A stretch of 64,000 nucleotides of DNA from Lytechinus pictus (lineage: Eukaryota): the NCBI RefSeq assembly GCF_037042905.1, contig NC_087245.1:13766001-13830000 (forward strand), in the 5' to 3' direction. Under the pieces are notes generated by a model that saw only the letters and a list, made by a program, of their open reading frames with translations, was not told the DNA's origin and did no database searches. The position numbers and the translations under genes are program-made. Positions 1 to 64,000 of this stretch are shown piece after piece. How positions within the stretch are numbered: the first letter of the stretch is position 1; the number at the start of each line of letters is the position of its first letter.

Positions 1-808
1 TCATAAGCCATTGGAAACTATCCTCAAGTAGTTTTGAATTGGCTACAAATTTAGTCTCTTGTAGTAGCATAGGTTTGATTTTCTTTCAAAACATGGTTAA
101 GATGTGCTTAAGGTTCAGTTTTCTCAATTGTGCAATTAAACTATTAAAGATGCTGGGAAGCATGGAAACAAACCACAGAAGAACTTTTTCAATTGAATGA
201 AGGTGACCAAAAATATGCGATGAAAAGGTTCTACAACATTATGCTTGACTAGGTCAAAGAACTTTTTTAAAAGTAATTTGTTCATTTTAAACACATTTCT
301 TTTCACCATTTTGCTATTTTTTATTATAAGCTAGGGGTCATTTTATTACAAGGAAGATTTATTCTTGGGATCATATAAACATATGCACATTTCCACGATG
401 GAAGATTTTTTTCAATGCAATATCAGTAGTCAAAATGGTAATACATACTTTTCATCAAACAGAAAAGCAGTAGAACAAGGAGAAAAGAGTTTAAATGTCA
501 TTGGAATGAACCTCTATCATTATGTGTATGGCAGACTGTCATTGAGATCTGGTCAAAGAATTTTTTTTTTGTAAATTACAGAAGTTTTTAAAAGTTATTA
601 TCTTGCAGAGTGGAACATGCTAGAAATGTGTTTGTACAGAGTATATACAATTTTGTTGTAGATAGATTTTAAAAAAATTGCTCTAATGAGATCATATTTT
701 TATTACTGACTGTTCATTTTTATATGAATTTGAAGAGAAATATAAGATACTGATGTGACTCGTTATCAGTTTAAGATATGTCAACATATTTTTGTGTTCC
801 CTGTGCTA

Positions 809-903
809 CAGGGTGACCGAGAAAACAAACCCTTAAAACAAGTCACATTGAATTAAAATCAAAAGAGTCAGGATTTGCCAGTTTGTTTTTCTTGGGCACC
901 CTG
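809..903. mobile_element. Tc1/mariner-like MITE (95 bp)
   Basis: TA|CAGGGTGACCGAGAAAACAAAC ... GTTTGTTTTTCTTGGGCACCCTG|TA. Confidence 0.7.
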
Positions 904-2305
904 TAGAATCTATATGGGGTTGGTATATGTCTTTGCATGGAACGATGATGTGTTATATAGATTATGTGGACTGTGTAGAATCTCTTCAACTATTTGTTGT
1001 ACATGGCTCTCAGTGGACACAGTGTTGTTTTGGGAATCCCTTTCCTAGTTTGATGAATATGGTGTCCCCAAAATATTTTTAAATCCTATAGATTTCAGAG
1101 AGATATTGCATTTAGTATCATGTGAGACGATCCCATGTGTGTAATTTTGTCATGAGAAGCATCAAAGTTTGTGAAATACAGTAGATAAATAAGGCAAGGT
1201 TATTACCCAAGAGTATTATCTTCTCATTATTATGTCATGTTCATTTTGTCTTTTTAACAAAACAAGAAAATTGTATTATATTGACGAGTAATTTGTGAAT
1301 TGTACCAAAGTTATATATGAATATATATCTATTTTTTTTCTTTTTATGTGTTTTCATAGCAGCTTGAGATCATGACATTAGCAAGTTGCTTATTCTTCAG
1401 ATGAATTCATGTATCACACTTCATGGGATTCATTATCATATATATATATAGTAGCCATGACAACATGTGACTAAAATCTTTTGCTTTTGTGGACATCCCC
1501 CCCCCCCCCCGCCATCAATCAGTTTTGGGATATTGACAAAGCATATCATCACATTTATCTTTGACATTATATTATCATTAAATAGATGATTTATATCATA
1601 TTCTAACAGCTTTATAATTATTACATTTGTTCTGTTTTCATTTGATATTATTTCCAAAATGAATGCTAACAATCATGTTGTTTGGGGTGATAAAAAAGTC
1701 ATGGCAGTCATAGTTTTTTTTCAGTCTGGGTTAATCATTTTAATGGGATCAAATCGATATATTGGCAAGCTTCTTAGGTTTACACTATATTCATCTTCTT
1801 TTTTTTTCTTTTTTGTTTTGGATAAAGCCTGAAGTGATCATAGTTTAGAAACGTAAATTACACAAAACGTAAATTCAATACTTAGCCTTGAACAAAGCCT
1901 ATCCTGCACCTCCTCATCTAGCTTTTGGTGTGCTAATTATATTGAACACCGTGAAGAGTGAATTGCAGTGAGTAATTATTGGTATGTATTCCAATCTTAC
2001 ATCACGCCAAGTATATATATGAAGTGGAGCGTAGCATGAAACAATGACATATATACCTCATCTCGTAATCTGCTTTTATTGAAACTTTGATGTCTTTGTA
2101 TGTAAATTATGTATCTTCCTCTCCTGTCTCTCCTCTTTCACTAAGTCCTTAAGATCCATGTGAATATATTAAGAACAAATAATTCAAAATCATGAAATGA
2201 TGGATGTCTAGTAAGTAACAAAAAATAAAATCTGTAGAGGAAATACTTGTAATTGAGTACCATTTCATGAAACTTGTCAACACAGACTATCTTTTGGCAG
2301 CTCTG

Positions 2306-2472
2306 GGGGGTGTTTCACAAAAATTGAAGTATGACTTAAATCGCACTTACATGCTGAAGTGTATCTCAAATGCAATGCGCAATGTAATTGACAATGTGGT
2401 TACGCATTTTATACCACACGCAACTAGGCATTTAAGTTACCGGTATACTTAAATCTTTGTGAAACACCTCCC
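2306..2472. mobile_element. Short MITE with GGGGGTGTTTCACAAA termini
   Basis: Inverted ends gggggtgtttcacaaaaattgaagtat / atacttaaatctttgtgaaacacctcc; an element with similar termini lies at 60456-60617. Confidence 0.6.
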
Positions 2473-5400
2473 TGATATATTTGAAATTCTTGGTTTTGAT
2501 TAAATAAGATTCACTGGTTCCTGATTGTTACTATAGTAACGGTCAGGAATTACAACTTTTTAGTACTGGCATGCTTCATGAAAGGGTGTCCTAATTTTGA
2601 ATATAATTATTTGAGGTCACAATGATAATTTTTACCAATCAGTATGAAGATTGCAGCATTTAATTCCAAACTAAAGATTTTATGATCGAACTGTCAACAT
2701 TTTTTTGTTCTGTTTTCACTTCATAAAAAGAGTTCAGCATCTTTATTATTTTATTTTTAAAAATCAACCCAAAGATGTTATGTGATTCTTCCAGAGTCTT
2801 TGACGTATTCACAAAATTATTATCAAAGCAAATCTTGTATGAAGCACTGCACAAAATTTGGTTTGATATTTCTTATATTTTTTTTATACTACATTAAGAT
2901 ATATTTGCTTTCTCTTTTAGACAAATCATTAAATAAAATTGTTTTTTATGATTATTGTTGTAACACACTACTTTTCTTCTGAAATATACTGCACTTTTTA
3001 AAAAAGAAATGTGTAGGTAACAATTTATGCATATTTTCCAATACAATTTCAAACTGTTGCATTCTTTGTGGTACATATTTATCATATACTGAGACAACGC
3101 CAACGGAGTCCAAAAACGCAAATGTTTGTTTAGTGTCAGAATATAGATTGGGGGAGCAGAAAAATTACATTTAAATTTTCAGGATTGTCAAATAGGTAAA
3201 GAAGAAAATAGATATTCGGATGTTTTTGTTTATTCATTCTTGAAAAGTCCTCATGTCTTGATAAAATATACCAAGGAATATTGGATACTCCCAGATGACC
3301 ACAACATAAGCATTGTGAAGAATAGATCAAATAGGTAAATGGTGGTAATATCAACTAGACTTCAAATTTTCAAAATTGTACGAAAAGAAACATTGTTAGA
3401 ATATTGTTCACTGTGCCATGTCTTTATTAACATGTCAACTTTATCTTGATCTAGGTGGACTGTTTCATTTAAGCAGATCGCTAAATTTAGCCATTACATT
3501 GCAACCGCCAAAATAATGGAACGTAGAAGCCAAGTGAATCTCTCACCTGTAATCTCATTGGCTAAAGTTGAATTTTTTTATGTTGATTAAAATCTTTATT
3601 ATTATTGCAAGTTGTTAGTGCAAATTATATCATTTGGCACAAATTCATCATTAAATGTTGAAGCGATGACTTTAACACTCCATGGGGGTGTTAAATACAT
3701 TGCTTTAACAATTAATGTGAAACTTTTGAAAAATGTGAAACACCCCCCTGATTTCATTGATTTGTAAAATCATGCTTAGCTTTACTAGCAGCTTCATTAG
3801 ACACCCTCCCTTACTCTGTGCTTATGAGACAGGAGTTAAAATCAACCGCAAAGCTTTTACTGATCTAAATCAATCACAGCATAATACTGGGACCTTAATC
3901 GGGCCCATACTTCACATTCTGGAAAACTCTTGTCATAGAAATTGATTTTGAGAGATGTGTAGATTGATTCTAACATTGCCAGTATATGTTTCTGTGTTTC
4001 CTAAAAATGTTCTGGAGATTGTTCACAAATATGCCTCCATGTATGTACACTGATTTATATGTAACTCCATTCTTGTCCATCATTGTCGAGGAATAAACCT
4101 TCCATAGGTTATCACACACATCATTGATATCTGTTATAGATATATTTTAATCATGATTATGAAAGACATTTAGCTACTGTTTATTAATATTAGTGTGATT
4201 ACATCTACTCTGTAAATTAAAGTTTATTTCTAATTCTTTATATAGAGCTGCTAAGTTTCCCAAGCAATTAAAAAAATTACTTAAAAAGTGAATATTTTAG
4301 CAGGAAAAACTCCCAATATTCTGTAGCTTCATTTTGTGCATCAATAACCTCGCTTAAAATGTATGTTCTCTATGAATCTTTCTGATTTTATGCTAAATTC
4401 TATCTGTAGTGTGAATATTGGCAGCTCTGTTGATAGGAAGAGATGAACAAATTATGTCATGGTTACTTCAATATCCTGTGGGTCAAACTGTAGTAATCTT
4501 ATTAAATTATGGTAACTACTTGTCTACCTATAACTGCTTTGTCAAGATATATTGTTAAATTTCCAATGTGAGTGGGATATTCCTATCATCCTGTCTCAAA
4601 ATGTTTATGACGATACAAGCTCACACGCCCTCTCTATGTGTTTTATTCTGTTGCTTTCTTGTAAATGGTTCCATTTTAACGTGTGAGTGAGAATATCATA
4701 GCCATTCAAATTTTGAATAAACATGTTTTATGTTTATGTAATTAGCAGCATTGGAGAGATGACATTTTATAAACTTATTTTATTATTTGTCAGTTATAGA
4801 AAAGAGGAGAACTAACAACCCAATATTGTGGTGTTCGTATTGAGGTTTTTACTTTTATTGAACCATGTACACACAAAAAATAAACATTTTATCGAGTGAT
4901 GAAAATAGAATCCATTGCAGCTTCTTTTTTTATTCTTGTCATAATTCTGGATAATATTCTTTACAACCCTGACACATCACCATGTACTTTTAAAATTCCC
5001 CTGAAATTACAACAAAATTTTCAAGCTTCAAAATGCTAGACACATTCACACCCGCCTTTACCAGATATGTTTTAAGCCTACATGCTATAGCCAAGGATGC
5101 ACAATCTTTGTGCCTCACATCAAAAGTTCTCATATTTACAACCACAATCTGACACTGCAAATGTCCCTGCAACCTGCAGAAATCCCTGTGAATATTGATA
5201 TTTTGGGGTATTTCTTTTGGATACACTATGAGTGGTTTCACACTTGTGAAATACCTGTTATTTTTTTTCATTTTGGTATAGGATTTCTGTTCAGACAATA
5301 TGAGGTACTTTTCCCAGAAGGGGGAGTGAAAGCAGCTCCCCCCTCCTTCTCTTTTCATGTTGTCTGTTGATTAATTATGTGATTGGTTGCTGGTAGGAAT

Positions 5401-8400
5401 TACAATGTCTGACTGCTATCAGTAATTGAGCTTGGTTACAGATTTCATTCTCAAAAGAATTAATAATAAAAACTGATTAGTGATGAAAACAAAATGAATA
5501 AGAATTTAATGTAGAACTGGATTAGAATGAAAACTTACATTTTTTACTGAAAATTTTCACAAAAATTCACCATAATTGTGAACGAAATCCTTAAATTTTA
5601 CTTTAAAAAATGTATAAGTGCCCAAATAACAAGCACAGGAGCCTCACTTTCGACTTTCTTCGAAAATGTTTATGCATCCAGCGACGAGTAGGCCTAAACT
5701 ATTCACAAATGGAACCATATTACTTGCAAAGTAATTTAATTTTCATTGCAAGTTGTGGGTTGTCAACACATGCAATGTGCAGTATAAGATTGTGAAAATA
5801 TATCAAAATTATACTGTGAGCAAATTATGTCTGAAATGCCATATAAGTGATATCACATTCTATGTTCCCTTTGATCATGGACAAGGAGAGTCATAAAAAC
5901 ACAAGTATCACTTCATTTAGAGGAACAGTGGCAGACCCCCCCCCCCCACCCCTTAAGAGCCATAAACAAAATTTTTAATGTAAATATGTTTTTTTTTAAG
6001 TCACAGCATATTTTTTTTTGGGGATATATCATTGAAACACAAGTGAGGACCCTTTTTTTTCTTTCTTTTTGGGGGCTTGTCAAAATCTCATTTGGGAAAA
6101 TGTGCCCCCACCCCTTTGGAAAATCCTGGATCGGCCCCTGTATAAGAATATGTAAGATTTAGAGCATCTTGTTAAACCCTCCTCCTTTCTTTCCTATAGG
6201 ACCCATGGCAGCAATTTGTAATTTCCAAATAAAGTATTTATCACCTACATGGCAGAAGAAATTGTATATTTTGTTACAAAGCATGTTTTCAGACAGTGTT
6301 TTACTCATAGGTCACAATTAAATGCATTTTGTAGTGCACTCTTATGAAGAAGTATAGTTTCTCCATTTGCATAGGGCCTATGGCGACTGTTTTGAATGTC
6401 AAAATACAGCATTTCATACTACGGAAAAAAAATGATATATCTCATTAGAAGTCACGTTGACAATATTACAGGCATTTTATAGTCACACAAAGCCAAATTT
6501 TGTCAAAATTATCCGTCCCCAAGTTGTTCATAACATACATGTAGTTATATAGGGACATATGGCAGTCACTTGTAATATCAAAATTTGTCACATACATGAC
6601 ATGAGAAATGATATATTTCGTTAGCAATCATATTTTCAGTCAGTACTTCACTCGTAGACTCTTCACAAGTACATGCATTTTAGTGCTCACTCTTTGCTCT
6701 ATTAATATTGTGCATAAAAGTATAGTACAGGGGTCTATATGGCAGCCATTTTTAATAACAAGGAAATAATTACTTTGTCAAATATTCCATTATTTCACTT
6801 CTGGGTCACAATTACAGGCATTTTATAGCCAATGTGTGTGCTTTTTTCCATTGGTAACTTGCATATTTGGTGGCCATATTAGATTTTGTCAATTCCTCGC
6901 TGAACTTGTGCTCATTCAGATTTGGAATCACGAATCGGGCAGCAGTCAGCACCCTCGAATTGACAAGACCATTAAAAACATTGTGTTTATGAAACAAAAC
7001 AAGGTCAGACCTCTTTCCAAATTATAAAAAAAGGATTGCAAGAGCCCCCCCCCCCCCCCCAACGTTTCCAATTCTCCTTCTCTTTGATCCCCTATAATGC
7101 TTTCCCCCCCATTCATTTTCATTCAATGAAGGCGTGTTTTTTAGAGGAAGTTCACCATGTTCACCCTGAAAAAAGGGTCCGATGTGAAAATACCAGAACA
7201 AATGATAAAAATGTTAAAGGTTTGAGGAAAATCCATCAAATATTTAGGAAGTTCTATAATTTTATTTGTTATGTAAATTACAAAAACACTGAAAAGGGGA
7301 AATTAATGGTTTATGATGAATAAACATTTTTTAATTCTATTAAGCGAGCGCGTAACGCAAGCTGAAAAAATATATATACAGCACTTGTTTTTTTACCATG
7401 AACAGGATGTACTTTTCGCTAAAACACTAAATAATGAAAACTCGAATTCCGAGCAGAAGACCTTGTGCATGTTTCCTTCAAAACGGGATATTTTAAGCCC
7501 CACAGTCTTCCAGTAAGATTATTATCTCTCTTAACCAGCAATGCTCGCGAATTTGAGCAATTTTTTTATATCTATATTATAATGACCTGAAAGTTTGTCT
7601 TTTTTCCAATCTCCCCTCATTCAGTTTTATCGATGTCCCTCTTCTTTTCTCTCCTCCCTCCCTTTATTTTTTATTTTTCCCCTCTCTCTTTTTCTTATTA
7701 TTTCTTTTTTGCGCCGCCAAATTGGGAAGGAGAGCCACCCTTTCGACCCCTTGGATCCTCTTATGGCTGTCACTTGTCTGATGATGTACGAACCCATTTT
7801 TTTTTTGGAAAATTAGATTTCGTTGATTGTTTTATCATGCGATACTATGTGGGAAGCTGCTCACATTATGAGTAGGACCATGGACCTATTACGGGTCCAT
7901 GGTAGGACACACATTTTTTTTTGCTGTTTCACAAACATGATTACCAAAATAAACAATGCGAGCGCGAAGCGCGAGATTTTAAATATCCTGAGATGATAAC
8001 TGGACGTTATATTTAAGCAATTTTGGAACCATGAATAAGATATTCAGCACTTTAAAAATATGAACATCATGAGAAAAATAATTTGCGCATATTGACTTGA
8101 ACACTAAATGTATGTTATCCTATTGAATAGATCATTTATTTATCTCAGTCAGCAGCCACTGCGATCACGAAGTGCGAAATTTTGAATTTTATATCATGAC
8201 GCAAAAGATTGCATGGATGGTGTTCATGGTGTTGGTGACTATTGTAGGGAGCTAACAGCGAGTGAAGAGTGAAAAGAGTGAAGAGTGAAAACTGCTGTTT
8301 TGGAACACTTTTTGTTGAGTAGGGTGCTGGTATTCATTTTTTGTTCATTTCTGGGGGCAAGTGGGGGGGGGGGGGGGCAACGATAGCTGACTGCATGGGG

Positions 8401-8424
8401 AGCAATTTCCATATTCTGAAAATG

Positions 8425-8848
8425 CGCCCCTTAACAAGTATTGGTAACAAAACGATACTCTTGGCAAATGTTCCCTGAAATGAACCCCTAAACAAGTACA
8501 GGAATGTTTTATTGTTACGGGTCCTTCGGTCGTCGGCTTTACCTTATTTGGTTTAGTACGACCCCACCTTCTACACCTCGCGCAAATCGGACTCTAAACA
8601 CGAAGTGTTGGGGCAAAAAGGACATCCTTTATAAAACATTTTAATTTTGTTTTATCATCCCCGCGAATTCGACCCTAAACACGTAATTTTCCTAGCAAAA
8701 TAGATACCCTTTTTTCATTATTTTTTTGTTTTTGACACCCTTATCACGTTACGTACGTAACGTGCCCTATCGTGAAAAAGACATCCTTTTTACGTGTTTT
8801 TTTGGTCGCGCATGGTATCCACTCGTCAATGTAAGTGGCCCCCCCGGG
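8425..8848. repeat. Partial interspersed repeat (MITE-like right arm)
   Basis: Repeated acccctaaac/acatccttt motifs ending in ...gtaagtggcccccccggg; no matching left end seen. Confidence 0.4.
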
Positions 8849-9224
8849 CTTTCCTACACGCAACAGAATCTTCATCGTTATTATTATTTTTATTTTTGTG
8901 TCATCAGATTATAGGAACATGCGAGCTCGGCCTCAGTGTGCGAGGGGGGTGCGCGTATGTAGAATGTTTTTATTTTCTACTTATTTTCCAATCCTTTTTT
9001 TTTCTTCGTAATGTTCTAAAAATGTTTACATTCTCTGCTTCTTGAGGTTTCAGACTTATACCATGTTTTATCTTTGACAAAATATAGGAAAATATTGTCT
9101 AATTGTGATTGTTTTGAAAAGGGCTTTTGAATAGGCCCTACTTGATAAGATCATTTGTGGTAGGTCCTGTCATGCCATGAGGCCAGGCCCAGATATAGAT
9201 ACGAAACGAAGGTGAAGCAAAATT

Positions 9225-9369
9225 CGCGCGTGCTATTATTCAACGCATGCGCAATATGTGGAATGACATTATCGTCGTTGCCATTTTGTAGCCATTTTGG
9301 AAAATTGCTTCCGTGCAGTTTCTACATTTCATGCTGAGTATCTCACGATTTCTCTGAGTTCTTCCAGTG
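9225..9369 (+). promoter_or_regulatory. Probable promoter and non-coding first exon of the zinc-finger gene
   Basis: Locally CpG-rich patch with GCATGCGCA (NRF1-like) and two GCCATTTT (YY1-like) motifs, followed by a donor-like cagtg|gtaaat at 9370. The next clear acceptor is at 15841. Inference only. Confidence 0.5.
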
Positions 9370-9781
9370 GTAAATATTGTCTTGTACTATTTAATGTAAT
9401 TCTAGATGGAAAATGTGTTCTTCATATTTCTTTTTTGTTGTTTTTTTCGTTAAGGCCGGCCTTTGACGTTAAACGGCAACATGTTATTGCCGATTTGTGT
9501 GTGTGTTGATTAATGTTGGGATGTGAAGCGCAGCCTTTCCTGTCTTCCTCAGAATTCATGCGTGAACTAATTAATTCATTCACATTCGACTAAAGTCGAT
9601 TTTTTTTTCACTGACACGCCAACCACAAATCCTTTATTCACAATATAGAAAAATAGGTACCGAATATTGTTCATCTCTGCAGTGCTGCATGCACACTGTC
9701 ATTGTGGCGCGGCCTGTGCAGCGCAGCACAGACAGTTCCACCATGCCTGAGCCTCCATGGACCTACTACTACACACTCTAC

Positions 9782-12700
9782 TTACATCTCCATGTGTGGC
9801 AAAATAAGGGTGGCAATGTTTGGCTTATTTTCTCTTTTTCTATGGGGAAAATGCTTGATTTCTTGACACTGACAGTTTCCATTACATCTATATGTAATTA
9901 TCATATAACATATCCTAAGTAAATTTGATTCTCTAAATTATTTTTTCTTAATTAAAAATAGAGATTGAAAAATGAAAATTTTCTTGCCATATACATCTCC
10001 ACCAACAGAGGGCGTACACAAAAAAAACATGCCCAAAATTCAAGTTTTTGAGTGCTCTGGTGAATACAAAAATTATTCCCAAGTTAATATTGAAAATTAA
10101 ATTGCAACTGTATGGAAATTAGTAATTTTGGTGATTTTTTAAAGTGTGTGCTATGTACAGCATTGGCATACCGTACCATAGTCTAAGTCATACCTGTAGG
10201 TCTCGCGCGCGTAAAGCATTCCCCATAGACTTGTGTGTTAAAATGGCACTTAAGAAAAATTCATAAAAAATGAATGTGAAATTAGAGGGTCGAATGTTTA
10301 CTACCTTTGGATAGGATATATATCTGACAACAATCCATATCTGACCAGAGAAGGGTATCGTAGCCAGCTCATTTTAAAAATAAATCGCCATTTATAAGAT
10401 AAATATGATGGGATCAAATTCATCAACTGAAACAGTAAAATAGCCCCAATTCTTCCGCCAGTCAAAAAATAGTTCCAAATCGTTGATATATCTTTCCAAT
10501 TTGGGCAAAGGAAGTTCAGTAGTTACCATTTCTAGAATCAGTGTTAGATTTTGAATCATATTCATGCACTTTTGTCAATCAGCAATATCAAATTTAAAAA
10601 ATTCGAATGGGTTGGGTCGAACGAATATCTGTAGCCCTCCTGATGTAATTAGGCTCATGGCATCTATATTATATGACCTATAAATTTTATTTTCTTAAAT
10701 AGCTACTTTGCTATTCTTTTATATCTGTACACTCACACTAGCACAAAGAAATGCATTGAAAATGCCTATTTTCTATGCAATGACCCATTTTAATGTGTTA
10801 CTCATACATGTTATATTCACTATATGGATGATATCCTACCTGCATATAGCCCAATGAGTGAATGCAATGACAATATACATAGGCCCCTATTCTCCTTGTA
10901 ATATAAAGGTGTATGTATATTTTGTGTAGATATCAGGATACCAGAACTGCCCCAAACATAATTACCAGATATACATGAAATTGAATGAGGAAACAATAAA
11001 AGAATGAGAACATATTACTTTAGTACATTTGCACTTGACCTATTATATCAAAATCTTCCTAGGGCTATTGCCTATCAGATGTAAGAAGGAAGAGATACAT
11101 AAATAGATAGAAAGAGAGAGAGAGAAAGAAAGAAAGATAATTTTATAGATGGCATGGCTTATAAAGAGGGGGGGGGGGGGGCGGGCTAGACTAAGATTTG
11201 AGCACACAGCCACCCCCCCTCCCTCCTTAGTTGAGCACTATTAGATACCTTACCTTACTCTGTGCCTTTTTCTAAATACCTTCTTGAAGGTACCACTCTA
11301 GTTCTCTTCAGTAAAGTTCACAAAGTTCTATTTCCTCTCTACCCCATTCCAAAGAACAATTTCAACATGAGCAATTTGTTAAGGTCTTTCTAACATTAAG
11401 GAGGTGATCATACACTAGCACATACCAATGATGAATCAAAACATAAAGAGGCCTAGACTCTCATTGACCAGTCTATATGCATTCCTAGGCTTACATACAC
11501 ATACCTACTAACTTTACCTGATATATAGCCTTGCTAAGCCATTAAATCCATTTTTGGCACCACTTGATGACTAAACATATTGATATCAGTTAGAAATTGT
11601 TTGCTACTGAGGAGTTTGGGCAGGTATTCCATCCACTATAGGGAACTCGCCTGTATTACCTATAGGTCTCACGCGCGTAAAACATTCCCCATAGACTTGT
11701 GTGTTAAAATGGCACTTAAGAAAAATTCATAAAAAATAAATGTGAAATTAGAGGGTCGAATGTTTACTACCTTTGGATAGGATATATATCTGACATTCCA
11801 TATCTGACCAGAGAAGGGTATCGTAGCCAGCTCATTTTAAAAATAAATCGCCATTTATGAAGATAAATATGATGGGATCAAATTCATCAACTGAAACAGT
11901 AAAATAGCCCCAATTCTTCCGCCAGTCAAAAAATAGTTCCAAATCATTGATATATCTTTCCAATTTGGGCAAAGGAAGTTCAATAGTTACCATTTCTAGA
12001 ATCAGTGTTAGATTTTGAATCATATTCATGCACTTTTGTCAATCAGCAATATCAAATTTAAAAAATTCGAATGGGTTGGGTCGAAAGAATATCTGTAGCC
12101 CTCCTGATGTAATTAGGCTCATGGCACCTGTAGATTCCCCCATAGGCAGGATGGTTGCGGTGAGCCAGTGACTTAACCCAGGGAGCTCCTGGCCGGAGCC
12201 CAGGAGTCAACCGTGCAAATCGAGAGAGACACGGGACTGGGGTAGATTGGGGTCTCAATATTAGTAATCTTAATAAAATGTGGTAACAGAAATTATGCAC
12301 TTACCACGATTATATGGTTGAAGGTCTATCGTGACACACAAATCCTGACATCGAGGCACAGACTGGAACCTCAAAAAAACAAAATATAGCCTCACTGATC
12401 GGCCATTTTGACTTTTGTTTCGAATTTTGAAAGAAGCCAGGAGAGGTATCGCGACAGAATTCATTTTTTTTAGGAAAGAGCATGGCTAGTAGTAGTATTT
12501 GAAGAGAACAAATTAAGATTAAAGATGGATGTAACGATATCAAATTTGGGTGAATCCAATAGGCAATATGTGCTAAAGACAAAGCCAGTAAGAAAAAAAT
12601 TGCTTAGATATGAGTGAAAAAAACAAACACAGAATTCCATCAAATGTCAGGCATGTCTAGGTCTACATGTATTTTTTTCCAAAGCAATATTACACTGTTA

Positions 12701-13556
12701 CACACGCTTTTCTGTGTTTGTGATCAGTTTTGTCAGTTTTCAGCTAATATTTTATGATTTAACAAAGATAAGTTTTATATTAGGCCTAATATATACCAGA
12801 TCTAGGTATAGTCTATAGAGTGACAATTAACCTTGATTTTAAAGACTCTCAATAAATAATTGTCTGATACAACTACATTTTTTTACCTTTAAGGCAGTAC
12901 AAAGGTTGAAAATAATAATAAATGAATAAGGCCAGGGTAAAATTAAATGAAAACAGTTGCGCTTGTAGACCATACAGTACATGTATGTGTGCCATCATGA
13001 ATATTGATGAGGTAGGCTGATGCACTCATTCAATGAACAAGGTATATCATGATATAACCTTGTTTTCTGCTAAATACATTGTACTACTCCATTACATATG
13101 TCCATGTGTGGCAAAACAAGGTTGGCAATGTTTGGCTTATTTTCTCCAATGAAAATAAGCCAAAAATTTCTTTGGGACAAATGCTTGATTTCTTGACACT
13201 GTCAGTTTCCATTACATCTACATGTATTCATCATTGATATCCTAAGTAAATTTGACTCTTTTAATTATTTTTTCTAAATTAAAAACAGAGATTGAAAAGT
13301 GACAATTTTCTTGCTATATTTCTTTTCACCAATAGAGGGCGTATGCAAAATTATTCCCAAAATTCGAATTTTTGAGTGCTCTGGTGAATACAAAAATTAT
13401 TCCCAAAATACTAATGAAAATAAATTGCAACTGTATGGAAATTGGTATTTTGGGTCACAAAAGTGATATTTTAATGATTTTTAAAAGTGTGTGCTGTGTA
13501 CTGCATTGGCATAGTCCTACATGTACCTGTAGATTCCCCACAGGCAGGATGGTTGC
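9782..13556. repeat. Outer pair of ~420-440-bp diverged direct repeats (9782-10199 and 13092-13532)
   Basis: catgtgtggcaaaa..ggcaatgtttggcttattttctc ... gcattggcata..tacctgtag is present in both copies. Confidence 0.85.
10200..12125. repeat. Two ~460-bp near-identical direct repeats (10200-10661 and 11666-12125) around a ~1-kb spacer
   Basis: The two copies align along their full length; the block is flanked by ACCTGTAG on both sides (10192-10199 and 12126-12133). Confidence 0.9.
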
Positions 13557-13989
13557 AATGAGCAAGTGGGCTGATGATGTCATGTTCCCACTTTCCTCTT
13601 AGAATACATGAAGTCATAGATATTTCACAATTGTGTATCATATATCTCCTTAAATTAAGTTGCAGCAATGACTAAATTAGTCTTTTTTTTTTCATTGGAG
13701 AAAATTGAATAATATAGGTTTCAGAAAATACAAAATAAATTGGGATATGACATCATCAGCTTGCTCATGGCATGTTGCAATCATGCATAAAAATGAAAGC
13801 CAAATAATGCAAACCTTTAAAACGTCATAACTAATTGTTTAGCAGTTATTCCTTCTCTGATTTAGATTAAGTTTTTATTGTTTGTTAGTGGTGCGGCCTA
13901 ACGCACCATAATTGATATGGAAGTAAACTCCCTATTTCATTCAAATCATCTTGATCAAAGGCTTGTGTTGGCCCAATGTGACTGATTAA

Positions 13990-14925
13990 GGACGTTCCAC
14001 AGTTAAAATGAAATCCATGTCGTTTTCACCAAACTTTGCACATAGATACTTTAGAACCTGAATATTCGAAATATGCAAAAATTAACATAGGTCCATGAGC
14101 TTGATTTTTTGCTATAGAGCTTCAAAGTTCACCCGAATGGATGTTCTTACGAATTGCGCATTCAAAAGAATTTGGCATTTTTAGACCTCGCAAGATCACT
14201 ACAATGAGTTTAAACCTCTATTACTCAGTCAAAATACCTGAAAAAGTCATCAAATTTCGCAAGAGAGTTAATAAGTGTATCGTTAGAATGGCGAATCTAT
14301 TTATAGTGCTATTTGTTTGCAATTTTAAGTCTAACAGCACTGTCAGTTCTTAAAAATGGCGTAAAACATAACAAAAACCCAATCTCAAAAAAGTGAAATT
14401 TCAATAACAAACTACAAAAGTACAATAAATGCTGCACTTTATTCAAAATCCATGTCATTTTCACCAAAATTTGAAAAGTTGTAGAGGAAGGTATATCTAA
14501 GAGGTGTAAACATTAAAAAATAGGGCTTCATGTGCTTGTTTTCAAACTATCAGCATTTTCATTAGAGCAAATGTGCTTTATAAAACACCAAAAATGCGCC
14601 AAATGCTTTGTATCTATGAGAAGAAAAAATTAAAACCACTCTACCATTTATTCAAAGTCGGGGTCATATTCGTGATTATTGGCAGCACTGCAGAGTAAAG
14701 TATTTTAAAATTGTAGAGATGTTTTTTAAAATGGTCCATGGAATAATTAAAGTTTTTTAGTTTCATAAAATAACGCATCGGATCTGCAGTTAGAGTGCAG
14801 ATGATGAGAAAAATCAGTTCATACCCACAGCTAATTAATCACCTGTTCAACCATTGTGACGTCAGCGGGCATTGTGTAAAATATGCGCAGATCATAATGC
14901 GCACAAACATAACTGTGGAACGTCT
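13990..14925. mobile_element. TTAA-flanked non-autonomous DNA transposon (Kolobok-like termini)
   Basis: TTAA|GGACGTTCCACAGTTA ... TAACTGTGGAACGTCT|TTAA. Confidence 0.75.
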
Positions 14926-15319
14926 TTAAGGAAAAGATCAGTTAGTAGTTCGAAAGCGATATGAATGGAAATATAAACAAAGAATTACATTTATTAAGAG
15001 AAAGAGCAGAGCAGGGGATGGTTGACTTGGGAGAGGGGGAGTGAAGACAAATTGAATTTATAAAAGAAGGAAAACTAATTAATTGAAGAAAAAAATGTAT
15101 TTTAAAAAGGTAGACTGAAGGAGAAATATGAAAAAGATCAAAAGAAAAGAACAAGATAACACTCAAGCAGGAAAGAAGTTGTACTTGTACATGTATATGA
15201 ATTGCAGTGAACACATGCCATAATGCAGCAATTCCAGCTTGAGGAGAGGTGGAAGGAAAATAAGGCAAATATGAAAAACGAATTGGAGAAATATTACAGT
15301 AATTGATGCTTCATGTATA

Positions 15320-15510
15320 GAGGTGCTGTGGCCGAGTGGTCTTGGGGGCTTGACTAGACACATCCAGGCGCGCCCACTAAGTGACTCAAAATTTTTGCTT
15401 GTGCCACCCCAATGCTGTGACCCACGGTACGCCACTGCATCCCGGCTTTGATCCCTGCCTACAGCACCTACGTTTGCCAGTGAGCAAGGCATTTAATAAC
15501 CATTGCTCTT
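15320..15510 (+). mobile_element. Degenerate tRNA-derived SINE head, apparently interrupted by a small CAG...CTG insert
   Basis: A-box-like TGGCCGAGTGG, B-box-like GCTTTGATCCC, then gagcaaggcattta; insert at about 15365-15437. Confidence 0.4.
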
Positions 15511-15851
15511 TTATCTTCATTCAAATGGAAATGCTATAAGTATTTATATGTACACTTTGTTTAAAAAATAATATGTAGGCATTCTTGAAGACTTGAAGGG
15601 TCCAGCTATGGATGTTGTCACTATGTCATGGCAAAATATGCACTCTTGAAGCATCCAATTATATCACCCCTGCCCCCTCAAAAAGTAATAAATAAATTAA
15701 TAGATAAATGGATACATGTAAATAAAAAGGTGAACAAATTTCTTTTTGGTCTAATATGCCAATACTTGTTTTGATTTTATGAATTTTAAATCTTCAATCT
15801 AATTTATCTAACTTGTCTAAACATTTTATCTCCATCTGTAGGTCATTCGTT

Positions 15852-17615
15852 ATGGAGAGTGAAAAGGAGGAGAGAAGTCAAGAAGGAGATGAAGTCATGC
15901 AAGTAGAGTATGTATCCCAATCAGGAGAGGCCACCATAGATGTATCTGAGATCAGCAACATGGACATGACCCAACATGCTGCTTCCGATACTGGAACTGA
16001 TGTTGATGTTGAGGATTTGACTGCTGATGATGCCACTGCTACATCGAACTGTGAATTAAATGAAGCTGCATCCAGTAAAGCGGTGGATGAAGAGACAGAT
16101 GCTGATACCTCTGGAAATGCAGATACAGCCAAGAATGCAGAGATGGAGAGAGAGACATCTGGCATAGATGATGCTGTCAGTGATCTCTTTGATGAAGAAA
16201 CAGAATCTGTGCTGAAAACCATCAAGATCTTTGAATTCTGTGGAGAAGACTTGGTGCAAAAGGATCATATTGAATTCCATGGGCTTGGAGCTGGGGCTTC
16301 TGATGAGGATGAAGAGCTAGGTTCTGGCATCGAGAGTGATGCAACAGATGACTTTGATGCAGAAAATCCTTTTCGCTGTCGTTTCTGCAAAAAGACTTTT
16401 GGTTACAAGAGTAATTTGGTCCGCCACGAAAAGACCCATTCAGGGAGTAAACCATTTATTTGTGTGCACTGCGGTAAGGCCTTTGCCTTGCAGTCGTACC
16501 TTCAACAGCATGAGCGTGTTCATCGTAGTAATAGGGAAAAACCATTTATTTGTTACCAATGTGGCAAATGCTACAGCGATAAATGGATGCTAAAAAAGCA
16601 TGAGCAGTCACATGGGGATCATCCTGATGATGGGCCTAATGCCTATAAATGCCAGTATTGTGATCGTACCTTTGATCGCATTCGGAATGTGAGGCGACAT
16701 GAGAGGACCCACACTGACACACAGGACACTACTGCCTATCAGTGCCCAGTGTGCCACAAATTTTTCACATCATTTAGTAACTTTAAGCGTCATCAGACCA
16801 CCCATACAGAAGAGAAACCCTACAAATGCATGCACTGTAACAAATCATTTGCCTTGCTTCACTATTTGAAACAGCACTTCAAGACTCATGTTGAAGATAA
16901 AGATAAGCCCAGGCACATGTGCTCTTATTGTGGGAAGGTCTTTAGTGAGAATTGGTATCTGCGAAAACATGAGTTGACACATACAGACAACCCAGAATTC
17001 AAATGCAAGATCTGCAACAAGGTGTTCTCTTGCATCAGCAACTATAAACGTCATGCTCGAGTTCATTCTGGGGAGAAACCGTTCGTTTGTCAGTACTGTG
17101 GACGTGCTTTCTCTGAGAGTGGAACTCTCCGTCGTCATGAGCGTACTCACACAGGTAACAAACCATTTATGTGCAAGTACTGTGGACGTAGTTTTACCGT
17201 CAGTCATGCCATGAAACGACATGAGAGTACACACTTTGAAGAAAAACCCTATCGCTGTACCATTTGTGACCGTACGTACACTGACAACAGTGCCCTTGTT
17301 CGTCATGAGCGCACTCATTTGGAAGATAAGAAGGAGACTCTTGTTGCCACCGCTACTATTGAAGATGCCAATGACATAATGCCCCTCACTCAAGTGGTTC
17401 GGATCGTCCAGATGTCTACTAGTCAAGATATCCAAGAGATGGCAGTGGGTGCAGCAGCTCACGATGGGCATGTTCAGGTGTCTCAACCAGTTGAAGCTGC
17501 TGAATATCAGGTTATTGAGCAAGTCTACCAAGCTTCTAGCAGTGGTCTAGCACCAGTCTCGGTACAAACTGTATATGATTCAGCAGGATTGACCCAATAT
17601 TTAAATTCGCAGTGA
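15852..17615 (+). CDS. C2H2 zinc-finger protein, 587 aa, 11 fingers with an acidic N-terminal region; single coding exon
   Basis: 11 CxxC-x12-HxxxH repeats with HTGNKPF/HSGEKPF-type linkers. A splice acceptor (tccatctgtag, ending 15841) precedes ATG 15852, so the ORF-track start at 15813 is intronic. Stop TGA ends 17615. Confidence 0.93.
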   Translation: MESEKEERSQEGDEVMQVEYVSQSGEATIDVSEISNMDMTQHAASDTGTDVDVEDLTADDATATSNCELNEAASSKAVDEETDADTSGNADTAKNAEMERETSGIDDAVSDLFDEETESVLKTIKIFEFCGEDLVQKDHIEFHGLGAGASDEDEELGSGIESDATDDFDAENPFRCRFCKKTFGYKSNLVRHEKTHSGSKPFICVHCGKAFALQSYLQQHERVHRSNREKPFICYQCGKCYSDKWMLKKHEQSHGDHPDDGPNAYKCQYCDRTFDRIRNVRRHERTHTDTQDTTAYQCPVCHKFFTSFSNFKRHQTTHTEEKPYKCMHCNKSFALLHYLKQHFKTHVEDKDKPRHMCSYCGKVFSENWYLRKHELTHTDNPEFKCKICNKVFSCISNYKRHARVHSGEKPFVCQYCGRAFSESGTLRRHERTHTGNKPFMCKYCGRSFTVSHAMKRHESTHFEEKPYRCTICDRTYTDNSALVRHERTHLEDKKETLVATATIEDANDIMPLTQVVRIVQMSTSQDIQEMAVGAAAHDGHVQVSQPVEAAEYQVIEQVYQASSSGLAPVSVQTVYDSAGLTQYLNSQ

Positions 17616-18574
17616 TTCAACTTAAAATCATTTAAAGTTACATGAACAGTTTAGTCTGGACATTTTTTCAGTATATTACCTATAAAGGCTTAAAAGTACA
17701 CCAATGGTATTTTTCTTCTCTTTGTTTGTTCCTATCCATATGATATTACCATATATGTATGATATGATAATTTATAACTTGATATATTTGATAAGTTCAT
17801 GTGTATGGTTTTGATCGAGCGAAGCGAGCGAGCCAAAAATATCCATATTATATTATGGTATGGAAGAAGTTTTTTAATGTTTTTTTTTAGGGCACATACT
17901 TGTAATGAACTCCATGACAAAATGACTGTTAATAGGTTTCCATTTCCTAGCTGTCAAATGTAACCCTATTTGGTACTTCGCTGTTTATACTTACCAAACC
18001 TAACTTGTCTTTTTACAAGCAAGTGAAGAAAATAACATGAACTTTTTTTTTATTTTAGTGGTAAAGATAATGATATTTTTTGTATACATATGTAGTACAT
18101 ATCAAGTTATCTAATATCTCTAACTCTCTATGCACTTCAAAAAGGACTTTGGATATTTTTACAATGGCTTTTTTTAATAAGGGCATTTAAAGGAAAGGGA
18201 AGGTGGTGCTCACTTTTTGATGGCATCCAAAGCCAGTAGAATAGGGCACCAATGGTGAAATGTACTTTCAGAGCTACAAATTAGTAGGGTTGTATCCTAT
18301 TAGTAGGATATTTTAAGGGAGAAAGTGACACTTATAGGATTTCCCCCCTAGAAATATGATTTTTTTTTTTGTACTTGTGATTATTTTCATATGTATTAAA
18401 AAAAAAATTCAAGAAGAAAAAAAAAAAAGAATAGACCTATATTTTTTTTTTTCATAATTAAAGTTGGCAAGTCTGTACTTTTAATGTGACACATGCACTT
18501 GATCACTGCAGGCAGGACACCTTGGCAAATTTTGTTTTCCTTCTTTCATTGAATATTTGTTTGTGGGAACTTAA

Positions 18575-19162
18575 AGGTCAAGTCCACCCCAGGAAACAGT
18601 TGATTTGAATAAATAGAGAAAAATCAAACACAAATAATGCTGAAAACTTCATAAAAATCGGATGTAAAATAAGAAAATTATAACATTTTAAAGTTTCGCT
18701 TATTTTTCATAAAACAGTTCTATGCTCAACTCAGTGATATGCAAATGAGAAGAGTCGATGATGTCACTCACTATTTTGTTTTTTATTGTTTGAATTCTAC
18801 AATATTTCAATTTTTACGATTTTGACAATTAGGACCTCCTTGCCTGAACCACAAATGTTAAAAAAATGGAATTCCATGTGTTCAGGGAGGAATGAAACTT
18901 CGTTTCATATGACAATGACGAGAAAATCAAAATATTTCATATAATAAAATACAAAAGAAATAGTTAGTGGGTGATGTCATCGGTCCCCTCATTTGCATAC
19001 CGAACAGGATGTGCATATAACTGTTTTGTGAAATTAAGCGAAACTTAAAAATGTCATAACTTTGTTATTTTATATCCGATTTTGATGAAATTTTCCGTGT
19101 TGTGCTTGTTGGATTTTTCTCCTTTTATTCAAATCAACTAGTTGTTGGAGTGGACTTGTCCT
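18575..19162. mobile_element. MITE with long imperfect TIRs, TTAA-AGG...CCT termini (Kolobok-like)
   Basis: TTAA|AGGTCAAGTCCACCCC ... GGAGTGGACTTGTCCT; arms such as aaaatcggatgtaaaataag / ttattttatatccgatttt are inverted copies. Confidence 0.8.
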
Positions 19163-21804
19163 TAAAAGCATCTTGATGTATACACATGAATGTATATAGT
19201 TTACTGATACCACTGTGACTTCTTTAGGCTAGAAAATTTCAATTTGAGGGGCTATTGTTAATATTGGGTTGATTTCTTTCTTTTTTTGTAGGGGGGGGTA
19301 GTTCTTTTCATTTCAAGGGCTACATGTTTCATTTGATAAAGCGCAAAATAATAAGTACTGGATGAAGATAAAGTGGAAATTATTCCATCTGGACATTAGA
19401 CTAAATGTGGTATTATACTATTAGATCAAGTGTAGTGTCAACCAAATGATAATTCAACCAAAGTAAAGTGGGTTTAGCTCATAATACTACAATTATTTGG
19501 AAACCCTTGCTACGAACTATTGTACATTCACTCGTATGTATTTTATTATCTCGAGTGCAAAGTGCAAACATGTACACTTCTCTGATAAGTGCCCTCTTAA
19601 CACTGTAAAACTGATTGTCACCAAATTCATACTGATGGAATCAATGCAATTAGTCTTTAAAGCTAATATATGATCGAAATATTGTAAAGTTTTTATCAAA
19701 TTGATTAGACGTAAATGTCCAAGGCTGTACTTCATGAAGAGTTTACATTTACTATGGTGTTCAACTGCTTTCAAATGGAATCTAGCATGCAAATAGTTCA
19801 GTTTATTTCATGGTTTTTGTTTTAAATAATGAATTTTTTGTGAATTCTGTTTATAATATTAAATGATGTGCAAATACTTGCTGAAGATTTAGAATAAATT
19901 ACAATTTGATCAGAAACATTGAGTTGAAAATTGGTGGTCCCTGTTTTATGGGCATGTCAGATTGTATTTAGAAAGGGAAAGAAATAGATAAAGGAAATGT
20001 AAGAAATGAAAAATCTCATCGTATCATTTGTCTATGATTGTATAATTTTGTTATCCAATGAAAGTTTCATTTTAATTCTTTTTAATAACTATATTCAAAT
20101 TTATTCATAAGTGTTTTCCCTATATAATAAGGGTACATGTTTAGCTTCCTTTGAGACAGGCTCTATGTACAATGCAATTAAAAAAAAAATACATAAACCT
20201 CCAAATTTTCAAACCTAGCTGACATCTAAGAATAGAGAGGAGATGCTAGGGTTCATGCTTTTGCCATTTTCTCTCTCTATCTCTTGGTTCGGAGGCAATG
20301 ATCCTCCCCCCCCCCCATGGCCCTGGGAGGCGGGGGTTGTGTAAAAATTGAAAAATGTAACAAAATGACCCTCATTTTGTGGTGAAACCCTTTTTTTTTT
20401 TTTTTTTTTTCTTTTCAAATTTACATCAGCACCCATATTAAAAAAAGTTGTTCCCAGTGCCCAGCCTGTAAAGGTTTTTTTTGCTGTTTTTGTTCTTTCT
20501 CTTAAATAATTTTCTTCACTTATACTACCCTTTCCCTTCTTGATCTATATTTGTATGGTTGGGGATAAGAGGGCCTTTTGGACAACTTGGCATGAAAAAA
20601 ATGCTATTTTGTTTTTGTTTTTTTTTGCTGGAAGGAGGTAACTGCTTGTAATGCCAGGCCCCTTCAGTTATTTTCTTCCCTTTCTCTTATTTTCCATCTG
20701 GGTTTTTGCTCTCTTACTCTTTTTTTTTTGGGGGGGGGGGATGGGATGGGCCCTGGGCCGCCTTTTTTTTAATTATAGATTTATCCCTTTTTTGGCAGGG
20801 GAAGTAATGTAATGTCCTTGTAGCCACATTCGTCCCAACTACCCCCACCCCTTTGTTTCTTTATTTCTTAGTAATCATCCCTCTTTTTAGGTGGGGGGTG
20901 CAGGACCCTCTCACCTCCATAAATCTTTATCCATATCTGATTTTAGAAGACCTTTACCTACAACCTTGTATAGGCCTTTTTTATGGCTCTATACATATAT
21001 AAAGTTCCAGGGACAGACATGCTTGGTGGTCGATTGGTGAAAAAAAAAAATCATCCATTTTTTCTCTCTGTGTGAGGGATTTAAAAAATGTTAGTTTAGG
21101 GGAGGGGGGGGGGGGGGGTTCAGTGGCATAATGGTTCTAAAAATGTTAGGGGGCCAGAAAATGGCGTAGAGGGCAAAAAAATATAAAAAGCTGCAGGTGA
21201 GCGAAATGAGCAAGGAAAGATTTTTGATACCGCCGAAAATCTATTTTACATGATGATTTGAAATATAATATTCAACCCTGCTTCTTTTCGCTGGGCGGGG
21301 GGTAGAACTCGAGACCGAAGTTTTAAGTATATTATGTTATCTTTATTTTTATACAATAATAGGTACTACGTATACACGTATACTAGATCGATAATGTGAG
21401 CGTGAGCTAAATTTTTTGATAAAAAATGAACTGCGATTGAGTTATCTTGAGAAATCTTGTGGTTTTCAGGATTATTTCCCCATTCTACATTTTTTTAAAA
21501 TTTCAATTCTCATTCAGTTGATTTGTATAATACTTCTTTACCTTTTTCACCATAACCGGGATGAAGAATATTCACAAAAATTAAGTGACATTCAAAAGGG
21601 TGGTAAATTAAACGGGGGCATACCCTATGCTCTTGGTTGCGGGGAGGGGACAAATTAAAAAGATGACATGAACGTAATTATAATTATCTTTCATCCTGTA
21701 TTTTTTTTCTCTCCATCTGTTTCTTATAAGTCTGAAAGGAATGGTTTCATTCAATAACAATAAACATAAGAAAATTCCGAGAAAAAAAAAAGGTCATCAT
21801 GCGT

Positions 21805-22060
21805 GGGCGCGTCGTGGTCTATAGTGGTTTTGACTCTCGCCTTTCAAACAGAGGGTCGCAGGTTCGAATCCAAGACTTGGTGTGTTTTCCTTCAGCAAGA
21901 AATTTATCAACACTGCTGCACTCGACCCAGGTGAGGTGAATGGGTACCCGGCAGGATCAATTCCTTGAATTAGCCGGGGTAATAACAACAATGCGCGCCG
22001 GACGGAATAGATTGTTTCTATATAGATGGCGCTATACAAATGCCTATTATTATTTGTTAT
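21805..22060 (+). mobile_element. tRNA-derived SINE
   Basis: A box TGGTCTATAGTGG, B box GGTTCGAATCC, body gcactcgacccaggtgaggtgaatgggtacc, tail gcgctatacaaatgcc(tat)n. Confidence 0.85.
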
Positions 22061-22518
22061 AAAATACGACAATCAATGTTACCATCATGATCAGATCATC
22101 ATGGCATACTCCCTCCACACTTGTCATGAATCATCATAACGTCCGACCGTAAATTATTGGGGGATGCATAACACAGGCCTTCCCCTCACCTGAAATATTC
22201 GGGGGATGCGTCCATTCTTTCCCTTTCCTTTCCTGTCCTTGCCTATAATATAGTCGCCCCTGCATGCTTTCCTTCCGTTCCCCGGCCTCTCCTCTCTTTT
22301 TCCTTCTTTCCCCCTCTTTAATGCCTCCTCCCGGCCGGTCATCTTGACTTTCTTTTCGGCTCTTTAAATCCTTCCCTATCCCCCTTCACCTTTCTTTACT
22401 CGTCTTCCTCTATCATGTCTATCTTTCATTTTCTTCCTCCATGGGGGGGGGGGGGGGGGGGGGGGGTCTACACGAAATGACTAAATTGAGGTCAGCCATT
22501 ATGCCCGAATGGAAAGTT

Positions 22519-23220
22519 GGAAGTTCACCCCGGAGAAAAGTTTGTTGTAAAAATAACAGAAAAAATAATTGAAATATTGGTGAAGGTTTGAGGAAAATCA
22601 GTTAAAGATTAAAGGGGTACTCCGGGCTGAAAATATTGATACATTAATAAAGAGTAAAATTCACAGAGCAAAATGATGAATATTTCATCAAAATTTTGAT
22701 GAAAAATAAGAAAGTTTCACCGGAATAATCCGAATCTTTAAAATGCCCCCCCAAAAAATCAAATCAAATAGATTTTCGGCGGTATCATAGAGAGCAAAAA
22801 ACTGTTTAAATCATTATTCTCATGCAGCCCGGAGCATCCCTTTAAGAAAGCTATTAGAATTTTAAGTTTTGAATTTGTGACGTCATAAACGAGCAGCTGT
22901 CCCATATGATATAAAATGCATTATTTTCATTTTTAATGGTTCCTGATGACTTTTTTTGTTTTCTATTCACGATTTGTGTATTGATATACAAAAGGTACAG
23001 TAAAATCTATTTTCAATTTTCTGAGAAAATAACATTTCATTTACCATTCGCTATGTAGGAATGCTTCTCGCATAATTTATGATGTCACAAACCAAATAAT
23101 TAAAATTCTAATAACATTTTAATCCTTCCCTGATTTTTCTCAAAGCTTCTGCAATATTTTTTATGTTATTATTTTTTCTGATATTTTTACGATCGACTTT
23201 TGTCAGGGTGAACTTACCCT
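22519..23220. mobile_element. MITE (GAAGTTCACCC / GGGTGAACTT ends) containing a nested MITE
   Basis: Inverted ends, with the right end followed by TTAA; related fragment near 7145-7260. Confidence 0.65.
22613..22841. mobile_element. Nested TTAA-flanked MITE
   Basis: TTAA|AGGGGTACTCCGGGCTG ... CAGCCCGGAGCATCCCT|TTAA. Confidence 0.8.
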
Positions 23221-24339
23221 TTAAAAGTATTCAGAGAATAAGCCAGACGAACGGAAAGAAAGTTATGAATTTTCAAACATTGCAATCACTATCGCGAATG
23301 CTGCTTCTACAATAATTGGTGCTGGAGATGAAGTAAAGAAAACTGCATTATTTACATAGGTATATGATGGGTATACAAGGATCGACTTTTAACAGTTTTA
23401 CCAGGGACTTACCACAGAACCATACTGATGGGTCCGGGGGGGGGGGGGGGGTGAGAGTGGCTCCAAATAACGGGCCCAAATGTTTTGCCCCTATATCTCA
23501 TCGCAATTTCCGATATCAAAATTTATCAATTATGTTTCCTTTATATTATGAGCATAGAGTGTAATAGCTCTATGTTATGAGTGTCTCTATTGAGAAATTT
23601 GCTTGCCTACATAACAGTTCACCGGAATGACCCCTCGATCATGGGTCGATCCCCCTTCAAATTGAAAAAAAAAACATCCCTAAAACAGGTCTTGTACAAA
23701 AAATTTCCTAAGAAGACCTACTTTGAATTTCGTCTCTGTGATTTAAGAAAAAATAAATAAAATTGTTAAAAAAAAACAACTGAATCTGTCCTATAGCTTG
23801 TCGGGGATATATGCGGCACCTCCCATCCGGCCTTCCATGCAACTGAAAGGAGTCTATGAGATTTTCTTTTCAAATCATTGTAGTTAAAAAATAGCTCCAT
23901 AATGTAATGGAGGCCCAGGTATTTTTGTATCATTTAATGTCACTGATTCTGCTTTTAGATGATAGCCTTGCCCTATAATTAATAGGCCTATTATTTTTAT
24001 AGATTAAGTTCTGATAATGATTCCATCCATTCTGTTACGCCGGCCCCCTGAAATTCATTGTTGTTTCGAACTGCTCCTAAAGACGGTTAAAATTTACCTA
24101 AACTTCCAACTTAAAAAAATATATAGCATTAATTAAGTTCTTATTCTTCAGCCGTGAAAAACTTTGTTCAACGCCCACGAAACCCTATTGTTATTCTTCA
24201 AACATGGAGGGACTTCCCCAGATGATGCAAGTCGTTCGTGAATGATAAATTATGATGCAAGTCCCCGACCTTGCAGAAGACACGCCCATTTTCTTTCACC
24301 CTTCACAAAATACTCCACCGGCACCAATACCGTACAAGA

Positions 24340-24600
24340 GTCGAGTAGCTCATTGCGAAAATTGATTTGAGCAGCGGGCCGGCCGGGCGGGATGCAGGCG
24401 CATGCTACCGGTATAGCATGCTGTGGACATGTGAGTGTTTCGTGATATTACTGTATTAGTTCGTCTGTTGTAACACGGTGGCTGTGCCTTTGGAAGAAGA
24501 TCCCGGGGATATTTATTTGCAGGGTACTGGCGCTCGAATGAAGTTTTACAAAGAGGCTGACTTCATCCAATTTTCTCAATAGGATGATAGATTCGAGTTG
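24340..24600 (+). promoter_or_regulatory. Probable promoter and non-coding first exon(s) of the CPS gene
   Basis: GC/CpG-rich patch (gcgggccggccgggcggg, GCGCATGC) with donor-like sites cat|gtgagt (24431) and gtt|gtaagt (24600). An acceptor at 29031 precedes the ATG exon. Confidence 0.45.
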
Positions 24601-27317
24601 TAAGTAGCATCAGTATTTTGAAAATAGAAAAAATATGTGTCTTTCTAGTTAGATCTAACTTAGATCTTACTTAGTTACGTTACGCAGTTAAAAAGCATCG
24701 CTGTCGCGTAATTACGGTATGTGCTCCGGACGGTTGACGGCGCGGGGTCATGACGTGCAATGGCAGTGCCCATGGGCCATGGCTGTGCACTGCTCAATAC
24801 TGCATAATTAAGGCACAGTGTATTGATTCTAATCTATACTAGAGTTATCTGAGAAATTTTAAAACAATCTTGCCTTGGTAAACTGAAGGAATATCGGTCT
24901 AATGTTATTGTTAGTATAACATTAGATCTAACATTTTTATAACAACGTTAGACCTAACCCTAAACTTTAGTTTATTATCTAATTTGTTAGGCCTAGACCC
25001 TATAGTCTATTACTGTCTAGATTTAACGTTAGATCTATATTTAAAAAAGTAGAATCTAGATCTAGATCCTAGAAATAGATTGGTGATTCTTCACGGGACC
25101 TAACGTTAGATGATCTAATTCTAAGTACGGTAAGTGAAAGTGTCTCCTTTTGTGTCCCGATGGCGATAGGCGATACTTGGACGTCGCATTGAATATTTCT
25201 GTGTTTTAAGCTTTAATTTTTCTCTATTAATTCTGACATGAATGTCTTTAACAATTTCTATTAACAGAACTTAGGAGAAATTAATCTTGTTGGTTATTTT
25301 TTTTTGTCTGAATGTGCCGAACCCCCTGAAATCGCACGTCTCGATGATAGTGACATTGATACCATCAAAATTGAATTGATATGTCATAAATTCTGAATGG
25401 ATGATTATTATGTGAGTTCTGTGCCTGAATACTGATAATACATGTAGTCTTGTAATTGATTGAATATGTGTAAATATGAGTGCATATTGAAAATTTTGCA
25501 ATAAAACATTTTTTAATATATTTTATGTCCCGCAATTCTGTGTCATCTCCGTCACTAAACCTTGGCACCATCTACAACATACATGATGTAAGACGGGGTA
25601 TAGATACAACTCGATCACCCAGATCTAGGTCTAAATCTAGACTAGAGTAGAGTCAATTCTAGACTGACTAGACAGCGTCTATGGAGAAAAGGGTGTGCTA
25701 GTGCACCCATTTTGACTCCTTAATTCCCCTTTTTGATGGAGAAAAAAAAGCGTGTGAATGAAAATTATTATTTTTAATTAATAAGAAAACGATCAGCGCA
25801 GTTTCTTGAAATAAACTATTATTTAAGTTCTAAAAAATTAAATTCCAAAGAACCTGTTTTGGGTTCCAACTATCGATTGTCATCGTGTTACTTTTGCAGC
25901 TTAAACATACAAATGCGTCAGCCAACCACATTCATGTTACCGTTTTCAGTTTACGATCTCAGGCTCTATTTAGGTGATGCATAGGCCTACTCAATATCAT
26001 TGATGAGTAACGTTAGATCCTTCATATTGTCGAGTTGGCAATGAACCCTTTCAACACATTTAAAACATATTTGACATTATAGGGGGAAATATACTTTTTA
26101 GGAGCCATTTGAAAAAATTTGAGAGCAATTTTTCATATTACCAGAGCCATTTTTTAGTTTTCTTTTTTTCCAGGATTCAGGAAATGGTGAAACATTACGG
26201 TTTGTCCTGCTTGTTTACTTTATCTTCATTGTTATTAATTGTTAAATGATTATTTAATTTATAGTTGATTGTTCATTTAATGTTTATTGTTTTGAGATCT
26301 GGATTCATTTATCTCATGTATTAACTTAACTGAACGTTACGTGTTAGGTCACAATTGTCCATCAAATTGAATAGCTTAAGGAAGGATGAAGTTTATCAAA
26401 TTTGAACAGAATTAATTCACAGGAATCCTTTCATGATTTTGAATTGCTTGATAAAAAACTAACTTGAAAATGATAGCTGAACTTGCCCGAAATTCAACAT
26501 GTCAACTTATTTCATATGCCGAGCCAGCACAGTCAATCACCGCAAGTTCGCAACACACACCAAACACATACGGGCCAAAACCACTATATCGGCACAATTG
26601 GAAAGTCACAAAAGTGAAAAAATAAAGTTGTTCAAACAGGATTTATGTCATTACCAATCCAGGTGACATATGTTTGAGTTTATATTTGAAAAATATGAGC
26701 ACATGATGTTACTCGTTATTATTGTGTGATTAGTTCTTTCACGGGATGTAAATTTCCCTATGTAACATACCTTACCGCTATCATTTAAATTCAAATGCTT
26801 TTAAATAAAATGAGTGACTGCAGCCTATAATTGAAATCATAATGCGTCATAACTGCAGTAAACCACCGGCTGCCATGTTTGTAAATATGTTGCCTCAAGA
26901 TGAAACAGGTGACAAATGACCTATATAAGATAAATAGCATAGCAAGTCATATTTTATTCAAATATACTTCATTTTGTGTTAATGTGTTTTCTTGAAATTA
27001 GATATCTGATTGTACCACAGGAAATATTTTCAGTATTTACAAGTACCATCTTGGCAGACGAATCTCAAGTACCATAAAGGTTGCAAGTGATAATGTGTGC
27101 TTTAATATTTCCCTGTAACGTAAGTTACACGTTAAGTAACGTAAGTTACATAGATGATTAAGATAAGAAAGGAAATTGTTTTGGTACATATTCCTACATT
27201 AATTTGTCGTCAACTGTAAATGAACATAATATAGCCTAATATCATTATTCAATGATTTTGTGATATTATTCTCATAAACGACTATAAGACTTCCATTCTA
27301 TAACAACAAAAAAATGA

Positions 27318-27430
27318 TAATAATAATATGTCCATTTATATAGCGCAGTTACTATGTGCATATATACTCAACTGCGCTTTGATGCTTGGTATCATATCAT
27401 TACCCCGGCTGTAGCCGAGCCGCCATATGA
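27318..27430 (-). mobile_element. SINE 3'-end fragment
   Basis: (aat)n..catttatatagcgc..gcgcttt..attaccccggct is the reverse complement of a tail like that of the 21805 SINE. Confidence 0.55.
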
Positions 27431-29103
27431 ATAATAATCCATAACTTTGAGATTTTAAGTAAATGTGCGGCATTTTACTTAGGATTTCTGTTTGAAAATA
27501 AAATTAAGAGAATTAGTAACAAATTATTTTGTTACATAAAAGGATGAAAATATTTTTCTTTTGATTTCAATGAACAGTGGGTAACAATCTCACCACCACG
27601 GAAGTATAGGGCAGTATATAATGTTTTATAACCTATGCTCCATAAATCATTAGATTTTTTTATTCCATTAATACCAGTCTCTAAGGCTATTTCAATGGTA
27701 ACTTCATGTAAGAAAAATCAACAAAAATGCATTTTTGTGCAAAATCTCAAACCTCAACAAAATGAAAATAAACCCACACAGAAATGGATTGGTACAAGGG
27801 TATTCACTATTCAGTGCATGCTCTGACATGTTAACAAGTAAGGTCCTATTTGAATTTCACTGAAAACAGCTGGGTAAAGGTAAAACCTGTATCTGTTTGC
27901 TTACAGTGCATTAAATGTAATGCAGTGTTGCCAGGACCAGAGAGACAAACTTATTGCAATTCTGAGGAATCATTGTACCTTGTAATTAAATCTTTGCCTG
28001 CTTTGTTAGACTGGAGTCACATACAGCAGACTGCCAAGTTCGACTCAAGTCACAATCTATTCACAATACACACAGAGTGTAACGAGTCTATTGTACATGT
28101 GATGTGTGCTTCGCATTATAATGTGTACACACAAAGCTTTTCTTTACAATAAACCAAATCAAAAGCTATTGTGAGCTGAATTAGGCATTGTCTATGTAAA
28201 AACCTCAAGATTGCACCTTGAAATTAATGTGGCACAGGAGTGATTCTGTCCGTGGCGGGCAGAGTTAAATATCAATAATTCATATGGAAAATACATGTAC
28301 AGTATAAACAAACTGAACATATCAGGCCTCTGTGATCCTGTATCCAATTCTGGAATTGGGTGATTCAGATCCAGTGTTTATGTTGGATGTAGTCATTGAT
28401 TTTACTGAAGTGATGAAGCCAAAAGGCACTTTCAAGAGTATGATCGGCTCCAAGAGACTCTTTACGTAATAGCAGAACTGACATCACCCGTAATTTGTTA
28501 CCATCGGCAAGAATGAATACAGTTTAATAATACAAAGTTTTGTGAAAGGTTTGAACATGTAAAAAAGGCGAGGGGTCTACAACAGTATTGAAAAAATGAG
28601 TGTTGAGGTACAGTATGGTATAAAGGCTCTGTGGCTTTCTGTTTTCTTTCACTCCTCTGCAAATGAAAGCAGTTGAAAATGTCTTTTTGACTGGATTGAA
28701 TCTACTTTTAATACAGTACTTGATCCACCCATCCCTGTCTTTAGAAAAAAAGCATACAGCCAATAGGGGTCGAACAAAGAAGGGGGTTTTCAGTTAAAAT
28801 TCAACATATAGCGCTTTTATGTTTCAATTGCGCTTCATACTTTTACTGTGGCTTTAGCACGGCTACCCTAAATGGGCTGCTCAAGCATTTGATCTTTCAC
28901 TTTAGTGATAACTTTACACTTTCTCACAAATAAGTTCCAAGGAAGTATACCTCCTGATTAGTCAAGCATAAATATTGTCACCATCATTGTCATTTTGCTT
29001 ATCACTTTTTGTTTGTTTCTTTTATTATCAGGTTGAATTTAGAAGAAAGAGATCGGCAATATTTTGAGTTGTCCTGGTCGAGTTCATTCTCCTGTTGCAT
29101 AGC

Positions 29104-29223
29104 ATGGCGAATCTTACAGCCGCCTCTGGATTTTTGAAGAACACTTGGTCTCTCCCTCGCTATCTTGCTAACAAGTCTAGGTTCCTCACAACAAGTTCTT
29201 GTCTTCAGAAAGAGAAGAAACAG
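29104..29223 (+). CDS. CPS1: CPS coding exon 1 (mitochondrial transit peptide-like)
   Basis: MANLTAASGFLKNTWSLPRYLANKSRFLTTSSCLQKEKKQ: rich in Ser/Thr/Arg/Lys with almost no acidic residues. Phase-0 donor cag|gtac matches the next exon. Confidence 0.8.
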
Positions 29224-29403
29224 GTACAAAGTATGAATACATTCATTACAGGGATTGTTATTGCTTTTCATATGTAATTAGAACTATTTTATGCCTCTGC
29301 CCACTGTGGATGGTTGCCAGTCACATGTTTTCTGATAATTTTTCTGTCTGTCCAGTTTTCATTCTTGTGATAACTAAAGAACCGTTTGACAGATCAGCAT
29401 AAC

Positions 29404-30353
29404 CAGGGCTCGACACTAGCGCCGGTCCGACGGTCCCAGACCGGTAAAAATCGCTGCCGGGCCAGTAGATTTTCAGAAATAGCAAGATTTACTGGTCCGA
29501 CATGACCAGTAAAAAATATCATTTTCGGGCCAGTAATTTTTCCAAAAATAGCAAGATTTATGGGTCTGACATGACCAGTAATAAGAACCATTGTTGGGCC
29601 AGTAACTTTTCCAGAAATGGTCAAATTCACTGGTCCAACACAAACATAAAAAATATTCCATGACTCAAATTGCAAACCATTTTCCTCCCGTTAAATTCTG
29701 CCATTCACACACAGAATACACACAGAATGAATAGCATGCAATTTTTACTAGGGTAACATACAGTGTACATGTATACCTAGCCGGCCAGCCACACAGCCCA
29801 CATGGTAAATTTTCTACAGGCTGCACGAACGAAGCTTGGCTAACCTCTGGCAGAAATCTCTAACAGAACTGTCAAAATTAACATTTCACAGTAATGAAAA
29901 GCTCTTATAATGTCCATATTTCCTAAAAAGTGAGGTAACTATGTCATTTGTAAGCAGTAAAAGGAGAAATTTTCACTTCTGTTTTAGTTCAAACAGATCT
30001 GGTTTCGAGTGATATCGTCTGAAAACATGATAGCCCCACATATGCATTTGTGTGTGTGTTGATACACTGGGTTCTTTCGTAGTTATATTTTGATTGAGCC
30101 AAAAAGAAACTGATTATTTATGATGATAGTTTTAGCTTTCTTCCTCTGTTTTCTTTCTATCTTTCTATCCTTTATTTCTTTGTTTCTTCCCTCTAATCTT
30201 TCAATTTTTTACTGTCTTTCTTTTATAATTTTCCCTATTTTCTTTGTCTTTCATTCTTTCTGTCCTTTAAAAAAAAAAATTTCTCTATTTTTTTTTTTTC
30301 TTTTTTTTCTTTCTTTCTTTAATTCTTGAGTCCATCCATCCTATATTTATCTC

Positions 30354-30384
<31 letters not shown>

Positions 30385-31403
30385 CTTCCTTCTTTTTACC
30401 CTTTCTTTCCTTCATTCTTTATTACTTTCTTTGTTTTCTTCCATCCATCCTTTCTTTACCCTTTCTTGTTTTTTATTTCTTCCTTCTTTCAGCCCTTTCT
30501 CTTTTTCTTTTAGTTTCATTCCTTCCTTCCTTCCTTCTTTCTGTCTTTTGTTCTTTCTTTCTTTTTCCCCTTCGTTCCATCTATCCTTTTACCTTTTCTT
30601 TCTTTCTTTTTTTACTGCTTGCTTCCTTTCTTTCACTTCTTCTTTCTTTCCTTCCTTTCTTTGTCTTTCGGTCTTGCTTTCATCTATTCTTTTACATTTT
30701 CTTTCTTTTTTTATATTGCTTGCTTGCTTGCTTCCATCTTTCCTTCATTCATTTCTTTCCTTCATTCTTTTTTCCTTCTATCTATCATTTTTCCTTTTCT
30801 TTATTTCTTCCTTAATTCCTCTCTTCCTTCTTTCAATCCTTTGTTCCTTCCTTACTTTCTTTTTCTTTTTTCCTTCTTTCCATCTCTCCTTTTGCCCTTT
30901 CTTTTTTCATTGCTTTTTTCTTTTTTTCTTTCATTACTTTCTGTCTTGTTCTTTCTTTCTTTCTTTATTGCTTGCTTTATTTCTTTCCTTCTTTCTTTCT
31001 TTCTTTCTTTCCTTCATTCCTTTATTTCTTTTGTTCTTTCTTTCTTATTTTGTTTTTCTTTCCTTCCTTCCTTTCCTTCTTTCTTTAGTTCTTTCTTTTT
31101 CCTTCCTTCACAGCTATCCTTTCTTTACCTTTTATTTTTTCTTCCTTTCTTTTATTCTTTGTTTCTTTCTGTCTTGCTTTCTTTTTTTACTTCCATTCCT
31201 TCATTTTTTTTTTTTTTGGGGGGGGGGGGGGTAACAAGAAAGGACAGCAAAATAAACTTGCGCCTTTTTAAAATGTTTTCTTTATTTTTTTGGGACCAGT
31301 AGATTTTAGGTTCGGACCAGTAAAAAATGGAAAAACTGGGTATCTACTGGTCCGACATGAATAGGTTGGACCAGTAGAAAAAAAGGGTTAGTGTGGAGCC
31401 CTG
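29404..31403. mobile_element. hAT-like non-autonomous element with a 7-bp TSD, carrying a long polypyrimidine tract
   Basis: TIR CAGGGCTCGACACTA / TAGTGTGGAGCCCTG; flanks GCATAAC on both sides; many subterminal CCAGTA/TACTGG motifs. Confidence 0.85.
30135..31216. repeat. ~1.1-kb degenerate (TTTC/TTCC)n polypyrimidine tract
   Basis: Direct inspection. Confidence 0.95.
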
Positions 31404-31896
31404 GCATAACAATTGGTCAATGTATGCATACCAGTAAGTATAACAGTGGCAATGTCTGATCTAATTTGATCAGGGGGTCCAAAAATGCCAATACTAAAAC
31501 AATGAAACATGAATGCCTTTTATGGCAACAATCTAAAAATGAGTTAGAACAGAATCCAATAAAATGACCAGTGTTTATATTTATGAATAAAAAAAATGTG
31601 GTGGAAAATGTGTGATTGCTGAGAAATTGACAAAACAAGCTTGGTACTCCAGTCAGATGTAATTTTTTCCCCAAGCAATCATTATACACTGTCTCACATG
31701 TGTTTATCTTTGTTGGTGATCTTCAGTGTTGTCATTTTTAGCTAAGAATTCATGATTTCACAGAGTTGGGTTTATGTATAGATCTAGATCCACCATGATG
31801 TGGTGTCAAGTGACCTTGATTTTGAAGACTTTCTCATGAAATCAGTATTTACTGAAACTACTAGTAATTTGCTTCAACTGTTATTATTTTTTACAG

Positions 31897-32006
31897 CCTA
31901 CTTCAGCCCATTTGATTCTCCAGGATGGTACAACATTCACTGGTTATTCCTTTGGTCATCATAAATCAGTAGCTGGAGAGCTTGTCTTCAACACAGGTCT
32001 TGTTGG
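31897..32006 (+). CDS. CPS1: CPS coding exon 2
   Basis: [37 protein letters not shown]; ttacag| ... |gtaag. Confidence 0.93.
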
Positions 32007-32188
32007 GTAAGAAACATCAGATCTTGAACATTCTCAGTCATTTATCTTTCTTATTGAAAATTATTTCAAATTCTAAAGCCTTATTGATTATGAAAATATC
32101 ACTGTTTTACTGCAAGAAAAATTATATACATACTGTGTTACTGCAAGAAAATTGTATATAAATCTTTTGTTATTGTTTCATTGAGCAG

Positions 32189-32333
32189 GTACCCTGAATC
32201 ACTGACGGATCCAAGCTACAGAGGTCAAATCTTGACCTTGACCTATCCCATTGTTGGTAACTATGGAGTACCAGACACCAAGGCTGTGGACCAACATGGT
32301 CTCATGAAGCATGTGGAATCAGATAAGATACAG
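32189..32333 (+). CDS. CPS1: CPS coding exon 3
   Basis: [26 protein letters not shown]...ESDKIQ; AG/GT ends. Confidence 0.95.
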
Positions 32334-32555
32334 GTAGGGCTAACTATTATTCACTCATGTTAGATATAAAATAGAATAGAATGTGAAGGTTTGGTTGGAT
32401 TGGATTGGATTGGACAAATATACCAGACTTATATATAGTATTGTAAAGCAAATATGTGATGGGACAAGCTACATATATGTGTATTAATTTTGATGCGATA
32501 TGAATATTGCTATCTTCTTGAAGTGAAGCTGAGGAAAGATAGCATTTACATTTAA

Positions 32556-33308
32556 CCCTAAAAAGACTGGGGGGGGGGCTGATTCAGCCCCCCCCTCGAC
32601 ATTTTTCGCGATAAATCCGCCGTGCGAAATTTTTTGACCACGTCGCTCGCTGACTTTTTACCTTCAAGTCTCGCGCAACTTTTGAGACCAAAATTGTAAC
32701 CCTAGGGTATGCGGTTCTGAAATTACGCAACATTTCGTAAGTGCATGCAGACCCAAAATTACTCAAAAACGTGAATTTGTGTACAAATCCAATGCAAATA
32801 GTGTTTTTAACCAAAATTCATAAATGTATCATTATTTTTCCTTTTACTGCTTAAAATCAATTAATTTTATCTTTTTTATGGTCAAAATAAAGTCCCCGAC
32901 AATTTCCATTGAAAAAACAATAAAAAACAAAAAGTCGAAAAACAACGAAATACATAAGAAATTTAGAAAACAATAGAATACATAAGAAAATAAATGTGAT
33001 GTTGAAAATTTTGAAAAATAAATTTGATCAGATGCCTATCTAGAGTATGTGAAACAAAAATTAGCATTTTAGGGGCATTATTTTATTAATTAGAGCAAAC
33101 TTATGATTTTACGCATAAATTAGCATAATTAATGAGCAATGAGATATTTCGCAGAATTTGATATTATAGTTTTGTAGATAATGCCATGGGTAACGCGCGT
33201 GCCAATTTTCATCGCAATCGCGCGATCGACGGCCGAGATCATAAGGGGGGGCTGAATCAGCCCCCCCCCAGTCTTCTTAGGCGTCGAAATAGCCCAGTCT
33301 ATTTAGGG
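32556..33308. mobile_element. Non-autonomous piggyBac-type element
   Basis: TTAA|CCCTAAAAAGACTGGG ... CCCAGTCTATTTAGGG|TTAA, plus internal inverted repeats GGGGGCTGATTCAGCCCCC / GGGGGCTGAATCAGCCCCC. Confidence 0.9.
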
Positions 33309-33594
33309 TTAAACTGCAGAGGAGATGAAGTTTGTTACATCCACTGAAACCAATACATGTAAGGTGTTCATTTCCTTTATGTTCCACATCTGAAATGATA
33401 GAGAGAAACAATGGTCCATTTTCTGTTTGATAGTATCAATGTTTGACCCCTCATTGGTTTGGGATATCTGTTTGCTTAAATTGCTTGATATTGGATGTTT
33501 CCTTCATTTATGGGCATTGGTACTATATTCTTGTTAAAGCTTATTATGGTCAAGCTAGTACACAGTGCAACTGCAACAAACTTATCTAAGATAG

Positions 33595-34812
33595 CAGGCC
33601 TCTACAAAAAAAAATTTGTCACTTGCCCTGTCGGGCAAGTGATGAAAAAATTTGCTTGCCTGATAGAAAAAACTGCTTGCCCAATTTGTTTCATAATTTT
33701 ATTATGACAGCACATACTCTTATTTTTAAAGGTCATACAAAATAACAATAATTGAGAATCATGTATAGTATAAAAGAACACACATTTAAAAGTTTACGTT
33801 TATTTTGAAAAAACTTTTCGCTATTTATAAATGGGCGTTTAAGAAAAAAAAAAAACCTTCACCAAAAGTTGCTAAAATTTCACATTTTGCATCTTTAAAT
33901 CCACGAAATGGTTATCTGTTTGCCAAATTTCCTTAGAATTGTTTCGATTTAGTTGGAAGCTATAAATAAAGCCAGTGAAAAATATTCAGCTCTTTATTGA
34001 CTCTGAAAAAGATCGTTTTATGATGTAAAAAAAAAAAAAAAAAAAAAAAAGTGGAGTGACTAAAATTTCACATTTTGCATCTTTAAATCCATGAAATGGT
34101 CATTTATTTTTCATATTTCCTTGAATTTTTTAAAAATTTGTTGGAAACTATCAATAAAATTAAGAATATTCACCACTCTCTTTGTCTTTTCTTCATCATT
34201 TTATGATGTTACGCTCGGTCAATTTTTTTTATATTGTAGTCCCACATGTAGACTTTCATGTTCTTTTTCATGGTGTTGCAACAATAACAGAATACGATCG
34301 ACCGAGTGTAATCAGAGTCAAGAAAGAGCTGAATATTCTTCATTTTTTCAGTAGTTTCCAACTAAATCAAAACAATTTCAAGGTAATATGGAAAATAGAT
34401 GGCCATTTCATGGATTTTTGCAAAATGTGAAATTTTAGCCACTTTTTTTTTTTTTTTTTTTTTGGGGGGGGTTTGCATCAGCAAATTGCGCAAGATGGTA
34501 GCGCATGCGCAGTCATTGCACACATAGAACGTAAGATGCGATGGCACGGTTTTTCGAACGAGGTACCTGGCGATAAATTATTGGTAATTGGCGCTGATTT
34601 TACATCAGTTTCCACTATTTTTTTTACTGGTTTGACATAATGTGAGAGATAGTTACTTGTGATTATCCAAAAGATAGTGAAATTTAGATGGTCTACTGAT
34701 ATTTTATTATTTTATTTCCAAAACAACCACTTGCCCGATCAGGCAATTGACTTTGAGAAATGCTTGCACATTATTTTCACTTGCCCCGGGCAAGCGGGTT
34801 TGTCACGCCCTG
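33595..34812. mobile_element. hAT-like non-autonomous element with a 7-bp TSD
   Basis: CAGGCCTCTACA ... TGTCACGCCCTG; flanks AAGATAG on both sides; subterminal CTTGCCC/GGGCAAG motifs at both ends. Confidence 0.8.
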
Positions 34813-35407
34813 AAGATAGTACTTAATGCAGTAAATTTTCATTTTGCGCATACTATAGATAATAAGATTTGCTGTGACTCAATACATCAAACCTTTTATA
34901 ACGATCAGTGAAATGCACAAAACTACCTTGTGTTTGATCACATGATTCACTGTAGAGTTATGATCAATCAACAGTTATCATTGTGGCAAAGTGTAAAACG
35001 AGAGTACCGGTAAATGAATAAACTGTCACATAAAGTAATCAAACACAGGTGATAATTCGGCTGCAACTGCTTGCCTTCAAATTATTGTTGAGTTATGATC
35101 AGTTTCTCCAAAGCTTTTAAGAAGAAACAATTATGGGCATAGATATGTGACCCCCCCCCCCCCCTTGAGGGAGGGAGGGAGGGGGGGAGGTCACACAATG
35201 AATCATCCGTTCCTCTAAATATGTGTATATGTGCCAACAAAACAAACCAATTTCTCTTTAATTTCAATGAGACTGGGCATTCCATCTTAAATTCAAGAAG
35301 TGGATCTTTGGGTGTTGCGTGTGTCTTTCTAGAAACTAGAGGAAGGGAGCAAGACCCTTCACAATTAAATGATTTTGAGTGAACTCCTATTTTCTCTCTT
35401 ATTACAG

Positions 35408-35554
35408 GCTACAGGCCTATTGGTCCAGGACTACTCCTACCACTACAGCCACTGGAACTCTGTCAAGTCCCTCTCTGAATGGCTGAAAGAGGAAGAGGTT
35501 CCGGCTGTCTATGGCATTGACACCAGGATGCTCACCAAGAAAGTCAGAGATAAG
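35408..35554 (+). CDS. CPS1: CPS coding exon 4
   Basis: [10 protein letters not shown]...[18 protein letters not shown] ends. Confidence 0.93.
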
Positions 35555-35648
35555 GTATAACCTACATGCCCCAATTATTAGACTTTTCAAGCATTATTTT
35601 GCAAAAATCCGCTGGAATTTAGTAAAATATGTATTAACCCTAGATATA

Positions 35649-35881
35649 CAGTGGTGCTAAAAAGTAAGTGAACCCCACCAGAAAATGAAAATGAACAAAG
35701 GTATAAATGTTCAAGTTCTGCCATGTTATAGATATTTAAATATGAAGTCAGGTGATAAAATATTACATTCAATAAAGTTGGTTTCTCTGGGCTCGCCTGA
35801 GATTGTAGTGTTCTTGTCCATATTCAACACTCAGCATGGAGGATTGCATTTTGTGGTAAGGTTCACTTTCTAGCTCCATTG
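35649..35881. mobile_element. Tc1-like MITE
   Basis: TA|CAGTGGTGCTAAAAAGTAAGTGAACC ... GGTTCACTTTCTAGCTCCATTG|TA. Confidence 0.7.
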
Positions 35882-35920
35882 TATTTGTGAAACCTAAATT
35901 GATAAAAAGAAGTAAAAATA

Positions 35921-36245
35921 TATAATTACTCACCAAAGTTGGTGATAAAAAATATACAAAATATGCTAATGTCTTGTAATATTTATTATGTGCATTATTG
36001 TGGGTATAAAGCTTCCATCTTTGTTGTTGCATAGAAGGTCTATTTTATGTAATGATCTAGATACATGAATAATGTAAAAGGTGATTTGCCCAGTATGTCA
36101 GTATGCTGATGATAGTGAAATAGAAATGGGTTCCTAATAGAGCATCTGTTTGATGTTAACTTTGTAACCTTTTAATGTTACCTAATTAGTATTAGCAAGA
36201 CAATGATTTGTCTTATTTTAATCACCAACTTTGGTGAGTAATTAT
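35921..36245. repeat. ~30-bp inverted repeat pair, probably a MITE
   Basis: TATAATTACTCACCAAAGTTGGTGATAAAA / TTTTAATCACCAACTTTGGTGAGTAATTAT. Confidence 0.6.
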
Positions 36246-36441
36246 TTATTATGAATTGAAAATATATATACAAATACAAATGCAAATCCTAATTTGAATG
36301 ACGGTCAAAGACCATTTAATGAAAGTGGGTCCTGAATAACCTGAGGGTTTCACACATAGAAATAAGCAGTGAAATAGAGTACTCTCATGAAGAGGTAATA
36401 TGAGCAGACATGTTATGATATCTTCTTTCCTTCTCCCTCAG

Positions 36442-36624
36442 GGTACCATTCTTTGCAAGATAGAATTTGATGGTGATCCCATAGAGTTTGATAACCCCAA
36501 TGAAAGGAATCTGATGTCAGAGGTATCTACAAAGGAGGTGAAGATCTATGGCAAGGGGAATCCCCATAAGATTGTCACTGTTGATTGTGGTATCAAGCAC
36601 AACATCATCCGCAGCCTAGTCAAG
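36442..36624 (+). CDS. CPS1: CPS coding exon 5
   Basis: GTILCKIEFDG...VDCGIKHNIIRSLVK; AG/GT ends. Confidence 0.95.
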
Positions 36625-37026
36625 GTAGGTCCCCATTGAATGTATAAGCTTGCGCATATGTTTTTTTTAAATATTGATTATCATTGTGGAGAAGTGTATA
36701 TATGTAATTACTCCACTACGCTTTTGAATCTTAATTACACAGATAATACATTGGACAGTGGCAACCTCATCCTAAGGCAGCAAATACTGCCATTGCACGC
36801 ATGATTTTGTTGCTTTGTTTACATTTGCTGTGCATGTGATGATTGCCTCGTGGTCGGGCAGCGAATGCTCATACCATAGATTGCTTGCATTGCCTATGGA
36901 AAATTCTTGCATGAAATCATATCCAGGCACGTGTGCAAAACAGGTTTCTTTTTAAGTTATTTTTCCATGTTTCCACGCAACAAAGAAATCACCGTATTTT
37001 AGGATTGTTACTTGGGCGCTGATCAG

Positions 37027-37785
37027 TTTTTGTCTCACCTGCGAAGCAGAGTGAGACTATAGGCGCCGCTTTTCCGACGGCCGCGGCGTCAACACCAAAT
37101 GTCAAACACCAAATTTGAAATGACAGCATAACTTAGAAAGTATATAGACCTAGTTAATGAAACTTGGCCATAAGGTTAATCACGTATTACTGAACATCCT
37201 GCCTGAGTTTTGGGTCACATGACCAAGGTCAAAGGTCATTTAGGGTCAATGAACTTAGACCATGTTTGGGGAATCAACATCAAAATCTTAACCTAAGGTT
37301 AAGTTTTTGAAATGTCATCCTAACTTAGAAAGTATATGGACCTAGTTCATGAAACTTGGCCATAAGGTTATTCGAGTATTACTTAACATCCTGCCTTAGT
37401 TTCAAGTCACAAGACCAAGGTCAAAGGTCATTTAGGGTCAATGAACTTTGGCCAAGTTGGGGGTATCTGTTGAATCACCATCATAACTTTAAAAGTTTAT
37501 GGATCTGATTCATGAAACTTGTATAAGAGTAATCAAGTATCATTGAACATCCTGTGCGAGTTTCAGGTCACATGACCAAAGTCAAAGGTCATTTAAGGTC
37601 ATTGAACTTTGGCCATTTTGGAGGTAATTATTAGATTGCTATCATAACTTTCAAAGTTTATAGATGTAGTTTATAAAATGTGGATATAGGGGTAATCAAG
37701 TATCACTGACAAGTCTTAGGTTGCATGATCAAGGTCAAATGTCATTTATTGTCAATGAACGTAGTAGTACTTTGTATCATTATAT
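37027..37785 (+). mobile_element. Element with four tandem 150-190-bp core repeats (Helentron-associated / Tsp-pearl-like architecture)
   Basis: Head ttttgtctcacc..gtgagact.. followed by repeats containing GGTCAAAGGTCA or variants at ~37227, 37419, 37580 and 37733. Family assignment is from recollection of the architecture. Confidence 0.6.
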
Positions 37786-38368
37786 TCTGATCCAAGTAGT
37801 TCTTGAATGATACTTATTGCAAATTCCTTTCATGTTTTCATATATTATTCATATTGAAATATTCATATTCACTTGTGTTCACATCATTGTACTTCATGAA
37901 TAATACATAAAAGTAAAAGTTACAGTTGGTATGTGCTTACAGTAGTAAATCATGCAATAATGATAAAAGAAATAAAAAGAAACTAAAATGCAGTATATTA
38001 TTAAAGGACATTATAAGTAGTTTTGTTTCAATCATCTGTCTTGTGTATTCAAATGTCCATTTGGAAGCTTTTTATAAAATTTTCTTTCAATGGATGGAGG
38101 GGAGGGGTATGAATTAAAATTTTTGTATTTTGCTATCAATTAGTGAAAACAAGAAGAATTGCAATGAAATTATTAATGGAACCTGATTTTGATTACAGAT
38201 TAGTGTTTGATTTTCTTGTGCATGAAAAGGATCCCATAACTTTTCTAAAGATATTGAATGCATTTCTCCTCTTTGCCTCCCTTTGTACTATTCATAAGTG
38301 CTTATCTTTATACCTGCTTTCATACTCTGATGTTAAATTTTTGAAATCAATTGTAATGTTTTGCACAG

Positions 38369-38497
38369 AGAGGCGCTGAAGTCCATCTTGTACCATGGGA
38401 CTATGACTATAATCAGATTGAATATGACGGTCTCTTCATATCTAATGGTCCTGGAGATCCTGCCCTTGCCACTGCTGCTATAGACAACCTCAAACAG
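38369..38497 (+). CDS. CPS1: CPS coding exon 6 (followed by a GC donor)
   Basis: RGAEVHLVPWDYDYNQIEYDGLFISNGPGDPALATAAIDNLKQ; donor CAG|gcaagt. Confidence 0.9.
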
Positions 38498-39160
38498 GCA
38501 AGTATCAAAGGCCCTGTTTTAATGAAAATAGCCTTTGATAGTAAGTTTTTAGCTACTGCTGTTGTGGACAACCTCAAAAGGTAATGATAAAGGCCCTGTT
38601 TTGCTGAGAATTGATGTTGATGGTAAGTCATTAGCTAATGCTGTGCTAGAGAACCTCAAACATGTAAGTATTGAAGGCCCCATTTAAGTGAAAGTAGCCA
38701 TTGGTGGTAAGTTTTTAGCTACTGCTGTTGTGGACAACCTCAAAAGGTAATGATAAAGGCCCTGTTTTCATGAAAATTGATATTGATGGTAAGTTATTAG
38801 CTAATGCTGTGCTAGAGAACCTCAAACATGTAAGTATTGAAGGCCCCATTTAAGTGAAAGTAGCCATTGGTGGTAAGTTTTTAGCTACTGCTGTTGTGGA
38901 CAACCTCAAAAGGTAATGATAAAGGCACTGTTTTCATGAAAATTGATATTGATAGTAAGTTATTAGCTAATGCTGTGCTAGAGAACCTCAAACATGTAAG
39001 TATTGAAGGCCCCATTTAAGTGAAAGTAGCCATTGGTGGTAAGTTTTTAGCTACTGCTGTTGTGGACAACCTCAAAAGGTAATGATAAAGGCCCTGTTTT
39101 CATGAGAATTGATGTTGATGTAAGTTATTAACTAATGCTATGATAAACAACCTGAAACAT
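38470..39160 (+). repeat. 83-bp tandem repeat (166-bp A/B dimer) derived from the exon 6 end and its donor
   Basis: CAACCTCAAAAG|GTAATG ends at 38580, 38746, 38912 and 39078, alternating with GAACCTCAAACAT|GTAAGT units; the first unit overlaps the real exon end at 38497. Confidence 0.95.
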
Positions 39161-39553
39161 TTATTATATACCAAAGGCCTTCATGTAAGTTACTATCCAT
39201 GGTAAGTTGTAACTTTCTGTAATAATGTGATTTTAGTGAGTAAGTGAGAGTGCAAATATATACAAGCCAGCAAATCAAATATATGAAAGAAAAAATAAAG
39301 AGAAAGTCATTTCATGCTTGTGAAAAATGTTTTATAGTCTTGCTTTACAATGATCCTGGATTGCATTTTTACTTTGAGCAGTTTAAGTTTGTCATATTTA
39401 ATTATTTTTGTATTGTCTTGTATTGATTGTATGTTTGGTAGTCTTGTATTGCAGCATCTACTGAACATGTCACATTTTGATATAGTAGTGATTATGATTT
39501 ACATTACGCTTGCAATAAAAGTGTTATTGTTTTTGCTGTGTTTTATCTCATAG

Positions 39554-39660
39554 GTATTGGCTCAGGAGAATCCTAACCCCTTGTTTGGTATCTGTATGGG
39601 CAATCAGTTGACTGGCTTAGCAGCAGGTGCCCCATCCTACAAATTGCCTCTTGGTAACAG
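39554..39660 (+). CDS. CPS1: CPS coding exon 7 (glutaminase nucleophile Cys)
   Basis: VLAQENPNPLFGICMGNQLTGLAAGAPSYKLPLGNR; Cys codon TGT at 39593-39595. Confidence 0.95.
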
Positions 39661-40110
39661 GTGTGATTACAATCATTCTATTAGCTACAAATATTTTGCA
39701 TTGGTTTATTTATTGCAATTTATTTTTCTCAACTAGCAAGGAAATGTCACTTCTCGACATTTATGCATGTACAAATATATGAAAAATCAGCAAAAACATG
39801 AAAATATGGTCTCCTAAATTTCACATGTTGGAGCAAAGTCAGAAATTATTAGTCTTTAGAGATATGTTGTACATGTACTTTTGTTAGGGTTTCATTTTCA
39901 ATGATAATTGTAGTGGAGAATCAAATTAATTTTTGTTACCACACAATGTTCTCATTAGCATTCTTTGGCCAAAATGTTAGAATACTTTGTTATAAGTACT
40001 GTTGAATTATACTAATTGATGACTTTATCCACTTTTTTTTGTGTGTGTGATTTTCATTATTTTGCCACTTCTGTAATGAAAGGAAACAAAATGAATACTT
40101 TGTTACACAG

Positions 40111-40252
40111 GGGTCACAACCAACCAGTTATCAATGTGTTGAGTGGTCAGGCATTTATTACATCTCAGAACCATGGCTTTGCTATAGACGGTGACAAATT
40201 ACCCCCAGAATGGACACCAGTCTTCATCAATGCCAATGATAATACTAATGAG
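40111..40252 (+). CDS. CPS1: CPS coding exon 8
   Basis: [24 protein letters not shown]...NANDNTNE. Confidence 0.95.
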
Positions 40253-41193
40253 GTAAGAAAATCAGCCACCCTTGAAAATGGCCTAGTATCTGTTAATAAA
40301 AACCCCTTTTTATTGGGCGGCATTGTTAAATGAAGTATTGGTGTAAAAGATCAGTTGATGAAGAGTTGAAATTTTATTTAAAAAAATGCAATCTAATTAT
40401 TTTGTTGTTATGGACTTTTCACTACAATTCACTATATTTGAGCCAAAAGAAATAAAAATCATACAAATAAATCACATATCATCTAAACTGCTCACAGCTT
40501 TAATTAAATTTTTTTACAAAGTAGTGCAGATATGCAACAATAATTATGATACATCCAATGTGCAACATATTCAGCTTTGTACACATTTTTACAAAGCACT
40601 GGCGTTGTTATTAATAGGTTTGGTAGTACTTTTGCCATAAGATACTCCACACAAGCCTTCCAGGGAATTTCTTCATACAAAGTACCCATTACCAGTGTAG
40701 AGCTACATTCCAAGTGTGTGTCAATATGTAATACTCTACAGATATTTATTTTTATGGGGGGGGGGGGGTAAGGTGTCTAGTAATGACTGCTTGTATGCAG
40801 GGGCGAATCCAGGATTTTCCAAAGGGGGGGGGCACATTTTCCAGAGGAAAATTTTGACAAGCAAAAAAAAAAGTTTTCCAAAAAAAATAAGGCCATTTCG
40901 TCCACAAAAACATTTGACAAGCAAAAAAAAGGGTCTTCACTTTTAAAAGGGGGGGGGGGGCACACTACTGTTTTAACAGCATTTTTACATTACAAATGTT
41001 AATTGTGCCTCTCAAAAGGGGGGGGGGGGGCACAGGCCGGCTTTGCTCCCCCCTGGATTCATCAGTGCTTGTATGCATTTTTTTTGGGGGGGACACGCTA
41101 TTCGCATTTGACAAAGAGTGTAATGATATAGCACTAATTCCTACATTGCTTCAGAATGAATGATATGAGTGACTTTGCATGTGTTATTTTCAG

Positions 41194-41271
41194 GGTATCA
41201 TGCATAAGACAAAGCCAATCTTCACAGCTCAGTTCCACCCGGAGCATAAAGGAGGACCAACAGATACAGAG
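41194..41271 (+). CDS. CPS1: CPS coding exon 9 (HPE motif)
   Basis: [26 protein letters not shown]. Confidence 0.95.
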
Positions 41272-41644
41272 GTACGTATCCACCAATAGCATATATCATA
41301 CAAGATTCAGTAATGTAACTACATGGGATGGATACCATGTACAAAATTTTGAAATCCTCTGTAAATATTAATAATATCTTTTGATGGGCACCCTTGGGCC
41401 ATTAGGTGTATATGTGTGTTTGTTGGGTTTTTACAAAGAGGTATGTATCAGATGTGATCATCTATGTCTGGTACTGACCTTTAATGTCACCATCCGAAAG
41501 ATATGAAAAAGCAATGCAGGCAAACTGCTCGGCGGGGTCTGAGTGCGGTGGCTAGGTTTTCAACGCTGGTCTTTCATGTGTATGGTGATTGTTTTGTAAA
41601 ATGTATGTTTGAAGTGTAGGAAGAAATTATATACTATGTTTCTT

Positions 41645-41807
41645 CGCTCTAAATTCCACTAACAAATCGAATGACCAACTTCAACCCTGGGTTTAACACT
41701 ATACCCTACCCTAAACCTAACATACAGCCCGATTGCAAACCTGAACATACCCCTTCATCTTGGACGAAATTAAGCCTGGAGCAATCGTCGCAGGAGCAAA
41801 TGTTACC
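41645..41807 (-). mobile_element. Partial copy of the small element that hosts the hAT insertion at 54.5-56.8 kb
   Basis: Reverse complement matches 54496-54550 and 56677-56750. Confidence 0.7.
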
Positions 41808-41861
41808 TATTATTTACTTATATTTTGGATGTATTGTTTGTATTGTATTACTAAAACATTC

Positions 41862-42089
41862 GGACCGTATTTTCAAAAGAGGTTTCAATTGTACCATGAT
41901 ACAACACATTGGACTAAGCAGATTTATTTCATTAACGCGCTTCATTTTAAGAGCTCTTTGCCGAAAGCGCACATTTAATTGGATTTAACTTTGTGTACGC
42001 TAAGAAATAAGCGTAAGTATGTGAAAAATCTGCATAGACCATGGTTTTGTACCATGGTACAATTGAAACCTCTTTTGAGAAAATGGGCC
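41862..42089. mobile_element. MITE with ~40-bp TIRs
   Basis: GGACCGTATTTTCAAAAGAGGTTTCAATTGTACCATG / CATGGTACAATTGAAACCTCTTTTGAGAAATGGGCC. Confidence 0.8.
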
Positions 42090-42240
42090 TGGAAGTTTGC
42101 TAAAGACCAGGAGATGATACACATGCTTACGATTCGAAACGTCTCCAAAGACTGACTCTTCTTTACACCTTGAGACATTCAAGACTGGTTTTTTTTTTTC
42201 CATGAATCTCATTTTTGTTTCCACCTTAATCTCTTCACAG

Positions 42241-42438
42241 TTTCTTTTTGATAATTTCATGGACATGGTCAAAAGTGGCAAGACCATGAAAGACCTTGAA
42301 TCCAACTTCAAAACATCGGGAAAGAGAGCAGAGAAGATTGAAGTCTCCAAGGTTCTGGTTCTAGGATCTGGAGGATTGTCCATTGGTCAAGCGGGAGAGT
42401 TTGATTATTCGGGCTCTCAGGCCATCAAGGCACTTAAG
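42241..42438 (+). CDS. CPS1: CPS coding exon 10
   Basis: [11 protein letters not shown]...[30 protein letters not shown]. Confidence 0.95.
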
Positions 42439-42808
42439 GTCAGTAAAGAGACTTCTTTAGCAACAAAGCCTCGGAAAATTTAACATACAGAGTCTATGGG
42501 AAATTGGTTTTCAAAATCATACATGTTCCCAAGTTCACTTCCTTTCCATCTATCCATTGATATTTATGTAGTTTTCCTTGATGTTTCTCTTCCCTACTTC
42601 TCTATGTCCAAGGCCTATCAAAACAAACCATTCTTTTATCTGTCAACTAAAGGGGATCAAGTCGATTTGTAGTTAACAAGGGGGCGATGGAAAGTGGTCT
42701 GGGTGTGCATTACCCCAAGTTAGTGAGACACAGTATGGCAAATGCCTTATTAATTTTTTTTTTTCAGAGCAAGAAATCAAGGTAAATTGTCATATTTGTT
42801 TTTTGTAG

Positions 42809-43045
42809 GAAGAGAATGTTAAGACTATCTTGATGAATCCAAACATAGCCTCGGTTCAGACCAATGAGTATGGTGAGAAGCAGGCCGACAGTGTCTACTT
42901 CGTACCCATCACACCAGAATTTGTCACCGATGTCATCAAGCGGGAGAAACCTGATGGGATCCTGCTTTCCATGGGAGGCCAGACTGCTCTCAACTGTGGG
43001 GTGGAGCTGTATAAAAGAGGGATCCTGCAGGAGCATGGAGTACAG
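42809..43045 (+). CDS. CPS1: CPS coding exon 11
   Basis: [19 protein letters not shown]...[24 protein letters not shown]. Confidence 0.95.
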
Positions 43046-43604
43046 GTGAGATAGGGCTCCATATAAGAGCGAGGGAAGTAAATGTGGAAACAGATTCAGG
43101 TGTAAATGTTGGTTCCTGCCTTTAATTTGAGGTAGAACATCTCAACTGTGGGCGGGAGCTCTATAAACAGTGATCCGAAAGGAACATGGAGTAAAGGGGA
43201 GATGTAATCCATGCTAACTGGGAGAAAAGAAGATAGTGGGATGAAATTCAGGTGGGAGGGTTGGATCCACCTTTTTACTGGAGGCCACATTACCCTGTGC
43301 TTTATAGCTCTATAACACAGGGATCCTTTTGTGATCTTGCAGGAGCATGGAGTACAGGTGGAGTTTGGGATCCATGTTTCAATATGAGACAAAGGAATGA
43401 TTTATCTGTATTTTCCCCCTTGTTTGGATTAAGGTTTTCTATTGGAAAATACATTAAATTGCTCTCATCAGTCAGGCTAGGTACAGAGATCCTTCAGCTG
43501 ACTACATTCTTTCCCAGCGTATAAAGGACCTTTTCTTGCCTCACCTAACAGTCTAAATGCACAGATATCAAATTATGCTTTGTATTTAACTTCATTAATG
43601 GCAG

Positions 43605-43715
43605 GTGTTAGGTACTCCCATTGAATCTATCATGGCGACCGAGGATAGACAGACATTCAATGATAAACTCATGGAGATTAATGAAAAGATTGCTCCCAGT
43701 GTGGCCGTAGAAACC
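43605..43715 (+). CDS. CPS1: CPS coding exon 12
   Basis: [37 protein letters not shown]. Confidence 0.95.
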
Positions 43716-44216
43716 GTAAGTACACTTAATGTTTCTACATGAAACATTATTCTTGTAATTTCTCTGGATTGTAATAAAAAAATAGTATGATAAGTAATTA
43801 TTATGCAACATTTTATTGAAAATGTTAATGTCAATTTGTACCATTCAGCATGTCCCTTTCTTTTTATTGTTGTAAGCCAAGTCAACACAGCTTCATACAG
43901 TTGCTAGGTGAACATTTCTGTTTCATCTCCATTAAAAAGAACATTACTGCATCGTATCATGTTACTTCTACAAGGTTTTTAAATGTTTGCAGATGTTCAT
44001 TTGTTGATGTTGATTTTTTTGTATAATTATAAAGGCTTTGAATATATTCATTTAAGGCAGCGCATATTTGTATTTACTTGATTTATATTTTGTTGAAACT
44101 GAAATAAATGAAAATGAAATGAAAGTATGAAATGAAATATTTCTCACTCTATCATTCAGTTATGTTTTCCAAGCTTTTGAGACCAAATATATGATTTCTA
44201 CTCACCTTCACCATAG

Positions 44217-44345
44217 GTATCTGATGCTCTTGATGCTGCTAGGAAGATTGGTTATCCAGTAATGGTGAGGGCAGCTTATGCCCTTGGAGGCCTGGGGTCA
44301 GGGGTCGCAGAGAATGAAGAAGCTTTGAGAGCTATAGCAACAAGG
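44217..44345 (+). CDS. CPS1: CPS coding exon 13
   Basis: [29 protein letters not shown]...ATR. Confidence 0.95.
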
Positions 44346-44826
44346 GTAAGTCTCCTATGGTTTCATCTCCTTTCTGTATTCCTTGCTCTTGTTATCCTGT
44401 GTATATTGATGTATTTTATCATGCCTGTGGATACTGTACATGTAGGTGGTTGCCAGAGGTTTTCTGTTTGGGGTCGTCCATCCAAATGTTCCGTTTTTGT
44501 TATCATGTTATGAAATGTTTTAAATAGAATACAAAATGAAATGACTGGATTCTATTTACAGTTGTCTTATCTTCAAGGGAAATCCAAGTTTGGTAATAAA
44601 ATGGTTCATGTGAAAGGAAAAAAAATTATAATTATTTGTCCAATTGTATTTAAATTGTCATCTATCTACTTCTCCTAATTTTTTCCTTTTGAAACATTTT
44701 TTTATTTATTTTGGGTTGGATTTCCCTTTAAGGTTCTTTGTCCTATTTGTCCTACCAGCTCATTACCTCGTTCTGTATCGACTAGAAATAGATTAATTAC
44801 ATAGATTGCATTATTTACTTTATCAG

Positions 44827-44971
44827 GGTTTAGCTTTGTCTAATCAACTGTTGATAGAGCAGTCTCTACTAGGATGGAAGGAGGTTGAGTATGAGGTGGT
44901 CCGGGATGCATCAAATAATTGTGTCACGGTATGCAACATGGAGAACTTTGACCCTCTAGGAGTCCATACAG
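44827..44971 (+). CDS. CPS1: CPS coding exon 14
   Basis: [27 protein letters not shown]...[13 protein letters not shown](G). Confidence 0.95.
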
Positions 44972-45090
44972 GTGAGTGGCAAGATAAATCAAGACCAAGA
45001 ATTCTTGTGAAATAGAGACTGGTCATCAACAATTTCTGAAGGAATCTTCATTTTTACAGAGAGTAAATCAGTTGTTTGATTCATTACTAT

Positions 45091-46870
45091 TGTCGCAGTA
45101 CAGGACCAGAGTACAACAATGAGGACCAGAAATACGTGATGAGTGCAGTTCTGTTATTTATTTCATTGCCGTATATTCTCGGCTGTAGTTGTACCTATCT
45201 CGCAGTATTTACAAAGCGACAAGAGGAACAAATAAAAAACCCTGAAAAATACAATCAAGAGAAAAGGTGTCATAAGATTTTGGCTCATAAAAATATGACA
45301 GAATTAACTTTCATAGGTTACTTGAAGGCAAATATTAACATGCAGTTACATGTTTTATAAACTCAGTAACGATGATTACAACATGGTATATAAGTTGCAT
45401 ATCAAATTATCAATGCATGAAGTTATCCTTTCAACTGTATACCAATCTATGCTGTTCTATTGATTACTTAATAAACCTTGAGTTACATCTCGACTTCATT
45501 TGTGTTTACACGAGAGCTTGTTTACATTTTGTCTTATTACCAAATTTATGAACATCATCTGAACTACCAAATCCATGCATGCCTAACATCACGATTTCAA
45601 GATCCATTTATAATTCAATAAGAGGAAAGAAATCATTGTGCTTCAAATAAAGTCAAATGACTCAAACACTCAACTGTATAGCATAACCTAAATTAGAGCA
45701 TATAACATTTCTTGTATTTCAAGTGTGACAAAGAGAAATAAATTCATATATCCATTCTACTGAAACGTACCCAAGGGCTCGAAGACAACACACCCACTGA
45801 GCAACCGTCTAAGAGGTACCAATCTCACTGCAGAGTCACTGTCCTTCAATAAAACATGTCAAAATAAGCAAATGACTACATAGAAATATGAACTCTTTCT
45901 TTCACTTAATTGACATTACATACCTACTCAAGCTTATGAACCCGAAGTATATAGTCTCCAAAAACCTTGTAACAACTTTGCCTAAACAAGATGTATTTCT
46001 CAATAAAAGTTTTCCTTCTCACCACAGCAATATCTAACTCACGGGCGCCGCCATCTTTATTCTATTGTTTACATCTGTAGCGCCATCAACGCTCATGTGC
46101 CTACGGCAAGTCTCATCTGAGATTAAACCCATACCTATATTGTACCTGATAAATCTCTGCATTTACTCATCTTCTGTAACATAAATAAATATAACTATTT
46201 CTGTGATTCTTTCTATCATTGGTTACTCACTAAAATCTACTTAAAATCTCAAATCTCTCTTTACAAAGTACCAAGAATATTTTCCAATAAATCGTAATAA
46301 AACCTTGTGGTATCAACGGGATTTCTGACACTCAAAAGCATTTCCCAATTCTTCAATGCAATATGAAGAAATTGTATCTACTCTAACAGTAAGGCATGTT
46401 ATGCAACTAATCTTCCATAATTCTTTTGGATCCTTCACATTTCCAGATATTAACACCAAAATGTTTGCATAATTTGTAGAGTAACACTATAAAATATTTA
46501 AGTTCACTTACTCACTAATACTGCTTTGAATTAAGACACTCAAACTTCGCAAATGAGTCGCAACCTTGGACATTGCACCGTGCTACGTCTGTTAACGACC
46601 TTGGCTCGAACTCGTGTGGCTCTGTCTACGCCCAATGCCACAGCACATGCATCAGACGCATTCCACAAGGGCAGTAACTTAATTTACATACACAATTTAA
46701 TTTGCATGCATACAAACAAAAATCTCTTTCAGACTAACTAATTTGCATGTGCGGTAACCCAAAATGTCAAAGGGGATAATTAGCATGCTCATTTAGTCAA
46801 ATACATGCGCACTGAGCAAATACATGTACAAACAAATTCAAAGAGCTACAAAATAGTCAATTTTCCTACA
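45091..46870. mobile_element. Probable solo LTR (1.78 kb, Gypsy-like 4-bp TSD)
   Basis: CTAT|TGT ... ACA|CTAT; non-coding, compositionally distinct from the flanking intron, contains ATTTGCAT and GCCGCCATCTT motifs. Confidence 0.6.
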
Positions 46871-47126
46871 CTATGTTTTTACAAATAAATGGCACTTCGC
46901 TAGTCATATTATTTCTACAGTTTGTTATTTTTTGGGAAAAGTAACATCATGAATGTGGCTTTATCCAACTCTTGAAAATGATCAATATGTAAAGAGAAAA
47001 ATGGCTTTTGACAATTTATTGTAGTAATATAAATAGAAGAGAATTCATGTTTACAATCTATTAAATGATATCTTTTATCAGTAAGCAAGTCTAAGATGCA
47101 TTAGCATAATACCGTCAACAGACATT

Positions 47127-47196
47127 GCAGTGATGAATAATTATCTGTCAATCCACAGAAGTCATTTGTGTTGATACATCCGTCCTTATTCTGAGC
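47127..47196 (+). ncRNA. Intronic C/D-box snoRNA, copy 1 (18S rRNA 2'-O-methylation guide, SNORD110-like)
   Basis: Box C gTGATGA at 47130-47136; guide ATCTGTCAATCC at 47143-47154, complementary to conserved 18S GGAUUGACAGAU; D' CAGA; C'-like TGTTGA; box D CTGA at 47191-47194. Paralogue at 57.7 kb. Confidence 0.85.
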
Positions 47197-47851
47197 TTTG
47201 TGTGATAAATTATGCATATTTAGCTATTGGGCTCTCAGCGGGTTTTGTAAAAGTTTGGTCTAATGCCCTTTCATATTATTGTCTAATCCAACAAACACCT
47301 TGGCTGCACACATGTTCTTATTGCTGTCTGGTCTAATTGTCACCTTGGCTATCTTTAAATGATCTAATTTGCCACTTAATTTGCTTTATAGTTCACCTTA
47401 TAATGTGAATGACTTCATTAATGTTGCTCAACTAATTGAGTATTTGACGAAATGGGTTTTCCTCCCTGGAAATCAGATCAAATGGTGAGTGACATCACTG
47501 GCAATAAGAAGGTGGGTTAAGACCAAACAGAAATTTGCCAACATGGGATTAGACGAATTGGCAATTCACATTCTGTCTAGTCTGAATTATTATGTAGAAC
47601 CATATTTCTTTAATTTATTTTAAAACAAATGACATAATATGCATAACAAATTATGTATTCATAAACAAAGTGTATCATGATCAAATTAACTATCTAACAG
47701 AAGTATTTAACACAAGGTACACTACAGAATGTTATATAGTTGATATATAGAGAGAACCATAGGAGTTGTTGGTCATTCAGCTCAACATAGAATAAACCTT
47801 GTATGACCTTTGAATTTGGAATTGAATTGAATTGCTTGATTGCATCCACAG

Positions 47852-48062
47852 GTGATTCCATCGTGGTTGCCCCGAGCCAGACCCTCTCCAACCAAGAGTA
47901 CCACATGCTGCGAGAGACGGCCATCAAGACTGTCCGCCATCTTGGTATCATAGGAGAGTGTAACATCCAGTATGCTCTTCACCCATCATCCCTGGAGTAT
48001 TGTATCATTGAGGTGAATGCCAGGCTCTCTAGGAGCTCTGCTCTAGCCTCTAAGGCCACAGG
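47852..48062 (+). CDS. CPS1: CPS coding exon 15
   Basis: [11 protein letters not shown]...[19 protein letters not shown]. Confidence 0.96.
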
Positions 48063-49177
48063 GTAAGGACTTTCTCAAGACAGAGGGCGCTTGGTATGCA
48101 TTGTCTTTGACTACCATTTATTCTCCCTATTATCAATCTCTACACTATCAGATTTTCATATAGGAAACAGAGAGGTAATTGAGACCATGAGAAGATTTAC
48201 GTTAGGAGTTTATTGAGAGCCTCTTGGGATGTTGAGTCGTTTAAGTTGTTATAGAAACGTCTTTGACTGCCACTAGACATTGAACTATGTGCCAAAGATA
48301 CAATATCCTTTGATTGTAATTTCAAGCTTTTGTATCTTTCACTCAGTTTCTCATTGCCATTTATGTTTTCTCTAAGACCTGTCTTATCAGTTATCTTGTC
48401 TTATGATTTCTCACTCACTATTGTGCTATAACTAACTTTCTTCTTGTTTTCCTCCTATTTAAATCTCAATCTCTGCACTATCAGATAATTAAGAGCATTT
48501 ATGAACATTTTTATAAAATGTGGTTTTATTTGTTAGTGGTTGTTTCTTTTAACCACCACTAGAAATTGGTGATATAACACTGATGGCGTTCAGTCATCCT
48601 CATCAATTTATTAGGCTGTAACACGACCCAGACATGCCAACCATTCCCTTTTTAGAGCATTTGTTCTTCTTATTTGCTACAAATATGCCAATACTTTTTT
48701 GTATGATTTGTTACTTTTTTAAAAATTTCCGATCATGTAGTATGTATTATACACATCGTGCAACACTAGCGCTAGTTGGACAGTCCCAGGCCGGTAAAAA
48801 TCACTGTCGGGCCTGTAACTTGTTGCATGAATAGAACAAGTTTAAAATGGTGAACTATCAAGCTTTCAAGTAGAGTCATTTCACATGTGTTTTCATCGAT
48901 CTCACTACAACAGGCTGGTGATTTTTATGTTGAGAAAATTTGTAAAAAGTACTCTTTTTTGTCAAAAAATACCTTTTTTTCCTTCTAAGAATACTTTGTT
49001 TTGTTGTAGAAGGTTGGCAGGTCTGATGTCACGTTAACTCATGATGTTCTTACTCCCATTTGTTTGTTTTTTAGTATGTAGTAAGGATAGTACTTCACCT
49101 AATGGCTGCAGACACAGCAGCACAACCACACCTAGATTCATAGTATGCCTCATTTTTCATTCAATCCTGCTTATTAG

Positions 49178-49376
49178 CTACCCGCTGGCCTTCATTGCCG
49201 CCAAGCTTGCCCTGGGTATTGCCTTACCGGACATCAAGAACAGTACCACCCAGGCCACCACAGCATGCTTTGAACCTAGTCTGGATTACATCGTTACCAA
49301 AATCCCTCGCTGGGACCTGGACCGTTTCCATGGTACCTCCAAGCAGATCGGCAGTGCCATGAAGAGCGTCGGAGAG
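49178..49376 (+). CDS. CPS1: CPS coding exon 16
   Basis: [13 protein letters not shown]...[21 protein letters not shown]...MKSVGE. Confidence 0.96.
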
Positions 49377-50240
49377 GTTAGTCAGTGATGTGTATATGAA
49401 TCATCTTGTTTGTAAACAAATGGCAATTTCTTTATTATAGAGGTTCAAATGTTTTTACGTAAAGTATTTTGTTAGTGATTTGGAATGAATACTGAATTTT
49501 TAATGAATGAAATGTATTTAAAGTGCCAAATTGCTTTGGAATGAATTCCAAATTCATTGCAAATTGAGGTTGATAACAATATTGATATGAGATCAACAAT
49601 GAATTTTGCTTTCATCCTTCCATGGAATCTCATATATGCAATTTTCACTTCAGTGTCCATATAAAAACTTCAAACAGTTTCCAGGAAATACTTAAATGAT
49701 TTTATTGTAAATTTTCATAAAATGTATTTTGTTTAGTTTGATCTACTTCAGTATAATAATATTATCATCTATGCACAACAGTAGAACTCGACTTTGGTAC
49801 AATCCAGGGAAAAATTTGAATTCTTAAGTTTGTTAACAGTTTTGGTCATTGGGGAAGGACTTTTATTTTAAACTTCTAATCCTATGTAACAACCTGCTCC
49901 ACAAAGTCATTTTGTGTATATAGTGATATTAGAATGATTAGCAAATCATGATTTGATACCAGAAATAAATACATATGTATGGTTGAAGTTTTGTCATCAT
50001 TTCTTTGTGAATTTGATTTGTTTTTTCATGACCATAATTTTTTTTGTACCAAATTTTTTTTAGGGGGGGTGCTGAACACCTGTAAACCCCCCATGCGTAC
50101 GCTTCTGTTTCTGATACATTAATAACCTTGAATCCTCCTAGTTGTACATGTATTATTTTACATCTTATTCCCCCCACCATATCATATACCGATTATCAGT
50201 GATCCCCCAAAGACCACCCCTATTTGTTTACCTGCCATAG

Positions 50241-50411
50241 GTGATGGCTATTGGACGTACCTTTGAGGAGAGTCTTCAGAAGGCTCTTCGTATGATTCAT
50301 CCATCCATCGATGGTTTCACCCCAGACCTTCCCAGTGGCAAGACGTTACCTGGTAACCTAGAGGAGGAGCTTAGAGTACCATCCAGCAACCGTATCTATG
50401 CTATTGCCAAG
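50241..50411 (+). CDS. CPS1: CPS coding exon 17
   Basis: [18 protein letters not shown]...RIYAIAK. Confidence 0.95.
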
Positions 50412-51069
50412 GTAAATAACATTTTTTTAAATATATAAGTTGTATATTCCAATAGTGAACAGTTGGAAAGAAAGCTGGAAAGTGGTTTATGTTAGAGCAA
50501 TCCATTGCTTCACATAGACCTTCTTAAGTAATTTAATAATATAAATCAATTATATTTATAGTGGATCAGTGGATATGTTTATTACTGTCTTGTTAATGAA
50601 CAAATTGTGTATATGTGCTGTGATTTTGAGAGATGAATTAATATGTTCTTATGCCCTGTCTTTATCTCATGTAGATAATTATAGTGAACAGTGAATCTAC
50701 TGCTATTTATTGATTTTCTATGTAATTATGATTTTTTTTATTTATTGAATAAGATAAGTGCAGTATATTGTATTGTGGCAATAGCTCTGAGTTGTCTCCA
50801 TTTATAAGACGCGATTGATTTTATTTCTTAATGCAAACAATAGAGCACCAAAGCAATGATGTGAGCCTTTTGTTAGAGGATAGCAGTGGTTGCAAACAGA
50901 AATCCTTTCATGAGCAATGCGTCAGTGAGTGAAAACTGAGCCCTTTAAAAATATTTAGAATAAGTCACTATAAGGGTAAATGGCTACAATGTCTTATTTT
51001 GGCTGTCTATTGGTAATTAATATGAGTAAACTTACCAATCATTTTGAGTGAACCGTTTCATTTGTCCAG

Positions 51070-51188
51070 GCATTCCAAGATGGTTTCTCAGTGGATAAGA
51101 TCCATGATTTGACAGCCATTGATAAGTGGTTCTTACACAAGCTAGACAAAATCAAAAGCATTGATGATGAGCTGGGAGAATTCAATGC
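51070..51188 (+). CDS. CPS1: CPS coding exon 18
   Basis: AFQDGFSVDKIHDLTAIDKWFLHKLDKIKSIDDELGEFNA. Confidence 0.93.
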
Positions 51189-51636
51189 GTAAGTAATCCA
51201 TAAACTCTCTTTTATTGTGACTTGTCATTTTCAGGATTTGGTAGCTGTGTTGAGTCCTTTTTTAATTTATTATATTTTTTAAAACTGTTCAGACATGATA
51301 AGACAAATTGCTCTTTTGATATTTTGTTCACCCTGTTGTATACAGCATATTGCACAGGATATTCCTTATTTATGTTTTCAACTTGTATAATGTTATAAAT
51401 ATTTAATATGTTCCTTGTACTGTGATATTTACTTGTAGTTTTCACTTGTTACTTTTTTCAGTTATTCCAAAACACAGCTCATTGGAACCTGTACTAGGAT
51501 GGCCCTGAACTGTATTTGTCTGACTTCTTTGTTGAAAAACCAACAAACAAATAATTGGGCTTAAATTTTTTTTTTTTAGTAATCATGATCTTAGTAAATA
51601 GTGATTATCTTTATATTTGCATCTGAATTCTTTCAG

Positions 51637-51778
51637 TGAAACCGTACCTCGCACCACACTACTGGAAGCTAAAGGTGCTGGTTTCTCTGACAAACAAATC
51701 GGCAAGAAGATAGGGCTCTGTGAGACTGATTCTAGGAAACTCAGACTTTATCATGACATTGCTCCATGGGTCAAACAG
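51637..51778 (+). CDS. CPS1: CPS coding exon 19
   Basis: ETVPRTTLLEAKGAGFSDKQIG...IAPWVKQ. Confidence 0.93.
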
Positions 51779-52252
51779 GTATGTGCCTGATTTTCAATCA
51801 ATAAAGTTCTGCTTGGTTTACACCCACTTTGCCAGTTTGGTCTCAGCCCGTATGGTCTGATATGTTTTGTCTACAACCAGCTCATCTAATTTTTACTCTG
51901 CTGGTATAGAAATGATTTCATCAAAGTTCAAGTTCAATAGGTTTGATTTATGTATAAATATTCACTTGATCAAACACCGGTCTGAAGTCTATGTAATTGG
52001 ACTTGGTACAGTAATAAATGGTCATTAGACAGATTGGGACATATTAAGTGGCGAATTATTTGATAATTTTCATTGAATGATAATTTGTCGAAAATCTAAT
52101 TTTTCTTTGTTCCTTGTCACTATATATTGGAAGCAAAGTGTGGAATCCTACCACAGCAAAATGGAAGAAAAGAAATATCAATGCGAATCTAAACCAATTA
52201 GCAAGTAGACCTAATTAATTATAGGTCAAGTGATTTACAGTTTAACTCTGAA

Positions 52253-52402
52253 AGGTTTCCATGATGAAGAGTGAATCAATGCAGAGACTCCATGGTGCAC
52301 CATGTATTCTTTTGTGTGCTCTGTGTGATCCTGGAGAGGACCACCCAATCTTAATATCATTTTGACTAGTATGTTCTTGCCATCTTTAGAACTGAGAAGC
52401 CT
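52253..52402 (+). ncRNA. Candidate long intronic C/D-box RNA
   Basis: Perfect box C ATGATGA (52261) and box D CTGA (52392), closed by a 7-bp terminal stem AGGTTTC/GAAGCCT; internal CTCCA...TGGAG hairpin. No target identified. Confidence 0.5.
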
Positions 52403-52631
52403 CTGCATTGGCAAATGCAATTGGTTTAATCCTTTCCAACCTCTCCTCTTGTAGAGAGACTTTGTTATTTTTAATTTATATCGCAAAGAATCATTAAGCT
52501 TTCTAAATATGTATCACTTTGAAATTGTCTTCTTCACAGTATTCACTATTGTAAGGTTGACAGTCCTGAATTCGAGATGGGAATTATATGTATTTTATCT
52601 ATTTTTTATTATTTTGTTTATCTTTGTTTAG

Positions 52632-52697
52632 ATTGACACTCTGGCAGCCGAGTATCCAGCTAAGACAAACTACCTGTATTGCACTTATAATGGCATG
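52632..52697 (+). CDS. CPS1: CPS coding exon 20
   Basis: IDTLAAEYPAKTNYLYCTYNGM. Confidence 0.95.
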
Positions 52698-53077
52698 GTG
52701 AGATTGGATGAAATATTCATGTTTGTATAATTTATTGCAATCTAGCAGATTCCCCTTTTAGCCAATGATAATTCAAATGTAGTTTCAAATGTTTGATTTA
52801 TGGAGTTTCTAGTCGTTTTTGAAAAATATGAACCAGGAATGACCTGAAGCAAGTTAGTCATAATTCATCATTACCTCTGATTAATGCATGGATGTTAAAT
52901 TGTTAGTTCATTTAATATTTCTATTTTGACATGACTAGGACTGATGAAATACATTAAACTAAAGCATAGACCTGATTTTTTATGACTTTTCAAGCATGAC
53001 TATTCTTTCTTAAATAATAATCAAGTAATAATGACAATATGACACTAACTATTCTATGCTTGTATCCACTGTGCAGA

Positions 53078-53206
53078 GTGCTTAGGGCATGTCATGTCAG
53101 AGAACTAGCTTTAGCTTGGCTGCGATCCTACCTCTTAAGCATTTCAAGAAATCAGTATTTCTGCCAGGTACCGTTCTAATACACCTGGGTCAAGTGCAGC
53201 ACAATA
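53078..53206 (+). ncRNA. Candidate intronic H/ACA snoRNA
   Basis: Hairpin 1 (TGCTTAGGG/CTCTTAAGCA), H box AAATCA at 53149-53154, hairpin 2 (GTATTT/AAGTGC and CCAGGT/ACCTGG), ACA at 53201-53203, about 90 nt before the acceptor. Confidence 0.5.
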
Positions 53207-53296
53207 TTGAGAAACTTCTTGCTGAAAGAAAGTATCCAATGTCCTTTTGATTGAAATCATTTAAAGTGGAGTTTTGGGGTTGTTGTTTTTTCACAG

Positions 53297-53360
53297 GAAC
53301 ATGACCTTTCATTTGATGACAGAGGTACAATGGTTTTGGGATGTGGTCCTTATCACATAG
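53297..53360 (+). CDS. CPS1: CPS coding exon 21
   Basis: [21 protein letters not shown](G). Confidence 0.95.
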
Positions 53361-53868
53361 GTAAGACGCAATTGAAGAAGCATTCAAATGAATGAGAACA
53401 AAATATTTTCAGTTGGATATTACGAGGTCTGTGAAACATGCTAAAGTTGAACCTATTTTCCTAATATTTATAGTTGTGAATCTCAAAAGAACTTGCTTAG
53501 TTGTAATTATGGTGAAAAGTAGATTTCATATCTTTAATCATTAAGAATTATGGATGGTTTTATTAACATGTCATTCAAGATATATAATTGACTTTTATTA
53601 AATGTGAAGTCCAGTTTCGGTAAGATCTCAAATCCTATATATATATATATGCAATATCTAGTTTAAGTTAGCAAGTAGCATGTGAAGGTTTTCCACGTCA
53701 AGTTGAGGCAAATGAGAGGGGATACTGCAAATTTCTACAATTTATTCGTGGACAACAAATTAAAATCTTGATTATGCATATAAAACCAAAGAGAGATCTT
53801 CTCCCCTCATAACACACACAAATCACTATGATTTCATACACATACAGCCCAGGGGTCAATTTCCTTAG

Positions 53869-54457
53869 AGGGATGGTCCGGGCTGAAAATATTTGTATCT
53901 AAATAAATAGAGAAAAACTTCACAGAGCAAAATGCTGAAAATTTCATCAAAATAGGATAACAAATAACAAAGTTATTGAATTTTAAATTTTATTAATATT
54001 TTGTGAAAACAGTTATATGCATGTAGTCATGAATATTCATTAGGTGGGCTGATGATGTCACATCCCCACTTTCCTTTTTCTTATGTTATTACATTAAATC
54101 ATAAATGTTTCATTTTTTCATACATGCGTAAATGACGTGTCTCCATTATGATGAAATAAGTTGCGGCAGTAAATAACTAATGTACTCACTCAGTTGTCAA
54201 TCCAATTGTTATAGTTCTTGGTAGAAAAATTTTGAATAAACCTAATTTCATATAATAAAATACAAAAGAAAAAGTGGGGATATGAAATCATCAGCACACC
54301 TAATGAATATTCATAAAGACATGCCTAGACCTGTTTCACCGGAATAATGAAAATATTCAAATTTAATAACTTGATTTTGATCAAATTTTCAGCATTTTGC
54401 TTTGTGAATTTTACTCTATTTATTGAGATATAAATATCTCCAACCTGGACCATCCCT
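53869..54457. mobile_element. MITE with long imperfect TIRs, related to the 22613 element
   Basis: ttag|AGGGATGGTCCGGGCTG ... CAACCTGGACCATCCCT|TTAA. Confidence 0.8.
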
Positions 54458-54561
54458 TTAACCGGGGTCAATACGGCTATTAGAAATTGGTGATATGACA
54501 TTTGCTCCTGCGACAATTGCTCCGGGCTTAATTTCATCTAAGATGTAGGGTTAGGGTTAGG

Positions 54562-56668
54562 TAATGTTGTAAATCGGATCAAAAATCAGATCGAAAATCG
54601 GATCGGCAGTTAAGCTTCTAAAATCGAAATCGAATCGAAAATCGAATCGGCGATGTTTAAAAACAAAGGAATACATCAACATTTTGTTCGCGGTCGCGCG
54701 CATCTTCCTGACAAAGTCACAAAGACGAATGTTTAGGAATGGAAGTACAGGTACCGGTAGTCGACATGCGCGTTCGTTTGGAACATGCTTTTAAAGGGTT
54801 TTGAGGTTTAACTGCTTAACAATAAAATGAGTGATTTTTATTAGAAAGATAAACGAATGACGCATCTTCCGAGCAGTCGCAAAGGAAAATAATTCTCGTA
54901 GATCACAGGTCAATGAACGATCGGCGGGACATCTTTTATAAGTATTTTTATGTGAAGCTGAGCTCAGCTAAGTTCGCTCATTATAATATGTGATTACAGC
55001 CACGCCCAATAACCATTCCAAAGTACACCCATTTTGTTATAATAGCTTACTTGGTACATCATTTCTCCGAATCAGTTCTGGGAAAAGTTAAGTCACGCCT
55101 CAGTATCGATCTTTTTGTATACCCACCCACTCAACAATATCAGTGAATTACGCAATGCGCGCAAGCATTCACACAATACAAGATAGTTTTGTGGCATAGC
55201 CGAGAACTGGAACCGCCCAGACTCAACGGGCTAGCGCAAAATTCTTTACACTACCTTTTGGCATGTGCACGTGGTGGGTTTGATTGACACTGCTAACAGT
55301 GCTATTCTTTGAGTTGGCTCACTGGCTGGATTAATGACAATATATCACTGCAAGTATGGCTTACATGATACATACAACACGCAACACATCCATACACACT
55401 GCTCTCAAACTCCCTTGCTATTATTCGTACCTAGGCCGTGTGTGCACTTATGGGCGGGATTTAAGCAGGGCATTGACTAGCATATACAACACATCCATGC
55501 ACCCAGCATTCATATACATTTCTCAAACTCCCTTGCTATTCGTCCATTGTGTGAACTCATGGGCGGGATTATGACAAAAATTAGCGCAAGCACTAGCATA
55601 CGTAACACACACAATACATTCCTGCACCCACGCGGTCACACATAGCTCTCAAACTCCCTTGTCATTCGTCCATTGTATTCACTCATGGGCGGGATTTATC
55701 AGCGTAAGCACTAAGCATACATAATGCGTACAACACATTCATGCAGTCACACACAGCTCTCAAACTCCCTTGCTATTGGTCCATTGTATTCACTTATGGG
55801 CGGGATTTATCAGCATAAGCACTAGCATACATAATGCATACAACACATTCATGCACCCATGCAGTCACATACAGCTCTCAAACTCCATTGCTATTGGCCA
55901 TTGTGTGCACTCATGGGCGGGATTATGACAAAAATTAGCGCAAGCACTAGCATACGTAATACACACAATACATTCCTACACCCACGCGGTCACACATAGC
56001 TCTCAAACTCCCTTGTCATTCGTCCATTGTATTCACTCATGGGCGGGATTTATCAGCGTAAGCACTAGCATACATAATGCGTACAACACATTCATGCAGT
56101 CACACACAGCTTTCAAACTCCCTTGCTATTGGTCCATTGTATTCACTTATGGGCGGGATTTATCAGCATAAGCACTAGCATACATAATGCATACAACACA
56201 TTCATGCACCCATGCAGTCACATACAGCTCTCAAACTCCATTGCTATTGGCCATTGTGTGCACTCATGGGCGGGATAAATGACAAACACAGTACAAGTAC
56301 ATGTTCATTGTTTGTATATTATACAATACATTCATTCCAAGTTGAAGTTACACTCCCGCCATACCAGTCAGCGCAGCTACCGGTAGGTCATCATAAGTAG
56401 GTCAACCTTTTATGAGTCATTTCTGACATTCTAGGAATCTCGATTGTTCGAACTATTCGATTGTTAAAAAGCTCTAAATAGCTAGCACCTCTGCAAGAAC
56501 AATCTTGAAATATGTTCTGACCGCACTGTAACTAGATCTACAGGTATGCCGATTTTTTATATCCGATTTTTTCCTTCAAGGGGCATGATCGAAGATCGGC
56601 AAGTGATCGCCGATTGTTGTGAAATCGAATGGAATCGGTTGCCGATTGCAAAATCGGTTACAAGCTTA
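54562..56668. mobile_element. hAT-like non-autonomous element with an 8-bp TSD, carrying a satellite array
   Basis: GGGTTAGG|TAATGTTGTAAATCG ... CGGTTACAAGCTTA|GGGTTAGG; clustered AATCG/CGATT motifs near both ends. Confidence 0.8.
55365..56290. repeat. ~110-126-bp tandem repeat, 8 units, with a ~354-bp three-monomer higher-order period
   Basis: GGGCGGGAT anchors at ~55452, 55561, 55687, 55798, 55915, 56041, 56151 and 56268. Confidence 0.92.
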
Positions 56669-57090
56669 GGGTTAGGTATAGGGTAGGGTATAGTGTTAAA
56701 TCCAGGGTTGAAGTTGGTCATTCCATTAGTGAGTGGAATTTAGAGCGGAGCAATTGTCGCTGGAGCAAATGACATGAAACCTACAAATTGCTTTGTTTTC
56801 AGTATTGGATTAAATCTTATTTCTAGTCATGAGTAAAACTTCAGTCCAAATTGAATTCACTTCAATTGAATTTAAGTGCTTTAATTAGTATATGCAATGT
56901 ATGAGGTATTAAATCTCCCACATGAAACTATGTAATAGGGTAAAAATGTTAATAACTGTTGCCAATTTGAGGAGTATCAGCAGATTAATTTAGATCTCGA
57001 GAAATATGTATGCCTCTATGATGTAATTGAACTCACTGGTATGACTTGTTACTTATTCAAAGCTTTCCTCTTGAATACCTATTATAACAG

Positions 57091-57272
57091 GAAGCAGTGT
57101 AGAGTTTGACTGGTGTGCAGTGTCCAGCATCCGGTCACTGCGTGAGTTGGGCCGTAAGACAGTAGTGGTCAACCATAACCCCGAGACGGTCAGTACAGAT
57201 TTTGATGAGTGCGACCGTCTCTACTTTGACGAGCTGTCCAGGGAAAGGGTGCTGGACATTTACCAGCATGAG
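57091..57272 (+). CDS. CPS1: CPS coding exon 22
   Basis: [20 protein letters not shown]...[17 protein letters not shown]...YQHE. Confidence 0.96.
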
Positions 57273-57660
57273 GTATGATAACATTGTATGATTCTCAGTT
57301 TAGATTTAATCAATCTTTTTCATGATTGTTGTAGTTTCAATTATGATTTGTATATTTTCAGTGCACACATAGTATTTTCTATGGTAGTCTAGAGAGCATG
57401 ACCTAATTTTCAACTTCCTTTCCTCAGTATGATTTATGTATGCCTGTAAGGGATGTAATTGATAAATATTTGATAAGTATCATGTGATCAATTTATCCCT
57501 ATAAAATTTTGTCCTATTCTTAATGAATTGTATCAATTATTTCAAATATAGGTACATCAACACTTCTATAATTCTATATTGTTTTTGTTATGATAAATTT
57601 GTAGCAATGGACTTATCTACCATGGCAATAAACATAATGTATATATAATGACCAGACACT

Positions 57661-57730
57661 GCGATGATGAATATTAATCTGTCAATCCACAGAAGTCATT
57701 TGTGTTGATACATCCATCCTTATTCTGACC
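57661..57730 (+). ncRNA. Intronic C/D-box snoRNA, copy 2 (18S rRNA guide, SNORD110-like)
   Basis: Box C aTGATGA at 57664-57670; guide AATCTGTCAATCC at 57676-57688; D' CAGA; box D CTGA at 57725-57728; flanking stem CAGACA/TGTCTG. Confidence 0.85.
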
Positions 57731-57899
57731 TTTGTCTGATCAGTCATGCATCATGCTATTTCTTCCCTTTAAAAGGAAGTGCTATGGTACACCTCACTGA
57801 TTCTTTAGCATTGTGGATAAATATGCAGTACTTAATAACGTAACTATTGAATTGCTTTTACATAGTTATTCATCTGGTTATTGTATTTTGGTTCTCTAG

Positions 57900-58024
57900 G
57901 GTTGTACAGGAATGATCATCTCAGTGGGTGGACAGATACCCAACAACCTGGCCCTACCCCTGTATAATGATGGTGTCAATATCCTAGGAACCAGCCCTCT
58001 ACAGATCCATGCTGTGGAAGAGAG
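57900..58024 (+). CDS. CPS1: CPS coding exon 23
   Basis: [22 protein letters not shown]...[13 protein letters not shown]. Confidence 0.95.
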
Positions 58025-58247
58025 GTAAGTGATCATCTGGGGAAATGCAGCATTTAATTCTTTATCAAACAAATAATGTATCAGGGGGCATTGGGGAGGG
58101 AAGATGCAAGGTAGATAAATCAGGGAATAATTTTTATTGTCAAATTTGATTAGTTGCTTTGTGGGATAGAGTAAAGATTTGGAATTAGATTTTTTTTTTA
58201 TAAATCTTGTGTTAAAATCTTCCATACATAAAAAACAAACATTTTAT

Positions 58248-59982
58248 TAGGAGTGGGCTATAAATGGGTGATATTTAGTTTTACTGTGGCAACAGTTTTT
58301 TTGTATTCCTTTTACCTTATCTCAACATGAAATAACAATGTTTTTTGTCTCGGGTCCGAGAAAAAAGTGTGCCGGGCCAAAATCCAAAATGGCCGCCAAA
58401 ACCCCCCAAAATCACAGTTTTGGCCACAACTTCTTTATTTGGTGGTCTTTTTCTCTGGTTTTGGTGTCTATTCATCTGTTTTTGGGGGCTAGGCAATTTG
58501 TTTTTCCTAAAATTAGTACTTATAAACCATTATTTGTAGAGTTAAAAGGTGACTTTACTTAAATTTACAACTTTTTAGACCCTTTTTCAGCCAAAAAATT
58601 AGGTTTCATTGTCTCATGGTTCTTGGATATTAGATGACACCAGTTGAGAAGTAGTAAGCAGCTTCTTATAGCTATATTGCTTTTATTCTTCTAAATGGTG
58701 TTTTACAGATATTTGCGAAATATATCTTATCAAATAAAAAGATGTCATCTATCCATACGGGCTATATACAGTGTAGTACAATGTATTGTACATACTACAC
58801 TGCATATATCCATGCATTGAGCCATTGACCACCATGACATACATGTATAACAAGTCCTGTATATAAACTATAGTGTCATAGAAGTGAGCTCCTGAGGATT
58901 AGAATTAGATTGTCACTTGTGAATTTGATTGCTTGTTAGCTGATGTACATACTGTACATGATGTAACCTGATGATAAACATAAATTGCACATAAACATCA
59001 TGTACATGTACATCACATTTCTAGCCATATCTTCTTCATTTGGAGGCTTGTTTTTACCTGGTTGTGGTGTCTAACCCTATGTTTATGGGGTCAGGTACAA
59101 TGGTAACGCTGATCAACAGCCAATCAGAATCAAGTATTCCATGCAAGTTACCATTGAATGGCAAAGTTACCTTAATGGTAACAGAATAGCCACAGTGTAA
59201 ATGCCAGAATGTGTGGTTGACTATAATCCATCGTTAATGATATTTCCTCTCTCCGCCCCCTGCATGAGCATATATGACAAAACATGTCTTCAATTTCTGG
59301 GGCAAAACATACAGCATCTTCAATTTCTGAGGCATTTAATTCAAGAGCTCATTTCTATGACACTATAGTTTATCCTACAGACGATGGTCAATGCAAGGAC
59401 ATACATGTATGCAGTGCAGTATGTACAATACATTGTACATTAACTATATATACATAGTAGCCCCTATGGATAAATGACGTTTTTTCATTTAATAAGATAT
59501 ATTTCGCAAATATCCGTAAAACACAAAGTAGAGGAATAAGAGCAATATAGCTATATGAAACTACTTGCTATTGTTGAATTCGTATTGTCCAATACCCAAG
59601 AACCACAAGACGATGAAACCCAATTTTTGGCTGAAAAAGGGTCTAAAAATCTGTATATTTAGGTAAAATCACCTTTTAACTCGACAAATAATGTTTTTTA
59701 GTACAAATTTTAGGTAAAACAAATTGCCTACCCCTAAAAACATATGAATAGACACCAAAACCAGAGAAAAAGACCAAAAAATAAAGAAGTTGTGGCCAAA
59801 ACTGTGATTTTGGGGGGTTTGGGCGGCCATTTTGGATTTTAGCCCGGCACACTTTTTTCTCGGACCCGAGACAAAAAATATTGTCATTTCATGTTGAGAT
59901 ACATTACAAGGAATAAATAAAAACTGTTGCCATATTAAAATTACAAAAAAAGTATTTTTGACCCATGTATAGCCCACTCCTA
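58248..59982. mobile_element. Fold-back element with ~650-bp inverted arms and a 7-bp flanking duplication
   Basis: ATTTTAT|TAGGAGTGGGCTATA ... TATAGCCCACTCCTA|ATTTTAT; arms ~58248-58900 and ~59337-59982. Confidence 0.85.
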
Positions 59983-60295
59983 ATTTTATGTTGCAATCAT
60001 TTTTGAAATGCAAAGGAAATATTTCATAAAACTCTACAAAATTTCCACATTTTTAATATAACATTTAACTCTATAGTTAAACAGATCAAGATAAACATGA
60101 CATGGATAGGAATCATATCCATCATTCTGTAAATTTGTTCTGCAGTTCTCACATTTTGTTGATAAAGAAATGATGGGTAACATCAGCTCAAGAGAAGTAT
60201 TTTTAAAGATTTTCTTTATGGCTTTGTCAGAAAGTTTTGAATCTCACTTGTGCCGAAGATATTGTCATATTAGTTTATTTGTAATCATGTTATAG

Positions 60296-60365
60296 GTCGA
60301 TATTCTCTGCCATTCTTGATGATCTGAATGTTGATCAAGCCCCTTGGAGAGCCCTTTCATCATTG
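60296..60365 (+). CDS. CPS1: CPS coding exon 24
   Basis: SIFSAILDDLNVDQAPWRALSSL. Confidence 0.93.
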
Positions 60366-60455
60366 GTAAGCTTGCCTCATTGACTTATTCTGAGAGACTT
60401 GACGGATACATCAGTTTCCCATTCTTGATATCTTAAATGGAGGTGTAACTGGCCA

Positions 60456-60617
60456 GGGGGCTGTTTCATAAAAATGTTTGCAAGTTGAGAGCGACTTTTA
60501 GAACGACTGGTGATCCTTTCTTACGCGCTGAACTATCGCCAATTAATATACCATTAACCACAAGAAAGGACCACCAGTTGGTCGCTCTTAACTTTCGAAC
60601 AGCTTTATGAAACACCC
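60456..60617. mobile_element. Short MITE
   Basis: gggggctgtttcataaaa..gagagcgac / gtcgctctt..ctttatgaaacaccc. Confidence 0.6.
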
Positions 60618-60839
60618 ACCAAATGTACAAATATTTAGTTTTACTGATGATTTATTATCTATAAAATACTTACTGCATTGTATATCAGATATGTTAACTG
60701 TCAAAGCCCTCATAAAAATGATTATTATGAATTCAAATTTTTAAATTGAAATTCCTGAATGAGAAAAGATATCTGAAATGAAATGCAAAAGTAAGAAATT
60801 GATTATTTTCTCTTCATTTTGTATTTCTTTTATTTACAG

Positions 60840-60907
60840 GATGAAGCCTTGGAGTTTGCCGCAAGTGTTGGATACCCCTGTCTTCTCAGACCTTCATTTG
60901 TTCTAAG
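60840..60907 (+). CDS. CPS1: CPS coding exon 25
   Basis: [23 protein letters not shown]. Confidence 0.95.
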
Positions 60908-60988
60908 GTAAATAGAAGAAAACCAAATTGCTTTGTAAAGCAACAACATGACTGATGTTGTTTGAAGGTTTGCATGGTGGCATGTACA

Positions 60989-61176
60989 ATCGCTGATGTG
61001 GTTTATGGTACACCATGTGGAGTGTTATAGAAACAGTGGATAGAAGAAGAGAAGGACTACTTTCAAGAAAGAATACTCTACTCTCAAATCTCCACTTTCT
61101 CGCCTATCCATTTCTTCTCTTCTATCCAATGTTTCTATAACACTCCACATGGTGTACCGTAAACCACATCAGCGAT
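60989..61176. mobile_element. Near-perfect hairpin MITE (~60-bp arms)
   Basis: ATCGCTGATGTGGTTTATGGTACACCATGTGGAGTGTTATAGAAAC / GTTTCTATAACACTCCACATGGTGTACCGTAAACCACATCAGCGAT. Confidence 0.8.
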
Positions 61177-61303
61177 AACAACATGTCTCTCGTATTAAGG
61201 AACCCAGTCACAAAGAGTTCAGTGTGACTGAAAGTTGTGCTTCAGTGCCGATGCACACATCTTCTACCATCAAGCTCATTAATGAATATAGATCAGCGGG
61301 TGT

Positions 61304-61702
61304 CAGGGTGTCCAGCCCATCAGGGAAATCAGGGAAAATTATTTTACTTTTTTCAAGTTAGGGAAAAATCAGGGAATTTGATTTTAAAAATACCTCAAAT
61401 CAGGGAAAAATGCCTGAAATAAGGGAAAAATCAGGGAATTTTGATCAGCCCAAAAGTCAAAGCATGGTAGTCAGTCAGGCTCTGTTATATTTTGTTGCAT
61501 ATCAGAACAGCATCCATTGAATGACTGGTTATGGTGGTACTAATTAGTTTTACATTATTGTTTTTATACTAAAAATGTAATTCACTGCAACAACTTGCGA
61601 AAACATGCGAAACTGGGAATGGGTTTAAATAATCATGTTTGTTTTAAACCTCATCAGGGAAAAATCAGGGAATTTTGTTTTCTTGAAAAGCTGGGAACCT
61701 TG
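61304..61702. mobile_element. hAT-like MITE with a 6-bp TSD
   Basis: GGGTGT|CAGGGTGTCCAGC ... GCTGGGAACCTTG|GGGTGT; many TCAGGGAA subterminal motifs. Confidence 0.75.
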
Positions 61703-62100
61703 GGGTGTTCTTGAGGCATGATCTTAGGATTGCAGTGATGTGTTATATCCCACTCACAACTAGGAATTCAAGGGTGATTTCAATTTTCAATGATTACAAT
61801 GTAACTATCACTGAACTCTGAAACCTTCAAACATTTACATTATGTCATAAAATGACATAGTAATCATATTTTGTTTAAAAAAATTTCCAGGATATTTTCA
61901 ATTAATGAATAGATATGTACTGGTGTACAGCATGCATATAATATCTTACTCATGATTTCTGCAAAAATAATTAAATGAAAAAGTTAAGCAAAATTTCTTG
62001 GTAGAAACGTCCTCTCACTTATTGACCGAGTTCTGTGTAAATTTTTTGACCTCTTCTGCGTAAAGCAGTACATATAACTCAAGATCTCTTTTCTTTTCAG

Positions 62101-62254
62101 TGGGTCAGCAATGAATGTTGCCTTTGGACCAGAGGAGCTCAAACGCTTCTTAGAGGAAGCTACAAAGGTATCCCAAGAACACCCTGTTGTCATCACTAAG
62201 TTCATAGAGGGCGCTAGAGAGGTAGAAATGGATGCTGTGGCCAGGAACGGAAAG
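62101..62254 (+). CDS. CPS1: CPS coding exon 26
   Basis: GSAMNVAFG...[26 protein letters not shown]. Confidence 0.95.
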
Positions 62255-62542
62255 GTGAGTGATAAACATTTATCAAAATCTCTTAAATATTTGTGCCCAT
62301 TCCAGTTTTAGTTTGCCAGTATATGGCTTGTCTTTTCAAGTCTCAGTGCAATTTTATAATGAACTGATGTATCATATTTAAACTTCAGAAACATTATTCT
62401 TTTGAATTGTCAAATCCACTGCATTATTTTTTGGTCAAATTTTTTCATGTGCACATCACTAATATAACCTTGCATTGTGTGAGGTATGAGACAATGAGAT
62501 TGCAGATTTGGTAATGTTTAAAATTCTGTGTACTTTTTACAG

Positions 62543-62650
62543 GTTGTTGCTCATGCAGTGACAGAGCATGTGGAGAACGCAGGGGTACATTCGGGAGATG
62601 CTACTCTCATCTTACCCCCTCACACACTAACGGATGAACAACAGAGGAAG
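62543..62650 (+). CDS. CPS1: CPS coding exon 27
   Basis: [36 protein letters not shown]. Confidence 0.95.
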
Positions 62651-62707
62651 GTGAATAGAATTTGAAATATGGTGATGAAAGCACTCTGGTTGAATGAATG
62701 AAAGTCG

Positions 62708-62766
62708 TGGTAATGATGATTAAGATAATTATGATGATGATGATGATGGCAATCATAATGATGATA

Positions 62767-62814
<48 letters not shown>

Positions 62815-63086
62815 GTAATGGTAATGATGATGATAATGATTGTAATGGTAGTTATGATGATAATGGTGGTAATGATGATGATAATAACGATGACAAAGTG
62901 ATGATGATGATGATGTTGATGATGGCAATCATAATTATGATGATGGTAATGGTAATGATGATGATAATAATTGTAATGGTAATCATGATAATGATGGTGA
63001 TGATGATGATGATTATAATGATGACAAAGTGATGATGATGATGATGGTGGTGGTGATGGTGATGATGATGAGGATGATGATGATGG
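62708..63086. repeat. (GAT/AAT/GGT)n trinucleotide microsatellite
   Basis: Direct inspection. Confidence 0.97.
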
Positions 63087-63265
63087 AAAAGACAACATTG
63101 GAGGTTTATAAAGAGGATGATGATGGTGATGTTTGAAATTTAAAAATTTACCATTGCATGCATGGTTGCCGTTCCTTTTTCACTCTCATGACATATTTCT
63201 TAAGGATTTTGTTTAAAAGGTTATGAAGAAATTGAATAGTATTATGTATACTTTACATTATTCAG

Positions 63266-63355
63266 GTGAGAGAAATGACGGCCAAGATTGCTCAGCGTTT
63301 CCAGATCTCTGGACCATTCAACATTCAGTTCTTAGCCAAGGACAATGAAGTCAAG
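63266..63355 (+). CDS. CPS1: CPS coding exon 28 (last in window)
   Basis: VREMTAKIAQRFQISGPFNIQFLAKDNEVK. Confidence 0.93.
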
Positions 63356-64000
63356 GTTTGAAAAAAGAAATGTATTACTTCTTAATTTATGATATTGTAT
63401 GAAAATGACAATTATCCAATATATTCTCCAGGGATGGTACTTATTATTTTTTCTTCTATTTTTTGCTTCAGAATGATTTTTTTAAAATTTACATAAGGGC
63501 CCACAACACATGATTTTCCTTCTTCTTTTTTGTAAATATAAGTGGCAATTCCAGTATTTTTCACTCAAGCAAAAAGAAGGGAAACCTCTTCATTATATTT
63601 TATGTAAAAAATGTATTCATTTATAAAAAGAAATAATACATCATAACTTGATTTAGACTTTGCAAAGGTTTAAGGTTCTAATTTCCTTCACATACAAACA
63701 AATAAGTAGAATATGAAGTAGGTCAATATTTTGAACATATGAGACAGAATGATATACAAATATACCAGGCTTTAAGTAAGTACAGCAGGAATTATTTGCT
63801 CGAGGTTGGACTGATGTTACTATTTTTCCTGAGCCCAGAGGGAAATATAATTATTTTGCCAGTACAACCGAGGATGAATAATTCCCTCTATACTTTCAAA
63901 ATAAAGACCTGGTATAATTTGTTTTATATCCTACCTATCCTAATAAATTAGAAAAATAGAGCTTGATAATCTAGTTCTTGTAGGCCTACTCGTAGTTCAT

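What the first reader, a model, noticed from the sequence alone, without database searches (positions are those of the whole stretch)
38470..39160. GC-donor intron followed by a tandem array of copies of its own exon end and splice donor
Seen: exon 6 must use CAG|GCAAGT. The nearest GT donors (38541 and 38581) are out of phase with exon 7, and read-through stops just after 38580. The last ~28 nt of the exon plus ~55 nt of intron were amplified into ~8 further 83-bp units (A/B dimer of 166 bp). Most copies carry a canonical GT donor (AAG|GTAATG or CAT|GTAAGT), a second GTAAGT, and a TTAG just upstream, so they look like 28-29-nt frame-shifting micro-exons. Inference: a weak true donor competes with many stronger decoys. 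This could act as a copy-number-variable splicing/NMD rheostat for CPS, or be an intermediate of intron gain by tandem duplication.
Basis: partly seen in the sequence, partly recalled or inferred. Interest (0 to 1): 0.7.

Follow-up and report, generated by a model that had tools for sequence, protein, structure and literature searches.

The report
Urchin GC donor outruns GT copies
In a sea-urchin nitrogen-metabolism gene (CPS1-like), the end of one exon and its rare GC splice signal are copied eight times into the next intron, yet every spliced RNA seen uses the first signal, so this is likely a tolerated example of a repeat type already known from human, lancelet and chicken genes.

Summary
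Observation confirmed, interpretation mostly not. Intron 6 (38498-39553) of a sea-urchin CPS1-like gene is GC-AG. Homologue alignment, 3 raw RNA reads and contigs of 3 of 3 assembled runs join 38497 to 39554. No junction from a copy was listed, but depth is too low to exclude minor use. The array (38470-39213) is the true unit, seven A/B units and one decayed unit. It is real: a 166-base loop occurs in two other samples, and a related species has the dimer and the GC donor. The copies are not simply stronger. The GC site matches U1 at 10 of 11 bases; the in-register GT copies score near the bottom of this gene's donors; six secondary GT sites are of typical strength. The micro-exon acceptors score below all 27 real ones, and the intron position likely matches mammals, so intron gain is unsupported. 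Closest known: F7, CBS, LMNB2 and PDGF boundary minisatellites, amphioxus 'mirages', chicken exon stuttering. The scan noted this kind before on other DNA, including seven loci of this genome. The one twist: a GC donor that likely arose after the duplication still wins over downstream GT sites.

The parts
38369..38497 (+). Exon 6 (sixth coding exon of my model) of a CPS1-like carbamoyl-phosphate synthetase gene, 129 bases, phase 0 at both ends
   Evidence: tblastn with P0001 and P0002; gene model; RNA reads enter from exon 5 letters and leave to exon 7 letters
38495..38505 (+). Functional GC donor CAG|GCAAGTAT (cut after 38497)
   Evidence: 3 X18 reads; contigs of X1, X2, X5; 10 of 11 U1 matches; no other letter at 38499 in two allele-like contigs of organism B
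38498..39553 (+). Intron 6, GC-AG, 1056 bases; the only GC intron of 27 modelled
38470..38552 (+). Unit 0, the source unit: last 28 exon bases + first 55 intron bases; holds a weak second site ATA|GTAAGT at 38541
38553..39131 (+). Seven copies in A/B alternation (A1 38553, B1 38635, A2 38719, B2 38801, A3 38885, B3 38967, A4 39051); 166-base dimer; in-register GT sites at 38581, 38664, 38747, 38830, 38913, 38996, 39079; second GTAAGT sites at 38623, 38707, 38789, 38873, 38955, 39039, 39120
   Evidence: 196-base loop contig (back 166) in X1 and X2
39132..39213 (+). Decayed B-like edge unit (56-62% to the others); in-register GT lost; GTAAGT sites at 39185 and 39202
38582..38584 (+). In-frame TAA that ends read-through from exon 6
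39554..39660 (+). Exon 7, with a strong acceptor

Best explanation
This is a minisatellite seeded at an exon-intron boundary, in which the first donor (GC) is the one used in every spliced RNA seen, and the GT-bearing copies are likely silent, near-neutral pseudo-donors. Shown: the structure, the GC-AG junction, and the array and GC donor in a related species. Inferred steps: (1) An 83-base stretch (28 exon + 55 intron bases) was duplicated in tandem, diverged into A and B types, and the A/B pair was then amplified and homogenised (B copies identical, edge unit decayed), by slippage or unequal exchange as in other minisatellites. (2) The intron is old; the exon is the source of the repeat, because its protein is identical to the Strongylocentrotus homologue while the copies have drifted. 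(3) The donor was probably GT when copied, since all 8 copies have T at +2 and U0 is closer to A and to B than they are to each other; it became GC before the split from organism B, tolerated because the other ten bases match U1. (4) The true site likely wins because it is the first usable donor after the exon-6 acceptor (exon definition / oriented scanning as shown for human F7), the next two GT sites are weak, and the first typical-strength GT site would need a 254-base exon. (5) Any leak would carry a premature stop and would likely be removed by NMD.
For: Junction 38497 to 39554: 3 X18 reads, agreement 1; one contig each in X1, X2, X5 (depth 11.6, 5.5, 12.2), with no second loose end or joint at the exon-7 acceptor although B3, A4 and the decayed unit were in the stretch. 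X20: 8 reads on exon 6, no depth beyond 38501. Donor and acceptor scores. Organism B: two contigs branching at 38488 (depth 31.3 and 29.1) carry the exon end with no other letter at 38499 and run on into array-like letters; a 538-base contig returns 107 bases with 60 letters between (about 167) and shares five B-type bases (38520A, 38522G, 38528G, 38534A, 38540G). The site at 38541 appears not to be kept in organism B: one contig has G at 38540 (stronger site), the other's loose end lacks the GT. A second, independent exon-end duplication lies at intron 11. [quoted passage not shown]
Against: Only 3 raw junction reads: the 95% upper bound on decoy share from them alone is 0.63. Contigs drop rare paths (PMC12424806). 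Six secondary sites (ATG| or GTG|GTAAGT) score at or above the gene's median donor, against 0.19 expected per 716 bases, and they have GT. In human CBS and 6-16 the nearest pseudo-sites are used (PMC1557585 Introduction), and F7 sites with a perfect consensus did draw splicing. X1 and X2 hold the array loop at depth 27.7 and 7.6 and unspliced intron 7, but nothing at 39129-39542, so RNA enters the array in those samples and its exit is not seen. One X18 read runs unspliced through the donor to about 38552. The scanning model was shown in mammalian cells, not in urchins.
Confidence: 0.76

Rival explanations
1. The GC donor splices slowly and the array takes a real share of transcripts (retention, exon extension to a secondary GT site, or ending inside the intron), lowering CPS output as an unselected side effect that may vary with tissue or allele.
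For: X1 and X2 graphs branch right after the shared G at the donor (exon 6-7 contig begins 30 letters before the branch, as k=31 predicts), hold the loop at 5.0 and about 3 times intron-7 depth, and lack the 3' half of intron 6. Their word share of 0.41 fits exons + unit 0 + loop (0.386). An AATAAA and an A-rich run lie at 39283-39306. CBS and 6-16 use near pseudo-sites.
Against: No decoy joint or loose end listed; X5 shows only the spliced form. Contig depth is no copy number or expression measure and holes prove nothing (tool text). Low-depth AT-rich branches (GC 0.29) can be pruned in assembly, priming on the A-rich run could give the same picture, and intron 7 is unspliced in the same samples, which points to ordinary precursor RNA.
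Confidence: 0.14
2. A selected, copy-number-tuned splicing/NMD rheostat for CPS.
For: All 17 GT sites give a premature stop if used. Array and GC donor persist in two species. GC donors are enriched at alternative splicing events (PMC2490688).
Against: No decoy junction seen. The sites are not conserved: organism B's A-like unit reads TAA|GTAATA and the 38541 site differs between its two contigs. A second duplication of the kind sits at intron 11, which suggests a mutational habit, not a device. Copy number was not measured.
Confidence: 0.05
3. An intermediate of intron gain: array units become micro-exons or a copy replaces the exon end (the model drawn for amphioxus mirages).
For: Each unit has TTAG, 28-29 exon-like bases and a GT; A+B together (57 bases) would be in frame without a stop. 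The model is in print (PMC3087553 section 16).
Against: All 7 acceptors score below 27 of 27 real ones; donor-to-acceptor gaps are 54-55 bases; A or B alone shifts the frame; the insert would add 19 residues 14 codons upstream of the conserved Cys where 13 of 13 homologues shown have no insert; no such join in RNA. The classic mechanism needs an exonic AGGT duplication (PMC3443670).
Confidence: 0.03
4. Assembly artefact or sequencing error (false array or false GC).
For: No long read spanning the array was seen, so the exact copy number rests on the window alone.
Against: Units are diverged, with A variants and a decayed edge; the 166 loop is in X1 and X2; a diverged dimer and the GC are in organism B.
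Confidence: 0.02

Closest known systems
Human F7 intron 7 37-bp VNTR, with LMNB2 (100 bp, 10-15 copies), PDGF intron 4 (81 bp, 16-18), CBS intron 13 (15-20) and 6-16 (25 pseudo-sites). PMC1557585: abstract, Introduction, Results part 1 of 3 and Discussion read. CBS VNTR named c.1444_1467+7(16_21) in passages of PMC2630376.
   Same: First monomer spans the exon-donor boundary; the donor recurs in the intron; the most upstream site is the one seen used; unit size close to PDGF's.
   Different: Here the true donor is GC and the copies are diverged GT sites, not identical ones; each unit has a second GT site; there is a two-unit higher-order repeat; length polymorphism is not shown; sea urchin, not mammal.
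Amphioxus 'mirages' (Adh3, globins BflGb6 and BflGb9). PMC3087553: abstract and section 16 read.
   Same: Minisatellite-like tandem copies of an exon-intron boundary, homogenised middle and diverged edge units, normal splicing, invertebrate deuterostome.
   Different: No GC donor is mentioned in the section read; haplotype length differences are shown there and not here.
Exon stuttering in chicken. PMC12954441: 12 passages read.
   Same: The lateral part of an exon with its splice site is copied through the adjacent intron; more than one intron of a gene can be hit (here introns 6 and 11).
   Different: Described mainly for GC-rich dot chromosomes with large length variation; this window is 31-42% GC.
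GC-AG U2 introns. PMC2490688: part 1 of 2 read; PMC3167603: abstract read.
   Same: Near-perfect consensus around the GC; GT>GC conversion is the commoner direction (298 vs 40 in mammals); a GC site can beat an intact GT site (BTK, over 90%).
   Different: Those papers do not concern tandem copies of the donor; enhancer compensation was not tested here.

Membership tests
Exon-boundary minisatellite (F7-type / mirage / exon stuttering) | First unit spans a real exon-intron boundary | tested here: met
   U0 38470-38552 holds the RNA-confirmed cut after 38497
Exon-boundary minisatellite (F7-type / mirage / exon stuttering) | Head-to-tail copies in the adjacent intron repeat the donor | tested here: met
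   8 copies, 7 with an in-register GT
Exon-boundary minisatellite (F7-type / mirage / exon stuttering) | Upstream site is the one mainly used | tested here: met
   3 of 3 listed raw junction reads and 3 of 3 assembled runs; exclusivity not shown
Exon-boundary minisatellite (F7-type / mirage / exon stuttering) | Copy number varies between alleles (VNTR) | tested here: inconclusive
   Loop-to-intron-7 depth 5.0 in X1 and about 3 in X2, but contig depth is not copy number
Exon-boundary minisatellite (F7-type / mirage / exon stuttering) | Pseudo-sites are functional and the next one is activated when the first is lost | not testable with these tools
   Needs a minigene, as in PMC1557585
GC-AG U2-type intron | Spliced ends are GC and AG | tested here: met
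   the one-base shift that the shared G allows gives non-canonical ends
GC-AG U2-type intron | Rest of the donor close to U1 consensus | tested here: met
   10 of 11 matches versus 5-9 for the 26 GT donors (the U1 motif is recalled)
Intron gain by tandem genomic duplication | Duplicated exonic segment with AGGT used as new donor and acceptor | tested here: not met
   Unit is two-thirds intronic; acceptors score below all real ones; no such join in RNA (definition)
Intron gain by tandem genomic duplication | Intron position absent from outgroups | tested here: inconclusive
   No outgroup genome held. Indirect: the last exon codon aligns to residue 280 of mouse P0052 and human c.840G>C is listed as a splice-site variant (PMC9634248, one passage); equal mouse/human numbering is recalled. 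This points to an old intron.
Unproductive splicing / NMD regulation (AS-NMD) | Alternative isoform with premature stop exists, rises under NMD block and is conserved | tested here: inconclusive
   Stops predicted; no isoform listed; sites differ in organism B; NMD block not testable

The most novel reading that the evidence does not exclude
The functional donor changed from GT to GC after its own GT copies already stood behind it, and it still beats 17 downstream GT sites. That makes this locus a natural experiment showing that position after the exon outweighs the GT rule outside mammals. In some tissues the slow GC site lets a sizeable share of CPS transcripts run into the array and be lost, so array length would tune CPS level.
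Probability: 0.12. Interest if true: 0.55.

Novelty: new member of a known kind. Interest (0 to 1): 0.24.

Why it matters
As it stands it is one more exon-boundary minisatellite with normal splicing, of modest interest. Its use is as a test case. In F7 the copies equal the true donor, whereas here the first site is GC and later ones are GT, so a minigene or deep junction count would measure directly how much position outweighs donor strength in an invertebrate. It also warns annotators: a GT-only gene finder would likely misplace this exon end into the array and break the gene.

Tried and rejected
No whole genome is held for this window, so no genome-wide donor matrix, paralogue check or count of such arrays was possible; matrices come from 26 donors and 27 acceptors of this one gene. 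One search listed no holder on record as RNA; this is not used as evidence. X19 gave 0 reads (no test). Of 20 runs listed, 7 were laid; raw runs were read to about 6 in 100. A first reading that organism B's array copy keeps GC was withdrawn: 38499 lies too near that piece's end to be listed and 6 of its 13 differences are unlisted (note). In one search, 4 further pieces of X10 were not shown. U1 duplex energies did not separate the true site (-9.3) from the secondary sites (-9.1). Alternative in-frame rescue of a GT site was rejected: all 17 give stops with exon 7. The greedy model misplaced intron 1, corrected. The spl-TR catalogue (PMC10078293, 12 passages) gave no boundary-spanning example. 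Searches for a GC donor with tandem GT copies (2 papers, neither with 'GC-AG'; 0 notes) and for sea-urchin cases (1 abalone paper, listing only) found none; the library lacks most subscription journals, and no supplements were read.

Full report
Setting. The window holds most of a CPS1-like carbamoyl-phosphate synthetase gene on the + strand. One exon searched against the protein collection gave Strongylocentrotus CPS1 (P0001, 96%) and Diadema (P0002, 92%) as best hits. A 27-intron model gave 1209 residues, 95.2% identical to P0001 and 87.4% to P0002 (intron 1 corrected). The source is therefore a sea urchin close to Strongylocentrotus. No whole genome is held.

Observation. The array is real and far beyond chance. 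TRF finds 8.3 copies at period 82 and 4.1 at period 166 with 94% matches. Aligned, it is a source unit U0 (38470-38552: 28 exon and 55 intron bases), four A units (91-98% alike), three identical B units and a decayed edge unit ending near 39213. Of 54 exon boundaries aligned to their own introns, only the donors of introns 6 and 11 beat all 100 shuffles (scores 50 and 59 against maxima of 28 and 26).

The GC donor is used. P0001 residues 233-278 end at 38497 and 279-314 begin at 39554 with no gap. On 38250-38600, run X18 gave 9 reads, of which 3 leave at the donor into exon-7 letters; one read continues unspliced to about 38552, and one begins in intron 5, so these two look like precursor RNA (inference). 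X20 gave 8 reads, none beyond 38501 and no listed loose end there; X19 gave none. On 38945-40300, contigs of X1, X2 and X5 each join the true exon end to exon 7; no joint or loose end from an array unit is listed, and X18's 5 reads add only the exon 7-8 joint.

Donor strengths. With a matrix from the gene's 26 GT donors, leaving out +1 and +2, the true site scores 8.97, above 26 of 26, and matches the recalled U1 motif at 10 of 11 bases against 5-9 for the others. The A copies (AAG|GTAATG, +5 G lost) score above 2 of 26 and the B copies (CAT|GTAAGT, -1 G lost, though also 10 of 11 U1 matches) above 3 of 26. The nearest GT site, 38541, scores above 2 of 26. Six secondary sites (38623, 38707, 38789, 38873, 39039, 39202) reach the median, where other introns give 0.19 such sites per 716 bases. 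So the intron is rich in usable GT sites, but the first typical one is 125 bases downstream and would make a 254-base exon. All 17 GT sites give a premature stop as exon extensions. The seven TTAG acceptors score below 27 of 27 real acceptors and sit 54-55 bases after the preceding in-register donor, against a shortest real intron of 182. Micro-exons are unlikely, although A+B would be in frame.

History. DNA contigs of a related organism (X10; 10 records laid, 7 shown) include two that branch at 38488 with equal depth, likely alleles. Neither lists another letter at 38499, so both keep GC, and both run on into array-like letters. A 538-base contig loops back about 167 bases and shares five B-type bases with the window; its own donor letters are too near the piece end to be read, and an A-like loose end reads TAA|GTAATA. 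X1 and X2 of the window's own species hold a 196-base loop that goes back 166. Array, dimer and GC donor are thus older than the species split and are no assembly artefact. All 8 copies have T at +2 and U0 is nearer to A and B (73-79%) than they are to each other (65-70%), so the donor was probably GT when copied and became GC later. A single C-to-T change in a first copy is the alternative, and no outgroup genome was available. GT>GC is the commoner direction in mammals (PMC2490688). The last exon codon aligns to mouse residue 280 and human c.840G>C is listed as a splice-site variant (PMC9634248), which suggests the same intron in mammals; the numbering match is recalled.

Results against a clean neutral reading. 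In X1 and X2 the loop has depth 27.7 and 7.6, intron 7 is unspliced at 5.5 and about 2.5, and 39129-39542 is empty. The exon 6-7 contig starts where a branch into the GC intron would cut it, and the word share of 0.41 fits exons plus unit 0 plus loop (0.386). RNA therefore enters the array in these samples and its way out is unseen. Pruning of a thin AT-rich branch, priming at the A-rich run at 39283-39306, or a divergent allele would explain this; so would decoy splicing or early ending. The tool warns that such holes and depths prove nothing, and I leave it open.

Mechanism. Most likely (0.76): a boundary-seeded minisatellite whose copies are silent because the first usable donor after the exon is chosen, helped by a near-perfect context at the GC site and weak nearest competitors; leaks would go to NMD. 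Structure and junction are shown; selection by position, neutrality, NMD and the GT-to-GC order are inferred. Rivals: unselected leak or retention (0.14), selected rheostat (0.05), intron-gain intermediate (0.03), artefact (0.02).

Comparison with what is known. Human F7 intron 7 has a 37-bp repeat whose first unit spans the donor; its pseudo-sites work but do not compete, even at consensus value 91, and only perfect sites draw splicing. LMNB2 and PDGF use only the first site; CBS and 6-16 also use the next two (PMC1557585). Amphioxus mirages show the same layout, edge decay and normal splicing, and were already proposed as a route to intron gain (PMC3087553). Chicken exon stuttering was found in 236 introns of 115 genes (PMC12954441). 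A GC site beating an intact GT site is known from BTK (PMC3167603 abstract). Earlier notes of this scan, unchecked by me, list 64 findings with these words in at least 29 genomes and seven such loci among the eight shown for this genome. They pointed me to the mirage and stuttering papers and one reports splicing from a variant copy, but they are not evidence for my reading. I found no paper or note on a GC donor followed by GT copies, within a library that lacks most subscription journals.

Verdict. Observation confirmed; interpretation partly supported; new member of a known kind with one unusual feature. Interest 0.24. The boldest reading not excluded, that a donor weakened to GC in front of its own GT copies and loses a length-dependent share of transcripts to them, has probability 0.12 and would merit 0.55.

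Noticed in passing
window 42990-43375: Second exon-end duplication in the same gene: the end of exon 11 (donor 43046) recurs at about 43115-43225 (donor at 43197 has lost GT) and 43265-43375 (CAG|GTGGAG at 43358). The second copy has a strong acceptor before 43343 (score 8.9, above 21 of 27 real ones), giving a possible in-frame 15-base micro-exon 43343-43357 that would repeat EHGVQ. A better exon-gain candidate than the array itself; not tested in RNA.
   Followed up: partly
window 39661-40110: Intron 7 is unspliced in contigs of X1 and X2 at depth near the spliced form (5.5 vs 7; 2.4-2.6 vs 3) while the start of intron 8 is uncovered: possibly a slow or detained intron next to the GC intron.
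   Followed up: no
window 39554-39660: Exon 7 keeps Cys in FGICMGNQ where mouse P0052 has Ser. By recalled knowledge this is the glutaminase nucleophile, so the enzyme is likely CPS III-like (glutamine-using), despite the 'ammonia' label of its homologues.
   Followed up: no
window 55297-56286: Intronic minisatellite with nested periods of about 110 and 353 bases, in intron 21 of the gene.
   Followed up: no
window 18571-19166, 34030-34463, 41862-42089, 53865-54461, 60456-60620, 60989-61176: Self-inverted (palindromic) elements, probably MITE-like; 18571-19166 and 53865-54461 are related.
   Followed up: no
window 58238-58895 and 59341-59992: A 680-base inverted duplication (81%) inside intron 23, which could pair in the pre-mRNA.
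   Followed up: no
window 9786-13570: Local direct duplications upstream of the gene, including 479 bases at 97% (10191-10668 vs 11657-12132).
   Followed up: no
window 37114-37760: Diverged tandem repeat of period 161-192 in intron 5.
   Followed up: no

Follow-up and report, generated by a model that had tools for sequence, protein, structure and literature searches.

In Lytechinus pictus, two introns of a gene for mitochondrial carbamoyl-phosphate synthetase (CPS) each carry a unit that is probably a real intronic box C/D snoRNA of the SNORD110/snoR14 guide type, with a function predicted from the sequence. The window analyzed is a stretch of 64,000 nucleotides (GCF_037042905.1 NC_087245.1:13766001-13830000), and positions are counted from its first letter. 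Both units possess the diagnostic boxes and complementarity to the organism's own 18S rRNA, lie on the sense strand of introns that are spliced (copy 1) or modelled as such (copy 2), and occur in low copy number. The reading that we favor, and hold to be reasonably probable, is that they are working snoRNAs, redundant for the 18S nucleotide U1239, with an auxiliary element on the side of box D. The CPS pre-mRNA would carry both units, exonucleases would release them from the introns with the aid of a short external stem, and the released RNAs would bind the core proteins, including fibrillarin, with the D' guide directing 2'-O-methylation of U1239. The pair probably arose when a single copy entered CPS and later spread from one intron to another, and both copies would persist as redundant dosage, with the D-side element most likely pairing with 18S 1231-1242 and helping to open that helix.

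The units lie at 47130..47194 (copy 1) and 57664..57728 (copy 2) on the + strand and each measure 65 nt from box C (RUGAUGA) to box D (CUGA), within the 60-100 nt span of C/D snoRNAs. An earlier note on this DNA had placed two such units in two different introns, and both were located there with boxes C, D', C', and D. Copy 1 comprises box C GUGAUGA (47130..47136), the D' guide (47143..47154), box D' CAGA (47156..47159; a single change relative to CUGA), box C' GUGUUGA (47168..47174), a conserved D-side element (47175..47190), and box D CUGA (47191..47194). The corresponding parts of copy 2 are box C AUGAUGA (57664..57670), the D' guide (57674..57688), box D' CAGA (57690..57693), box C' GUGUUGA (57702..57708), the D-side element (57709..57724), and box D CUGA (57725..57728). 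Boxes D' and C' each depart from the consensus by 1 change, the same in both copies, and remain recognizable as internal boxes. Including the arms of the external stem, copy 1 extends over 47119..47204 (arms 47119-47124 and 47199-47204) and copy 2 over 57653..57738 (arms 57653-57658 and 57733-57738), both on the + strand. The stem of copy 2 is a perfect 6 bp helix recovered in the minimum free energy (MFE) and centroid structures (overall z ~0), whereas that of copy 1 has 5 of 6 bp, with a mismatch at 47202, and is absent from the MFE structure (z ~0).

From box C to box D, the copies are identical at 61 of 65 positions, distributed as 6/7 in box C, 4/6 in the spacer, 17/17 in the D' guide plus box D', 8/8 in the loop, 7/7 in box C', 15/16 in the D-side element, and 4/4 in box D; the D-side difference is a G/A exchange (positions 47182 and 57716). 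BLAST comparison of the 2 host introns yielded 1 significant match (99 nt, 88.9% identity, E 2e-33; runner-up E 0.22), and this being the only significant likeness of the introns bears out the intron-to-intron duplication proposed in the earlier note. The likeness begins at the CAGACA arm ~11 nt upstream of box C and fades ~23 nt beyond box D (10/12, then 8/11, then 13/37 identical positions), so that the claim of a boundary within ~10 nt of the boxes holds upstream and fails downstream. A dispersed repeat of high copy number, which the earlier note had listed for checking, was ruled out: whole-genome BLAST (811.7 Mb), a DNA search that skips common words, returned 2 matches, both of them the CPS copies, and the first pattern likewise gave 2 matches. 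No third copy was found within CPS or in the 20 kb following the window.

The host gene occupies 29104..64000 on the + strand, with 28 of its 34 coding exons inside the window and its last exon, which terminates in a stop codon, ~6.6 kb past the window end. In a tblastn search with a sea urchin CPS protein, the 34 coding exons on the + strand covered residues 1-1503 and were followed by the stop, which identifies the host as a stand-alone mitochondrial CPS and not CAD; one 73-aa exon is 99% identical to sea urchin mitochondrial carbamoyl-phosphate synthase. The glutaminase cysteine is retained in the motif FGICMGN, as in the fish proteins P0079, P0080, and P0010, the mammalian proteins P0120 and P0064 having FGISTGN, and the C-terminal domain is alignable with mammalian CPS1. 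The retained cysteine agrees with the family definition of CPS III, and the host fits this type, as had been claimed, with a predicted N-acetylglutamate-dependent, glutamine-using activity. Copy 1 resides in coding intron 14 (44972..47851, + strand, GT-AG, 2880 nt; exon count from this analysis) and copy 2 in coding intron 22 (57273..57899, + strand, GT-AG, 627 nt; modelled splice sites), each in the sense orientation. In all 4 sequencing runs that were aligned, reads and contigs had loose ends at 47848-47851 matching the upstream exon, which indicates that intron 14 is spliced as modelled. Intronic snoRNAs usually lie 70-90 nt from the 3' splice site. The 657 nt and 171 nt that separate box D of copy 1 and copy 2, respectively, from this site exceed that range, which is consistent with an external stem, and it is because of this distance that stem-aided release is proposed for both units.

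Target RNAs were sought in rDNA taken from the same genome (18S, 5.8S, and 28S). The D' guide of copy 1 forms 12 Watson-Crick pairs with 18S 1236-1247 and that of copy 2 forms 15 pairs (14 Watson-Crick and 1 G-U) with 18S 1236-1250, and the base at +5 is U1239 in both; a guide was defined as at least 10 pairs adjoining one of the D boxes with the +5 base included in the duplex, and both copies exceed this length. Of 20,000 shuffled guides, 9 reached 12 Watson-Crick pairs at some position of the 18S, 5.8S, or 28S. The prediction of a guide directed at the U in GGAUUG was therefore upheld, and the organism's own 18S contains the complement, paired from position 1236 onward. The guide is that expected for the equivalent of human 18S U1288 and lies in the same register as the consensus guide in the Rfam alignment, in agreement with the proposed SNORD110 type. 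According to the available text of the sources, SNORD110 guides human 18S Um1288 from an intron of NOP56 (PMC8677024, PMC9454646, bioRxiv 10.64898/2026.09.11.751006), and chicken GGgCD24, of the SNORD110 type, targets 18S U1246 from intron 6 of NOL5A (= NOP56) (PMC2653536). The CPS copies resemble SNORD110 (HBII-55, RF00610) in the D' guide and its +5 register, in the intronic position, and in a length of ~70 nt; they differ in the host, in the D' box CAGA, and in an unrelated 3' half. The copies with the exact guide that were recovered from this genome are located in CPS and SF3B3 introns instead of NOP56.

At the gathering cut-offs, Rfam returned no match for either copy, and both are one base off consensus in D' and C', which are points against working snoRNAs. 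Below the cut-offs, the Rfam check proposed in the earlier note did recover the expected guide type: the best match of copy 1 was SNORD110 (22.6 bits against a gathering score of 64, E 0.041), and the match of copy 2 with the lowest E was that of its 5' half to the clan mate snoR14 (21.7 bits against 40, E 0.088), both alignments running through the U1239 guide in the same register. The low score of copy 1 is explained by its 3' half being unrelated to SNORD110. Copy 2 shares with plant snoR14 (RF01280, clan CL00076, which also contains SNORD110) a guide with a CCAC end in the 5' half, whereas its 3' half is unmatched. Further matches, including DdR8, snoR160, and snoU30, were partial and far under the cut-off, and were taken as chance. 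The CPS copies are thus predicted to work like SNORD110 yet, scoring below the RF00610 gathering threshold, are not filed as members of that family; they represent 2 unannotated snoRNA genes that were missed because they fall below the Rfam cut-off.

To place the pair among other guides for U1239, we relied on searches of the genome and of metagenomes. With RF00610 as the query, 65 candidates were scored in the genome and 5 of them matched, 4 at 38.5-44 bits (compared with 22.6 for CPS copy 1) in a single 8-kb stretch and the fifth weakly and without the guide. The 4 SNORD110-like genes (L013-L016, within L019) carry the same U1239 guide and lie between exons on the strand of a gene of which one exon matches SF3B3 structures (E 2e-22). 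SF3B3 is described in the available text of PMC1636440 and PMC2653536 as a vertebrate host, that of SNORD111/111B. Like the CPS pair, the SF3B3 copies occupy several introns of one gene; unlike it, they lie nearer to the Rfam model, with the consensus D' CUGA and a box C ending in U. A wider guide pattern matched the genome 9 times, comprising the 2 CPS copies, the 4 SF3B3 copies, and 3 others, which were rejected for want of a D' box after the guide, so that 6 predicted guides for U1239 can be counted, 4 in SF3B3 and 2 in CPS. With 4 guides in SF3B3, methylation of U1239 need not follow CPS, and the CPS pair gives the impression of spares housed in an uncommon host gene, not of a link between metabolism and the ribosome. 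The arrangement adds a further case of host switching, the host being NOP56 in vertebrates and SF3B3 and CPS here. The guide is widespread: the metagenome scan with it detected at least 121 loci, of which at least 70 had the full layout of box C, guide, D', and box D; among the at least 121 loci listed, tblastn with CPS and SF3B3-region frames gave no match, and hosts could therefore not be compared there.

The 16-nt D-side element is conserved in the CPS pair, and the SF3B3 copies are without it. Its complementarity was scanned in 9,645 nt of this genome, comprising 18S, 5.8S, 28S, the two ITS, the 2.4 kb preceding 18S, and U1, U2, U4, U5, and U6. Ten sites had at least 7 contiguous pairs to both D-sides. 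The top candidate common to both copies is 18S 1231-1242 (11/12 paired, 2-3 of them G-U, +5 at A1235), which is directly upstream of, and overlaps, U1239, followed by U1 A36 (10/12 paired, 7 contiguous); U6 A70 has 7 contiguous pairs. At 28S A3040, a site rejected here, copy 1 alone had its top score and the duplex is broken in copy 2, and the 8-nt 28S match AUAAGGAU suggested in the earlier note is absent, the 28S of the species reading GGGAGAAGGAUUGG. The G/A variant base faces a U in all 3 candidate targets (in 18S, U1239 itself), as the claimed compatibility with U would have it, but this does not discriminate among 18S A1235, U1 A36, and U6 A70. Shuffled guides equalled the energy of the 18S site somewhere in rRNA or U6 in 191/300 and 171/300 cases for the 2 copies (U1 being outside this null), and within 15 nt of U1239 in 4/300 and 5/300, a nearness test that was post hoc. 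Overall, none of the D-side matches is better than those of shuffled guides.

Extra base-pairing beside a methylation site has precedents: in the portions of PMC3116282 available, snR75, snR76, and HBII-316 are described as using their second guide region for extra pairing, which overlaps by ≤5 bases (5 nt in the human case) that include the target, and such pairing as raising methylation up to five-fold and as rarely adjoining box D. Like these yeast and human elements, the CPS D-side is conserved and complementary to sequence beside and over the methylation site; in contrast to them, it overlaps the D' duplex by 7 nt and adjoins box D, an atypical arrangement that weighs against our reading, and its role is predicted from sequence. 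We consider it most likely that the element provides auxiliary extra base-pairing at 18S 1231-1242 and is not a second guide.

A true double guide, in which the D' side is redundant and the D side makes a second, CPS-dependent methylation, supplied by no other gene of this genome, at 18S A1235, U1 A36, or U6 A70, is rather unlikely, although it has the most in its favor among the alternatives. Besides the pairing at the 3 sites, the D-side is nearly unchanged between the paralogs and in a related organism (see below), it adjoins a perfect C/D motif, and its match is missing from 3 of the 4 SF3B3 copies, the fourth having a 12/12 match to 5.8S. Second guides are also common in the family, 14 of 47 distinct metagenome D-sides matching an rRNA site with at least 9 Watson-Crick pairs. 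However, the metagenomes contained no locus with the double-guide pattern, and none of the 47 D-sides resembled that of CPS. In the organism's own genome, the D-side pattern had 10 matches against 1 for a reversed control, but the 8 outside CPS are alike only in the searched ends and their number approximates the estimate from base composition. All 3 target matches lie within the shuffled-guide range (with U1 outside the null), and a G-U pair adjoins the target base in the 18S duplex. The base equivalent to 18S A1235 is not known to be methylated. In C/D scaRNAs, D' and C' are separated by a long G-U-rich stem that serves targeting to Cajal bodies, and in the CPS copies, with regard to a U1 target, the D'-C' loop was found to be just 8 nt, with no such stem. 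U6 Am70 is a known methylation site (PMC13109388, available text), but in mammals it is assigned to SNORD23 (PMC11863803, available text). The narrower version, in which a double guide specific to this lineage adds methylation through its D side at 18S A1235 or at U1 A36 in loop I, strikes us as quite unlikely; methylation at these bases, 4 bases from U1239 and in U1 loop I, respectively, is absent from the available portions of the literature reviewed. Were the double guide true, CPS would set a ribosomal or spliceosomal mark by tissue and stage through a guide exclusive to these genes, and a D-side guiding its own site would be a clean case of RNA modification from a metabolic gene alone.

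Copy 1 and its surroundings (46885-48084) were aligned with 4 sequencing runs: X4 and X5, which are contigs of guessed RNA type whose ends may reflect graph branching, and X7 and X8, which are raw reads sampled at ~6%, with a host depth of about 2-4. The X4 contig, from a related organism, spans 47143-47318 with 20 changes, of which 14 could be placed, all at or beyond 47202, and 6 near the ends could not; it carries no change in the 22 nt of the assessable core (47173-47194), compared with 14 in the 94 assessable nt of the flank (p 0.043 by a one-sided Fisher test). Within the D-side, no change is listed in X4 and 1 in one X5 contig. X5 provided 2 distinct contigs, both starting 6 letters before 47126, near box C, and one of them fits up to 47217, the point at which the likeness to copy 2 stops, so that both paralogs are probably present in X5. 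The base at 47202 is C in both X5 contigs and in the X4 contig, which restores the stem pair. Across all 4 runs, the 240 nt upstream of copy 1 (46885-47124) were uncovered, and coverage extends 3' from the snoRNA. At copy 1, X8 had a depth of 0.7-2, corresponding to only 1-2 fragments in the orientation of the exon reads, and X7 had none of its 12 mapped reads there. Expression of mature snoRNAs from the CPS introns is suggested by these data, and in the ~6% samples of X7 and X8 the reads did not pile up with defined ends at copy 1, which counts against our reading.

The alternative that the units are decaying or silent appears very unlikely; on this view an old snoRNA was transposed, its two copies stayed similar through gene conversion or because the duplication is recent, and they yield little or no mature RNA. 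It would account for the off-consensus D' and C' boxes, the broken stem pair of copy 1, the distant splice sites, the nearly nil snoRNA reads in X7 and X8 at the host depth given above, and the coverage of U1239 by 4 other copies. It sits poorly with the core that is kept against a drifting flank between organisms, with the end of the copy likeness at the stem arms, and with intron coverage that starts at the snoRNA, with none upstream.

Working snoRNAs redundant for U1239 remain our preferred reading, and the earlier note's proposal that the CPS location ties rRNA modification to CPS transcription, making U1239 methylation respond to nitrogen metabolism, is highly improbable: 2 copies are kept in CPS introns, also in a related organism, and where methylation is partial its level could depend on the amount of guide, for which Um1288, reported in the available text of a preprint to rise when SNORD110 is drug-bound (bioRxiv 10.64898/2026.09.11.751006), offers an example, but 4 of the 6 guides, all scoring higher, lie in the splicing-factor gene SF3B3, host choice mainly requires broad expression while location drifts (PMC3511168, available text), and snoRNA levels are often uncoupled from hosts other than ribosomal-protein genes (PMC8176728, available text). 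A literature search whose sources mostly excluded subscription papers listed nothing relevant on snoRNAs within CPS introns or on echinoderm guides. The implied rarity of metabolic hosts is contradicted by chicken C/D snoRNAs in the energy-metabolism genes ATP5B and COX7C, and also in RABGGTB (PMC2653536, available text), and movement of snoRNAs from intron to intron and from gene to gene has already been published (PMC3511168, PMC6984369, and PMC2653536, available text). The 6 predicted guides for one base, divided between 2 hosts with probably different expression, provide a natural test.

SNORD110-like C/D snoRNAs also occupy four separate introns of the SF3B3 gene in the same genome (C2, about 63.63–63.64 Mb), one in each intron. 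On the SF3B3-bearing stretch L019, they lie on the minus strand at 1909–1978, 4676–4745, 6202–6273, and 9575–9645, and none of the four reaches the Rfam cut-off. The region between C′ and box D (the D-side) of the copy at 9575–9645 pairs with the 5.8S rRNA of this genome at 12 of 12 positions, 10 of them Watson–Crick, with U81 as the +5 base, and, judged from complementarity, this D-side is a possible second guide directed at 5.8S U81.

A 548-nt metagenome locus (L124) carries an AT-rich homolog that shares the D′ box CAGA and the C′ region UGUGUUGA with the two snoRNAs found in the introns of the mitochondrial carbamoyl-phosphate synthetase (CPS) gene, whereas its D-side differs. Across eukaryotes, the U1288-type D′ guide of the metagenome loci L022–L142 is accompanied by many differing D-side guides, with predicted targets including 18S positions 1160, 1388, 969, and 154 (numbered on the 18S of this sea urchin genome). 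Such varied partners present a picture of guide shuffling.

Within the CPS gene, at 38468–39163, coding exon 6 ends at an apparent GC donor (about 38499), after which come about eight degenerate 82–84-nt repeats of this exon–intron junction, most of which contain a GT donor-like sequence; the repeats are predicted to form a stack of 5′ splice sites that serve as decoys or alternatives. About 73 nt upstream of the CPS start codon, an acceptor-like sequence (about 29030–29104) points to a possible non-coding exon farther upstream. Also upstream of CPS, a 610-aa open frame, counted from stop to stop (15783–17615, plus strand), encodes tandem C2H2 zinc-finger motifs. Coding intron 21 of CPS harbors a tandem array with a unit of about 110–126 nt (55506–56280), and four MITE-like elements with long terminal inverted repeats (18571–19166, 33847–34463, 53865–54461, and 58238–59992) are sited in intergenic DNA and introns of the window.
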